Source: Octopus sinensis (taxonomy: Eukaryota). Taken from it: a stretch of DNA of 64,000 bases. Under the pieces are notes generated by a model that searched no databases, was not told where the DNA came from, and saw only the letters and a list, made by a program, of their open reading frames with translations. The stretch spans positions 15,872,001-15,936,000 of the forward strand of contig NC_043025.1 in assembly GCF_006345805.1 (NCBI RefSeq), given 5' to 3'. Made by a program: the position numbers and the translations under genes. Within the stretch, counting starts at the first letter, position 1; each line of letters opens with the position of its first letter. Shown here piece after piece: positions 1 to 64,000 of the stretch.

Positions 1-3000
1 TTGAGATAATAAGGTATTATTTGAGATAATAAGGTATTATTTGAGATAATAAGGTATTATTTGAGATAGTAAGGTATTATCTGAGATAATAAGGTATTAT
101 TTGAGATAGTAAGGTATTATTTGAGATAGTAAGGTATTATTTGAGATAGTAAGGTATTATCTGAGATAATAAGGTATTATTGAGATAGTAAGGTATTATT
201 TGAGATAGTAAGGTATTATTTGAGATAGTAAGGTATTATTTGAGATAGTAAGGTATTATTTGAGATAATAAGGTATTATTTGAGATAGTAAGGTATTATT
301 TGAGATAATAAGGTATTATTTGAGATAATAAGGTATTATTTGAGATAGTAAGGTATTATTTGAGATAGTAAGGTATTAATTGAGATAGTAAGGTATTATT
401 TGAGATAGTAAGGTATTATTTGAGATAGTAAGGTATTATTGAGATAATAAGGTATTATTTGAGATAGTAAGGTATTATTTGAGATAGTAAGGTATTATTT
501 GAGATAATAAGGTATTATTTGAGATAGTAAGGTATTATTTGAGATAGTAGGTATTATTTGAGATAATAAGGTATTATTTGAGATAATAAGGTATTATTTG
601 AGATAGTAAGGTATTATTTGAGATAGTAAGGTATTATTTGAGATAATAAGGTATTATTGAGATAGTAAGGTATTATTTGAGATAGTAAGGTATTTTTGAG
701 ATAATAAGGTATTATTTGAGATAGTAGGTATTATTTGAGATAGTAAGGTATTATTTGAGATAATAAGGTATTATTGATGAGTAGTAAGGTATTATTTGAG
801 ATAGTAATGTATTATTTGAGATAATAAGGTATTATTTGAGATAGTAAGGTATTATTTGAGATAGTAAGGTATATTTGAGATAATAAGGATTATTTGAGAT
901 AGTAAGGTATTATTGGAGATAGTAAGGTATTATTTGAGATAATAAGGTATTATTTGAGATATAGTAAGGTATTATTTGAGATAGTAAGGTATTATTTGAG
1001 ATAATAAGGTATTATTTGAGATAGTAAGGTATATTTGAGATAGTAAGGTATTATTTGAGATAATAAGGTATTATTTGAGATAGTAAGGTATTATTTGAGA
1101 TAGTAAGGTATTATTTGAGATAATAAGGTATATTTGAGATAGTAAGGTATTATTTGAGATAGTAAGGTATTATTTGAGATAGTAAGGTATTATTTGAGAT
1201 AGTAAGGTATTATTTGAGATAATAAGGTATTATTTGAGATAGTAAGGTATTATTTGAGATAATAAGGTATTATTTGAGATAATAAGGTATTATTTGAGAT
1301 AATAAGGTATTATTTGAGATAGTAAGGTATTATTTGAGAGAGTAAGGTATTATTTGAGATAGTAAGGTATTATTTGAGATAATAAGGTATTATTTGAGAT
1401 AGTAAGGTATTATTTGAGATACTAAGGTATTATTTGAGATAATAAGGTATTATTTGAGATAGTAAGGTCTATTTGAGATAGTAAGGTATTATTTGAGATA
1501 ATAAGGTATTATTTGAGATAGTAAGGTATTATTTGAGAGTAAGGTATTATTTGAGATAATAAGGTATTATTTGAGATAATAAGGTATTATTGAGATAGTA
1601 AGGTATTATTTGAGATAGTAAGGTATTATTTGAGATAGTAAGGTATTATTTGAGATAGTAAGGTATTATTGAGATAGTAAGGTATTATTTGAGATAATAA
1701 GGTATTATTTGAGATAGTAAGGTATTATTTGAGATAGTAAGGTATATTTGAGATAATAAGGTATTATTTGAGATAGTAAGGTATTATTTGAGATAGTAAT
1801 GTATTATTTGAGATAATAAGGTATTATTTGAGATAGTAAGGTATTATTTGAGATAGTAAGGTATTATTTGAGATAATAAAGTATTATTTGAGATAATAAG
1901 GTATTATTTGAGATAGTAAGGTATATTTGAGATAATAAGGTATTATTTGAGATAGTAAGGTATATTTGAGATAGTAATGTATTATTTGAGATAATAAGGT
2001 ATTATTTGAGAGTAAGGTATTATTTGAGATAGTAAGGTATTATTTGAGATAATCGGTATTATTTGAGATGGTAAGGTATATTTGAGATAGTAAGGTATTA
2101 TTGAGATAATAAGGTATTATTTGAGATAGTAAGGTATTATTTGAGATAGTAAGGTATTATTGAGATAATAAGGTATTATTTGAGATAGTAAGGTATTATT
2201 TGAGATAGTAAGGTATTATTTGAGATAATAAGGTATTATTTGAGATAGTAAGGTATTATTTGAGATAGTAAGGTATTATTTGAGATAATAAGGTATTATT
2301 TGAGATAGTAAGGTATTATTTGAGATAGTAAGGTATTATTTGAGATAGTAAGGTATTATTTGAGATAGTAAGGTATTATTTGAGATAGTAAGGTATTATT
2401 TGAGATAATAAGGTATTATTTGAGATAATAAGGTATTATTTGAGATAATAAGGTATTATTTGAGATAGTAAGGTATTATTTGAGATAGTAAGGTATTATT
2501 TGAGATAGTAAGGTATTATTTGAGATAATAAGGTATTATTTGAGATAGTAAGGTATTATTGAGATACTAAGGTATTATTTGAGATAATAAGGTATTATTT
2601 GTGATAGTAAGGTATTATTTGAGATAGTAAGGTATTATTTGAGATAATAAGTATTATTTGAGATAGTAAGGTATTATTTGAGATACTAAGGTATTATTTG
2701 AGATATAAGGTATTATTTGAGATAGTAAGGTATTATTTGAGATAGTAAGTATTATTTGAGATAGTAAGTTATTATTTGAGATAGTAAGTATTATTTGAGA
2801 TAGTAAGGTATTATTTGAGATAGTAAGGTATTATTTGAGATAGTAAGTATTATTTGAGATAGTAAGGTATTATTTGAGATAATAGGTATTATTTGAGATA
2901 GTAAGGTATTATTTGAGATAGTAAGGTATTATTTGAGATAATAAGGTATTATTTGAGATAGTAAGGTATTATTTGAGATAGTAAGGTATTATTTGAGATA

Positions 3001-6000
3001 ATAAGGTATTATTTGAGATAGTAAGGTATTATTGAGATAATAAGGTATTATTTGAGATAATAAGGTATTATTGAGATAGTAAGGTATTATTTGAGATAGT
3101 AAGGTATTATTTGAGATAGTAAGGTATTATTTGAGATAGTAAGGTATTATTTGAGATAGTAAGGTATTATTTGAGATAATAAGGTATTATTTGAGATAGT
3201 AAGGTATTTTTGAATAGTAAGGTATTATTTGAGATAATAAGGTATTATTTGAGACAGTAAGGTATTATTTGAGATAGTAATGTATTATTTGAGATAATAA
3301 GGTATATATTTGAGATAGTAAGGTATTATTTGAGATAGTAAGGTATTATTTGAGATAATAAGGTATTATTTTAGATAATAAGGTATTATTTGAGATAGTA
3401 AGGTATTATTTGAGATAATAAGGTATTATTTGAGATAGTAAGGTATTATTTGAGATAGTAATGTATTATTGAGATAATCGGTATTATTTGAGATAGTAAG
3501 GTATTATTTGAGATTGTAAGGTATTATTTGAGAGAATAAGGTATTATTTGAGATAGTAAGGTATATTTGAGATAGTAAGGTATTATTTGAGATAATAAGG
3601 TATTATTTGAGATAGTAAGGTATATTTGAGATAGTAAGGTATATTTGAGATAATAAGTATATTTTGAGATAGTAAGGTATTATTGAGATAGTAAGGTAAT
3701 ATTTGAGATAATAAGGTATTATTTGAGATAGTAAGGTATTATTTGAGATAGTAAGGTATTATTTGAGATAATAAGGTATTATTTGAGATAGTAAGGTATT
3801 ATTTGAGGTAGTAAGGTATTATTGAGATAGTAAGGTATTATTTGAGAGATAGTAGGTATTATTTGAGATAATAAGGTATTATTTGAGATAGTTAGGTATT
3901 ATTTGAGATAATAAGGTATTATTTGAGATAATAAGGTATTATTTGAGATAATAAGGTATTATTTGAGATAGTAAGGTATTATTTGAGATAGTAAGGTATT
4001 ATTTGAGATAGTAGGTATTATTTGAGATAATAAGTATTATTTGAGATAGTAAGGTATTATTTGAGATAATAAGGTATTATTTGAGATAATAAGGTATTCT
4101 TTGAGATAATAAGGTATTATTTGAGATAGTAAGGTATTATTTGAGATAGTAAGGTATTATTTGAGATAGTAAGTATTATTTGAGATAATAGGTATTATTT
4201 GAGATAGTAAGGTATTATTTGAGATACTAAGGTATTATTTGAGATAATAAGGTATTATTTGAGATAGTAGGTATATTTGAGATAGTAAGGTATTATTTGA
4301 ATAATAAGGTATTATTTGAGATAGTAAGGTATTATTTGAGATACTAAGGTATTATTTAAGATAATAAGGTATTATTTGAGATAGTAAGGTATTATTTGAG
4401 ATAGTAAGGTATTATTTGAGATATAAGGTATTATTTGAGATAATAAGGTATTATTAGATAGTAAGGTATTATTTGAGATAGTAAGGTATTATTTGAGATA
4501 ATAAGGTATTATTTGAGATAGTAAGGTATTATTTGAGATACTAAGGTATTATTTGAGATAATAAGGTATTATTTGAGATAGTAAGGTATTATTTGAGATA
4601 GTAAGGTATTATTCGAGATAATAAGGTATTATTTGAGATAGTAAGGTATTATTTGAGATAGTAAGGTATTATTTGAGATAATAAGGTATTATTTGAGATA
4701 GTAAGGTATTATTTGAGATAATAACGTATTATTTGAGATAATAAGCTATTATTTGAGATAGTAAGGTATTATTTGAGATAGTAAGGTATTATTTGAGATA
4801 GTAAGGTATTATTTGAGATAGTAAGGTATTATTTGAGATAGTAAGGTATTATTTGAGATAGTAAGGTATTATTTGAGATAATAAGGTATTATTTGAGATA
4901 GTAAGGTATTATTTGAGATAGTAAGGTATTATTTGAGATATAAGGTATTATTGAGATAGTAAGGTATTATTTGAGATAGTAAGGTATTATTTGAGATAAT
5001 AAGGTATTATTGAGATAGTAAGGTATTATTTGAGATAATAAGGTATTATTTTAGATAATAAGGTATTATTTGAGATAGTAAGGTATTATTTGAGATAATA
5101 AGGTATTATTTGAGATAGTAAGGTATTATTTGAGATAGTAAGGTATTATTTGAGATAATAAGGTATTATTTGAGATAGTAAGGTATTATTTGAGATAGTA
5201 AGGTATTATTGAGATAATAAGGTATTATTTGAGATAGTAAGGTATTATTTGAGATACTAGGTATTATTTGAGATAATAAGGTATTATTTGAGATAGTAAG
5301 GTATTATTTGAGATAGTAAGGTATTATTTGATAATAAGGTATTATTTGAGATAGTAAGGTATATTTGAGATAGTAAGGTATTATTTGAGATAATAGGTAT
5401 TATTTGAGATAGTAAGGTATTATTTGAGATAATAACGTATTATTTGAGATAATAAGCTATTATTTGAGATAGTAAGTATTATTGTGAGATAGTAAGGTAT
5501 TATTTGAGATAGTAAGGTATTATTTGAGATAGTAAGGTATTATTTGAGATAGTAAGGTATTATTTGAGATAGTAAGGTATTATTTGAGATAATAAGGTAT
5601 TATTTGAGATAGTAAGGTATTATTTGAGATAGTATTATTTGAGATAGTAAGGTATTATTTGAGATATAAGGTATTATTTGAGATAATAAGGTATTATTTG
5701 AGATAATAAGGTATTATTTGAGATAATAAGGTATTATTTGAGATAGTAAGGTATTATTTGAGATAGTAAGGTATTATTTGAGATAGTAAGGTATTATTTG
5801 AGATAGTAAGGTATTATTTGAGATAATAAGGTATTATTTGAGATAGTAAGGTATTATTTGAGATAGTAAGGTATTATTTGAGATAATAAGGTATTATTTG
5901 AGATAGTAAGGTATTATTTGAGATAGTAAGGTATTATTTGAGATAGTAAGGTATTATTTGAGATAGTAAGGTATTATTTGAGATAATAAGGTATTATTTG

Positions 6001-6975
6001 AGATAGTAAGGTATTATTTGAGATAGTAAGGTATTATTTGAGATAATAAGGTATTATTTGAGATAGTAAGGTATTATTTGAGATAGTAAGGTATTATTTG
6101 AGATAATAAGGTATTATTTGAGATAGTAAGGTATTATTTGAGATAATAAGGTATTATTTTAGATAATAAGGTATTATTTGAGATAGTAAGGTATTATTTG
6201 AGATAGTAAGGTATTATTTGAGATAATAAGGTATTATTTGAGATAGTAAGGTATTATTTGAGATAGTAAGGTATTATTTGAGATAATAAGGTATTATTTG
6301 AGATAGTAAGGTATTATTTGAGATAATAAGGTATTATTTGAGATAATAAGGTATTATTTGAGATAGTAAGGTATTATTTGAGATAGTAAGGTATTATTTG
6401 AGATAATAAGGTATTATTTGAGATAGTAAGGTATTATTGAGATAGTAAGGTATTATTTGAGATAGTAAGGTATCATTTGAGATAGTAAGGTATTATTTGA
6501 GATAGTAAGGTATCATTTGAGATAGTAAGGTATTATTTGAGATAGTAAGGTATTATTTGAGATAATAAGGTATTATTTGAGATAATAAGGTATTATTTGA
6601 GAGATAGTAAGGTATTATTTGAGATAGTAAGGTATTATTTGAGATAGTAAGGTATTATTTGAGATAGTAAGGTCTTATTTGAGATAGTAAGGTATTATTT
6701 GAGATAATAAGGTACTATTGAGAATAAGGTATTATTTGAGATAATAAGGTATTATTTGAGATAGCAAGTATATTATGAGATAGTAAGGTATTATTTGAGA
6801 TAGTAAGGTATTATTTGAGATAGTAAGGTATTATTTGAGATAATAAGGTATCATTTGAGATAGTAAGGTATTATTTGAGATAGTAAGGTATATTTGAGAT
6901 AGTAAGGTATTATTTGAGATAGTAATGTATTATTGAGATAATAAGGTATTATTTGAGATAATAAGGTATTATTTG
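1..6975. repeat. 20-bp tandem satellite TTGAGATA(A/G)TAAGGTATTAT, ~350 copies, open at left edge
   Basis: Uninterrupted 20-bp periodicity with one frequent A/G variant and sporadic 1-bp indels. Confidence 0.99.
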
Positions 6976-7416
6976 CAGCTATTTCTAAGTGGTCAAACTA
7001 CAATGTAAAAGCATTCACTGTTGGATCTCTCTTCATATTTGTATTTGACTTGCAAGATTCATAAAGTGTATCTTTTTTTTTTGGTGGATTTCTAAAAAGA
7101 AACACACCCATTAATACTAGTTAATTTAATTGTTTATTCAACTACTTAATCAATTAACTTAACTGCTTGATCAATCAATTAATCGGCTAATTGTTTAGAA
7201 TCTCTTTGTCATGCTCCCATTACTCCAGACCTGGCTCAGTCCTTCCTTTATATTCAGAAATCTATTACAGAAAATTAAACCTCCTTGTAATCTACTACTT
7301 TTTATTGTATTTTATCTTTTTTATTATTTTATTATATTATATTTCATCCTTTCTAACCTCTCCTGCTAACAGTGTTCTGCTGTTGTCTTACTGTAGAAAT
7401 ATATATTTATATATAT

Positions 7417-7622
7417 AGTTAATCCAAACAAGAAAACACAAAAAAACACAACAACGCGAGGATGTGGAACAAATATAGTATTATTGGACGCTCAGGAAAG
7501 AAGGGAAGAAGGAGGGTTTAACGTTTCGAGCGGAGCTCTTCGTCGGAAACATAGGAGAAGGAAAGATCCTGAGAAAGGAAGACAGAGGGAAAAAAATCGC
7601 CAACGGTACACACGAGGTCACA
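7417..7622 (-). mobile_element. Penelope-like pseudo-LTR fragment
   Basis: Lies between TA tracts, carries a minimal hammerhead motif, and resembles 13410-13620, 40805-40920 and 46776-46985. Confidence 0.6.
7516..7550 (-). ncRNA. minimal type I hammerhead-like motif (U4C variant)
   Basis: GUUU-CCGACGA-A-GAGC ucc GCUC-GAAA-CG-UU-AAAC: stem I GUUU/AAAC, stem II GAGC/GCUC, palindromic ACGU stem III. Confidence 0.65.
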
Positions 7623-7630
7623 TATATATA

Positions 7631-7674
<44 letters not shown>

Positions 7675-7677
7675 TAT

Positions 7678-8105
7678 ATCATCATCATCATCATCATCAT
7701 CATTTAACGTCCGCTTTCCATGCTAGCATGGGTGGATGGTTCAACTGGGGTCTGGGGAGCCCGAAGGCTGCAGCAGGCCAGTCAGATCTGGCAGTGTTTC
7801 TACAGCTGGATGCCCTTCCTAATGCCAACCACTCCGAGAGTGTAGTGGGTGATTTTATGTGCTACCGACACAGGTGCCAGACGAGGCTGGCGAACGGCCA
7901 CGCTCGGATGGTGTTTTTTATGTGCCACCGACACAGGTGCCAGATGAGGCTGGCGAACGGCCACGATCGAATGGTGTTTGTTACGTGCCCACAGCAAGGA
8001 GGCCAGTCGATGCGGTACTGTCTACGGCCACGTTCGGATGGTTTTCTTGTGTGCCACCGCACTGGTACCACAAAGATACAAATTCCATTGATGTTCATCT
8101 ATTTT
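7678..8105 (-). mobile_element. RTE LINE 3' UTR/tail fragment
   Basis: Same sequence as the tail that follows the RT ORFs at 19360-19870 and 43560-44048; ends in (GAT)n. Confidence 0.85.
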
Positions 8106-8258
8106 TAGAGACAAAACCATTATTATGCAAATCATTTGCATAATAGTGGTTTTGTCTCTAATTTAATATAATATAATATTTTACTATAAAATTGGATTCA
8201 ATCCTAAATCTGATTTTTCCCTGTAAGTTTGGATTTATTCCCTAATATTTATTATATA

Positions 8259-8777
8259 TCTATATATATAAAACTGTGGTTGTGTGAGTGTCTGTCCCCT
8301 TCGATTAGATTCCTAACTCCTCCCACATTTTGCGGTGCAGTTTAACCAAATTCGGGTATCTTATAGTCGGGATTCATATCGAGCCCGTCTGAGTATTAGC
8401 GCGCGTCTACGATGAGTCTACGATGAGTCTACGATTTAAAAAATAATTTAACATCATTTTTTATTCCATTTTAATGCATATTTTTTGTGTGTCGATGGTG
8501 GCGGAGTTGGAGTCCATGGTCACACCTGCACCTGTTTGCTTCTCCCCCTTCTTCCTCCCTCGTGAAGCTGTGGTGAAGGGAGTGTAAGGAAATCAACGTC
8601 GTAAAGCGTTGTCAGGAGACCAGCGTTCTTTTAGAACAACGACTTCATGGCTTGAAGACACCAAACAGAAATGGCTAAGAAAGCCTGAATTGACATCTAT
8701 AAGGGAAGTAACTCTCTAAAAATGCTTATATAGTTATTTCCCTTACAAACCCGAGCAACGCCGGGCGATACTGCTAG
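8259..8777 (+). mobile_element. non-autonomous Helitron
   Basis: 5' TC(TA)nAAA, 3' GC-rich hairpin CCCG..CGGG (8750-8765) followed by CTAG, inserted between A and T with no TSD. Confidence 0.8.
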
Positions 8778-8804
8778 TTATATATATATATATATATATA
8801 TATG

Positions 8805-9385
8805 TCTCGGTAGTCAAGATAAAACTCTGAGTTTCAGATGCCGAAGTGGAAATCCACAACACCATCTCTTTGGTTATCTGGCTATTTGAAAACGTTATGA
8901 AAAAATACCGTTAAAAATAAAGGAAATTACTCTGTTATAACTCTGCTTTGCCTGCGTACTTAAACATCGCTCGCATTTTTCGTCATAAAAATTATATAAA
9001 AATACATAAAAATATATAAAAATATATAAAAAATATATAAATTCTTCTTGGGACATAACACAGAAAGCATGTTCTATCTGTTATCTTTAGGGGACCAAAA
9101 ACGTAACAGAAATTTAGTCACATGTGGGCATGATCCGAAAAGCTCTGTCCTTGTATTTAGACATGTGGTAGGGTCTAAGCTGCTTTTCCAGATAAGCCAT
9201 CTCTCCATGTCGCATAAACCCGCAACCTTCCGCTGCCGTTAGTATAGGGCTTACATCTGGCCAAAATCTTCCATTGTATGTTATAATCGACCCCTTTATC
9301 TCTAAAGACCAAATATGATTGGATAATTGTGTCGCTTTTCTTTTGTTCCAGTGCCTAAAGCTCAAAGTGTGGTTACCGTTTTATC
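8805..9385 (-). mobile_element. Penelope-like element 3' end: frameshifted GIY-YIG endonuclease C-terminus plus pLTR
   Basis: Minus-strand translation across frameshifts gives SFRH..ATQLSNHIWSL/RDKGVDYNIQWKILARCKPY../CGLCDMERWLI..CLNTRTELFGSCPH, typical of the PLE endonuclease C-terminus; a hammerhead-like motif lies downstream. Confidence 0.8.
8817..8879 (-). ncRNA. decayed hammerhead-like motif in Penelope pLTR
   Basis: AGAUAA-CCAAAGA-GAUG..CAUC-U-GAAA-CUCAGAG-UU-UUAUCU; core is mutated relative to the 45146-45208 copy. Confidence 0.55.
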
Positions 9386-9415
9386 AATATATATATATAT
9401 GTATATACAGTAGTG

Positions 9416-9670
9416 AAGGCTTAGTGGTTGGAGTAATTGGTTTACAATCATTAGATCGTGAGTTCAATTCCCTGCGGCACGTTGTGTCCTTGAGCAAGAC
9501 ACTTCACTTCATGATGCTCCAGTCCACTCAGCTGGCAAAAATGAGTTGTACCTGTAATCCAAATGTCTGATCTTGTCACATTCTGTGTCAGACTGAATCT
9601 CCCTGAGAACTACATTAAGGGCACATGTGTCTGTGGAGTACTCAGCCACTTGCGTGTTAAATTCATGAGA
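9416..9670 (+). mobile_element. tRNA-derived CORE-like SINE, decayed
   Basis: B box GAGTTCAATTCC, then TGTGTCCTTGAGCAAGACACTT; homologous to 10205-10540. Confidence 0.7.
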
Positions 9671-10204
9671 ACGCTATTCTCCAGATGTTGAGTTTGACAG
9701 TGGAGATGACAAAGGATTGAGATGACTGGTGATTTGCTGTGCCCGAGAAGACCTCTCCATCTCAGCATAAATGAGAGCCCAAAATCAAATCCCTTATGCC
9801 TATAGCCTCAGCACCCAATCCGTCCTAAACCTGTCTCTTCCCTACAACACATCTAAATACCCACTCTAACATCACTCTTCTGACTAGAGCAAAACAGAAC
9901 ATATTTCATCCTCCACCATTTTGTGCTCCCACTCACCCTCCCCGACACCATTTACTCTGTTTCTTGCATCCTCAATATCATCTCTTACTTACCATTATAT
10001 TTTCTGTTAAATGCCCCTTTCACTTCCAGTCTTCTCCTTCACACCCTCTCATTCCATCAATGGCAGCCCCCACTACTGATGTTCATCTCCCTCTATTTCC
10101 ACCCCTTTCTACCTCTGACCTTGTCTCTGGCACCTACCATCTCTCACCTACCACCCACAATCCACATCCATTTATGCTGCTACTTATCCCAAGCCTTAGG
10201 TGAA

Positions 10205-10540
10205 GGCGCATGGCTCAGCGGTTAGAGCGTTGAGCTTACGATCGTGAGGTTGTGAGCTCGAATCCCGGACCGGGCTGCGTGTTGTGTTCTTGAGCAAGGA
10301 ACTTTATTTCACGTTGCTCCAGTTCACTCAGCTGTAGAAATGAGTTGCAACGTCACTGGTGCCAAGCTGTATCGACCTTTGTCTTTCCCTTGGACAACAT
10401 CGGTGACGTGGAGAGGGAAGGCCGGTATGCATGGGTGACTGCTGGTCTTCCGTAAACAACCTTGCCCGGACTTGTGTCTAGGAGGGTAACTTTCTAGGTG
10501 CAATCCCATGGTCATTCATGACCGAAGGGGGTCTTTATCT
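10205..10540 (+). mobile_element. tRNA-derived CORE-like SINE
   Basis: A box TGGCTCAGCGG, B-like GCTCGAATCC, central TTCTTGAGCAAGG motif. Confidence 0.8.
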
Positions 10541-11199
10541 TTACCTTATCCCAATCCTATTTCCTCCATTTTTTCTCCTCCACCACTGACAGTCACCACT
10601 GACCACACCTCTGCTCGTCATTCACTGCATTTTCCTCTGTCCCCATCTCCATTCATGCTCTTGCAAACCCAATCACCCTGTTTAATCCTCTGGACCACTT
10701 TCCTGTTCCCCATTCCTGTAACTTAAACATACACCTTGACACCTCTTCACAATCTTCTCTCCTTTACTAACAGCAAAACACTTATTTCTCTCTCTCTCTA
10801 TCATACCTTAACTTCTTATTACGGGACAGAAATCCACCTCCCTCAATACTATACCCACCCACCCTCAGTTCAGAGGACTTGTCTTGTGAGTTATTTAGTG
10901 ACGTCACTTGAACAGGGTCCATGTGAAAAGCAGCCAGTATGCATAAGGAAAGGCTTCCAGTCACAGAAACCATGCCACAAAGCAGACATCGGAACATAGC
11001 ACAGTCCTTTGGCTCATCAACACCTATCAAACTGACCAACCAATGCTGGCATAGGAAACTGTTATATGATGTTGATGATGATGATACACACACAAATATA
11101 TTTACATTTATGTATGTGTGTGTGTGTGTGTGTGCATGTATGTATATAAAAGCACATATATATGCACATATATATACATGCACACACACATATAAAATG

Positions 11200-11565
11200 T
11201 GTGCTTTCCAACCAGGTTCAGTCCCACTGTGTGGCACCTTGGGTAGGTGTCTTCTACTATTGCCTTGGGGTGATCAAAACTTTGTGAGTGGATTTGGGAG
11301 AAAGAAACTGAAAGAAGCCCATCCTAAATATATGTATATATCTACGTGTGTGTGTGTGTGTGTGCGTGTGTGTTTCTGTTTGCATTTGTCCCTCATCATC
11401 ACTTGACAACCATTGTTAGTTTGTTTAACCTAACAGTTTGGAAAAAAGAGACTAATAAAATGAGTACTACACTTAGAAAAAATAAGCACTGAGTTGATTT
11501 TTTTGACTAAACTATTCAAAGCAGTGCCCCAGCATGGTCACAATCCAATGACTAAAACAAGTAAG
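11200..11565 (+). mobile_element. tRNA-derived SINE with internal microsatellite, decayed
   Basis: Homologous to the full copy at 44553-44947. Confidence 0.75.
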
Positions 11566-11626
11566 ATATATATATATATATATATATATGAATAATAAAT
11601 GGAGTTTAACGCAGGTGTAAATCAAA

Positions 11627-11723
11627 TATTTTTACTTTCGACACATGTTTCGAAAATTCCACTGATACTATTCAAAAGAATAAATGGTATAAACAATGCA
11701 ATCTTCTCTTCAAGGTAAAAATA
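11627..11723 (-). ncRNA. hammerhead-like motif (C3U) with long stem II
   Basis: UAUUUUUACC-UUGAAGA-GAAGAUU..AAUUUUC-GAAA-CAUGU-GUC-G(AAA)GUAAAAAUA. Confidence 0.55.
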
Positions 11724-11736
11724 CACTCGTCTATTT

Positions 11737-11767
<31 letters not shown>

Positions 11768-11990
11768 AATTTATATATGAGGATAATGTCGATATTTAAA
11801 ATAATTCCTTATTATATTCACTGCGGTGTTTATTTTAACCATATCGTGCTTATGGGGTGTTTTATGGGGTGAGCAATTTAACTGGCCGTGTGCATACGTA
11901 CATATGTATGTATGTATGTATGGACGTTCGTATATGTAAGTATATCGTTTGTTCTGCATATATATATCTGTCTTTATGTACCCTTGATAT

Positions 11991-12049
11991 ATTCAATTGA
12001 TGACGGTAAAGCTTATTTAAAGCAAAACCAGAAATCCTGGATCTTGAAT
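11991..12049 (+). ncRNA. hammerhead-like motif (C3U)
   Basis: AUUCAA-UUGAUGA-C-GGU..ACC-A-GAAA-UCCUGGA-UC-UUGAAU: 6-bp stem I, quasi-palindromic stem III, AUC triplet. Confidence 0.6.
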
Positions 12050-12551
12050 TATTCAATAACTTTTGCTTGTCTATTTTGTCCCTCTGTCTTATCTCATGGT
12101 ACGATATGAACATTTAACGTGGATTTTATAGTCAGAATTTCGACTGCTATTTCAGCATGGTGGTGTCTCTCAGACACCCTCATTTTTAATTATATATATA
12201 TTATATATAAATTATATATAAAAAATACAAAATGGGACAAGAACGCAAAAAACACAAAGAACAGACGGGTCATTCGAAGCCTCTAATCTTCAGTCAGGAA
12301 CCGGATTGTCCTAGCAAATTTCGGCTGATTAATCCTGATATCGCTCAGATCCAGCCAGCCCCAAGGAAAAACTGAGCTGCGAGCATTAGATTTCTTGGAA
12401 AAAGGATCGAATGTATATATACATATATCAATCATGTGTGTATAAATGTAAACAAACAAATATTTGTTTTTTTATTTGAAGCATTGAAATGTGTATTATA
12501 TGATACAAATAAGATGATGATATTTTTTTAACACAAGAGTTGCCATAACAA

Positions 12552-12930
12552 TAGAAGAAATACTGGGTGAATTAAGCTTACAAGGTAGAAAAATTTGTCA
12601 ACAACCAGCCATGGGACCCAAACCCTTATCCCTCAAAGACTCCAGCTGAGTGCTTTACCATTAAGCTAAACTGCCCACTGACAAATTCATCTGATGAATT
12701 AGACACTAAATACTTTAGCTTTATAGAACAACCACGTGTATAAAAGTAAACAAATATTTCAATACTTCTTGGAAAAAAAGTTTGTTTACATTTATTTATC
12801 AACAAGCAGTTTAGCTTAGTGGTAAAGCCCTCATTTGGAGTCTTTGAGGGATAAGGGTTCGAGTCCCATGGCTGGTTGTTGACAAATTTTTGTGCCTTGT
12901 AAGGGGAATTTACCCTGTATTTCTGCTGTT
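12552..12930. mobile_element. inverted-repeat element with tRNA-like arms
   Basis: Arms of ~124 bp (12552-12675 and 12806-12930) are reverse complements; right arm has TAGCTTAGTGG and GGTTCGAGTCC boxes. Confidence 0.7.
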
Positions 12931-12999
12931 CTAACAGCAACTCTGCATTAAAATAAAATCATTTTATTTGTGTGTGTATATATATATACAAGCGATCAA

Positions 13000-13385
13000 T
13001 GGAAATTGCAGATGTGTTACCAGTGCCGGTGGCATGTAAGAGAACCTTCCGTTTCACGACCGTTGCCAGTGCCGCCCCGACTGGCCTCGTGCCACCATCC
13101 GTGCGTGTCCGTTGCCAGCCTCGCCTGGCTCTCGTGCCGGTGGCACATAAAAAGCACCATCCGTTCGTGGCCGTTTGCCAGCTCTGTCTGGCACCTGTGC
13201 GGGTGGCACGTAAAAAGCACCCACTACACTCACGGAGTGGTTGGCGTTAGGAAGGGCATCCAGCCGTAGAAACACTGCCAGATTTGACTGGGCCTGATGA
13301 AGCCTTCTGGCTTCACAGATCTCAGTAGAACCGTCCAACCCATGCTAGCATGGAAAGCGGACGCTAAACGATGATGATGATGATA
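13000..13385 (+). mobile_element. RTE 3' tail fragment
   Basis: Three GTGCCGGTGGCAC-type units, terminal domain and (GAT)n. Confidence 0.85.
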
Positions 13386-13490
13386 TATACTCACACACAT
13401 ATCTGATATTTACAGAAAGCAAAAGATGAAGACAGGTGTAGGAACAACAAGCAGGTGTATTAGTTTAATGCTCAGGAAGAATGGGAAAGT

Positions 13491-13526
13491 CTTTTGTGTT
13501 TCAAGCATATGCTCTTCATCAGAAAG
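13491..13526 (-). ncRNA. minimal hammerhead-like motif, stem III decayed
   Basis: CUUU-CUGAUGA-A-GAGC auau GCUU-GAAA-CACA-AAAG; canonical CUGAUGA but cleavage triplet lost. Confidence 0.55.
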
Positions 13527-13694
13527 GATTAAGAGGGAAAAAATGGAGAGAGAATGAAAGGGAAAAAAAGAGATAGAGGCAAGTATGCGGCTAAACAAAT
13601 ATATTAAATATAGTAAATAGATCAAATACAAAATGTCTACATGCAAAAATGAGAGAAAGCAAAAGGTGGAAGGTTTTAGATGATGAATTTCTAT

Positions 13695-13915
13695 TCTTTT
13701 ACTTGTTTCAGTCATTTGACTGTGGCCATGCTGGAGCACCACCTTTAGTCGAGCAAATCGACCCCACGACTTATTCTACTAAATCCACTCACAAGGCTTT
13801 GGTCAGCCTGAGGCTATAGTAGAAGACATTTGCCCAAGGTACCACATGGAGGGACTGAACCTGGAACCATGTGGTTGGGAAGCAAGTTTCTTACCACACA
13901 ACCACTCCTGTGCCT
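13695..13915 (-). mobile_element. SINE, internally deleted
   Basis: Head and tail match the 44553-44947 family. Confidence 0.75.
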
Positions 13916-14134
13916 GTATAAATTTTATTCCATGTGTTTAAATTGCTTATCTGCATAATTGCCCCTAAACCTGCTCAACTTGATCCCTCTGATGGTCTTT
14001 CTTTACCTTGTGGAATGATTCCCTGCAAAGACACTGAAGTCTCAGTTTGTATCTTTTGAGCACTACAGAGAGTCTCTACTATAGAGAGAGTCTCTGGATC
14101 TCATCTGTGAACTGTATATATATGTATATATATC

Positions 14135-14483
14135 GAGATCGAATTGAACCAGCCAGGATCCCTGGTCTGGTGGTACGTAAAAAGCACCATCCGACTCGTG
14201 GCCGATGCCAGCGCCACCTCGACTGGCTTCCGTGCCGGTGGCACATAAAATACACCAATCCGACCGTGGCCGTTGCCAGCCTCGCTTGGCACCTGTGCAG
14301 GTGGCACGTAAAAAAAGCACCCAATACACTCACGGAGTGGTGGCATTAGGAAGGGCATCAGCCGTAGAAAAATTGCCAGATAAGACTGGGCCTGGTGCAG
14401 CCTTCTGGCTCCCCAGATCCCGGTCGAACGTCCAACCCATGCTAGCATGGAGAACGGACGTTAAACGATGATGATGATGATGA
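14135..14483 (+). mobile_element. RTE 3' tail fragment
   Basis: Repeat units, terminal domain and (GAT)n. Confidence 0.85.
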
Positions 14484-16017
14484 TACATATGCATATATGA
14501 GTACAGGACGTCACTCATGGTGTAAATAACATGAAATACGTACACAAATGAGTTAAATATGTAAACAACGAGACAAAAATGGAAAACAGGACAAGTAAAT
14601 ACAGAGAAAGGGCCCCTCGTCAATTGTTGGCTGTCTGTCTACTCCTCATTTCAAGCATTCAATGACAATATGAGTCTTTAAAGACAGTTGCTCCCATAAT
14701 TTCTGAAATAAAATTTAGGATTTTATGGAGGGTCAAATTTGGGAAGAAAAAACAGGACAGTGGAAAGATAGAAGGAAACCGAATGAAAGCAAACATGGAG
14801 GGTCATTAGACCAGAATGAGAGGAAAATAGTGAATGCTGAGAGAAACATTTTCTTTTTAAATGAGAAAAGATAGAAGAGAGAGAGAAACACGTCTGCTCT
14901 TTTGAACGCCTGTAGAGGAAAAGAAAGATGGTCACGTGAGGAAAAGAAACACACACAAACAGATATACTTACATACATTATAATATTTTATTACAGCTGA
15001 GGAGATACACAACTGACACAAAGGCCTATCATGAAACTATCAGCCCTTGCATCATTGCTGTGGCTTCCTAGCTATAATAAAATATAAGCACATTAAGTAT
15101 TGAGTTCTTTTTGCATGTGTGCACATGTTCATGCAAGTGAATCTATATGTTATTGCATGCATGTGTGTATATGTATGTAAATATATATAGATCTATAGTT
15201 CATCAGTAGAAATACAAGTGAAAACCCAATTTAAAAAAGAGTAAAAAAACAGTGGAGTCCTCACATCAACTTTCATTTTTGGATGGGAGTTCATGTAGTC
15301 AAACAGCTTCTTGTAGTTCTGATACTGCAGGTCCCATTCATTGGACTTGTCATACGAAAGTCATCACCCAGAGGTATCAGTACAATGTTCTGTCGGTTTA
15401 GCTGAGATTTCTTGACGGTACCAATCGAGTAACATTTAAACCTGGTAAAAGAAGAGAGAGACAAGCAGACACTCAGACAAACTGACACAAGAAAAATGGC
15501 AACAGATTAATTAATCTTTTTTTTATGTTCATATTTCCTTGCTAGTATGGCTTAGATGACTATTTACTGAGGCAGTTGAAAAATGATGTTATGTGTAGTT
15601 TGTGTTCTAATGGGAAAGACAACCAAATGAAAACCATTGTTATTATTTACGTGTTATTTTCTATTCAGGATACACGGACTCAACATTCAGGTAAGTAATA
15701 CATTATATACTTTACACACAGTTGTACTGTTCACTAACAAAATAGTGCCAAGAGTGGGGATGTAGTTTGGCATACGCAAACACATAGATATGAATGTGTA
15801 ACAAATTAGACACCCTTCCTATTGCTGATAATTCTTAACTGTTTCTCAAGTAAAGGATCTTTTGCTTCACACATTTTGAAAGTACAGTCATCACTTGAAA
15901 CTCAGTGATTTGTAGAGAAGACATTTGCCCACAGTGCCACGTAATAGAATTGAAATCAAAAGGCATGTAGTTACAAAATGAACTTCAAACCACATGGTTA
16001 TGCTAGTTTGGGTCTAG

Positions 16018-16620
16018 GTGGCATGGATATTCTACAGGCAGAGAAATGGTGTGGATAAGGTGATTGAAGTAGTCAGGGTATGTGATAGAATTATTACGCT
16101 AAGAATAACCTTGTTCAATAACAATGAATCTCTTCCATGGACTGCCTCAACAACAAAAGATGACAAAGTTCTCATGGTGGCAGGGGACTTCAATGGTCAT
16201 GTTGGAAGACACCCTGATGGATTCCAGGGTGTGCATGGGGCTTTGGCTCAAGAAATGAGGAGGGTGGGGACAAGGCTACTTGGATTCTGTGATGCTCATG
16301 GCTTACTGGTCTGCAACACCAACTTCAGGAAACTGGCCAATCTTCTGGTAGACACACCAGCCAGATTGATTACATCTTCACCAGACACAATGACAGGTGT
16401 ATTCTCATAAATGTAAAATCTTACCCAAGTGAAGAATGTACAACTCAACATAAGCGAGTGGTTAGTGATTTCAGACTTAGGGCCAGAAGGATCCAAAGAC
16501 ACAAGCTAATATGGAAAAGGAGGTTATGGAATGTCAAGTATCCTTCAAATGGGCAGGGATTTAGTGATGTTCTTAATGAGACCTTTGATGAGAAGGAAAG
16601 AGGAATAGAGACATATTCTT
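16018..16620 (+). pseudogene. decayed RTE apurinic-like endonuclease
   Basis: VDKVIEVVRV and VAGDFNGHVG motifs; homologous to 21148-21950. Confidence 0.85.
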
Positions 16621-17034
16621 TCACTCATGAAAATTTATCACACCTTCACATAGTCTTTCGTTTCTAATTTCGTCTCTAATCTTATCTTTCTCCAAATCCA
16701 GGAACCATTCCGCTCGCGTGTTCTGACCCCCCACCCACTGGCTCATCTATCAGCCTTCATTCTGTCTAATTCCTACATTATATGCCGATAGATATCTATC
16801 AGCCTTTTTCTGTCTCTTAATTCCTAGCCCATGGTTGCCAGTTCGCGGTAGTACAAACGCCCCCACCCCCTCCACCTGTACTGAAAGTCCCTATCTCGTC
16901 TTCCTTTGCTTGTCTCCCATGAACACCTAAAGACCTTACGCCAACCCCACCCCTACTATATAAGGTAGTGATCATACAGTGCAAAACATGATAGTTTAGT
17001 GTAAGCAGGTTGAACTTAAGATCATTGTTTGACT

Positions 17035-19870
17035 ATGAATTCTGCCAAATGCGAGCTCTCTTTTTAGGTACATGACGCCACTGTCCTCCGTCCCAGGGTC
17101 TCTAGGGCCCATACCTCCCACACCCTCAGGGTTGGTACTCTCAACGTCGGCACACTGATGGACAGAGATTTAGAGACATATTACTCAAAGCCTTTGACGA
17201 AATAGAAGGGGATATAGCTTCACATGGTATAGAAGAAAACTGGAGGATCCTACAGGACAACCTGCTAAGGGCCACCGACCAGATCTGTGGATGGTGCAAA
17301 GTACCCTCTCAACCCAAAATAACGTGGTGGTGGAACAATGTTGTAGACAGGGCTATTAGACAAAATAAACAGGTTTGGAAGGACTGGAAGAATGGTGGTA
17401 GCAGGGAAGTGTATCAGACTGCCAGGAGGGAAGCTAGGAGACAGGTCTATCTAGCCAGAGGGGAAGCAGATAAGAAAAAATTTGCCAATGTTCTGTGCCG
17501 TGAGGATGAAAGACTTGAGGTATTTCGTGTTGCAAGACAGTGTGTGAGAGAGAATCGCGATGTGGTAGGAGAGAAATGTGTTCACATGGATGATGGTTCA
17601 TTTACACTGAATGAGGATGCAAAGAGAGAGGTTTGGAGACACCATTATGAAAGGTTGCTGAAATGAATGGGATAAAGAGAGTCTGCCGAATGTCGACCCA
17701 ACAGAGGGACCAGCTATCCGAGTTGACAGTTCCTTGGTAGATAAGGCAATTAGAAGCATGAAGACAGGGAAAGCCCCAGGCCCATCAGGAATTACTGCAG
17801 AGATGCTCAACATATCTGGCAGTGTCTGCTATAGCCTAGTCACCCGTATAGTCAACCAGGTGATACACGAAGGAGTCATACCCAATGACTGGTGCAGCAG
17901 CATACTAGTCAACTGCTACAAGGTAAAGGTGATGCCCTAGATACAAATAATTACAGAGGTATCAAGCTGTTGGATCAGGTAATGAAGGTTACGGAGAGGG
18001 TCATAGCCCAACTAATTAGAGAGAGAGTTAGCTTAGATGAGATGCAGTTTGGGTTCGTGCCAGGAAAAGTACACTGATGCTATATTCCTGGTAAGACAGC
18101 TGCAGGAGAAATACCTAGCCAAAGATAAGCCCCTGTACCTGGCTTTTGTTGACATGGAGAAAGCCTTTGATAGGGTCCCCCGATCCCTTATCTGGTGGTC
18201 AATGAGGAAACTAGGGATAGATGAATGGTTAGTGAGAGCTGTGCGAGCCATGTACAGGGACGCTGTCAGCAAGGTGAGGGTTGGCAACGAGTACAGTGAA
18301 GAATTCCGGGTAGAGGTTGGGGTCCACCGTCCTCTGCCCCCTCGTATTTATCATAGTCCTCCAGGCAATAACAGAGGAATTCAAGACAGGATGCCCCTGG
18401 GAGCTCCTCTATGCTGATGACCTTGCTCTAATTGCTGAGTCACTATCAGAACTAGAGGCAAAGTTTCAAGTGTGGAGACAAGGATTAGAATTGAAGGGCC
18501 TCAGAATCAACCTAGCTAAAACCAAAGTCCTAATAAGTAGGAAGGTAGACCAATCACAAACGCCTTCAGGTAGATGGCCCTGCTCAATCTGTAGAAAAGG
18601 TGTAGGTAGAAACTCTATAAGATGTACCCAGTGTAAGCTATGGACACATAAGAGGTGCAGCAATGTCAAAGGTAGGCTAACTGGGAAGATAGTTTTTGTA
18701 TGTGGCAGATGCTCAGGAGCAATAAGCACTGAAAATGTGCAGAGACCAACTTCTACCATGTTCCAGGGAGAAAAACTAGAAATAGTTGATAGCTTCCGCT
18801 ACCTAGGTGACCAAGTCAGTTGCAGGGTCATGCGTGTTGAAAGTGTAACTGCTAGAGTAAGAATAGCCTGGGCAAAGTTTAGAGAGCTCTTACCTCTGCT
18901 GGTGACAAAGGGCCTCTCACTCAGGGTAAAAGGCAGACTGTATGACGCATGTGTATGAACAGACATGCTACATGGCAGTGAAACATGGGCCATGACTGCT
19001 GAGGACATGCGTAAGCTTGCAAGGAATGAAGCCAGTATGATCTGATGGATGTGTAATGTCAGTGTTCATACTCAACAGAGTGTAAGTACCTTGAGAGAAA
19101 TGTTGGACCTAAAAAGCATCAGATGTGGTGTGCAAGAGAGACGACTGCGCTGGTATGGTCATGTGGCGAGAATGGATGAGATTAGCTGTATGAAAAAGTG
19201 CCACACCCTAGTGGTTGAGGGAACCTGTGGAAGAGGTAGACCCGGGGAGAAAGTGATGAAGCATGACCTTCGGGCTTTAGGCCTTACCGAAGCAATGACT
19301 AGTGACCAAGACTTTTGGAAATATGCTGTGCTCAAGAAGACCCGGCAAGCCAAATGAGACCATAACATCGTGGCCTATGCCAGGGGCGTAACCAGCCCAC
19401 TTATGCGTACCTTTTCCTTCTTTGGACACTAAACTCTGCTTGCGAAGACCTGTTGAGACAAGTGAAATCAAAATCAATTTCAATGACGGCATCCGTTCTA
19501 GCAGGGTGCAAAGAGCACCATACGAGTGTGATCGTTGCCAGAGGGGCTAACTGGCTTCTGTGCCGGTGGCACGTGAAAGGCACCATTCGAGCGTGATCGT
19601 TACCAGCATCGCCCTACTGGCACTTGTGCCGGTGGCATGTGTAAAAAGATTCGAGCAAAGTTGTTGCCAGAGTATGCCTGACTGACCCCCATGCCAGGGC
19701 ACGTAAAAAGCACCCACTACACTCTTGGAGTGGTTGGTGTTAGGAAGGGCATCACCTGTAGAAACTCTGCCAGATCAAGATTGGAGCCTGCTGCAGCCAT
19801 CTGGTTCGCCAGCTCTCAGTCAAATCGTCCAACCCATGCTAGCATGGAAAGCAGACGTTAAAAATGATGA
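17035..19870 (+). mobile_element. RTE-clade LINE, most of the endonuclease deleted, RT frameshifted
   Basis: LRVGTLNVGTL start, KAPGPSG, YRGIKLL, FVDMEKAFD, LLYADD, PHD-like finger, RLRWYGHV, 3' tail. Confidence 0.93.
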
Positions 19871-19954
19871 TATATACACACATATTGCATATATATCGAT
19901 ATATAGAAATATATATATATATATATACAAATATATGCATGTGTGTGTGTGTAT

Positions 19955-20340
19955 GAGTGGATGTGTGGTAAGTAGCTTGCTTACGAACCACAGGTTCCGG
20001 GTTCAGTCCCACTGCATGGCACTTGGTAAAGTGTCTTCTGCTATAGCCTGGGCCGACCAAAGCCATGTGAGTGGATTTGGTAGACGGAAACTGAAAGAAG
20101 CCCGTCGTATATATGTATATATATTGTGTATGTTTGTGTGTTGTGTTTGCCCCCCTCACCCAACATCGCTTGACAACCGATGCTGGTGTGTTTATGTCCC
20201 CGTAACTTAGCGGTTCGGTAAGACTGATAGAATAAGTACTAGGCTTACAAAGAATAAGTCCTGAGGTCGATTTCCTCGACTAAAGGCCGGTGCTCCAGCA
20301 TGGCCACAGTCAAATGACTGAAACAAATGAATGAATAAAA
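19955..20340 (+). mobile_element. tRNA-derived SINE (copies also at ~23650-24040 and ~27355-27745)
   Basis: GGGTTCAGTCCC B box and family match to 44553-44947. Confidence 0.85.
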
Positions 20341-21147
20341 AATATATATTCTGTGATTTGTAACCTCAACACAGGAGAGTCTCTTTTTCAAGGATGGACT
20401 TTATGAAATTTTACTCATCATACATTGAAGGACAAATCTTTCAATTACAATTTAATATAGTGGAACATTTAGTATATGTGTGTGTGACAAAACACGGATT
20501 TCAGAAAAATGACCAGCTAAGCGATTTTAACTTTCAACCTCATCCATTCATATTTTTATGCGTAGATTCGTAACCTAACCCCTTCCCCCTCGTTCTATAT
20601 TATCTATTTCTCTATCTTGTAAACATGGCACGATAGCTTCCTGTCTGTCTTAAGATCTTGCATTTTTCTATTCCTCTTTTATTTCAGGTTTATCCCTTCG
20701 TTATTCCATTCTCCGAATCCCTACAAAAATATTCTTCTTCCTTAACGTCTGACCACCTAAGGCTCTGACCCACCCCCTCTGACCCACGTCTCTCTCTTTC
20801 GACTTAGCACTGCGGTTTTCATTCAATTAAATTATGTTTTCCTCAAATCCCAAAGTTTCAACTTTCAACTCTATCTCACGATTTCGGCATTGGCTGTTCA
20901 GTAATTTTGTTGCAGAGAATTCCCTACGAATAATCTTCTCCCTCGTGTCTGTCCCTCAACCTCGTTGCTCCTTCGCGGTGCGCCCGCCCGCCCTCCCACC
21001 CCTCCACAATACCGGAAGTTTCTACCTCTGTCTTACATGGCTATCCCCCCCCACCGAATACCCCCCGGCACCCCTATGTAGGGTTTATTGTGATCATATA
21101 GCGCAAAAACTGTGAAATGTATGCAGGTTGTAGTCTAGAGTCTCAGT

Positions 21148-22026
21148 ATGAAATCTGGCAAATGCAAGCTTTCCTTTCAGTACATGACACGGCTGTCCCT
21201 CACCAGGGTCTCAGAGGCCCACACCTCCCACGCCCTCAGAGTTGGCACACTCAATGTTGGCACATTGAAAGGTAGGTGTGGAGAGCTGCTTGAACGGAGA
21301 CGTGTAGATTTATGCTGCATCCAAGAAGTAAAGGTGGAGAGGAGGTTCCTCACAGGCAAGGAACACAGGTACAAGATTTTCTGGGCAGGGAACACTGATG
21401 GGGTCGGGGGCGTGGGTATGCTTCTTGCGGAGAAATGGGTAGATAAGGTAATCGAGGTAGTCAGAGTAAGTGACAGAGTACTTAAGATTAGATTAGTGCT
21501 TCACCATAGGTCAGCTACCATCATCTCGGCATATGCCCCTCAACCAGGGCTACCGGAAGGACAGAAAGATCAATTCTATGACACCCTATTGCGGACTACC
21601 TCGTTGACAAATGACAGTGACCTTCTCTTTGTGGCAGGTGATTTCAATGGACATGTCGGGGGCTTCCATGGCGTTCATGGAGGTTACGGTTTTGGCTCTC
21701 GCAATGAGGAGGGAACCAGGCTGCTGGAGTTCTGCGATGCAAATGACCTTATGATTTGCAATACCAGCTTCAGGAAACCCACCTCTCACCTAGTCACCTA
21801 CCGTTCTGGCAGACACACTAGCCAGATTGACTACATCCTAGCCAGAAAGCGGGAAAGAGGGCTGCTTATAAATGCCAAAACCTTCCCAGGCGAAGAATGT
21901 ACTCCTCAACAAAGATTAGTAGTTAACGACTTCAGGATCAGAGCTAAATACATGCACCAGAATTCTGTATGGTATTATCCATATAAATCCGGGGGTGATT
22001 ATAATCAAAATAAGCAACAAGAATGA
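21148..22026 (+). CDS. RTE apurinic-like endonuclease domain, truncated at ~21950 by an unrelated insert
   Basis: 292-aa ORF with VGTLNV, CIQE, SAYAPQ, GDFNGH and SQIDYIL motifs. Confidence 0.9.
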   Translation: MKSGKCKLSFQYMTRLSLTRVSEAHTSHALRVGTLNVGTLKGRCGELLERRRVDLCCIQEVKVERRFLTGKEHRYKIFWAGNTDGVGGVGMLLAEKWVDKVIEVVRVSDRVLKIRLVLHHRSATIISAYAPQPGLPEGQKDQFYDTLLRTTSLTNDSDLLFVAGDFNGHVGGFHGVHGGYGFGSRNEEGTRLLEFCDANDLMICNTSFRKPTSHLVTYRSGRHTSQIDYILARKRERGLLINAKTFPGEECTPQQRLVVNDFRIRAKYMHQNSVWYYPYKSGGDYNQNKQQE

Positions 22027-24859
22027 CTCCGGAAATTTGGTATGATTGTTCGTACTACATCATTTTATTAAATGTTGTAAGTATTAAAACAGTTTTAAAA
22101 TACTGAGCACTCATCAGCCATTATAGAGGTTTTCCATTAATACAAAAATTTTAATATCAAGTGGCAACATTATGGAGAAGGTAGATACATAGACAAAGAT
22201 TGATTTAAAATTTGTAAGACCTTTGAGGTAGTGGAGCCCATCAACTGAATGACTAAGATTCAGTGTTCCAGACTGCTGAAAGGTTGTGAGAGGGAGAACA
22301 AATGAAAGGAGACAAAGATTTTCTATTTATAGAAATGGGATAAAGGGGATGTCAGAGCTCCATAAAGGAATTCATGTTGAAGACAGCAATTACCACTACC
22401 AAATGCCATTACTACTATTGATGAACAGATTTGGCATTAGGAGAACTAGGTCAATGTCAAGTGGTCACAATAATATTCACAGAGAATGCGGAGACCTTAC
22501 AAACCCTATGCACATCATCACAACAGTTGGTCTATAAGTTCCGAGTACATTGACACGTTAGAATAAAGGAAAAATATAAATCTAAAATTTATTCAATTAT
22601 GAGTAGGCATAGTACTTATTAACTGGGGGGAAAACCTTATTAATCAAGTGAACATATTAGGGGTCAAAATATATACTAAGAAAGATGGAAGAAGAAAAAT
22701 CAAAGAAGGAAGAAATTCGTAGGTTTAGTAGAAGGTGATTTAATAATATGAAGAGAGGTAATTTAGAAGAGTAAATTATTCAGATTTCATGGATAGTGAG
22801 TTGATATTAATGAATTAAAAAATAGGATCTATTGGAAATAAAATTTGCTACCTGAGGATAAAGGCTAATTAGTTAGGATGAGGATAGCTGTGTGAAAAAG
22901 TGTCACACCTTAGCGGTTGAGAGAAACTGTGGAAGAGGTAGACCCAGGAAGACCTGGGATGAGATGTTGAAGCACGACCTTCGAACATTAGGGACCAAGA
23001 CCTTTGGAAATATGATGTGCTTGAGAAGACTTGGCAAACCAAGTGAGACCATAACATGGCCTTTACCAGGGGTGTAACCAGCCCACTTATGCGTACCTTC
23101 CCTTCATTGGACACTAAACTCTGCTTGCAAAGGCCTGTTGAGACAAGTGAAATCAAAATCAATTTCAATGACGGCATCCGTTCTAGCAGGGTGCAAAGAG
23201 CACCATACGAGTGTGATCGTTGCCAGAGGGGCTAGCTAACTGGCTTCTGTGCGGTGGGTGGCACATGAAAGGCACCATTCGAGCGTGATCGTTACCAGAT
23301 CGCCAGCCCTACTGGCACTTGTGCCGGTGGCATGTGTAAAAAGATTCGAGCAAAGTTGTTGCCAGTACTGCCTGACTGACCCCCATGCCAGTGGCACGTA
23401 AAAAGCACCCACACCACTCTGGAGTGGTTGGTGTTAGGAAGGGCATCCAGCTGTAGAAACTCTGCCAGATCAAGATTGGAGCCTGGTGCAGCCATCTGGT
23501 TCGCCAGCTCTCAGTCCAATCGTCCAACCCATGCTAGCATGGAAGCAGACGTTAAACAATGATGATATATACACACATATTTGCATATATATCGATATAT
23601 AGAAATATATATATATATATATACAAATATATGCATGTGTGTGTGTGTATGAGTGGATGTGTGGTAAGTAGCTTGCTTACGAACCACATGGTTCCGGGTT
23701 CAGTCCCACTGCATGGCACCTTGGTAAAGTGTCTTCTGCTATAGCCTCGGGCCGACCAAAGCCATGTGAGTGGATTTGGTAGACGGAAACTGAAAGAAGC
23801 CCGTCGTATATATGTATATATATATGTGTATGTTTGTGTGGTTGTGTTTGCCCCCCTCACCCACATCGCTTGACACCGATGCTGGTGTGGTTTACGTCCC
23901 CGTAACTTAGCGGTTCGGCTAAGACTGATAGAATAAGTACTAGGCTTACAAAGAATAAGTCCTGAGGTCGATTTCCTCGACTAAAGGCGGTGCTCCAGCA
24001 TGGCCACAGTCAAATGACTGAAACAAATGAATGAATAAAAAATATATATTCTGTGATTTGTAACCTCAACACAGGAGAGTCTCTTTTTCAAGGATGGACT
24101 TTATGAAATTTTACTCATCATACATTGAAGGACAAATCTTTCAATTTACAATTTAATATAGTGGAACATTTAGTATATGTGTGTGTGACAAAACACGGAT
24201 TTCAGAAAAATGACCAGCTAAGCGATTTTAACTTTCAACCTCATCCATTCATATTTTTATGCGTAGATTCGTAACCCTAACCCCTTCCCCCTCGTTCTCT
24301 ATTATCTATTTCTCTATCTTGTAAACATGGCACCGATAGCTTCCTGTCTGTCTTAAGATCTTGCATTTTTCTATTCCTCTTTTATTTCAGGTTTATCCCT
24401 TCGTTATTCCATTCTCCCGAATTCCCTACAAAAATATTCTTTCTTCCTTAACGTCTGACCACCTAAGGCTCTGACCCCACCCCCCTCTGACCCACTGTCT
24501 CTCTCTTTCGACTTAGCACTGCGGTTTTCATTCAATTAAATTATGTTTTCCTCAAATCCCAAAGTTTCAACTTTCAACTCTATCTCACGATTTCGGCATT
24601 GGCTGTTTCAGTAATTTTTGTTGCAGAGAATTCCCTACGAATAATCTTCTCCCTCGTGTCTGTCCCTCAACCTCGTTGCTCCTTCGCGGTGCGCCCGCCC
24701 GCCCTCCCACCCCTCCCAATACCGGAAGTTTCTACCTCTGTCTTACATGGCTATCCCCCCCCCCACGAATACCCCCACCGGCACCCCTATGTAGGGTTAT
24801 TGTGATCATATAGCGCAAAAACTGTGAAATGTATGCAGGTTGTAGTCTAGAGTCTCAGT

Positions 24860-25660
24860 ATGAATCTGGCAAATGCAAGCTTTCTTTCAGGTACATGACA
24901 CGGCTGTCCCTCATCCCAGGGTCTCAGAGGCCCACACCTCCCACGCCCTCAGAGTTGGCACACTCAATGTTGGCACATTGAAAGGTAGGTGTGGAGAGCT
25001 GCTTGAACGGAGACGTGTAGATTTATGCTGCATCCAAGAAGTAAAGGTGGAGAGGAGGTTCCTCACAGGCGACAAGGAACACAGGTACAAGATTTTCTGG
25101 GCAGGGAACACTGATGGGGTCGGGGGCGTGGGTATGCTTCTTGCGGAGAAATGGGTAGATAAGGTAATCGAGGTAGTCAGAGTAAGTGACAGAGTACTTA
25201 AGATTAGATTAGTGCTTCACCATAGGTCAGCTACCATCATCTCGGCATATGCCCCTCAACCAGGGCTACCGGAAGGACAGAAAGATCAATTCTATGACAC
25301 CCTATTGCGGACTACCTCGTTGACAAATGACAGTGACCTTCTCTTGTGGCAGGTGATTTCAATGGACATGTCGGGGGCTTCCATGGCGTTCATGGAGGTT
25401 ACGGTTTGGCTCTCGCAATGAGGAGGGAACCAGGCTGCTGGAGTTCTGCGATGCAAATGACCTTATGATTTGCAATACAGCTTCAGGAAACCCACCTCTC
25501 ACCTAGTCACCTACCGTTCTGGCAGACACACTAGCCAGATTGACTAATCCTAGCCAGAAAGCGGGAAAGAGGGCTGCTTATAAATGCCACAAACCTTCCA
25601 GGCGAAGAATGTACTCCTCAACAAAGATTAGTAGTTAACGACTTCAGGATCAGAGCTAAA
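24860..25660 (+). pseudogene. RTE APE endonuclease, copy 2 (frameshifted)
   Basis: Duplicate of the 21148 ORF. Confidence 0.88.
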
Positions 25661-25749
25661 TACATGCACCAGAATTCTGTATGGTATTATCCATATAAAT
25701 CCGTGGGGTGGTGATTATAATCAAAATAAGCAACAAGAATGACTCCGGA

Positions 25750-25840
25750 AATTTGGTATGATTGTTTCGTACTACATCATTTTATTAAATGTTGTAAGTA
25801 TTAAAACAGTTTTAAAATACTGAGCACTCATCAGCCAATT
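25750..25840 (-). ncRNA. hammerhead-like motif with branched stem II (copies at 22034-22122 and 29454-29544)
   Basis: AAUUGG-CUGAUGA-GUGCU..two hairpins..AGUAC-GAAA-CAAUCA-UA-CCAAAUU; canonical core. Confidence 0.7.
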
Positions 25841-28565
25841 ATAGAGGTTTTCCATTAATACAAAAATTTTAATATCAAGTGGCAACATTATGGAGAAGGT
25901 AGATACATAGACAAAGATGTGGATTTAAATTTAAGAACATTTGAGGTAGTGGGCCCATCAACTGAATGACTAAGATTCAGTTGTTCCAGACTGCTGAAAG
26001 GTTGTGAGAGGGAAGAACAAATGAAGGAGACAAAGATTTTCTATTTATAGAAATGGGATAAAGGGGATGTCAGAGCTCCATAAAGGAATTCATGTTGAAG
26101 ACAGCAATTACCACTACCAAATGCCAATTACTACTATTTGATGAACAGATTTGGCATTAGGAGAACTAGGTCATGTCAAGTGGTCACAATAATATTCACA
26201 GAGAATGCGGAGACCTTACAAACCCTATGCACATCATCACAACAGTTGGTCTATAAGTTCCGAGTACATTGACACGTTAGAATAAAGGAAAAATATAAAT
26301 CTAAAATTATTCATTATGAGTAGGCAAGTACTTATTAACTGGGGGGAAAACCTTATTAATCAAGTGAACATATTAGGGGTCAAAATATATACTAAGAAAG
26401 ATGGAAGAAGAAAAATCAAAGAAGGAAGAAATTCGTAGGTTAGTAGAAGGTGATTAATAATATGAAGAGAGGTAATTTAGAAGAGTAAATTATTCAGATT
26501 TCATGGATAGTGAGTTGATATTAATGAATTAAAAAATAGGATCTATTGGAATAAAATTTGCTACCTGAGGATAAAGGCTAATTAGTTAGGATGAGGATAG
26601 CTGTGTGAAAAAGTGTGTCACACCTTAGCGGTTGAGAGAAACTGTGGAAGAGGTAGACCAGGAAGACCTGGGATGAGATGTTGAAGCACGACCTTCGAAC
26701 ATTAGGGACCAAGACTTTGGAAATATGATGTGCTTGAGAAGACTTGGCAAACCAAGTGAGACCATAACATGGCCTTTACCAGGGGTGTAACCAGCCCACT
26801 TATGCGTACCTTCCCTTCATTGGACACTAAACTCTGCTTGCAAAGGCCTGTTGAGACAAGTGAAATCAAAATCAATTTCAATGACGGCATCCGTTCTAGC
26901 AGGGTGCAAAGAGCACCATACGAGTGTGATCGTTGCCAGAGGGGCTAACTGGCTTCTGTGCCGGTGGCACATGAAAGGCACCATTCGAGCGTGATCGTTA
27001 CCAGCATCGCCCTACTGGCACTTGTGCCGGTGGCATGTGTAAAAAGATTCGAGCAAAGTTGTTGCCAGTACTGCCTGACTGACCCCCATGCCAGTGGCAC
27101 GTAAAAAGCACCCACTACACTCTTGGAGTGGTTGGTGTTAGGAAGGGCATCCAGCTGTAGAAACTCTGCCAGATCAAGATTGGAGCCTGGTGCAGCCATC
27201 TGGTTCGCCAGCTCTCAGTCAAATCGTCCAACCCATGCTAGCATGGAAAGCAGACGTTAAACAATGATGATATATACACACATATTTGCATATATATCGA
27301 TATATAGAAATATATATATATATATATACAAATATATGCATGTGTGTGTGTGTATGAGTGGATGTGTGGTAAGTAGCTTGCTTACGAACCACATGGTTCC
27401 GGGTTCAGTCCCACTGCATGGCACCTTGGTAAAGTGTCTTCTGCTATAGCCTCGGGCCGACCAAAGCCATGTGAGTGGATTTGGTAGACGGAAACTGAAA
27501 GAAGCCCGTCGTATATATGTATATATATATGTGTATGTTTGTGTGTTGTGTTTGCCCCCCTCACCCAACATCGCTTGACAACCGATGCTGGTGTGTTTAT
27601 GTCCCCGTAACTTAGCGGTTCGGCTAAGACTGATAGAATAAGTACTAGGCTTACAAAGAATAAGTCCTGAGGTCGATTTCCTCGACTAAAGGCGGTGCTC
27701 CAGCATGGCCACAGTCAAATGACTGAAACAAATGAATGAATAAAAAATATAATTCTGTGATTTGTAACCTCAACACAGGAGAGTCTCTTTTTCAAGGATG
27801 GACTTTATGAAATTTTACTCATCATACATTGAAGGACAAATCTTTCAATTTACAATTTAATATAGTGGAACATTTAGTATATGTGTGTGTGACAAAACAC
27901 GGATTTCAGAAAAATGACCAGCTAAGCGATTTTAACTTTCAACCTCATCCATTCATATTTTTATGCGTAGATTCGTAACCCTAACCCCTTCCCCCTCGTT
28001 CTCTATTATCTATTTCTCTATCTTGTAAACATGGCACCGATAGCTTCCTGTCTGTCTTAAGATCTTGCATTTTTCTATTCCTCTTTTATTTCAGGTTTAT
28101 CCCTTCGTTATTCCATTCTCCCGAATTCCCTACAAAAATATTCTTTCTTCCTTAACGTCTGACCACCTAAGGCTCTGACCCCACCCCCTCTGACCCACTG
28201 TCTCTCTCTTTCGACTTAGCACTGCGGTTTTCATTCAATTAAATTATGTTTTCCTCAAATCCCAAGTTTCAACTTTCAACTCTATCTCACGATTCGGCAT
28301 TGGCTGTTTCAGTAATTTTTGTTGCAGAGAATTCCCTACGAATAATCTTCTCCCTCGTGTCTGTCCCTCAACCTCGTTGCTCCTTCGCGGTGCGCCCGCC
28401 CGCCCTCCCACCCCCTCCACCAATACCGGAAGTTTCTACCTCTGTCTTACATGGCTATCCCCCCCCCCCACGAATACCCCCACCGGCACCCCTATGTAGG
28501 GTTTATTGTGATCATATAGCGCAAAAACTGTGAAATGTATGCAGGTTGTAGTCTAGAGTCTCAGT

Positions 28566-29370
28566 ATGAAATCTGGCAAATGCAAGCTTTCCTTTCAGGT
28601 ACATGACACGGCTGTCCCTCATCCCAGGGTCTCAGAGGCCCACACCTCCCACGCCCTCAGAGTTGGCACACTCAATGTTGGCACATTGAAAGGTAGGTGT
28701 GGAGAGCTGCTTGAACGGAGACGTGTAGATTTATGCTGCATCCAAGAAGTAAAGGTGGAGAGGAGGTTCCTCACAGGCAAGGAACACAGGTACAAGATTT
28801 TCTGGGCAGGGAACACTGATGGGGTCGGGGGCGTGGGTATGCTTCTTGCGGAGAAATGGGTAGATAAGGTAATCGAGGTAGTCAGAGTAAGTGACAGAGT
28901 ACTTAAGATTAGATTAGTGCTTCACCATAGGTCAGCTACCATCATCTCGGCATATGCCCCTCAACCAGGCTACCGGAAGGACAGAAAGATCAATTCTATG
29001 ACACCCTATTGCGGACTACCTCGTTGACAAATGACAGTGACCTTCTCTTTGTGGCAGGTGATTTCAATGGACATGTCGGGGGCTTCCATGGCGTTCATGG
29101 AGGTTACGGTTTTGGCTCTCGCAATGAGGAGGGAACCAGGCTGCTGGAGTTCTGCGATGCAAATGACCTTATGATTTGCAATACCAGCTTCAGGAAACCA
29201 CCTCTCACCTAGTCACCTACCGTTCTGGCAGACACACTAGCCAGATTGACTACATCCTAGCCAGAAAGCGGGAAAGAGGGCTGCTTATAAATGCCAAAAC
29301 CTTCCCAGGCGAAGAATGTACTCCTCAACAAAGATTAGTAGTTAACGACTTCAGGATCAGAGCTAAATAC
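28566..29370 (+). pseudogene. RTE APE endonuclease, copy 3 (frameshifted)
   Basis: Duplicate of the 21148 ORF. Confidence 0.88.
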
Positions 29371-30302
29371 ATGCACCAGAATTCTGTATGGTATTATCCA
29401 TATAAATCCGTGGGGTGATTATAATCAAAATAAGCAACAAGAATGACTCCGGAAATTTGGTATGATTGTTTCGTACTACATCATTTTATTAAATGTTGTA
29501 AGTATTAAAACAGTTTTAAAATACTGAGCACTCATCAGCCAATTATAGAGGTTTTCCATTAATACAAAAATTTTAATATCAAGTGGCAACATTATGGAGA
29601 AGGTAGATACATAGACAAAGATGTGGATTTAAATTTTAAGAACATTTGAGGTAGTGGAGCCCATCAACTGAATGACTAAGATTCAGTTGTTCCAGACTGC
29701 TGAAAGGTTGTGAGAGGGAAGAACAAATGAAAGGAGACAAAGATTTTCTATTTATAGAAATGGGATAAAGGGGATGTCAGAGCTCCATAAAAGGAATTCA
29801 TGTTGAAGACAGCAATTACCACTACCAAATGCCAATTACTACTATTTGATGAACAGATTTGGCATTAGGAGAACTAGGTCAATGTCAAGTGGTCACAATA
29901 ATATTCACAGAGAATGCGGAGACCTTACAAACCCTATGCACATCATCACAACAGTTGGTCTATAAGTTCCGAGTACATTGACACGTTAGAATAAAGGAAA
30001 AATATAAATCTAAAATTTATTCAATTATGAGTAGGCATAGTACTTATTAACTGGGGGGAAAACCTTATTAATCAAGTGAACATATTAGGGGTCAAAATAT
30101 ATACTAAGAAAGATGGAAGAAGAAAAATCAAAGAAGGAAGAAATTCGTAGGTTTAGTAGAAGGTGATTTAATAATATGAAGAGAGGTAATTTAGAAGAGT
30201 AAATTATTCAGATTTCATGGATAGTGAGTTGATATTAATGAATTAAAAAATAGGATCTATTGGAAATAAAATTTGCTACCTGAGGATAAAGGCTAATTAG
30301 TT

Positions 30303-31045
30303 AGGATGAGGATAGCTGTGTGAAAAAGTGTCACCTTAGCGGTTGAGAGAAACTGTGGAAGAGGTAGACCCAGGAAGACTGGGATGAGATGTTGAAGCAC
30401 GACCTTCGAACATTAGGGACCAAGACCTTTGGAAATATGATGTGCTTGAGAAGACTTGGCAAACCAAGTGAGACCATAACATGGCCTTTACCAGGGGTGT
30501 AACCAGCCCACTTATGCGTACCTTCCTTCATTGGACACTAAACTCTGCTTGCAAAGGCCTGTTGAGGCAAGTGAAATTGAAATCAAAATCAAAATTGATG
30601 ACTGGCATCCGTGCTAGTGGAGCGCTAAGAGCACCATCCGAGCGTGATCGTTGCCAGAGCAACAAGCTGTCCTCTGTGCCAGTGGCATGTAAAAAGTACC
30701 ATTCGAAGGTGATCGTTACCTGCGTCACCTTACTGGCACGTGAAAAAACATTCAAGCGAGGTTGTTACCAGTGCCGCTGGACTGACTCCTGTGCAGGCGG
30801 CACATGAAAAGTACAATTTGAGTGTGGCCGTTGCCAGTACCACCTAACTGGCCCTAGTGCCGGTAGCATTAAAAGCACCCACTACACCCTCGGAGCGGTT
30901 GGCGTTAGGAAGGGCATCCAGCTGTAGAAACTCTGCCAGATCAGATTGGAGCCTGGTGCAGCCATCTGGTTCGGCAGACTTCAGTCAAATCGTCCAACCC
31001 ATGCCAGCATGGAAATCGGACGTTAAACGATGATGATGATGATGA
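30303..31045 (+). mobile_element. 5'-truncated RTE 3' end
   Basis: CGRGRPRK C-terminus, tail repeats and (GAT)n. Confidence 0.88.
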
Positions 31046-31074
31046 TATATATGTATATACACATATACTCTTTT

Positions 31075-31458
31075 TACTCTTTTACTCGTTTCAGTCATTT
31101 GACTGCGGCCATGCTGGAGCACCACCTTTAGTCGAGCAAATCACCCCAGGACTTATTCTTTGTAAGCCTAGTACTTATTCTATCGGTCTCTTTTGCCAAA
31201 TTGCTAAGTTACGGGGACGTAAACACACTGGCATCGGTTGTCAAGCAATGTTGGGGGACAAACACACACACACATTTATATACATCTACATATATACAAC
31301 AGGCTTCTTTCAGTTTCCATCTACCGAATCCACTCACAAGGTTTTGGTAGGCCTGAGGCTAAAGTAGAAGACACTTTCCCAAGGTACCATGCAGTGGGAC
31401 TGAACCCAAAACCATGTGGTTGGTAAGCAAGCCACTTACCACACAGCCACTTTTGCGC
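31075..31458 (-). mobile_element. tRNA-derived SINE
   Basis: Reverse complement of the 44553-44947 family. Confidence 0.85.
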
Positions 31459-31477
31459 CCATATATATATATATATA

Positions 31478-32341
31478 TCATCATCATCATCATCATCATC
31501 GTTTAACATCCGTTCTCCATGCTAGCATGGGTTGGACGGTTCGACCGGGGTTCTGGGAGCCAGAAGGCTGCACCAGGCTCCAGTCTAATCTGGCAATGTT
31601 TCTACAGCTGGATGCCCTTCCTAACGCCAACCACTCCGTGAGTGTAGTGGGTGCTTTTTACGTGCCACCTGCACAGGTGCCAGGCGAGGCTGGCAACGGC
31701 CACGGTCAGATTGGTGTATTTTATGTGCCACCGGCACAGAAGCCAGTCGAGGCGGTGCTGGCATCGGCCACGAGTCGGATAGTGCTTTTTACGTACCACC
31801 AGACCAGGGATCCTGGCTGGTTCAATTCGATTTCGATTTCGCTTGCCCCAACATGTCTTCACAAGCAAAGGGGGTTGGCATGGGTGCCTGTCGTACGGTC
31901 GCATTGGAGTATTTTACGTGCCACGGCCACGAGTCGGATAGTGCTTTTTACGTACCACCAGGCCAGGGATCCTGGCTGGTTCAATTCGGTTTCGATTTCG
32001 ATTTCGTTTGCCCCAACATGTCTTCGCAAGCATGGGGGGTTGGCATGGGTGTCTGTCGTCGGATGAGGTTCTATATCGACTTCGCTTGCCTCAACAGGTC
32101 TTTGTGTCCAAGGGAGGAAAGGCATTCATAAGTGGGCTGGGCTCACTTGTCCTGCCTGGTCTTCTCACGTACAGAATATTTCCAAAGGTCTCGGTCGCTG
32201 GTCATTTCCTCAGTGAGGCCTAAAGTTCGAAGGTCGTGCTTCACCACCTCGTCCCAGGTTTTCCTGGGTCTACCTCTTCCACGGGTTCCCTCAACTGCTA
32301 GGGATTGGCACTTTCTCACACACCTATCTTCATCCATTCTC

Positions 32342-32345
<4 letters not shown>
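31478..32345 (-). mobile_element. 5'-truncated RTE 3' end between TA tracts
   Basis: MARMDEDRCVRKC..GRGRPRKTWDEVVKHDL plus tail with an internal ~170-bp duplication. Confidence 0.9.
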
Positions 32346-32373
<28 letters not shown>

Positions 32374-32420
32374 CGCACGCACACATGTATGTATGTATAT
32401 ATATGTATATAGATATAGAC

Positions 32421-32457
<37 letters not shown>

Positions 32458-33134
32458 TGATTCCATCTACCAAATCCACTTACAAAGCTTTGGTTGGCCC
32501 AAGGCCATAGTAGAAGACACTTGTCCAAGGTGTCATGCAGTGGGATTGAACCCAGAACCCAGAACCATGTGGCAAGCTTCTTACCACACAGCCACAACTG
32601 TACCTAAAAAAATGTATGTACGTATGTATGTATGTACGTATGTATGTATGTATGTATAGTTTGGACAATCAATAACTTGTCATTATAGGAGTTTCAAATG
32701 CCGAAGCTAAGAGCTACGATGCATTCTCATTGGCTATTAATGGTAACAGACGTTATGAAATCGCAAAAACTGTTGAATAAAAGGCAAGTTACTCTAAAAG
32801 GTAGGAAAAAATATATACATATAAAAGATAAACAATACATCCAACCATATTCTCACAATACATAGACATAAAACCTCCTCTCTTCATAACGTCTACATAC
32901 ATACATACTTGCACAAACATGTATATGTACAGACGCATTCACACACAAACATATATGTGCATGTACGTACTCATATGTATACACATATCCACACTCCAAA
33001 CACTATTATGATTGTCCTAACCATACATATAGAAACGATCCTCTATTTACTTAATATTGAAGTCTCATTCTTTTGTTGTCATTTTTATTATTATCATTAT
33101 TATTATTATTATTATATTTATATTATTATATTTC

Positions 33135-36100
33135 GTGCTGGTGGCACGTAAAAAGCACCATCCGATCGTGGCCGTTGCCAGCCTGGCCTGGCCCCTGTGC
33201 CCGTGGCACGTAAAAAGCACCATCCGATTGTGGCCGTTGCCAGCCTGGCCTGGCCCCTGTGCCGGTGGCACGTAAAAAGCACCATCCGATTGTGGCCGTT
33301 GCCAGCCTGGCCTGGCCCCTGTGCCCGTGGCACGTAAAAAGCACCATCCGATCGTGGCCGTTTGCCAGCCTGGCCTGGCCCCTGTGCCCGTGGCACGTAA
33401 AAAGCACCATCCGATTGTGGCCGTTTGCCAGCCTGGCCTGGCCCCTGTGCCCGTGGCACATAAAAAGCACCATCCGATTGTGGCCGTTGCCAGCCTGGCC
33501 TGGCCCCTGTGCTGGTGGCACGTAAAAAGCACCATCCGACCGTGGCCGTTTGCCAGCCTCGTCTGGCCCCTGTGCCGGTGGCACGTAAAAAGCACCATCC
33601 GATCGTGGCCGTTTGCCAGCCTGGCCTGGCCCCTGTGCCCGTGGCACGTAAAAAGCACCATCCGATCGTGGCCGTTTGCCAGCCTGGCCTGGCCCCTGTG
33701 CCCGTGGCACGTAAAAAGCACCATCCGATCGTGGCCGTTTGCCAGCCTGGCCTGGCCCCTGTGCCCGTGGCACGTAAAAAGCACCATCCGATTGTGGCCG
33801 TTGCCAGCCTGGCCTGGCCCCTGTGCTGGTGGCACGTAAAAAGCACCATCCGATTGTGGCCGTTGCCAGCCTGGCCTGGCCCCTGTGCCCGTGGCACGTA
33901 AAAAGCACCATCCGATCGTGGCCGTTTGCCAGCCTGGCCTGGCCCCTGTGCCGGTGGCACATAAAATGCACCATCCGATCATGGCCGTTTGCCAGCCTCG
34001 CCTGGCCCCTGTGCCCGTGGCACATAAAAAGCACCATCCGACCGTGGCCGTTTGCCAGCCTGGCCTGGCCCCTGTGCCGGTGGCACATAAAATGCACCAT
34101 CCGATCATGGCCGTTTGCCAGCCTGGCCTGGCCCCTGTGCCGGTGGCACATAAAATGCACCATCCGACCGTGGCCGTTTGCCAGCCTGGCCTGGCCCCTG
34201 TGCCGGTGGCACGTAAAAAGCACCATCCGATCATGGCCGTTTGCCAGCCTCGCCTGGCCCCTGTGCCCGTGGCACATAAAATGCACCATCCGATCATGGC
34301 CGTTTGCCAGCCTCGCCTGGCCCCTGTGCCCGTGGCACATAAAATGCACCATCCGATCATGGCCGTTTGCCAGCCTCGCCTGGCCCCTGTGCCGGTGGCA
34401 CGTAAAAAGCACCATCCGATCATGGCCGTTTTCCAGCCTGGCCTGGCCCCTGTGCTGGTGGCACATAAAATGCACCATCCGATCATGGCCGTTTGCCAGC
34501 CTGGCCTGGCCCCTGTGCCGGTGGCACGTAAAAAGCACCATCCGATCATGGCCGTTTGCCAGCCTGGCCTGGCCCCTGTGCCCGTGGCACATAAAAAGCA
34601 CCATCCGATCATGGCCGTTTGCCAGCCTGGCCTGGCCCCTGTGCCGGTGGCACGTAAAAAGCACCATCCGATTGTGGCCGTTTTCCAGCCTGGCCTGGCC
34701 CCTGTGCCGGTGGCACGTAAAAAGCACCATCCGACCGTGGCCGTTTGCCAGCCTGGCCTGGCCCCTGTGCCGGTGGCATGTAAAAAGCACCATCCGACCG
34801 TGGCCGTTTGCCAGCCTGGCCTGGCCCCTGTGCCGGTGGCATGTAAAAAGCACCATCCGACCGTGGCCGTTTGCCAGCCTGGCCTGGCCCCTGTGCCGGT
34901 GGCATGTAAAAAGCACCATCCGATCCGACCGTGGCCGTTTTCCAGCCTGACCTGGCCCCTGTGCCGGTGGCATGTAAAAAGCACCATCCGACCGTGGCCG
35001 TTTTCCAGCCTGACCTGGCCCCTGTGCCGGTGGCATGTAAAAAGCACCATCCGATCGTGGCCGTTGCCAGCCTGGCCTGGCCCCTGTGCAGGTGGTACGT
35101 AAAAAGCACCATCCGATTGTGGCCGTTTTCCAGCCTGGCCTGGCCCCTGTGCCGGTGGCATGTAAAAAGCACCATCCGACCGTGGCCGTTTGCCAGCCTG
35201 GCCTGGCCCCTGTGCCGGTGGCACATAAAAAGCACCATCCGATCATGGCCGTTTGCCAGCCTCGCCTGGCCCCTGTGCCGGTGGCATGTAAAAAGCACCA
35301 TCCGATCGTGGCCGTTTGCCAGCCTCGCCTGGCCCCTGTGCCGGTGGCATGTAAAAAGCACCATCCGACCGTGGCCGTTTGCCAGCCTGCCTGGCCCCTG
35401 TGCCGGTGGCATGTAAAAAGCACCATCCGACCGTGGCCGTTTGCCAGCCTGGCCTGGCCCCTGTGCCGGTGGCATGTAAAAAGCACCATCCGACCGTGGC
35501 CGTTTGCCAGCCTGGCTGGCCCCTGTGCCGGTGGCATGTAAAAAGCACCATCCGACCGTGGCCGTTTTCCAGCCTGACCTGGCCCCTGTGCCGGTGGCAT
35601 GTAAAAAGCACCATCCGACCGTGGCCGTTTTCCAGCCTGACCTGGCCCCTGTGCCGGTGGCACATAAAAAGCACCATCCGACCGTGGCCGTTTTCCAGCC
35701 TGACCTGGCCCCTGTGCCGGTGGCATGTAAAAAGCACCATCCGATCGTGGCCGTTTGCCAGCCTGGCCTGGCCCCTGTGCAGGTGGTACGTAAAAAGCAC
35801 CATCCGATTGTGGCCGTTTTCCAGCCTGGCCTGGCCCCTGTGCCGGTGGCATGTAAAAAGCACCATCCGACCGTGGCGTTTGCCAGCCTGGCCTGGCCCC
35901 TGTGCCGGTGGCATGTAAAAAGCACCATCCGACCGTGGCCGTTTTCCAGCCTGACCTGGCCCCTGTGCCGGTGGCATGTAAAAAGCACCATCCGACCGTG
36001 GCCGTTTTCAGCCTGACCTGGCCCCTGTGCGGTGGCATGTAAAAAGCACCATCCGATCGTGGCCGTTTGCCAGCCTGGCCTGGCCCCTGTGCAGGTGGTA

Positions 36101-39100
36101 CGTAAAAAGCACCATCCGATTGTGGCCGTTTTCCAGCCTGGCCTGGCCCCTGTGCCGGTGGCATGTAAAAAGCACCATCGACCGTGGCCGTTGCCAGCCT
36201 GGCCTGGCCCCTGTGCCGGTGGCACATAAAAAGCACCATCCGATCGTGGCCGTTTGCCAGCCTCGCCTGGCCCCTGTGCCGGTGGCATGTAAAAAGCACC
36301 ATCCGATCGTGGCCGTTTGCCAGCCTCGCCTGGCCCCTGTGCCGGTGGCATGTAAAAAGCACCATCCGACCGTGGCCGTTTGCCAGCCTGGCCTGGCCCC
36401 TGTGCCGGTGGCATGTAAAAAGCACCATCCGACCGTGGCCGTTTGCCAGCCTGGCCTGGCCCCTGTGCCGGTGGCATGTAAAAAGCACCATCCGACCGTG
36501 GCCGTTTGCCAGCCTGCCTGGCCCCTGTGCGGTGGCATGTAAAAAGCACCATCCGACCGTGGCCGTTTTCCAGCCTGACCTGGCCCCTGTGCCGGTGGCA
36601 TGTAAAAAGCACCATCCGACCGTGGCCGTTTTCCAGCCTGACCTGGCCCCTGTGCCGGTGGCATGTAAAAAGCACCATCCGACCGTGGCCGTTTTCCAGC
36701 CTGACCTGGCCCCTGTGCCGGTGGCATGTAAAAAGCACCATCCGATCGTGGCCGTTTGCCAGCCTGGCCTGGCCCCTGTGCAGGTGGTACGTAAAAAGCA
36801 CCATCCGATTGTGGCCGTTTTCCAGCCTGGCCTGGCCCCTGTGCCGGTGGCATGTAAAAAGCACCATCCGACCGTGGCCGTTTGCCAGCCTGGCCTGGCC
36901 CCTGTGCCGGTGGCACATAAAAAGCACCATCCGATCGTGGCCGTTTGCCAGCCTCGCCTGGCCCCTGTGCCGGTGGCATGTAAAAAGCACCATCCGATCG
37001 TGGCCGTTTGCCAGCCTCGCCTGGCCCCTGTGCCGGTGGCATGTAAAAAGCACCATCCGATCGTGGCCGTTTGCCAGCCTCGCCTGGCCCCTGTGCCGGT
37101 GGCATGTAAAAAGCACCATCCGACCGTGGCCGTTTGCCAGCCTGGCCTGGCCCCTGTGCCGGTGGCACATAAAATGCACCATCCGATCATGGCCGTTTGC
37201 CAGCCTGGCCTGGCCCCTGTGCCGGTGGCACATAAAAAGCACCATCCGACCGTGGCCGTTTGCCAGCCTGGCCTGGCCCCTGTGCCGGTGGCACATAAAA
37301 AGCACCATCCGATCGTGGCCGTTTGCCAGCCTCGCCTGGCCCCTGTGCCGGTGGCATGTAAAAAGCACCATCCGATCGTGGCCGTTTGCCAGCCTCGCCT
37401 GGCCCCTGTGCCGGTGGCACGTAAAAAGCACCATCCGATCGTGGCCGTTTGCCAGCCTGGCCTGGCCCTGTGCCGGTGGCACGTAAAAAGCACCATCCGA
37501 TTGTGGCCGTTTTCCAGCCTGGCCTGGCCCTGTGCCGGTGGCATGTAAAAAGCACACCATCCGACCGTGGCCGTTTGCCAGCCTGGCCTGGCCCCTGTGC
37601 CGGTGGCACATAAAAAGCACCATCCGATTGTGGCCGTTTGCCAGCCTGGCCTGGCCCTGTGCCCGTGGCACATAAAAAGCACCATCCGATCGTGGCCGTT
37701 TGCCAGCCTGGCCTGGCCCCTGTGCGGTGGCACGTAAAAAGCACCATCCGACCGTGGCCGTTTGCCAGCCTGGCCTGGCCCCTGTGCCGGTGGCATGTAA
37801 AAAGCACCATCCGACCGTGGCCGTTTGCCAGCCTGGCCTGGCCCCTGTGCCGGTGGCATGTAAAAAGCACCATCCGACCGTGGCCGTTTGCCAGCCTGGC
37901 CTGGCCCCTGTGCCGGTGGCATGTAAAAAGCACCATCCGACCATGGCCGTTTGCCAGCCTGGCCTGGCCCCTGTGCCGGTGGCACATAAAAAGCACCATC
38001 CGATCGTGGCCGTTTGCCAGCCTCGCCTGGCCCCTGTGCCGGTGGCATGTAAAAAGCACCATCCGACCATGGCCGTTTGCCAGCCTGGCCTGGCCCCTGT
38101 GCCGGTGGCATGTAAAAAGCACCATCCGACCGTGGCCGTTTGCCAGCCTGGCCTGGCCCCTGTGCCGGTGGCATGTAAAAAGCACCATCCGACCATGGCC
38201 GTTTGCCAGCTGGCCTGGCCCCTGTGCCGGTGGCATGTAAAAAGCACCATCCGACCATGGCCGTTTGCCAGCCTGGCCTGGCCCCTGTGCCGGTGGCATG
38301 TAAAAAGCACCATCCGACCGTGGCCGTTTGCCAGCCTGGCCTGGCCCCTGTGCCGGTGGCATGTAAAAAGCACCATCCGACCATGGCCGTTTGCCAGCCT
38401 GGCCTGGCCCCTGTGCCGGTGGCATGTAAAAAGCACCATCCGACCGTGGCCGTTTGCCAGCCTGGCCTGGCCCCTGTGCCGGTGGCACGTAAAAAGCACC
38501 ATCCGATTGTGGCCGTTTTCCAGCCTGGCCTGGCCCCTGTGCCGGTGGCATGTAAAAAGCACCATCCGATAATGGCCGTTTGCCAGCCTGGCCTGGCCCC
38601 TGTGCCGGTGGCACGTAAAAAGCACCATCCGATAATGGCCGTTTGCCAGCCTCGCCTGGCCCCTGTGCCCGTGGCACGTAAAAAGCACCATCCGACCGTG
38701 GCCGTTTGCCAGCCTCGCCTGGCCCCTGTGCCAGTGGCACGTAAAAAGCACCATCCGATCGTGGCCGTTTGCCAGCCTGGCCTGGCCCCTGTGCCAGTGG
38801 CACGTAAAAAGCACCATCCGATCGTGGCCGTTTGCCAGCCTCGCCTGGCCCCTGTGCCCGTGGCACGTAAAAAGCACCATCCGACCGTGGCCGTTTGCCA
38901 GCCTCGTCTGGCCCTGTGCCGGTGGCACGTAAAAAGCACCATCCGATCGTGGCGTTTGCCAGCCTGGCCTGGCCCCTGTGCCCGTGGCACGTAAAAAGCA
39001 CCATCCGATCGTGGCCGTTTGCCAGCCTGGCCTGGCCCCTGTGCCCGTGGCCGTAAAAAGCACCATCCGATCGTGGCCGTTTGCCAGCCTGGCCTGGCCC

Positions 39101-39500
39101 CTGTGCCCGTGGCACGTAAAAAGCACCATCCGATTGTGGCCGTTGCCAGCCTGGCCTGGCCCCTGTGCTGGTGGCACGTAAAAAGCACCATCCGATCGTG
39201 GCCGTTTGCCAGCTGGCCTGGCCCTGTGCCGGTGGCACATAAAAAGCACCATCCGATCGTGGCCGTTTGCCAGCCTGGCCTGGCCCCTGTGCCAGTGGCA
39301 CGTAAAAAGCACCATCCGATTGTGGCCGTTGCCAGCCTCGCCTGGCACCTGTGCTGGTGGCACGTAAAAAGCACCATCCGATTGTGGCCGTTTGCCAGCC
39401 TCGTCTGGCACCTGTGCTGGTGGCACGTAAAAAGCACCATCCGATTGTGGCCGTTTGCCAGCCTCGCCTGGCACCTGTGCCGGTGGCACGTAAAAAGCAC
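33135..39500 (+). repeat. 63-bp GC-rich minisatellite, ~100 copies, derived from the RTE 3' UTR unit
   Basis: Unit GTGCCGGTGGCACGTAAAAAGCACCATCCGATCGTGGCCGTTTGCCAGCCTGGCCTGGCCCCT; runs directly into the RTE terminal domain. Confidence 0.98.
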
Positions 39501-39672
39501 CCACTACACTCACGGAGTGGTTGGCGTTAGGAAGGGCATCCAGCCGTAGAAACATTGCCAGATAAGACTGGAGCCTGGTGCAGCCTTCTGGCTTCCCAGA
39601 CCCCAGTTGAACCGTCCAACCCATGCCAGCATGGAAAGCGGACGCTAAACGATGATGATGATGATGAGGATG
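39501..39672 (+). mobile_element. RTE terminal 3' domain capping the minisatellite
   Basis: CCACTACACTC..GGAAGGGCATCCAGCCGTAG..CATGGAAAGCGGACG..(GAT)n. Confidence 0.9.
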
Positions 39673-39949
39673 ATACACACACACACATACATACGTGTGT
39701 GTGTGGGTGTGAGTGTGTGTGTGGGTGTATATTGTGCATGCCAGTAATCTAGAAATGTATTCCAACAGACAAGGCAACTCTCATGGAACCAGGCAACCGA
39801 AATATAATCCTTTCAGAAACTAAACCTTTTCCAGGTGTCTTTGGAAAAACTTAATCTTTTTGAATTCTTGAGATTTTAGAAAGAACAACAAGGGATTATA
39901 TATGATGTATATAAAGAAACCAGCTGGCCAACTGAGGGGGTGTATATTG

Positions 39950-40530
39950 ATGTGTGTGTATGTATACATGTCTGTGTATGTTCAGGTATGTTTGTATATA
40001 TGTGTATGTGTGTGCATGTATGTATGTATGTATGTATGTATGTATGTATGTATGTGTGTATGTATGTATGTGTGTATGTATGTATGTATGTATGTATGTG
40101 TGTATGTGTGTGCATGTATGTGTGTATGTATGTATGTATGTATGTAGGAGGTATGTGTGTGCATGTATGTATGTATGTATGTGTGTGTGTGTATGTATGT
40201 ATGTATGTATGTATGTATGTATGTATGGTGTGTGTATGTATGTATGTTATGTGTGTGTGTTATGTATGTATGTATGTATGTGTGTGTGTATGTATGTATG
40301 TATGTATGTATGTATGTGTGTATGTGTGTGCATGTATGTATGTATGTATGTATGTATGTATGTATGTATGTATGTATGCATGCATGCATGCATGTATGTA
40401 TGTATGTATGTATGTATGTATGTATGTATGTATGCATGCATGTATGTATGTATGTATGTATGTATGTATGTATGTATGCATGTATGTATGTATGTATGTG
40501 TGTAGACACACACAAACACACACACACTTA
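39950..40530. repeat. (TATG)n/(TG)n compound microsatellite
   Basis: Directly visible. Confidence 0.95.
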
Positions 40531-41074
40531 TGATTTTAGTGTTATGAATGCGGGATTTTCTACACCTGGAGGATTTCAAAGTATGACCGGAATCTGACAG
40601 TGTGGATAGCCTAAAGCTTGGGTTTTGTGTTGTATTGGAAACACCTCTTTCTACCCTGCCATACATACACACACACACACACACACAACGAGCCTGGTGC
40701 AGCCTTCTGGCTCGCCAGTCCTCAGTCAAACCATCCAACCCATGCCAGCATGAAAAGCAGACATTAAACGATGACGATGATGATGATGCAGTTGAAATTT
40801 ATAGGGAAACAAAAGACAAAGACAGGTGATGAGCAACAAACAAGTGTATTTGTTTGATGCTTGGGAAAAATGAAAAAGTCTTTTATATTTTGAGCCCACA
40901 CTCTTCAACAGGAAAGAATAGAGAGCAGGGTATTAAGTAGTACCAACATTGCTAGAAATAAGACTCTTATTTCAAGCAATGCTGGTACCACTCTGTACCC
41001 TTGGTCACTTTAGTGACATCTATGAATTTGCCTTTAGGCTTCTAAATTACTTATAAGCCACCCATATTATTTGA

Positions 41075-44048
41075 GTTCTGTGATGCAACACTAACTTCAG
41101 GAAGTCAGACAGCCACCTGATTAACCTACCAATCAGGGACTCTGCTAGCCAGATTGATTTCATCCTTACCAGACAGCTGGACGCAGGGTTGCTCTTAAAT
41201 GCAAAGACCCTCCCAGGTGAAGAATGTATCCCCCAGCATAGGCTAGTCATTAGGGACTTTAGGCTCGAGGCCAGAAGGATACCAAGAAGCAGACCAATCC
41301 AGAAAAGAAGGATTTGGAAGCTAAAGAACCCTTCACATGTTCAGAGATTTAGGGACATCCTCATCAAGAAATTTGATGAGAGGGAGGAGGAGCTACAGAC
41401 ATCGGACATAGAAGGTAGCTGGAAATTCCTATGGGACAGCTTGCTGAGTGCCACAGACGAAATATGCAGATGGTGCAAATCCATTCCAGCCCTAGACTTA
41501 CGTGGTGGTAGAATAGTACGGTAGACAAAGCCATTAGAGCAAAGAAACAGGCCTGGAAAGCCTGGAAGGATGGGGGTAGCAGGGAACTGTACCAAGTAGC
41601 CGAAAGGGAGGTTGGGCGGCAGGTATACATAGCCAAGAGCGAAGCGGAAAAGAAGTTTGGCAATGTCCAGCGACATGAGGATCAAAGAACTAAGGTATTT
41701 CAGATTACTAGACAGTGTGTGAGAGAAAATTGTGATGTCACAGGAGAGAAGTGTGTTCGAATGGATGATGGGGCACTTGCTTTTACTGTTGGTGAAAAGA
41801 AAGAGGCTTAGAGAAGCCATTATGAAAGACTGCTGAATGTGGAGAAGGAATGGGAGGAGGAGAGCCTGCCAAATGTTGACCCAGTAAAAGGAGCAGCTAT
41901 CCAAATAGGCAGATCCCTAATAGATAAAGCAATTAAGGGTATGAAACCAGGAATCACTGCTGAGATGCTTAAAGCATCGGGTGGTGTGGGCTATGGCCTA
42001 GTCACCCGCATTGTAAACCAGGTAGTTCATAATGGAGTCATACCCAATGACTGGCATATCAGCACCATAGTCAACTGCTACAAGGTTAAAGGTAATGCTC
42101 TAGATAGCAATAACTACAAGGGTATCAAACTGCTGGATCAGGTGAGGAAGTTTCACAGAGAGGGTCATAGCCAATCTCATCAAGGAGAGAGTCTGCTTAG
42201 ATGAGATGCAGTTTGGTTTTGTTCTAGATAGAAGCACTACTGATGCCATATCCCTGGTCCGACAACTGCAGGAGAAGTACCTAGCTAAAGATAGACCCCT
42301 CTACTTAGCTTTTGTGGATTTTGAGAAAGCCTTTGACAGGGTCCCCTGATCCCTTATCTGGTGGGCAATGCAGAAACTGGAGATTGAAGAATGGTTAATA
42401 AGGGCTGTACAGGCCCTATACAGAGAGGCTGTTAGTAAGGTTAGGATTGGCAATGAGTATACTGAAGAATTCCAGGTAGAAGTAGGGGTCCACCAAATCT
42501 CACCCCTCAGTCCCCTTTTATTCATCATAGTCCTCCAGGCAATATCAGAGGAATTCAAGATGGGTTGCCCCTGGGAGCTCCTCTGTGCAGATGACCTGGC
42601 TCTCATAGCAGAATCACTACCAGAACTAGAAAAGAAATTTCGGGTGTGGAAGCAAGGGTTAGAATCAAAGGGCCTTAGAGTAAATATAGCAAAGACCAAA
42701 GTTATAGTAAGCAGAAAGGCGAACTCAGCACACACACCCTCGGGCAGGTGGCCCTGCTCGATCTGTAGGAAAGGTGTAGGTAGAAACTCCATAAGATGCA
42801 CCCAATGTAAGCTATGGACGCATAAGAGGTGCAGCAACATCAAAGGGAAATTAACTGATAAGATAGCTTTCATGTGCAGCAGATGCACAGGGACAATAGA
42901 CACCACAGATACTCAGAAAACAGATTCCATCACACTCCAGGGGAAGAAACTAGAAGTAGTTGATAGTTTCCGCTACCTGGGTGACCAAGTTAGTAGTGGA
43001 GGTGGATGCTCAGAGAGTATCACCACTAGAATACGAATAGCCTGGGCAAAGTTCAGAAAGCTCCTACCCCTACTGGTGACAAAGGGTCTCTCACTCAGAG
43101 TGAAAGGTAGACTGTATGATGCATGTGTGCAAACTGCCCTGTTTCACGGTAGTGAAACATGGGCTGTGACTGCAGAGGACATACGTAGACTTGAAAGAAA
43201 TGAAGCTAGCATGATCCGCTGGATGTGTAATGTCAGTGTCCATGCATGACAGAGTGTAAGTGCCCTGAGAGAAATGCTGGACATAAGAAGCATCAGATGT
43301 GGTGTGCAAGAGCGACGCTTGCGATGGTATGGTCATGTACTGCGGATGGATGAGGAGAGATGTGTGAAGAAGTGCCACTCCCAAACAGTTGAAGGTATCA
43401 GGGAGAGAGGTAGACCTAGGAAGACATGGGATGAGGTAGTCAAGCATGACCTCCGAGCGTTGGGCCTCACTGAGGCAATGGCAAAGGACCGAAATCTCTG
43501 GAGATATGCTGTGACTGCAAAGACCCAGGCTACTTCCTGCACCAGTTCCGCATAGCCCCTGCCCATTCAAAGTACCTTGGATTCAAGAACATCCCGCTGT
43601 GCTTGAGGAGACCTATTGAGTCAAGTACATGAACATCAAAATAAATATCAATGGAAATAGTAGTTGTCATACCTGTGCCAATGGCACATAAAAGCGCCAT
43701 CCAAACGTGGCCGATGCCAGCGCCGCCTCGACTGGCTTCTGTGCCAGTGGGACATAAAAAGCACCATCCGAATGTGGCCGATGCCAGCGCCGCCCTGGCT
43801 GGCTTCTGTGCCGGTGGCACGTTAAAAGCACCAACCGATCATGGCCGATGCCGGACCCCCCTGGCACCTGTGCAGGGGGCACGTAAAAAGCACCCACAAC
43901 ACTCGCGGAGTGGTCGGCGTTAGGAAGGGCATCCAGCTGTAGAAACACTGCCAGATCAGACTGGTGCAGCCCCTGGCTTCCCAGACCCCGGTCGAACCGT
44001 CCAACACGTGCTAGCACGGAAAACGGACGTTAAACGATGATGATGATG
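41075..44048 (+). mobile_element. RTE-clade LINE, 5'-truncated and decayed (second subfamily)
   Basis: End of APE (SQIDFIL), RT with LLCADD, PHD-like finger, RLRWYGHV, tail and (GAT)n. Confidence 0.94.
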
Positions 44049-44107
44049 ATATATGTATGTATATATTATATATATATGTATATATATAATATATATTTTA
44101 TATATAT

Positions 44108-44152
<45 letters not shown>

Positions 44153-44221
44153 GTATATATGTATATATATATTATATGTATATATATTATGTATATATAT
44201 TGTTATATATATTATATGTAT

Positions 44222-44435
44222 ATCATCATCATCATCATCGTTTAACGTCCGTTCTCCATGCTAGCATGGGTTGGACGTTGTCACGGAAGCCAACCAAGGC
44301 GGCGCTGGCATTGGCCTCATTCGGATGGTGCTTTTTATGTGCCACTGGCACAGAAGCCAGTCGAGGCGGCGCTGGCATCAGCCACATTCGGATGGTGCTT
44401 TTTATGCATCACTGGCACAGGTATGACAACTACTA
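44222..44435 (-). mobile_element. internally deleted RTE tail, inverted relative to 43660-44048
   Basis: Reverse-complement match including the GTATGACAACTACTAT end. Confidence 0.8.
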
Positions 44436-44552
44436 TATATGTATATATATATATGTGTATATATATATATGTATATATATATATATGTATATATATATGT
44501 ATATATATATATGTGGGCATATATATATCTATATATATATATGTGTGTGTGT

Positions 44553-44947
44553 GTAGGAGTGGCTGTGTGGTGAGTAGCTCGTTTACCAACCACATGGTTC
44601 CGGGTTCAGTCCCACTGCGTGGCCCCTTGGGCAAGTGTCTTCTACTATAGCCTCAGGCCAACCAAAGCCTTGTGAGTGGATTTGGTAGACGGAAACTGGA
44701 AGAAGCCCGTCGTATATATGTATATATATATATGTATGTGTGTGTATGTTTGTGTGTCTGTGTCTGTGCCCCCAACATCGCTTGCCAACCGATGCTGGTG
44801 TGTTTATGTCCCCATTACTTAGCAATTCGGCAAAAGAGACCGATAGAATAAATACTGGGCTTACAAAAGAATAAGTCCTGGGGTCGAGTTGCTCGATTAA
44901 AGGCGGTGCTCCAGCATGGCCGCAGTCAAATGACTGAAACAAGTAAA
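44553..44947 (+). mobile_element. full-length tRNA-derived CORE-like SINE with internal microsatellite (octopus OR-like; name uncertain)
   Basis: A box TGGCTGTGTGG, B box GGGTTCAGTCCC, CCTTGGGCAAGT core, tail GACTGAAACAAGTAAAA; about 10 relatives in the window. Confidence 0.88.
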
Positions 44948-45120
44948 AAAAAAGTAAGTATATATATATATATGTTGTGTGTGTGTGTGTTGTGGTGTAT
45001 ATGTATATATATATATATTATATATATATATATATATTATATATATTGGTAAAAACGGTAAGATAACAAAAGAAAGAAAGAGACCTCAATATTATGTAAA
45101 TAGAGGAAATTTATCTATAC

Positions 45121-45420
45121 AATATGTTACATTACTCGGTAGTCAAGATAAAACTCTGAGTTTCAGATGCCGAAGTGGAAATCCACAACACCATCTCTTC
45201 GGTTATCTGGCCATTGGAAAAAAAACGCTATGATAAAATACCGTTATATAAAGGGAAATTACTGTGTTATAAATATAAAACAGTAATTTCCCTTTATATA
45301 ACGGTATTTTATCATAGCTTTTTTTGCAGATGGCCAGATAACCGAAGAGATGGTGTTGTGGATTTCCACTTCGGCATCTGAAACAGAGTTTTATCTTGAC
45401 TATTGAGTAATGTAACATAT

Positions 45421-45421
<1 letters not shown>
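45121..45421. mobile_element. inverted pair of Penelope pLTRs forming a ~300-bp palindrome
   Basis: Arms of ~145 bp around ~45270; sequence matches the pLTR at 8808-8935; hammerhead-like motifs at 45146-45208 (-) and 45336-45396 (+). Confidence 0.8.
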
Positions 45422-45472
<51 letters not shown>

Positions 45473-45585
45473 GTATATAGATGTATATATTAATATATAT
45501 GTATATATGTATTTATATATATATGTATTTATATATATATGTATTATATATATATGTATTTATATATATATATAAAATTATTTCA

Positions 45586-45855
45586 CCTCAATTGGCCCCG
45601 CTCTCTTTAACATTACACCAAAACACATTAAAACAGAAACAGACCCTATAGGGTTCAAGAAGTCTTTGGACAGATTCCTTCAAGAAATCCCGGATAAACC
45701 CCCTACACCCGGATATGTCTCTGTAAACAATAACTGTCTACTTGAGTGAGCCATAGTGCCCAAATTCTGACTTGAAACACTTCACCAGGTGGTGCTATTA
45801 AGTTAGACATGGCCTGGGCCAATAATGGCCGAAACCTATCAAAGTATCAAAGTAT
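45586..45855 (+). mobile_element. CR1-like LINE 3' end
   Basis: GPALFNITPKHIK..FKKSLDRFLQEIPDKPPTPGY C-terminus and (TCAAAGTA)2 tail. Confidence 0.7.
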
Positions 45856-45864
45856 ATATATATG

Positions 45865-45908
<44 letters not shown>

Positions 45909-45954
45909 ATATGTATTTATATATATATGTATTTATATATATATATATATATAT

Positions 45955-46400
45955 CATCATCATATCATCATCATCGTTTAACGTCCGTTCTCCATGCTAG
46001 CATGGGTTGGATGGTTCGACCGGGGATCTGGGAAGCCAGAAAGCTGCACCAGGCTCCAGTCTAATCTGGCAATGTTTCTACAGCTGGATGCCCTTCCTAA
46101 CGCCAACTACTCCGTGAGTGTAGTGGGTGCTTTTTACGTGCCAGGCGAGGCTGGCAACAGCCACGGTCGGATTGGTGTATTTTATGTGCCACCGGCACGG
46201 AAGCCAGTCGAGGCGGCACTGGCATCGGCCACGAGTCGGATAGTGCTTTTTAGGTACCACCAGACCAGGGATCCTAGCTGGTTCAATTCGATTCCGATTT
46301 CGCTTGCCCCAACATGTCTTCGCAAGCAAAGGGGGTTGGCATGGGTGCCTGTCGTACGATCGGATTGGTGTATTTTACGTGCCACCGGCACGGAAGCCAG
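45955..46400 (-). mobile_element. RTE 3' tail fragment
   Basis: Matches 31478-31900. Confidence 0.85.
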
Positions 46401-46442
46401 TATATATATATATATTATATATACATATATACATATATATTT

Positions 46443-46706
46443 GGTCGTTGCCAGCCTACCTTGGCACCTAAAAAGCCCCATCCGTACATGGCCGATGCCA
46501 GCACTGCCTTGACTGGGTTCCGTGTAGGTGGCACGTAAAAAGCACCCACTACACTCACGAAGTGGTTGGCGTTAGGAAGGGCATCAAGCTGTAGAAACAC
46601 TGCCCGGTCAGACTGGAGCCTGGTGCAGCCTCCTGGCTTCCCAGGCCCCGGTCGAACCGTCCACCGCATGCTAGCATGGAAAACGGACGTTAAACGATGA
46701 TGATGA
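46443..46706 (+). mobile_element. RTE 3' tail fragment
   Basis: Terminal domain and (GAT)n. Confidence 0.85.
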
Positions 46707-46848
46707 TATATATATATATATGTATATATGTATGTGTATATATATATAATATATATAATATATATATATATATATCGCCATGTTGATTCGTTAGCTACTG
46801 CACGCATTTTTTTCTCTCCTTCTTTCTGTGTTTTTCTCTCTCTGTGTA

Positions 46849-46886
46849 TCTTTCTGTTGAAGAGCGTGGGCTCGAAACGTTAAAGA
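46849..46886 (+). ncRNA. minimal hammerhead-like motif (A6U) in pLTR 46776-46985
   Basis: UCUUU-CUGUUGA-A-GAGC gugg GCUC-GAAA-CG-UU-AAAGA. Confidence 0.65.
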
Positions 46887-46984
46887 CTTGTTTTATTTAT
46901 ATTTCCTGAGTGCCATACTAATACAATTGTTCGTTTGTTTTCCACCTGCCTTCGTCTTTTGTTTATTTTCATAAAGCTTCCCGT

Positions 46985-47022
<38 letters not shown>

Positions 47023-47367
47023 ATATACACACATGTATATATAGTAAGAGGAGGGTTATAATATCCAGACAGATAGTCTGGATATCTTAAGGCTGGTTCC
47101 TTCTGACAGTGTGTATGTTTTCTAAACTTGCTTTAGCTCCCATCCAATGTTGCAGTTTATTTCTTGGCTACTTAAGAGTGTAAAGTACAATATTCATAGC
47201 AAGGAGAATGAAGAATTTGAACATCCAAACTTTATGTGTTTTTAATAAACCAACTGTAAATAAACATAAAATTTGAATTCTTCATTCTCCTTATTATCAA
47301 TATTGTACACAGTGCCAGGTTTTCTTTCCCATCCCAGTTACGAAAAAAACAGATATTTTGATGTAAT

Positions 47368-47655
47368 GTGAAAGAAAGAAAGAAAGTTGTAAATATAGTC
47401 GAGCTAACGGTTCCTCATGAAGATAATATGGACGCCGCTCGGGCTCGAAAATTGAGCCGTTATGTAAATCTCCTCGAGGAATGTGAAGACACAGGCTGGA
47501 AAGCAGAACATTTTCCTATCGAAGTCGGATGTAGAGGGTTTCTTGGATACAGCGTGAGACGACTGTTGTTATCGCTAGGCCTAACTCATCGTAAAGTCAA
47601 TACCACCATGACTGATATCCAATCTACAGTGGAGAAGGCCACTGGATTTGGTTAA
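47368..47655 (+). pseudogene. restriction-like endonuclease C-terminus of an early-branching non-LTR element (HERO-like)
   Basis: IVELTVPHEDN..KLSRY..LLEEC..GW..PIEVGCRGF motif. Confidence 0.75.
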
Positions 47656-48119
47656 CAAGAGACGATGAGCGATGGCTAGAAGTATATTGAGTTTAACTTC
47701 ATAACCAGCTGATCTAGCAAGCGGGGCTTCATATCAGTGAGGGGGGCCGGTGCGCATTGATGCCGTTGAGAGGTAGGCCCTGAAATGGCGCGCATTCTCT
47801 CCTGATGACCCATACACTTGCTGGCTTCCGGTATACGGAGCTTTCAACTGGTAGCACTTGCATGTGCAAGTTGTTTGCAAGACTTGTTTGGGGGTAACCA
47901 GATCAAACCATCTCAAGGGTAACTGCCTGAAATGGTCATGACTTCTGGAGCTTGACAGAGGAAAGAAGGCCACGAATGACCCGTCCTTTTTTGCCTGTCC
48001 TTCTAATTGTTGTTTTTCTTGTCTGCCTTTGTATCGTCTCTCTGTCCGAATGTTCTAATGTCCTCTATCGCATTTTTGTTCCATTTTTATATTTATATAT
48101 ATTCATTTTTTTTTTTTTT

Positions 48120-48505
48120 TTTACTCGTTTCAGTCATTTGACTGCGGCCATGCTGGAGCACCGCCTTTAGTCGAGCAGATCAACCCCGGGACTTATTCTT
48201 TGTAAGCCCAGTACTTATTCTATTGGTCTCTTTTTGCCGAACCGCTAAGTGACGGGGACATAAACACACCAGCATCAGTTGTCAAGCAATGCTAGGGGGA
48301 CAAACACAGACATATACACACACATACATATATATATATACATATATACGACAGGCTTCTTTCAGTTTCCGTCTACCAAATCCACTCACAAGGCATTGGT
48401 CGGCCCGGGGCTATAGCAGAAGACACTTGCCCAAGGTGCCACGCAGTGGGACTGAACCCGGAACCATGTGGTTGGTTAGCAAGCTACTTACCACACAGCC
48501 ACTCC
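48120..48505 (-). mobile_element. tRNA-derived SINE
   Basis: Reverse complement of the 44553-44947 family. Confidence 0.88.
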
Positions 48506-48868
48506 TATATATGTATACATACATACACACTTATACATATATGTATATATATACACACATCCACATCCACACACATATATTATAATCATCACCATCATCA
48601 TCATCATTCTGACATCAACTTTACATGATTGCATAGGTCAAACAGTGTTGAAACAGATTTTCTTTGGCTGGACGCTTCACCTGTCCCCAACCCTCACCTA
48701 TTTTCAAGTCAGGTAATATACTTCCCCAGGGGCCAGACCTGTGTTTGCAAAAGGTTGGAAGTGAAAGGCATTCATTTACAGCAATCACACAATGTTAAGA
48801 CAAGGAGACACACGTCCCCCGCACACGTGTATATGAGGTGGCACAGAGCCCTGAATTTACATTTTCAA

Positions 48869-49172
48869 TCACTGGAGTTGGTTTGTGTTCCCACCAGTTT
48901 TTTTCATGGGGCAAATCCAGTTTTTGCAAATTACCCAGTGTGCAGCTCTATCATGCCTGTTGAGATACTCTGTAGGTGCAAGAAGACTGCATTTGGAGAC
49001 AACGTGATCAATGGTTTCATTTTGTTGTTGACATACATGACATGTTGGGCTACTGCCGTTCTTTAATATGTTGGCCTGGCAGTTTCTTGTAGGTAGGCAT
49101 TGATCTTGGGCTGCTATGATAAACCCTTCTGTTTCAGATTTTAAGCCAGAAAACATTAGTCATTGATGGGTA
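48869..49172 (-). pseudogene. R4/Dong-like non-LTR fragment (CCHC zinc motif upstream of RLE)
   Basis: ETEGFIIAAQDQ..CHVC..ETIDHVVSKC..EYLNRHD; abuts (ATT)n. Confidence 0.8.
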
Positions 49173-49227
49173 TTATTATTATTATTATTATATTATTATT
49201 ATTATTATTATTATTATTATCATTATT

Positions 49228-49783
49228 GACTGAGAGAGCAGTTCATGCCATCAAAGTGACACTGGGGTAAAATATACGAAGCCCAATATACCCATCATGA
49301 CTACCCGTCTGATAAAGGTACACCAGGCACATGCATCACAACCATATGTGCACGACATGGTGATCTCATATCAAGAGAAACAGCACATGACCTTGCAGGT
49401 GGAGCCCAGTTAGAATTTTCTTCAGGTCAAGTAGCCCATCCCACTCGAAAGGTCCCTGAATAAGGGTTGTTTAAGGATGTTGAAAGAACCACCCATGTTA
49501 CCAGAGGTAAATTATTCAAACCCCAAAGAATCCCTCTCAACACATGGCTATGATGCTCCCCCACTACTTCTGCTCTTGATCAGAGATGCACATATCGTCA
49601 GCCACCAAGGGACATGGTCAACTGGTTAAAGTCAAACAACTGACAAGCAAATCTGTTGTTTTGAGCAGAATATTTGCTGTAGCCCATCTTTTATACCAAG
49701 ACAAAACAATGTACATGATAACACTTCCAATCAGTTAAGATCAGAAGCCATGAGAGCCACTGCCTGGTACTGCATCAGGACAT
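49228..49783 (-). mobile_element. ~555-bp apparently non-coding repeat in (ATT)n; further copies at 51485-52025 and 52026-52460
   Basis: Three similar copies; the first is flanked by ATT tracts on both sides; strand inferred. Confidence 0.75.
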
Positions 49784-49847
49784 TTATTATTATTATTATT
49801 TTTATTATTATTATTATTATTATTATTAATCATCATCATCATCATTA

Positions 49848-50050
49848 AGGCAGTAAGGTGGCAGAATTGTTAGCACGCTGGATAAAATGCTTAGTGTTGT
49901 TTCACCTGTTACTCTGTTCTGAGTTCAAATTTGCCGAGATCGACTTAGCCTTTTGTCCTTTTCAGGTCGATAAAATAAGTACCGTTGAGATCAATGTAAT
50001 CAACTCATCTCCTCCCCCACAACTGCCGCCCTTGTGGCAAAATTTGAAAT
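49848..50050 (+). mobile_element. tRNA-derived SINE, second family (head also at 51119-51210)
   Basis: TGGCAGAATTG and GAGTTCAAATT boxes; homologous to 53117-53528. Confidence 0.75.
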
Positions 50051-50377
50051 CATCATCATCATCACCACCATCACCACCACCACCACCACCACCACCACCA
50101 TCATCATCATGATCACCACCACCACCACCACCACCACCACTACCATCATCATCATCATCACCACCAACACCACCACCACATCATCATCATGATCACCACC
50201 ACCACACCACCCACCACACCATCATCATCATCATCACCACCACCACCACCACCATCATCATTATTATTATTATTATTTTACTATTATTATTACTATTATT
50301 ATTATTATTACTTATTATTATTTTATTACTACTATTATTATTATTATTATTATTATATTATTATTTTACTATTATTC

Positions 50378-50423
<46 letters not shown>

Positions 50424-50426
50424 TAC

Positions 50427-50473
<47 letters not shown>

Positions 50474-50600
50474 TATTATTATTACTACTATTATTATTAT
50501 TTATTATTATTATTATTATATTATTATATTATTATTATTACTACTATATTATTATTATTATATTATTATTATTATTATATTATTATTATTATTATACTAC

Positions 50601-50642
<42 letters not shown>

Positions 50643-50854
50643 TATTATTATTATTATTACTACTACTACTATTATTATTATTATTATTATTATTATATTA
50701 TTATTATTATATTATTATATTATTATTACTATATATTATTATTATTTATTATTATTATTATTATTATTTATTATTATTATTACTACTATTATTATTATAT
50801 TATTATTATTATTATTATATTATATTATATTACTACTTACTATTATTATTATTC

Positions 50855-50890
<36 letters not shown>

Positions 50891-50924
50891 TATTACTACT
50901 AGTATTATTATTATTATTATTATA

Positions 50925-50955
<31 letters not shown>

Positions 50956-51003
50956 TATTATTACTATTATATATCATTATTATTATTATTATTATTATTA
51001 TAC

Positions 51004-51054
<51 letters not shown>

Positions 51055-51118
51055 TACTATTATTATTATTATTATTATATATTATTATTATTATTATTAT
51101 ATTATTATTATTATTATT
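50051..51118. repeat. (CAT/CAC)n followed by ~860-bp degenerate (ATT)n microsatellite
   Basis: Directly visible. Confidence 0.97.
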
Positions 51119-53116
51119 AAGCAGTGAGCTGGCAGAATTGTCAGGATGCTTGATGAAATGCTTACTGGTATTTCGTTTGTAGCTATGTTCTGAGTTCAGA
51201 TTCTGCCAAGTCACTTCCATCGACATTTCATCTGGAGTCTTTTCTTGGAGGATTTGTTCAATATCCTCAATCACAAAATGGCTTGCATTTTCTCTGTCCA
51301 TTTTAACTTTCTTAGCAACTGGTTTGTTTTCAATTTCAACAGATGGTATCTGCTTACATCTGAAATCTTCTGACATGACTCACTTTAAATGTATCGTCAA
51401 TTCTTTTTCAGTTTTTTCTTCTAACCAGAATAATTTTTTTGTTCCACACAGAATTTGCATGGATTTCTTCTTCTTATCATTATTGAGTGAGAGATCAGTG
51501 TATGCCATCAAAGTGACACTGGGGTAAAATATACGAAGCCCAGTATACCCATCATGACTACCTGTCTGATAAGGGTACACTAGGCACATGCATCACAACC
51601 ATATGTGCGTGACATGGTGGTCTCATATCAAGATAAACAGCACATGACCTTGCAGCTGGGGCCCACTTATAATTTTCTTCTGGTCGGGTAGCCCATCCCA
51701 CTCAAAGGGTCTCTGAATAAGGATTGTTGAAGGATGTTGAACAAACCACCCATGTTTCCAAAGGTGAATTATTCAAACCCCAAAGAATCCCTCTCAACAC
51801 ATGGCTATGATGCTCCCCCACTACTTCTGCTCATGATCAGAGATGCACATATCGTCAGCCACTAAGGGACATGCTCAACTGGTTAAGGTCAAACAACTGA
51901 CAAGCAAATCTGTGGTATTGAGCAGAATATTTGCTGTAGGCCATCTTTTATACCAAGACAAAACAATGTACATGATAACACTTCCAATCAGTTAAGATCA
52001 GAAGCCATGAGAGCCACTGCCTGGTATCAAAGTGACACTGGGGTAAAATATACAAAGCCCAGGATACCCATCATGACTACCCATCTGATAAGGGTATACC
52101 AGGTACATGCATCACAACCATATGTGCACGACATGATTTCATATCAAGATAAATAGCACATGACCTTGCAGGTGGGGCCCAGTTAGAACTTTCCTCTGAT
52201 TGGGTAACCCATCCCACTCAAAAGGTCCCTGAATAAGGGTTGTTTAAGGATGTTGAATGAAACACCCATGTTACCAGAGGTAAATTATTCAAACCCCAAA
52301 GAATTCCTCCCAACACATGGCCATGATGCTCCCCCACTACTTCTACTCATGATCAGAGATGCACATATCGTCAGCCACTAAGGGACATGCTCAACTGGTT
52401 AAGGTCAAACAACTGACAAGCAAATCTGTGGCACTGAGCAGAATATTTGCTGCATCCCATCAAAATGCTGCAGGTAGTACCAATTACTGTTATTACTGGT
52501 AGCGCTGCTATATATAGTGACCTGACTTAAATCCTTCAAATTATTTTTCACTGTGTGTAGTTCAGTTCTATGTTAGAGTTCCAGTTTTATCAGACAGTTT
52601 TTCTTTTCAAAATCTTTTTCACTGCGTGAGCCACAAATCCTCGTCGCCACTGATATGTCCCATTGTGACGACATATTCCATCGTCTCTGTGGAACTGGTC
52701 CGAATAGCATGCCTTCATCGAGTGATCTTACTGATTGAGACAGTCCACTATTTATTACTGATTGAGACCAGTCCACTACTCACCTGAGGGGTGTCCACCA
52801 CAACAGATTTCTTGTGGTGCTCTTATTTCCATTGTATTGAATATGTTTTACGTAGGACGTGTGTGCTTCTTTGCTGGTGAAATCCAACTTCATCCAAGTC
52901 TGTTGCAAGGATTACGCCATTGTTTTTACATTGTGACAGAAACTGAAGGCCATTTGACCACTGTTGCATAGAAGCATTTGGTGCTTGTATTCAGCTGGTT
53001 AATGACAATACATCACACATAGGGCCCCATATGGTAAAGATGTGGATGGGAAGAATGTGGGTAGAGGGGGATATGCTAGCAACAACACAAATAACTACGC
53101 AGAAACAGCCATAGTA

Positions 53117-53528
53117 AGGCGGAGAGCTGGCAGAAACGTTAGCACAAAATGCTTAGCAGTATTTCGTCTGCCGTTATGTTCTGAGTTCAAATTCCGCCGA
53201 GGTCGACTTTACCTTTCATCCTTTTGGGGTCGATTAAATAAGTACCAGTTACACATTGGGGTGGATATAATCAACTTAATCCTTTTGTCTGTCTTTGTTT
53301 GTCCCCTCTGTGTTTAGCCCCTTGTGGGTAGTAAGGAAATAGGTATTTCGTCTGCCGTTATGTTCTGAGTTCAAATTCCGCCGAGGTGGACTTTGCCTTT
53401 CATCCTTTTGGGGTCGATTAAATAAGTACCAGTTACACATTGGGGTGGATATAATCAACTTAATCCCTTTGTCTGTCTTTGTTTGTCCCCTCTATGTTTA
53501 GCCCCTTGTGGGTAGTAAAGAGATAAGA
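53117..53528 (+). mobile_element. tRNA-derived SINE with ~185-bp internal tandem duplication
   Basis: TGGCAGAAACG and GAGTTCAAATTCC boxes; body plus tail GCCCCTTGTGGGTAGTAA present twice. Confidence 0.85.
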
Positions 53529-54443
53529 AACACCATGGTTGAAACAAGAACAAGAACAACAAATATTCTTAAAAGAGAAAAGAAACATGGTCATCCCTTA
53601 CCCAAGGGACCTTATCTTATCGCCCATCACTTGTTATGCACTCATAAATTAAATTGGTTGTATGCAAATGAGTTCATAACTGGGGTCTGGTTGGCTGGCT
53701 GCTGTGCATTTGTGCTGGTTGCCGTTGCCATGGCATGAGTTTTTGGACCACAAAGTTTTCCACCTCAAAATAGGGATAAACGAGTCCTGCCAGGTGGAGT
53801 GGCAGTTCTCAGCAGCACACCACAGTTATTACCATGAGGCGTGGCTGAGTACCCCACTTGTCCTGGGGTAAGTGGACCATCGACCCTTCCCCTCCATCTA
53901 CACTGCTTTACCTCACATTTTCTCTTCCTTTTCTCTCTTTTTATTTCTTGGAACTTTTCAATCTGTCCGACAGATTTTTTAAATAATTTTTTTTTAACTA
54001 AACACTTTGAAACTTTGGAAACTGGTAAAACAAAGTTTACTCTTAACGTTTTTGACAAAATTTTTGTATTTTAGAAGTTATTTTGTGTTAAAGTTGTCGT
54101 ATTTGGGTAATTTAAACCAATCAATGACGTGTATTCAGCTGAAGAAAATTACTGCTGCTGTTTGTGAACAACAACTTCTGGGTCCACTCCCCTAACAAAA
54201 CCCTTCTTTAATAACCAGAGGTGTTTTTATAGCAACATAGGTTGTGATTGCACGACCTGCTAGAAAAAGTAGCCCATCATATATTACATAGAAAGAAGCC
54301 CATCGTATATTATATATATATATGTCTGTGTTTGTCCACTGTCCCCGTTTGACAACCGATGCTGATATGTTTACATCCCTTTAACTTAGTGGTTCGGCAA
54401 AAGAGATTGATAGAATAAGTACTGCTTGTTAATCATTAATCAT

Positions 54444-56720
54444 TGTTGGCATCCTTTTTGTCTCGGGAGAAAATGGAGTTGCGCATAAAGTAGTCCAGTC
54501 CGGCTTTTACATTTCATGTCCTGATACATTTCCTGCTGTGGCTGTGTAGTCCTATCCTGGACAAACACTCCCTCCGGCAGGCACCGCAAATGTAGCGAAG
54601 ACTTTGCCTGGCTGGTTGTAACGTCATAGTTTCTTGTTGACATATTTTCTTGTAGTTCCATTTCTCCTCTCTCTGTCACTCCCTCTTTTACGGTACGTCG
54701 ACAATCTCCACGGTTGCTGGCAACTGCTTGACAGTTGGTAATATTGATGTTGCAGGCATTTATAACCCTTTTGCAAACATCCTTGTAACGTAAGAGCGGT
54801 CTTCCCACAGACCTAGTGCCCCTAGCAAGCTCTCCGTAGAATATGTCCTTGGGGATTCTGCCATCTTGAATACGGCTAACATGTCCAAGCCATCTCATAC
54901 GTGTGAGGACTGCAAACATGCTTAGTATTCCTGCTTGCTTGAGGACATCTTTGTTGGGGAGATGGTTATGCCATCTGATGCGAAGGATTTTCCGGAGGCA
55001 GCGCAAATGAAATATATTTAGGCGACGCTCTTGGCGTGTGAATGGCGTCCAAGTCTCACTTCCATACAGTAGAGTGCTAAGTACACATGCCTGGTAAATC
55101 TTCATTTTTGTGTTCTTGGTCAGCTTAATGTTGACCCATGCTCGTTTCGAGAGTTGGGCCATCACAGCAGCTGCCTTGCCAATGCGTATATTGAGCTCAA
55201 CATCAAGGGATAGGTTGTAGGTGACGGTAGAGCCAAGATAGGTAAATGTCTCCACCTCCTGTAATCTGTGGTCTCCAATATGTGTGTTTCGGATGTCCGG
55301 AGTAGCCTGACCCATGATGTTGGTCTTCTTGAGGCTGATAGCTAAGCCAAAATCGTTACATGCCTGCTCACAACAGCTGATGAGCCTTTTTAGGGCTTCT
55401 TCTGTGTGTGATACCAGAGCAGCATCATCAGCAAATAGCATCTCCTTGATCAGGATGCTTCTTATTTTGGTCTTGCCACGCAGGCGTGAGAGATTGAACA
55501 GTTTCCCGTCACTTCTACTCTGCAGAAACACTCCATCATCTGATGTCTGAAAGGCATGTGAGAGCAGCAGCGAGAAGAAGATGCCAAATAATGTAGGAAC
55601 AAGGACACAACCTTGCTTTACCCCATTTTTTATTTGGAAAGCGGCTGATGTTGAACCATTGTGCTGTATGGTTCCTTGCATATCATCATGGAAAGATTTG
55701 ATGATCCTCAGCAGCTTTGGTGGACATCTGTTTTTTTGGAGCAGGATGAAGAGGCCTTTTCTACTTACCAAGTCAAAGGCCTTTGTCAGATCAATGAAGG
55801 CCATATATAATGGCATTTCTGCTCTCTGGACTTCTGAAGTTGGCGTATGGAGAATATCATGTCAATAGTTGATCAGCTTCTTCTAAAGCCACACTGCGAT
55901 TCCGGATAGATTCGAGAAGCAAGTAGTTGTAGCCTGGCCAGGATAACGCGAGCAAAGGTCTTTCCAACAGTGCTTAGAAGAGATATTCCACAGTAATTGT
56001 TACAATCACCACGGTCACCTTTGTTTTTGTAAAGCGTAATGATGTTAGCATCCCGCATATCCTGAGGGACTGTACCCTCTTCCCAGCACTGACACAGAAT
56101 CTCATGAAGGTGCCGAAGCAGGATAGTGTTTTTGCCGGCTTTGATGATCTCTGAGGGGATGCCCTCTTTTCCTGGAGCCTTGTTACTTGCTAGGGAGTCA
56201 ATAGCCTTGGTGAGCTCTGCTATAGATGGTGGACTGTGAAGTTCTCACATGACTGGCAAGATCTTGACACTCTCGATTGCAGCCTCAGCTACTGTAGTCT
56301 CCCGTGAGTAGAGATCCTGGTAGTGCTCCACCCATCTATCCATTTGCTTGCTTTGATCCCTGATGAGATCTCCAGTAGTTGATTTCAGAGGGGCTGACTT
56401 GGTTGCGGATGGACCGAGGGCCTTCTTCAAACCGGAATACTTCCCACGGGTGTCGCCCCTGTCAGCAGCTGACTGGATACTCTGACAGATTTCCTGCCAA
56501 TACCTATTTGCACAGCGTCTGGCTGTCAGTTGGGTTTTATTTCTTGCCTTTCTGAGTTCTTCGAGTGACTTTGTAGAAGAGTCACTCTTGTATTGCATCA
56601 GAGCTGCACGCTTTGCTTCGATAACTGGCTCCAGCTCTGAGAGCCCAGCATTGAACCAATCTGGGTTTTGCCTTTCTCTCATGCCGAAAGTATCCATTGA
56701 TGTGGTATACAAAGCTTCCC
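54444..56720 (-). mobile_element. BovB-like RTE LINE, 5'-truncated, 19-bp TSD
   Basis: FIDLTKAFD, GVKQGCVL, MLFADD, LLYGSETW in ORF 54440-55816; CGAGAC..AAGGATGCC end; CTTGTTAATCATTAATCAT at 54425-54443 and 56721-56739. Confidence 0.93.
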
Positions 56721-56894
56721 CTTGTTAATCATTAATCATAATAATACTTTTATTGTAGCTTTTAATTTTGTTGATAAAAATAAATGAGTATTGTACGTAT
56801 TTTCTTTTTAACTGTTGACTTATTTTTGCACCACTCTGTATAATCATGTGACTTATTATACTCAGGTAATTAGATCTATCTATCTATCTATCTA

Positions 56895-57772
56895 TCATCA
56901 TCATTGTTTAACGTCTGCTTTCCATGCTAGCATGGGTTGGACGATTTGACTGAGAGCTGGCGAACCAGATGGCTGCACCAGGCTCCAATCTTGATCTGGC
57001 AGAGTTTCTACAGCTGGATGCCCTTCCTAACACCAACCACTCCAAGAGTGTAGTGGGTGCTTTTTACGTGCCACTGGCATGGGGGCCTTCAGGCAGTACT
57101 GGCAACAACTTTGCTCGAATCTTTTTACACATGCCACCGGCACAAGTGCCAGTAAGGCGATGCTGGTAATGATCACGCTCGAATGGTGCCTTTCACGTGC
57201 CACCGGCACAGAAGCCAGTTAGCCACTCTGGCAACGATCACACTCATATGGTGCTCTTTACACCCTGCTAGAACGGATGCCAGTCATTGAAATTGATTTT
57301 GATTTCACTTGTCTCAAGAGGTCTTCGCCAGCAGAGTTTAGTGTCCAAAGAAAGAAAAGGTACACATAAGTGGGCTGGTTACGCCCCCGGCATAGGCCAC
57401 GAGGTTATGGTCTCATTTGGCTTGCCGGGTCTTCTTGAGCACAGCATATTTCCAAAAGTCTCAGTCGCTAGTCATTTCTTTGGTGAGACCTAAAGTTTGA
57501 AGGTCGTGTTTCACCACTTCATGCCAGGTCTTCCTGGGTCTACCTCTTTCACAGGTTCCCTCAACTGCTAGGGTGTGGCACTTTTTCACACAGCTATCCA
57601 CATCCATTCTCGCCACATGACCATACCAGCGCAGTTATCTCTCTTGCACACCACAACTGATGCTTCTTAGGTCCAACATTTCTCTCAAGGTACTTACACT
57701 TTGTCGAGTATGCATACTGACATTACACATCCAGCGGAGCATATTGGCTTCATTCCTTGCGAGCTTACGCAT
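56895..57772 (-). mobile_element. 5'-truncated RTE 3' end
   Basis: Reverse complement of 19010-19870 type sequence. Confidence 0.9.
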
Positions 57773-57804
57773 ATACATACACATACATACATATATATAT
57801 ATAT

Positions 57805-57845
57805 ACTAGCATTAAAGACCCGTCGTTCCGGGTCATAGTGCTAGT
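57805..57845. other. 41-bp hairpin with CTAG at both ends (Helitron-terminus-like)
   Basis: ACTAGCA..GACCCG tcgttc CGGGTC..TGCTAGT within TA-rich tracts. Confidence 0.5.
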
Positions 57846-57989
57846 GCATATATATATGTGTATATATATGTGTACATATTACATGTACATCTATATATAT
57901 ACATCTACACATAAAATACAAAATACAAAGTTATATCTTGATATCGCTAGTGATAACAATACTCAAAATATATAACAGACTGGAATTGT

Positions 57990-58282
57990 TAGCCCATCTC
58001 TTGTAATTTCGATCAATTGTATCTTGTCCTCCCTCTTGTATAGAAGTGTGGCTACAATCCAGCCTACCTCTACTTGGGGTATTAAAAATTTTTTTGTGGG
58101 ACGTACTACGTCCCAGATATAAAGGTAAAAATAAAATATTTCCACTTTGCAAGTTCAAGTCGAGTACTCCTTTGCGCGCTCCATTGATTCGAACCTTGCT
58201 TCTATTGTGGCGAATTTACCGCCTCTGATTAGATACCTTTCATAGTCGCACCAAGACACTTTTCGAAGGTGCTTTCCTCCAT
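57990..58282 (-). pseudogene. decayed, diverged homologue of the array's Gag/ORF1-like gene
   Basis: Across frameshifts FEKCLGATMK/YLIRGGKFATIEARF../LPLYLGR..KIFNTP/QVEVGWIVATLL aligns colinearly with IEKCLGDIMG..YVSRGKKFGTVEVRC..WPSYKGR..KIPNIPPEVKTEWLATAIL. Confidence 0.75.
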
Positions 58283-58524
58283 GTGATTTTATTACTACCC
58301 ACAAGGGGCGAACATAGATGGGACAGTACAATCGGGGAACTTAAAATAAGAAAGCCAATGACAAAAAAAGGAAAAAATAATAGTAAAAAATGACATATGA
58401 AAGAATATTTACAATGAGATGTAAATGCCCACTCGATCCCCGGAATCGAGAGGTTACATTTTCGTCACATATATTTCACAATATTTTCTTTTTCCTCTTC
58501 TTTCTTCTCTCTCTTCTCACAATT

Positions 58525-59925
58525 CTATACGTATTCCATAATACCTTTCAATTCTCTAAAGTCAATCACTGAGCCCTCAGGCAGCCGCTCTCTCACTCGA
58601 ACACTCGTGTAAAATATTACACTCTCTCCGGCAGCTCTGAGGAACTCAGCGACTCTTTCTTGGGGATTAGAGCAGTCTCCTGCCACTGATCGGTCATCCT
58701 GTTGACCCATATATGTCCCTCCGTATTACATGTCAAGTCTTTCATTCAGGGCAGAAATGGAAGGTTATTAACTTGTAGTAGCAGTAATCTTGTTTCCGTC
58801 CTACGTTTTCCCTCGTTTTTCTTTTCGGGCTTATTTCTTCCTTGTTCTCCTCTCTTTGTTTCTCTCTTTCTCTCTTTTTGCTTTCTTTTCTTTCTTCTTC
58901 CTTCTCTTGTCTTTTTGGTTCTTTGTCTGTTCTCTCTTTCTCTCGTGTTTTATGTTCCTTTTCTTTTTCTTTTTGTGTGCCGTCTTTTCTTTTCGTTTGA
59001 TCTGATCTTTCTCTTGTTTTTTTCCTGTTGGTTCTTTTTCCTTTTTTTTTTCCTGACTGTTTGGTTCTTTCTATTTCTTTCTTTTCTTTTATTTCTTTTT
59101 CCTTCATTGACTTATTATTTCCTTTCTCTTGTTGTTTTGTTTCCTTTTCTATGTTTTCTTTTTCATTTACCGTATTCTTTTTTCTTCAAGTTCCTGCTCG
59201 CACTCCGCTACGAATTCGTATAACGGGCACTCTTTTTTAATGTGCCCCCTTGTCCCGCACAAGTAACAGTTTGGTTTTCTTCCTCTACAATTACACTGAG
59301 GGTTTTCTCATCTTCAATTTCTATTCTGTAGGGGAACCTTTCAATGTCCTCTTTTGTGGCCATCAAACACAGTTCTACCCCATATCCTCTCCAGTTTACC
59401 GCGTTGGACTCCTTAAAGGATTCCACCTCCACTTCCTCTTCTGCTGCTCCTAGAATAGCTGTTGCCAGCCATTCTGTTTTCACTTCTGGGGGTATATTCG
59501 GGATTTTAACCCGGACCCCTCTTCTTCCTTGTATGAGGGCCACATTATAAATGTTTCGCTCTTAGTACAGTGGTAGCCAGTGAGGCTGCAATTTCTTCCG
59601 TTGCACATCTCACCTCCACCGTACCAAATTTCTTGCCTCTACTCACGTAGGTCGATTTCCCCATTATGTCTCCCAGACATTTTTCGATTTCGGCTATCTC
59701 CACTCTTGCCAGTTTCTTCGTATTTTTGTCTTGGGTTCTATATGTCACTGTCTTGTTTTCTTTGTCCTCTTTTGCTTTCGCGGGGGGGATTAGCTTCACG
59801 CTATCACCCTCCCTTTTGAAGAGCTTTTCATATTCTTTGAGTTTACTCTTCTCAAAGAAAACATCCTTCACGATTATCGACGAATCATTATTTTTCTTTC
59901 CCGTGACCCCCGCGTAAGTCGCCAT
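58525..59925 (-). CDS. Gag/ORF1-like zinc-knuckle protein, copy 1 (frameshifted, ~466 aa reconstructed)
   Basis: ORF pieces 59545-59925, 59208-59543, 58742-59107 and 58525-58710 tile one reading. Confidence 0.7.
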
Positions 59926-60301
59926 GACTAGAGGGTCAATTCACCTTCTTCGGAAGGTTTCCACACGTGGAGGCAAACACCTCGCGCGATAATAATCAAT
60001 TTACACAACAAAATTTCACTGTCTAGTCACAGATAACAACACGTATAGCTTGGAGCCATGTGATTTTATTATTACCCACAAGGGGCGAACATAGAGAGGA
60101 CAATACAATCAGGGAACTTAAAATAAGAAAGCGAATGACAAGAAAAGGAAAAAATAAAAAGTAAAAAATGACATATGAAAGAATATTTACAATGAGATGT
60201 AAATGCCCACTCGATCCCCGGAATCGAGAGGTTACATTTTCGTCACATAATTTCACAATATTTTCTTTTTTCTCTTCTTTCTTCTCTCTCTTCTCACAAT
60301 T

Positions 60302-61698
60302 CTATACGTATTCCATAATAGCTTTCAATTCTCTAAAGTCAATCACTGAGCCCTCAGGCAGCCGCTCTCTCACTCGAACACTCGTGTAAAACATTACACT
60401 CTCTCCGGCAGCTCTGAGGAACTCAGCGACTCTTTCTTCGGGGATTAGAGCAGTCTCCTGCCACTGATCGGTCATCCTGTTGACCCATATATGTCCCTCC
60501 GTATTACATGTCAAGTCTTTCATTTCGGGGCAGAAATGGAAGGTTATTAACTTGTAGAAGCAGTAATCTTGTTTCCGTCCTACGTTTTCCTTCGTTTTTC
60601 TTTTCGGGCTTATTTCTTCCTTGTTCTCCTCTCTTTGTTTCTCTCTTTCTCTCTTTTTGCTTTCTTTTCTTTCTTCTTCCTTCTCTTGTCTTTTTGGTTC
60701 TTTGTCTGTTCTCTCTTTCTCTCGTGTTATGTTCCTTTTCTTTTTCTTTTTGTGTGCCGTCTTTTCTTTTCGTTTGATTCTGATCTTTCTCTTGTTTTTT
60801 TCTGTTGGTTCTTTTTCTTTTTTTTTTCCTGACTCTGTTTTGGTTCTATTTCTTTCTTTTCTTTTATTTCTTTTTCCTTCATTGACTTATTATTCCTTTC
60901 TCTTGTTGTTTTGTTTCCTTTTCTATGTTTTCTTTTTCATTTACCGTATTCTTCTTTTCTTCAAGTTCCTGCTCGCACTCCGCTACGAATTCGTATAACG
61001 GGCACTCTTTTTAATGTGCCCCCTTGTCCCGCACAAGTAACAGTTTGGTTTTCTTCCTCTACAATTACACTGAGGGTTTTCTCATCTTCAATTTCTATTC
61101 TGTAGGGGAACCTTTCAATGTCCTCTTTTGTGGCCATCAAACACAGTTCTACCCCATATCCTCTCCAGTTTACCGCGTTGACTCCTTAAAGGATTCCACC
61201 TCCACTTCCTCTTCTGCTGCTCCTAGAATAGCTGTTGCCAGCCATTATTTTCACTTCTGGGGGTATATTCGGGATTTTAACCCGGACCCCTCTTCTTCCC
61301 TTGTATGAGGGCCACATTATAAATGTTTCCGCTCTTAGTACAGTGGTAGCCAGTGAGGCTGCAATTTCTTCCGTTGCACATCTCACCTCCACCGTACCAA
61401 ATTTCTTGCCTCTACTCACGTAGGTCGATTTCCCCATTATGTCTCCCAGACATTTTTCGATTTCGGCTATCTCCACTCTTGCCAGTTTCTTCGTATTTTT
61501 GTCTTGGGTTCTATATGTCACTGTCTTGTTTTCTTTGTCCTCTTTTGCTTTCGCGGGGGGGATTAGCTTCACGCTATCACCCTCCCTTTTGAAGAGCTTT
61601 TCATATTCTTTGAGTTTACTCTTCTCAAAGAAAACATCCTTCACGATTATCGACGAATCATTATTTTTCTTTCCCGTGACCCCCGCGTAAGTCGCCAT
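60302..61698 (-). CDS. Gag/ORF1-like protein, copy 2 (frameshifted)
   Basis: Same N-terminus MATYAGVT and C-terminus ..RELKAIMEYV. Confidence 0.7.
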
Positions 61699-62074
61699 GA
61701 CTAGAGGGTCAATTCACCTTCTTCGGAAGGTTTCCACACGTGGAGGCAAACACCTCGCGCGATAATAATCAATTTACACAACAAAATTTCACTGTCTAGT
61801 CACAGATAACAACACGTATAGCTTGGAGCCATGTGATTTTATTATTACCCACAAGGGGCGAACATAGAGAGGACAATACAATCAGGGAACTTAAAATAAG
61901 AAAGCGAATGACAAGAAAAGGAAAAAATAAAAGTAAAAAATGACATATGAAAGAATATTTACAATGAGATGTAAATGCCCACTCGATCCCCGGAATCGAG
62001 AGGTTACATTTTCGTCACATATATTTCACAATATTTTCTTTTTTCTCTTCTTTCTTCTCTCTCTTCTCACAATT

Positions 62075-63478
62075 CTATACGTATTCCATAATAGCTTTCA
62101 ATTCTCTAAAGTCAATCACTGAGCCCTCAGGCAGCCGCTCTCTCACTCGAACACTCGTGTAAAACATTACACTCTCTCCGGCAGCTCTGAGGAACTCAGC
62201 GACTCTTTTCGGGGATTAGAGCAGTCTCCTGCCACTGATCGGTCATCCTGTTGACCCATATATGTCCCTCCGTATTACATGTCAAGTCTTTCATTTCGGG
62301 GCAGAAATGGAAGGTTATTAACTTGTAGAAGCAGTAAGTAATCTTGTTTCCGTCCTACGTTTTCCTTCGTTTTTCTTTTCGGGCTTATTTCTTCCTTGTT
62401 CTCCTCTCTTTGTTTCTCTCTTCTCTCTTTTTGCTTTCTTTTCTTTCTTCTTCCTTCTCTTGTCTTTTTGGTTCTTTGTCTGTTCTCTCTTTCTCGTGTT
62501 TTATGTTCCTTTTCTTTTTCTTTTTGTGTGCCGTCTTTTCTTTTCGTTTGATTCTGATCTTTCTCTTGTTTTTTTCCTGTTGGTTCTTTTTCCTTTTTTT
62601 TTTCCTGACTCTGTTTTGGTTCTATTTCTTTCTTTTCTTTTATTTCTTTTTCCTTCATTGACTTATTATTCCTTTCTCTTGTTGTTTTGTTCCTTTTCTA
62701 TGTTTTCTTTTTCATTTACCGTATTCTTCTTTTCTTCAAGTTCCTGCTCGCCCTCCGCTACGAATTCGTATAACGGGCACTCTTTTTTAATGTGCCCCCT
62801 TGTCCCGCACAAGTAACAGTTTGGTTTTCTTCCCTCTACAATTACACTGAGGGTTTTCTCATCTTCAATTTCTATTCTGTAGGGGAACCTTTCAATGTCC
62901 TCTTTTGTGGCCATCAAACACAGTTCTACCCCATATCCTCTCCAGTTTACCGCGTTGGACTCCTTAAAGGATTCCACCTCCACTTCCTCTTCTGCTGCTC
63001 CTAGAATAGCTGTTGCCAGCCATTCTGTTTTCACTTCTGGGGGTATATTCGGGATTTTAACCCGGACCCCTCTTCTTCCCTTGTATGAGGGCCACATTAT
63101 AAATGTTTCCGCTCTTAGTACAGTGGTAGCCAGTGAGGCTGCAATTTCTTCCGTTGCACATCTCACCTCCACCGTACCAAATTTCTTGCCTCTACTCACG
63201 TAGGTCGATTTCCCCATTATGTCTCCCAGACATTTTTCGATTTCGGCTATCTCCACTCTTGCCAGCTTCTTCGTATTTTTGTCTTGGGTTCTATATGTTA
63301 CAGTCTTGTTTTCTTTGTCCTCTTTTGCTTTCGCGGGGGGGATTAGCTTCACGCTATCACCCTCCCTTTTGAAGAGCTTTTCATATTCTTTGAGTTTACT
63401 CTTCTCAAAGAAAACATCCTTCACGATTATCGACGAATCATTATTTTTCTTTCCCGTGACCCCCGCGTAAGTCGCCAT
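62075..63478 (-). CDS. Gag/ORF1-like protein, copy 3 (first 270 aa open, 62666-63478)
   Basis: CYLCGTRGHIKKEC matches Cx2Cx4Hx4C; it follows an RRM-like alpha/beta region and precedes a K/E-rich tract. Confidence 0.8.
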
Positions 63479-64000
63479 GACTAGAGGGTCAATTCACCTT
63501 CTTCGGAAGGTTTCCACACGTGGAGGCAAACGCCTCGCGCGATATTAATCACTTTACACAACAAAATTTCAACGTCTAATCACAGATAACAACACGTATA
63601 GCTTGGAGCCGTGTGATTTTATTACTACCCACAAGGGGCGAACATAGAGGAGACAATACAATCGGGGAACTTAAAATAAGAAAGCGAATGACAAGAAAAG
63701 GAAAAAATAAAAGTAAAAAATGACATATGAAAGAATATTTACAATGAGATGTAAATGCCCACTCGATCCCCGGAATCGAGAGGTTACATTTTCGTCACAT
63801 ATATTTCACAATATTTTCTTTTTTCTCTTCTTTCTTCTCTCTCTTCTCACAATTCTATACATATTCCATAATAGCTTTCAAATCTCTAAAGTCAATCACT
63901 GAGCCCTCAGGCAGCCGCTCTCTCACTCGAACACTCGTGTAAAATATTACACTCTCTCCGGCAGCTCTGAGGAACTCAGCAACTCTTTCTTCGGGGATTA

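Follow-up and report, generated by a model that had tools for sequence, protein, structure and literature searches.

A 3′ hairpin tail shared by a SINE, ORF1-only elements and an L1-group LINE clade in Octopus sinensis

Results

A SINE and an ORF1-only array with a common 3′ end

The window analysed here is a stretch of 64,000 nucleotides of the Octopus sinensis genome (contig NC_043025.1). It holds a tandemly repeated SINE on the forward strand and an array of ORF1-only units on the reverse strand, with the following features.

49848–50051, +: older SINE copy with a second tail type (loop the same, stem different)
53101–53115, +: degenerate SINE target-site duplication (TSD) of 14–15 bp, 5′ copy, read directly; 3′ copy at 53526–53539
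53118–53341, +: full SINE unit with head, A-box-like (~53128–53140) and B-box-like (~53184–53196) motifs, central domain and LINE-type tail
53343–53525, +: second SINE unit, restarting at head position 45, 96–96.7% identical to the first, with a 184-bp period
53484–53525, +: shared 3′ tail of SINE unit 2; same tail at 53300–53341
53501–53513, +: tail hairpin of SINE unit 2, with a 4-bp stem and a 5-nt loop
57806–58278, −: 3′ half of a Helitron-like target repeat, with hairpin (57817–57834) and terminal CTAG (57806–57809); the 5′ half lies beyond the array
58279–58285, −: 7-bp TSD, repeated at 60056–60062, 61829–61835, 63609–63615 and the far end of the array
58286–60055, −: ORF1-only unit 1 (family A), tail at 58326–58286; ORF1 frameshifted after 126 aa in the assembly
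60063–61828, −: ORF1-only unit 2, frameshifted after 170 aa
61836–63608, −: ORF1-only unit 3, frameshifted after 270 aa; CCHC knuckle at aa 219–234
63616–64000, −: 3′ end of ORF1-only unit 4, which extends to G000:C29:15937389 and has an intact 466-aa ORF1

The end of SINE unit 2 (53484–53518, +) and that of array unit 1 (58326–58292, −) are identical at 32 of 35 aligned bases (E 1.5e-7 within the window), and the remaining three array unit ends in the window also match the SINE tail. An earlier note on this DNA had read this common tail correctly, together with the tandem duplication of the SINE directly after its tail and the differing end of the copy at 49848–50051. The homology is confined to the last 40–46 SINE bases. 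Since no SINE body lies upstream of the shared tail in the array unit, the array did not merely capture a SINE fragment, an outcome that the note had considered.

Elsewhere in the window, a third SINE copy, a 5′ fragment, lies directly 3′ of an (ATT)n tract (51120–51216, +). A broken RTE-type LINE fragment (54440–56724, −; RVT_1 E 5e-20) is unrelated to the tail system, and the RTE-type fragments were rejected as tail partners because no tail match adjoins them. More broken endonuclease/RT LINE pieces at 16000–29000 and 41000–43300 (+) apparently lie inside a ~3.7-kb repeated block at 19–29 kb. Positions 1–6975 and 33135–39501 contain a 20-bp satellite (352 copies) and a 63-bp minisatellite (101 copies); the 63–67 bp minisatellite unit recurs, in 2–3 copies, within a dispersed repeat.

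The tail is carried by autonomous LINEs

The array-type tail pattern has 186 exact matches genome-wide, against 0 for the reversed control. We inspected 20 tail loci, mostly isolated matches chosen among the first 100 listed: nine proved to be the end of a LINE, seven family A, four family B and none a SINE body. The genome search that the earlier note had suggested thus led to an RT-encoding LINE. Its example L079 is a 5.19-kb element with an ORF1 of 443 aa and an ORF2 of 1133 aa (endonuclease, RT, zf-RVT), the latter matching human L1 ORF2p with an E value of 3e-65. L079 and unit A are identical at 48 of 50 terminal bases; the remaining 3′ UTR is unalignable, with just two short weak matches. 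At least 150 copies match the L079 C-terminus at 87–100%, and 19 of the 150 copies scored have a frame of at least 1128 aa.

The partner LINE combines ORF1 and ORF2, an AP-type endonuclease, an RT and a C-terminal zinc motif, as L1-group elements do. In an RT tree with no curated Tx1 references among its rows, it stands beside an Argonauta protein (64%), other relatives and proteins called TX1 by their sources. It also has the target-sequence preference typical of Tx1 elements, for a Helitron site in LINE1 and for microsatellites in LINE3 and LINE4. Architecture and targeting thus make it likely that the partner LINE belongs to the Tx1 clade of the L1 group.

Four LINE families, with RTs 67–97% identical, carry the tail. 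LINE2 (RT 88% to LINE1) has the same hairpin at its 3′ end, together with the terminal bases of the SINE. LINE3 (RT 68%) and LINE4 (RT 67%) end in the hairpin with a changed stem, followed by microsatellites: LINE3 runs into (TTA)n at 28 of 30 loci and LINE4 into (TATC)n-like repeats at 29 of 30. Each of the two has at least 150 matches (LINE4, L287–L316), and LINE3 is a 5.8-kb element found in tandem pairs (L281–L286). A candidate ORF2-only partner was rejected, as the 4.3-kb LINE2 units at L116 are 5′-truncated inside ORF1; full LINE2 measures 5.4 kb. Copies of LINE1a and LINE2 at unlinked loci (L055, L078, L079; L233, L234, L227) have other recurrent 3′ flanks, which implies further multicopy targets. 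One array (L235, G000:C9:76.6 Mb) mixes 5.24-kb LINE units with 3.58-kb units in which an internal deletion has left ORF1 and half of ORF2 in place; such units may be an intermediate on the way to an ORF1-only element.

A conserved hairpin in the tail

The tail hairpin is common to the four LINE families, several ORF1-only families and three SINE tail types. Among 22 hand-picked family representatives, aligned with rows anchored on the loop and with LINE4 (6-nt loop) left out, 85 of the 88 cells of the 4-bp helix are paired, and three of the four pairs have changed on both sides; slid controls are 22–50% paired. RNAalifold predicts the same helix unprompted, so that the covariation test proposed in the earlier note came out positive. 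The signal amounts to about three independent changes in a stem of only 4 bp, and single-sequence folds frequently favour other structures. A conserved 3′ stem-loop with compensatory changes, the feature of stringent SINE–LINE pairs, is present here with a short stem and few independent events. As judged from its distribution among these sequences, the tail is native to the LINE clade and older than these families.

ORF1-only families under purifying selection

The array unit measures 1775–1782 bp and has a single ORF1-like frame of 466–468 aa with a zf-CCHC match (E 6e-5); searches of the unit for ORF2, endonuclease or RT gave no match. The frameshifts in three of the window units are possibly assembly errors. 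The ORF1 core of unit A is 37% identical to that of the LINE over 177 aa, with 21 invariant columns. A model predicted from a 14-row alignment (mean pLDDT 60; ~80–87 over most of residues 31–220) matches tandem-RRM proteins (Foldseek E 2e-5), and an ESM Atlas search returned CCHC/RRM-type clusters only. Tandem RRMs with a CCHC knuckle are an ORF1-type architecture of LINEs.

Nei–Gojobori dN/dS values, calculated over ~178 core codons from frames picked for being open, are 0.10–0.13 between families A, B and B2 (A vs B 0.10–0.11), 0.06–0.19 within A and 0.08–0.21 among the C families; the LINE1 subfamilies gave 0.03–0.07. The ORF1-only genes are under purifying selection, with dN/dS around 0.1, and the elements therefore need their own protein, which probably acts in cis. 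A role of this kind for an element's own ORF1 has been proposed for HeT-A, HAL1 and Ag-Sponge, in the account of these elements cited here (PMC5786205).

The octopus units have ORF1 only, an ORF1 homologous to that of the LINE and a 3′ end shared with an L1-group LINE, as HAL1-like elements do. Their ORF1s are closest to those of the LINE clade in the same genome, and HAL1 proper is of mammalian L1 descent; the octopus unit resembles HAL1 in the way it works without belonging to it. An old family, F (~1.7 kb; 38 matches, L351–L380), has the tail closest to that of the SINE. The autonomous LINE that the earlier note envisaged, in a three-part system with an ORF1-only parasite and a SINE, exists, but it is one of at least four LINE families, and the ORF1-only parasite likewise belongs to a set of several families.

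Arrays at a Helitron-like target

The window array sits inside a 1-kb repeat with Helitron-type ends, of which both halves were recovered, and its units are separated by the 7-bp TSD. The repeat starts with TC, ends in a 3′ hairpin followed by CTAG and then T, and has no terminal inverted repeats; these are the features of non-autonomous Helitrons. The hairpin and end lie at the expected distance in 27 of 29 loci read, and the 5′ end was read in one locus. The target site motif has 429 matches. Among the first 100 listed, 30 are filled, all at one base; in the first 30 listed, 15 are filled, nine by a LINE, five by family C and one by family A, and no SINE was found in these 15.

LINE and ORF1-only units are stacked head to tail at this single base. 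Arrays often combine LINE, A, B and C units in varying order, with a shared TSD (L071, L117, L121, L126, L129). Neither LINE nor ORF1-only units are confined to the Helitron target. At array junctions in L011, L018 and L031–L060, linkers of 15–25 nt lie between a tail and the 5′ end of the next unit; they are uniform within an array, variable between arrays and resemble the Helitron target.

The SINE and its tails

The SINE tail has 79,780 exact matches, tandem units counted. A- and B-box-like motifs were read directly in the SINE, and its head ends are complementary. An Rfam search for a tRNA in the SINE gave no match at E values up to 5 and nothing relevant otherwise, and ARAGORN, run at a lowered threshold and with no control, called a tRNA in 36 of 47 SINEs with inconsistent identities. 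The tRNA derivation implied in the earlier note is suggested by the box-like motifs and, weakly, by the tRNA scan. Like tRNA-SINEs, the element is dispersed, high in copy number, flanked by TSDs and equipped with a LINE-related 3′ tail, and from its resemblance to the octopus SINEs OK, OR1 and OR2 it probably belongs to the same group. TSDs of 10–22 bp flank 16 of 43 head-bearing copies; roughly half start with GGTA, and their start bases differ from those of the LINE. The other 27 heads have no clear TSD, many of them being unfinished tandem runs.

After 149 SINE central domains we found 72 exact type-1 stems, 13 stems of the two other tail types (same loop), four type-1 stems with a single change and 60 unclassified sequences. 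Among the LINEs recovered, none proved to be a partner for tail types 2 and 3. The majority tail matches LINE1a at 41 of 46 positions, LINE1b at 38, LINE2 at 36, LINE4 at 34 and LINE3 at 31; all of these scores beat the best of 500 shuffles, LINE3 narrowly. It matches family F at 42 of 46, including diagnostic bases that no LINE we found shares. When we looked for a LINE with the exact SINE tail, four matches led to family F, and no ORF2 lay within 1.5 kb upstream at 30 loci. Homology beyond the last 45 bases to family C or LINE1a was rejected as unconvincing (nominal p 0.01–0.05 in few of 42 comparisons).

Divergence from the majority sequence is 6.7% for the SINE, 7.6% for family F and 3.4% for family A, so that the SINE burst predates the young elements. 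Either an older LINE of the LINE1/LINE2 branch or family F may have been the source of the SINE tail. In accordance with the earlier note, the SINE shares its tail with the partner LINE, but its own mobiliser is not pinned to a young LINE found here. Speaking against young LINE1 in that role are the greater age of the SINE, its different landing sites and its F-like tail bases; a sister LINE may have served instead.

Of 92 SINE tails at loci selected by tail patterns, 44 lead into a unit that begins again at head position 45, and six into one that begins near position 17. Identity is 0.897 between adjacent units (24 pairs), barely above the 0.88 of random pairs (595 pairs). This agrees with SINE-into-SINE insertion or template jumping rather than with DNA slippage. 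The two window units break this pattern (0.965), probably through a local duplication or homogenisation. The SINE-head site is also occupied by LINE2 and family C at a few loci (L223, L224, L238).

Discussion

A LINE clade of the L1 group, likely Tx1, ends in a conserved 40–50 base tail, in which a small hairpin is followed by an AATAAA-type motif, and ORF1-only units and a SINE share this tail. The sharing suggests that these two borrow the copying enzyme of the LINE, and we regard it as quite probable that the LINE endonuclease-RT copies both. The enzyme would recognise the tail hairpin, arrays would grow through repeated insertion at a retained target, and the ORF1 protein of the half-element would package its own RNA. 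The SINE mobiliser would come from the LINE1/LINE2 branch; during the main burst it was probably an older member, perhaps a sister, that was not recovered. A fuller version of this proposal, which we offer tentatively as a possibility, is a stringent hairpin system with two tiers of parasites, in which the SINE, the dominant one of the genome, took its tail from half-LINE F and not from an autonomous LINE, and landing is set partly by flank-derived bases at the RNA 3′ end, so that one enzyme could reach the Helitron site, the SINE head and microsatellites.

The tail might instead be an RNA 3′-end signal, consisting of hairpin and polyadenylation motif, rather than an RT site; the SINE would then have acquired it once by template switching and been moved by a relaxed enzyme or another LINE clade. 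In line with this, the hairpin is followed by AATAAA or AGTAAA in LINE1–4, in SINE type 1 and in the ORF1-only families; the cited survey describes elements of the L1 group as generally relaxed (PMC3747384); and the SINE has targets unlike those of the LINE. However, no poly(A) tract follows any element end inspected, and SINE types 2 and 3 lack AATAAA. Moreover, a Pol III-type SINE needs no polyadenylation signal, yet in all three of its tail types compensatory changes have preserved the stem. We therefore consider a pure 3′-end signal unlikely.

It is less likely still that the ORF1-only arrays spread mainly as DNA, inside Helitrons and by unequal crossing over, with the tail as a relic of LINE ancestry. 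Units in one array are 97–98% identical, and some filled Helitrons have a common 5′ junction (L114, L117, L120) and element order, which shows that not all are independent insertions and points partly to whole-array copying. On the other hand, arrays vary in TSD length, in 5′ truncation and in which units they hold and in what order, and A also occurs as single copies with unrelated flanking sequence (L063, L065, L074). The ORF1 is 37% and the tail 96% identical to the LINE, a disparity that requires ongoing selection or exchange. DNA-level copying probably contributes to the arrays but cannot explain these observations. Capture of a SINE end by chance, or coincidence, is refuted by the tail on RT-encoding LINEs of four families and by a match that stops at the same point in all families without SINE body, however abundant the SINE is and although LINE-into-SINE insertions occur (L155, L238).

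Among known systems, the octopus units come close to HAL1 (half-L1), Ag-Sponge and HeT-A, ORF1-bearing non-autonomous LINEs (PMC5786205, PMC5753468). As described there, these likewise have a single ORF1 and no RT, derive from the L1 group and depend on an autonomous partner. The octopus families differ from these accounts in their independent molluscan origin, their several deep families, the lack of a poly(A) tail, an ORF1 with two predicted RRMs and a CCHC knuckle, and their site-specific mixed arrays within a Helitron-like repeat.

The crocodilian Tx1-Mar LINEs and SINEU show comparable targeting: in the published description, a Tx1-type LINE is aimed at a DNA transposon, insertions are tandem around a TSD, and the SINE is thought to be trans-mobilised (PMC4494074). 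SINEU, however, has a poly(A) end, and that description links it to the LINEs by shared targets and gives no LINE with the SINEU-1 3′ end. In octopus the link is the shared tail, and the SINE lacks the Helitron target.

L1-tailed SINEs account for only three of 58 pairs in one compilation, in maize and an alga (PMC3747384, Table 1). Maize ZmSINE2/3 with LINE1-1_ZM and Chlamydomonas SINEX-3 with L1-1_CR resemble the octopus pair in their L1-clade 3′ stem-loop, tRNA SINE and compensatory changes; as listed there, they come from a plant or an alga and include no ORF1-only third party. Loop-dependent recognition of 3′ stem-loops has been established for L2 LINEs, by the account consulted (PMC4176376). 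MetaSINEs are reported to swap tails around a common body (PMC4824008), as the octopus SINE does. The partners reported for mollusc SINEs in the sources used are CR1, CR1-Zenon, L2, Nimb and RTE (PMC11481361, PMC4758252, PMC5786205), unlike the L1/Tx1-type tail seen here. A recent octopus annotation lists 13 recently active L1-Tx1 families, in the part available not linked to SINEs.

The literature searched, with subscription papers and Repbase outside its scope, yielded no description of an animal SINE with an L1/Tx1-type tail or of this whole system. The ingredients, namely HAL1-type elements, SINE–LINE tails and Tx1 targeting, are known; their combination is seldom recorded for this LINE group in animals.

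SINEs make up ~11.6% of the genome in the genus Octopus (PMC13282606). Our analysis names a likely engine, a clade of the L1/Tx1 group, for a SINE that numbers at least 80,000 units. To judge from sequence, this clade would show stringent 3′ recognition by L1-group LINEs of an animal, a case relevant to the question whether the relaxed, poly(A)-based recognition discussed in the cited survey (PMC3747384) is derived. With a young intact LINE, ORF1-only families under selection and natural stem variants, both the recognition of the tail and the role of the passenger ORF1 are open to experiment.

Follow-up and report, generated by a model that had tools for sequence, protein, structure and literature searches.

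The window, that is, the whole stretch of 64,000 nucleotides analysed here, which corresponds to G000:C29:15872001-15936000, closes on a tandem array of four head-to-tail minus-strand units of about 1.77 kb each, with 97.3-97.9% identity to unit 1. Units 1 (58286..60062), 2 (60063..61835) and 3 (61836..63615), all on the minus strand, belong to one repeat family, which we call A. The fourth unit was found in the DNA beyond position 64000: its 3' part occupies 63616..64000 (minus strand), and the remainder runs on to L031:1394 in the next stretch. In unit 1 the reading frame, ORF1 (59925-58525), is interrupted by frameshifts in the assembly; unit 4 keeps the ORF1 frame open over 471 codons, and the ORF1 of unit 3 encodes a CCHC zinc knuckle (PF00098) at 62777..62818 on the minus strand. 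Between units 2 and 3, 7 of 1226 aligned columns differ; unit 4 differs from units 1-3 at 25-28 of these columns, and a copy on another contig does so at 21-29.

Elsewhere the window holds a 20-bp satellite (352 copies, 1-6975), a 63-bp satellite (101 copies, 33135-39501) and about three tandem 3.7-kb repeats (19174-31037), 94-96% alike, with EN and RT fragments of another LINE. At 54440-56724 (minus strand) lies a broken RT-bearing LINE fragment (PF00078, E 5e-20), which is unrelated to the array and which we take to be RTE-like.

The repeat that hosts the array

The array interrupts a copy of a second repeat family, D, for which a first look gave 1415 candidates; the best 39 other matches are 91-96% identical. 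A natural uninterrupted copy of D is 1197 bp long. The 3' part of the window copy (D positions 708-1197), a multicopy sequence 94% identical to the natural uninterrupted copy, occupies 57806..58285 on the minus strand, and the 5' part continues from L031:1395 onward, beyond the array. On the same strand D terminates in CTAG (57806..57809), followed by T, and a subterminal hairpin, GACCCG-GAACGA-CGGGTC (57817..57834), stands 7 bases before CTAG. Across the family, a pattern search gave 20 distinct 5' ends once a duplicate row was removed, and in 18 of these A precedes TC; it gave 32 distinct 3' ends after removal of three duplicates and a row on the wrong strand, and T follows all of them, 31 reading CTAG and one CTAA, with the hairpin mostly intact. 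Judged by eye, D inserts without target duplication. Non-autonomous Helitrons start with TC, end with a hairpin and CTAG, sit between A and T and capture coding fragments; we take the A/TC start, hairpin, CTAG and T of D to be such ends, and by these hallmarks, read in its sequence, D is a non-autonomous Helitron. What distinguishes it from other non-autonomous Helitrons is the captured piece, a retrotransposon ORF1 that now acts as a landing pad.

In an uninterrupted copy this ORF1 fragment spans D 645-1003; in the window the downstream part of the frameshifted, L1/Tx1-type fragment lies at 57990..58285 on the minus strand, its lower end being approximate. Compared directly with the unit ORF by tblastn, the flank at 58014-58235 gave a weak match (26% over 76 aa, E 0.012). 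A profile built from the ORF1s of 11 natural copies matched the uninterrupted D flank with 39.3, 19.4 and 5.0 bits in three frames, colinearly and over profile positions ~46-167, and the best score on the shuffled flank was 5.9 bits (200 shuffles x 6 frames). The fragment is split across frames in 21 of the 21 uninterrupted D copies scored, and the insertion point, D 709, falls inside its ORF1 codons. An intact source family was not found, the fragment being 22-40% identical to all ORF1s tried. The earlier note, which read the flank as a decayed homologue of the array's own ORF, expected the array to end beyond 64000 in the same junction motif followed by the N-terminal part of that homologue; the array does end so, with the motif in the variant CACACGG. 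The colinear ORF1 homology holds, but its carrier is a multicopy Helitron with an ORF1 fragment and not a sister retrotransposon in place. Some 34 kb past the window, at G000:C29:15969547 (L065/L171), we observed an empty D copy in the opposite orientation with CACTTGG at the site, which is the closest relative of the window host on the 3' side (6/390 columns).

Element families, junctions and passage through RNA

Family A has a single ORF, ORF1, with a CCHC knuckle and without RT, and many copies have open frames of 459-488 codons. The arrays that we fetched contain the ORF1-only families A (1.8 kb), C (1.9 kb), E (1.66-1.7 kb) and F, plus family B (5.2 kb), which encodes ORF1 and a 1132-aa ORF2 with APE endonuclease, RT and zf-RVT domains (PF03372, PF00078, PF13966). 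The PF00098 knuckle is present in all 8 aligned ORF1s; a single-sequence ORF1 structure prediction reached a pLDDT of 45 and went unused. The best solved relative of the B ORF2 is human L1 ORF2p (E 2e-67, versus 1e-26 for R2), ORF1 lies upstream of ORF2, truncated copies occur and duplications measure 16-19 bp, and by these sequence characters B is a non-LTR retrotransposon of the L1/Tx1 group. The narrower Tx1 label is provisional, drawn from site specificity and the CCHC-bearing ORF1; named Tx1 reference sequences were absent from the 120 homologues listed and from their clusters. The alignment of A and of C with B is essentially confined to the last 47-48 bp, and the ORF1 of A is ~28-35% identical to that of its partner B. 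Descent of A from B by loss of ORF2 was not borne out: the last 48 bp alone align, and the ORF1s are 28% identical over the alignment. Family E also forms tandem arrays of its own (G000:C2:57149143-57157618 and elsewhere), and in L164-L166, where it adjoins D, 11 bases are missing on the left.

The earlier note had drawn attention to a 12-mer, AAAATCACATGG, at the array/flank border and between units. It is indeed present on the minus strand at all four places, 58279-58290, 60056-60067 and 61829-61840 exactly and 63609-63620 with 1 mismatch, against 0.54 matches expected, and 4 matches were reached in 0 of 100 shuffles. The flank match is the informative one, because the other three are copies of one repeat junction. 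At 58279..58290 (minus strand) the 12-mer is made up of AAAAT, the end of the element (58290-58286), and the target core CACATGG, whose first C is ambiguous. Past the element tail, AATAAAAT(C), the sequence is that of the target and changes from site to site, so the 12-mer is tail plus target. The reading of the motif as a target site thus survives for the core, the tail being followed by other sequences elsewhere, but its first 5 bases are element tail. The 48-bp 3' tail of unit 1 (58286..58333, minus strand), which lacks poly(A), is 98% identical to that of the autonomous family B. From empty D sites and duplication lengths, the target sequence of D, meaning the 17 bases reproduced by a complete duplication, is ACATGGAGGAAAGCACC (58268..58284, minus strand). 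At its other end unit 1 starts with the tag CACATGGCTCCAAGCTA (60046..60062, minus strand), a re-created landing site that departs from the D target after base 7, and unit 3 has the tag variant CACACGG, the same as at the far junction. The proposal that each unit's 5' end regenerates the landing site is accordingly borne out.

The junctions at other loci were compared in the same way. Of 11 single-copy sites, 6 have duplications of 16-19 bp and 1 has a 12-bp match in a TA tract; at the other 4 the duplication is not clear, and the upstream sequence there is unlike that of D. The majority start with ACATG or near it, and 7 of the 11 insertions are 5'-truncated. Full-length units start with a target-like tag (ACATGGAGGAAAT, ACATGGCTCCAAG, ACGTGTCGGAAAT and others), sometimes with a few upstream-D bases before it. 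At L141 and L155 a fresh duplication of 16-18 bp precedes GAAC, where upstream D ends, and an old tag comes next, which indicates that the RNA brought its earlier landing site along. Hybrid junctions, part target and part incoming tag, are present at L128, L013 and the window array. For tags that precede units of different families, compared over 26 D-hosted loci and their 81 internal junctions, the mean edit distance is 1.34 within arrays (96 pairs) versus 4.78 between arrays (1962 pairs), and a within-array distance as low as 1.34 was reached in 0 of 2000 permutations. In C7a_25807 and C2a_6414 body lineage and tag disagree, the tag being that of their array. A loose pattern search (12,029 matches) was uninformative. 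Two other readings of the junctions were ruled out: that of an LTR with TG...CA ends, since the bases past the tail vary with the target and 5' truncations exist, and that of a tyrosine recombinase or circle junction, since the partner is an EN-RT element and duplications measure 16-19 bp.

Family A moves through RNA, as is seen from hyper-editing limited to single units and from the 5' truncation and duplication at L153. Sense-strand A>G hyper-editing marks two copies of A (173 of 201 differences in L151 and 167 of 196 in L158), and the editing ends at the unit borders, leaving upstream D and downstream B unedited. Editing reached 8 and 6 of 190 positions with a 5' G neighbour, against 99 and 114 of 294 with a 5' A neighbour, and we take A>G change with a depleted 5' G neighbour to be the signature of ADAR. 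The two copies share 83 edited sites (of 166 and 174) versus 42 by chance. Hyper-edited copies are likely ADAR-edited RNAs written back into DNA. Confined to one unit as it is, the editing shows that single units passed through RNA, and it fits insertion 5' of an earlier B. Hyper-edited copies were seen at L151:5273-7028, in the A unit of L158, from C3:72168210 onward (the 5' 1.8 kb of a B) and in the L188 region, with 163-230 A>G changes per copy. Derivation of the GCGTG tag of C3a from its edited B was considered and dropped, as an unedited B in L137-8 has the same tag before it.

Site choice and growth of the stacks

Insertion is strongly site-specific, as the earlier note had supposed. Among 29 D loci, 22 are empty, one is the window and 6 have other 3' ends at the same base. 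The D site has 494 exact matches; in a hand count of the first 100 listed, 28 are filled (3 with AAAATC, 14 with AAAACA and 11 with E-type tails) and 72 are empty. Starting from the tails, the A/B pattern has 216 exact matches genome-wide, and the first 100 listed fall into 54 loci, or 53 once a duplicated array is set aside: D holds 26 of them, a deletion variant, D', holds 4 and a second host, H, holds 11, with 12 elsewhere, so that 30 of the 53 sampled loci are at one position. Families A, B, C, E and F all stack at D 709 or at the matching position of D', and of the 6 sense ACATG sites in D we saw only 709 used. H is another multi-kb repeat; its target is AACTGAATACTC, it has a B sublineage to itself, and short tags are piled up upstream (L100-L101, L109-L112, L144, L157, L163 and others).

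The deletion variant helps to locate the address. D' lacks D 702 to ~1005, CACATGG included, and has AATTCC downstream of the insertion point; nevertheless 12 of the first 100 D' matches listed (of 171) are filled, one more row being ambiguous, with the same spacing from the purine tract upstream as in D. Ten further filled sites were fetched: the left junction is that of D' in 9, one is interrupted or ambiguous, and intact D hosts none. As D' is hit without CACATGG, the upstream side of the site likely counts for more than that motif. Intact D contains the same downstream sequence as the D' site (at D 1012) and is not hit there; D' is somewhat older (4.9% divergence versus 3.8% in D) and hosts chiefly an older B sublineage, and timing could be a partial explanation for the unused D 1012. 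Family E's ORF1 contains a comparable purine tract together with ACATGG but goes unused, which shows that the tract by itself does not suffice.

These observations bear on the earlier note's suggestion that the elements target themselves or their kin, which fails as a rule. At the codons that match the D site, the family E ORF1 reads ACATGGAAGC, and A/B/C tails were found at 0 of the first 100 matches listed (of 114), E-type ends being outside the search pattern; the D' variant is hit at the same position relative to upstream sequence in spite of its missing motif. An endonuclease that had evolved against a rival Tx1-type ORF1, and that hits D for its captured ORF1, would explain why the site lies within ORF1-coding DNA and why family E is similar at the same codons, but the E sites lack A/B/C ends, the motif is absent at the matching position from the ORF1s of A, B and C as well as from the H and D' targets, and insertions into relatives occur at 5' tags and not in ORF1. 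True kin-targeting is largely refuted for family E, and we regard it in general as very improbable. The landing site is kin-derived, in that its upstream address is ORF1-derived DNA, but likely by accident.

Taken together, sequence comparison makes it probable that the array consists of ORF1-only retroelements added one by one on the 5' side, at a fixed site in a Helitron, by the EN/RT of partner B. The B ORF2p would recognise the 48-bp tail shared by A and nick an extended site whose main determinant lies upstream (a purine tract, 6-7 bases, then C|A); reverse transcription would be primed at the nick and the second strand cut ~17 bases downstream. Transcripts may begin a few bases upstream of the unit, so that the cDNA end would carry the old tag and could anneal to the overhang, and the junction would keep a target copy, the incoming tag or a hybrid of both. 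Because upstream D and the tag are restored at the leftmost junction, the site would stay usable and the stack grow 5'-ward. In the window, unit 1 would have been the first inserted, bringing the CTCC tag (7 bases shared with the D target), which later units would have kept; the CACACGG that flanks unit 4 at either end is consistent with a duplication upon its arrival.

How the stacks multiplied admits other accounts. The array might have been founded by one or two targeted insertions and then enlarged by unequal crossing-over, gene conversion or multi-unit read-through cDNA. Many arrays are runs of near-identical units of one lineage (0-12/1226 columns for most C1a, C7a and C3a pairs; 7/1226 for window units 2 and 3), and a block A(n)-C(m)-B with one tag recurs on three contigs with unrelated D hosts, from which multi-unit insertion or local duplication likely contributes. 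Duplication alone, however, cannot give mixed-family arrays, editing is limited to single units, unit 4 is as far from its neighbours as an off-contig copy is, and units of foreign lineage have the array's tag. Units are also ordered: in D-hosted arrays the family pairs A-C (10), C-B (10) and A-B (8) compare with 5 reverse pairs, B tending to the 3' side and A to the 5' side. The nearest relative lies in the same array for 21 of 43 array units, a test blurred by shared lineages. We consider it rather unlikely that founding and duplication explain the array; crossing-over, conversion or multi-unit cDNA is probably a real contributor in some arrays and not an exclusive alternative. That D and its array spread as a composite, by Helitron transposition or segmental duplication after one ancestral event, is hardly credible. 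One array pair does exist in duplicate, the ten-unit array at G000:C7:96719136-96742510 and 96831425-96854800, 112 kb apart (a segmental or assembly duplicate), but families, tags and unit numbers differ at the site and most listed sites are empty. Filled D copies diverge from each other by 3.9% and empty ones by 3.8%, and because the filled copies are no closer, the insertions are independent and the arrays did not spread by riding D; for the sampled loci this refutes composite spread.

A further possibility concerns what selects the site: the flanks of the RNA, a 5' host extension and 3' read-through, might pair with it, so that each sublineage returns to its source host. In trees of EN and of the 3' end alike, B sublineages group according to host (D, D' or H), upstream-flank variants (TTTTCAC, TTCGAAC, GCTGCC) recur in unrelated host copies, and the stretch EN 188-200 (13 residues), which is presumably the specificity loop, has no variant common to at least two of 33 copies, D- and H-hosted ones included; the 5' truncations at 7 of 11 single-copy sites also fit. 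Against this, about seven further EN substitutions are specific to the H-hosted B lineage, host and lineage covary with age, some copies cross over between hosts (L151, L154, L161), truncated copies land in D' too, and 5' annealing accounts for the junction shape without selecting the site. We hold such guidance to be unlikely. Its bolder extension would be a guild with RNA-inherited target memory, in which sublineages are steered by base-pairing to D, D' or H and gain new specificities without a new endonuclease, seeded by Helitron-spread ORF1 landing pads; this, too, we regard as doubtful. The sorting of B sublineages by host may stem from endonuclease changes or from pairing of the RNA flanks.

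Relation to known systems

The mechanism has precedents, in R1 arrays, in Tx1 elements within DNA transposons and in HAL1, and the stacks are genome-wide. In the excerpted text on Drosophila R1 (PMC2718515), tandem head-to-tail arrays form at one target with a duplication between units and grow by insertion at the 5' duplication; in some lineages the RNA begins with bases of the upstream target, which are observed at off-target sites and serve for annealing. The octopus stacks resemble these in their head-to-tail order at one target, intervening duplications and 5' growth. They differ from the autonomous R1 of 28S rDNA in having a Helitron as target, several families, mostly units without RT and tags diverged from the host target.

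The consulted portion of PMC4494074 describes Tx1 elements aimed at other transposons: Tx1L in the piggyBac element Tx1D, and crocodilian Tx1-Mar and SINEU in Mariner-N4. Shared with Tx1L and Tx1-Mar are the site in a non-autonomous DNA transposon, tandem copies around a duplication, host 5' extensions and non-autonomous passengers. The hosts given in that portion are piggyBac, Mariner, Harbinger and LTR elements, whereas here the host is a Helitron; the passengers there are snRNA-derived SINEs, whereas here they are ORF1-coding riders, with a captured kin ORF at the site. Like HAL1 (half-L1), which the extract of PMC5753468 presents as a non-autonomous mammalian L1 derivative encoding only ORF1p, family A is non-autonomous and has ORF1 only; unlike HAL1 as presented there, it is not a simple deletion of B, is site-specific and is stacked. 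HeT-A and TART, in the excerpt from PMC5537684, build polar head-to-tail arrays of a gag-only element with RT-bearing partners at chromosome ends, with poly(A). Polarity and the mixing of gag-only with RT-bearing units are common to both systems, but the stacks here are interstitial, have duplications and lack poly(A). Young L1-Tx1 and Helitron families have been counted in an octopus, in the section seen of PMC13282606 without target analysis. Among titles and abstract openings, with Repbase, subscription journals and supplements outside the scope, we found no Tx1-type element that targets a Helitron.

The stacks amount to a natural experiment, at many loci, on site choice by APE-type retrotransposons. 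It offers contrasts between used and unused ACATG within one host, the downstream swap in D', the ignored near-match in E and sublineages sorted by host. Protein recognition and RNA-flank pairing can be tested directly against each other, which bears on engineered site-specific RNA-templated insertion, and the edited copies give a way to read the borders of inserted RNA. Dependence here has three tiers: ORF1-only riders rely on an autonomous element, which in turn uses a Helitron as its landing pad. The nearest ORF2 relatives with a name (P0020, P0029 and members of their clusters) come from a fish; their gene numbers form consecutive runs on two chromosomes, a hint that tandem stacks exist in that lineage as well.
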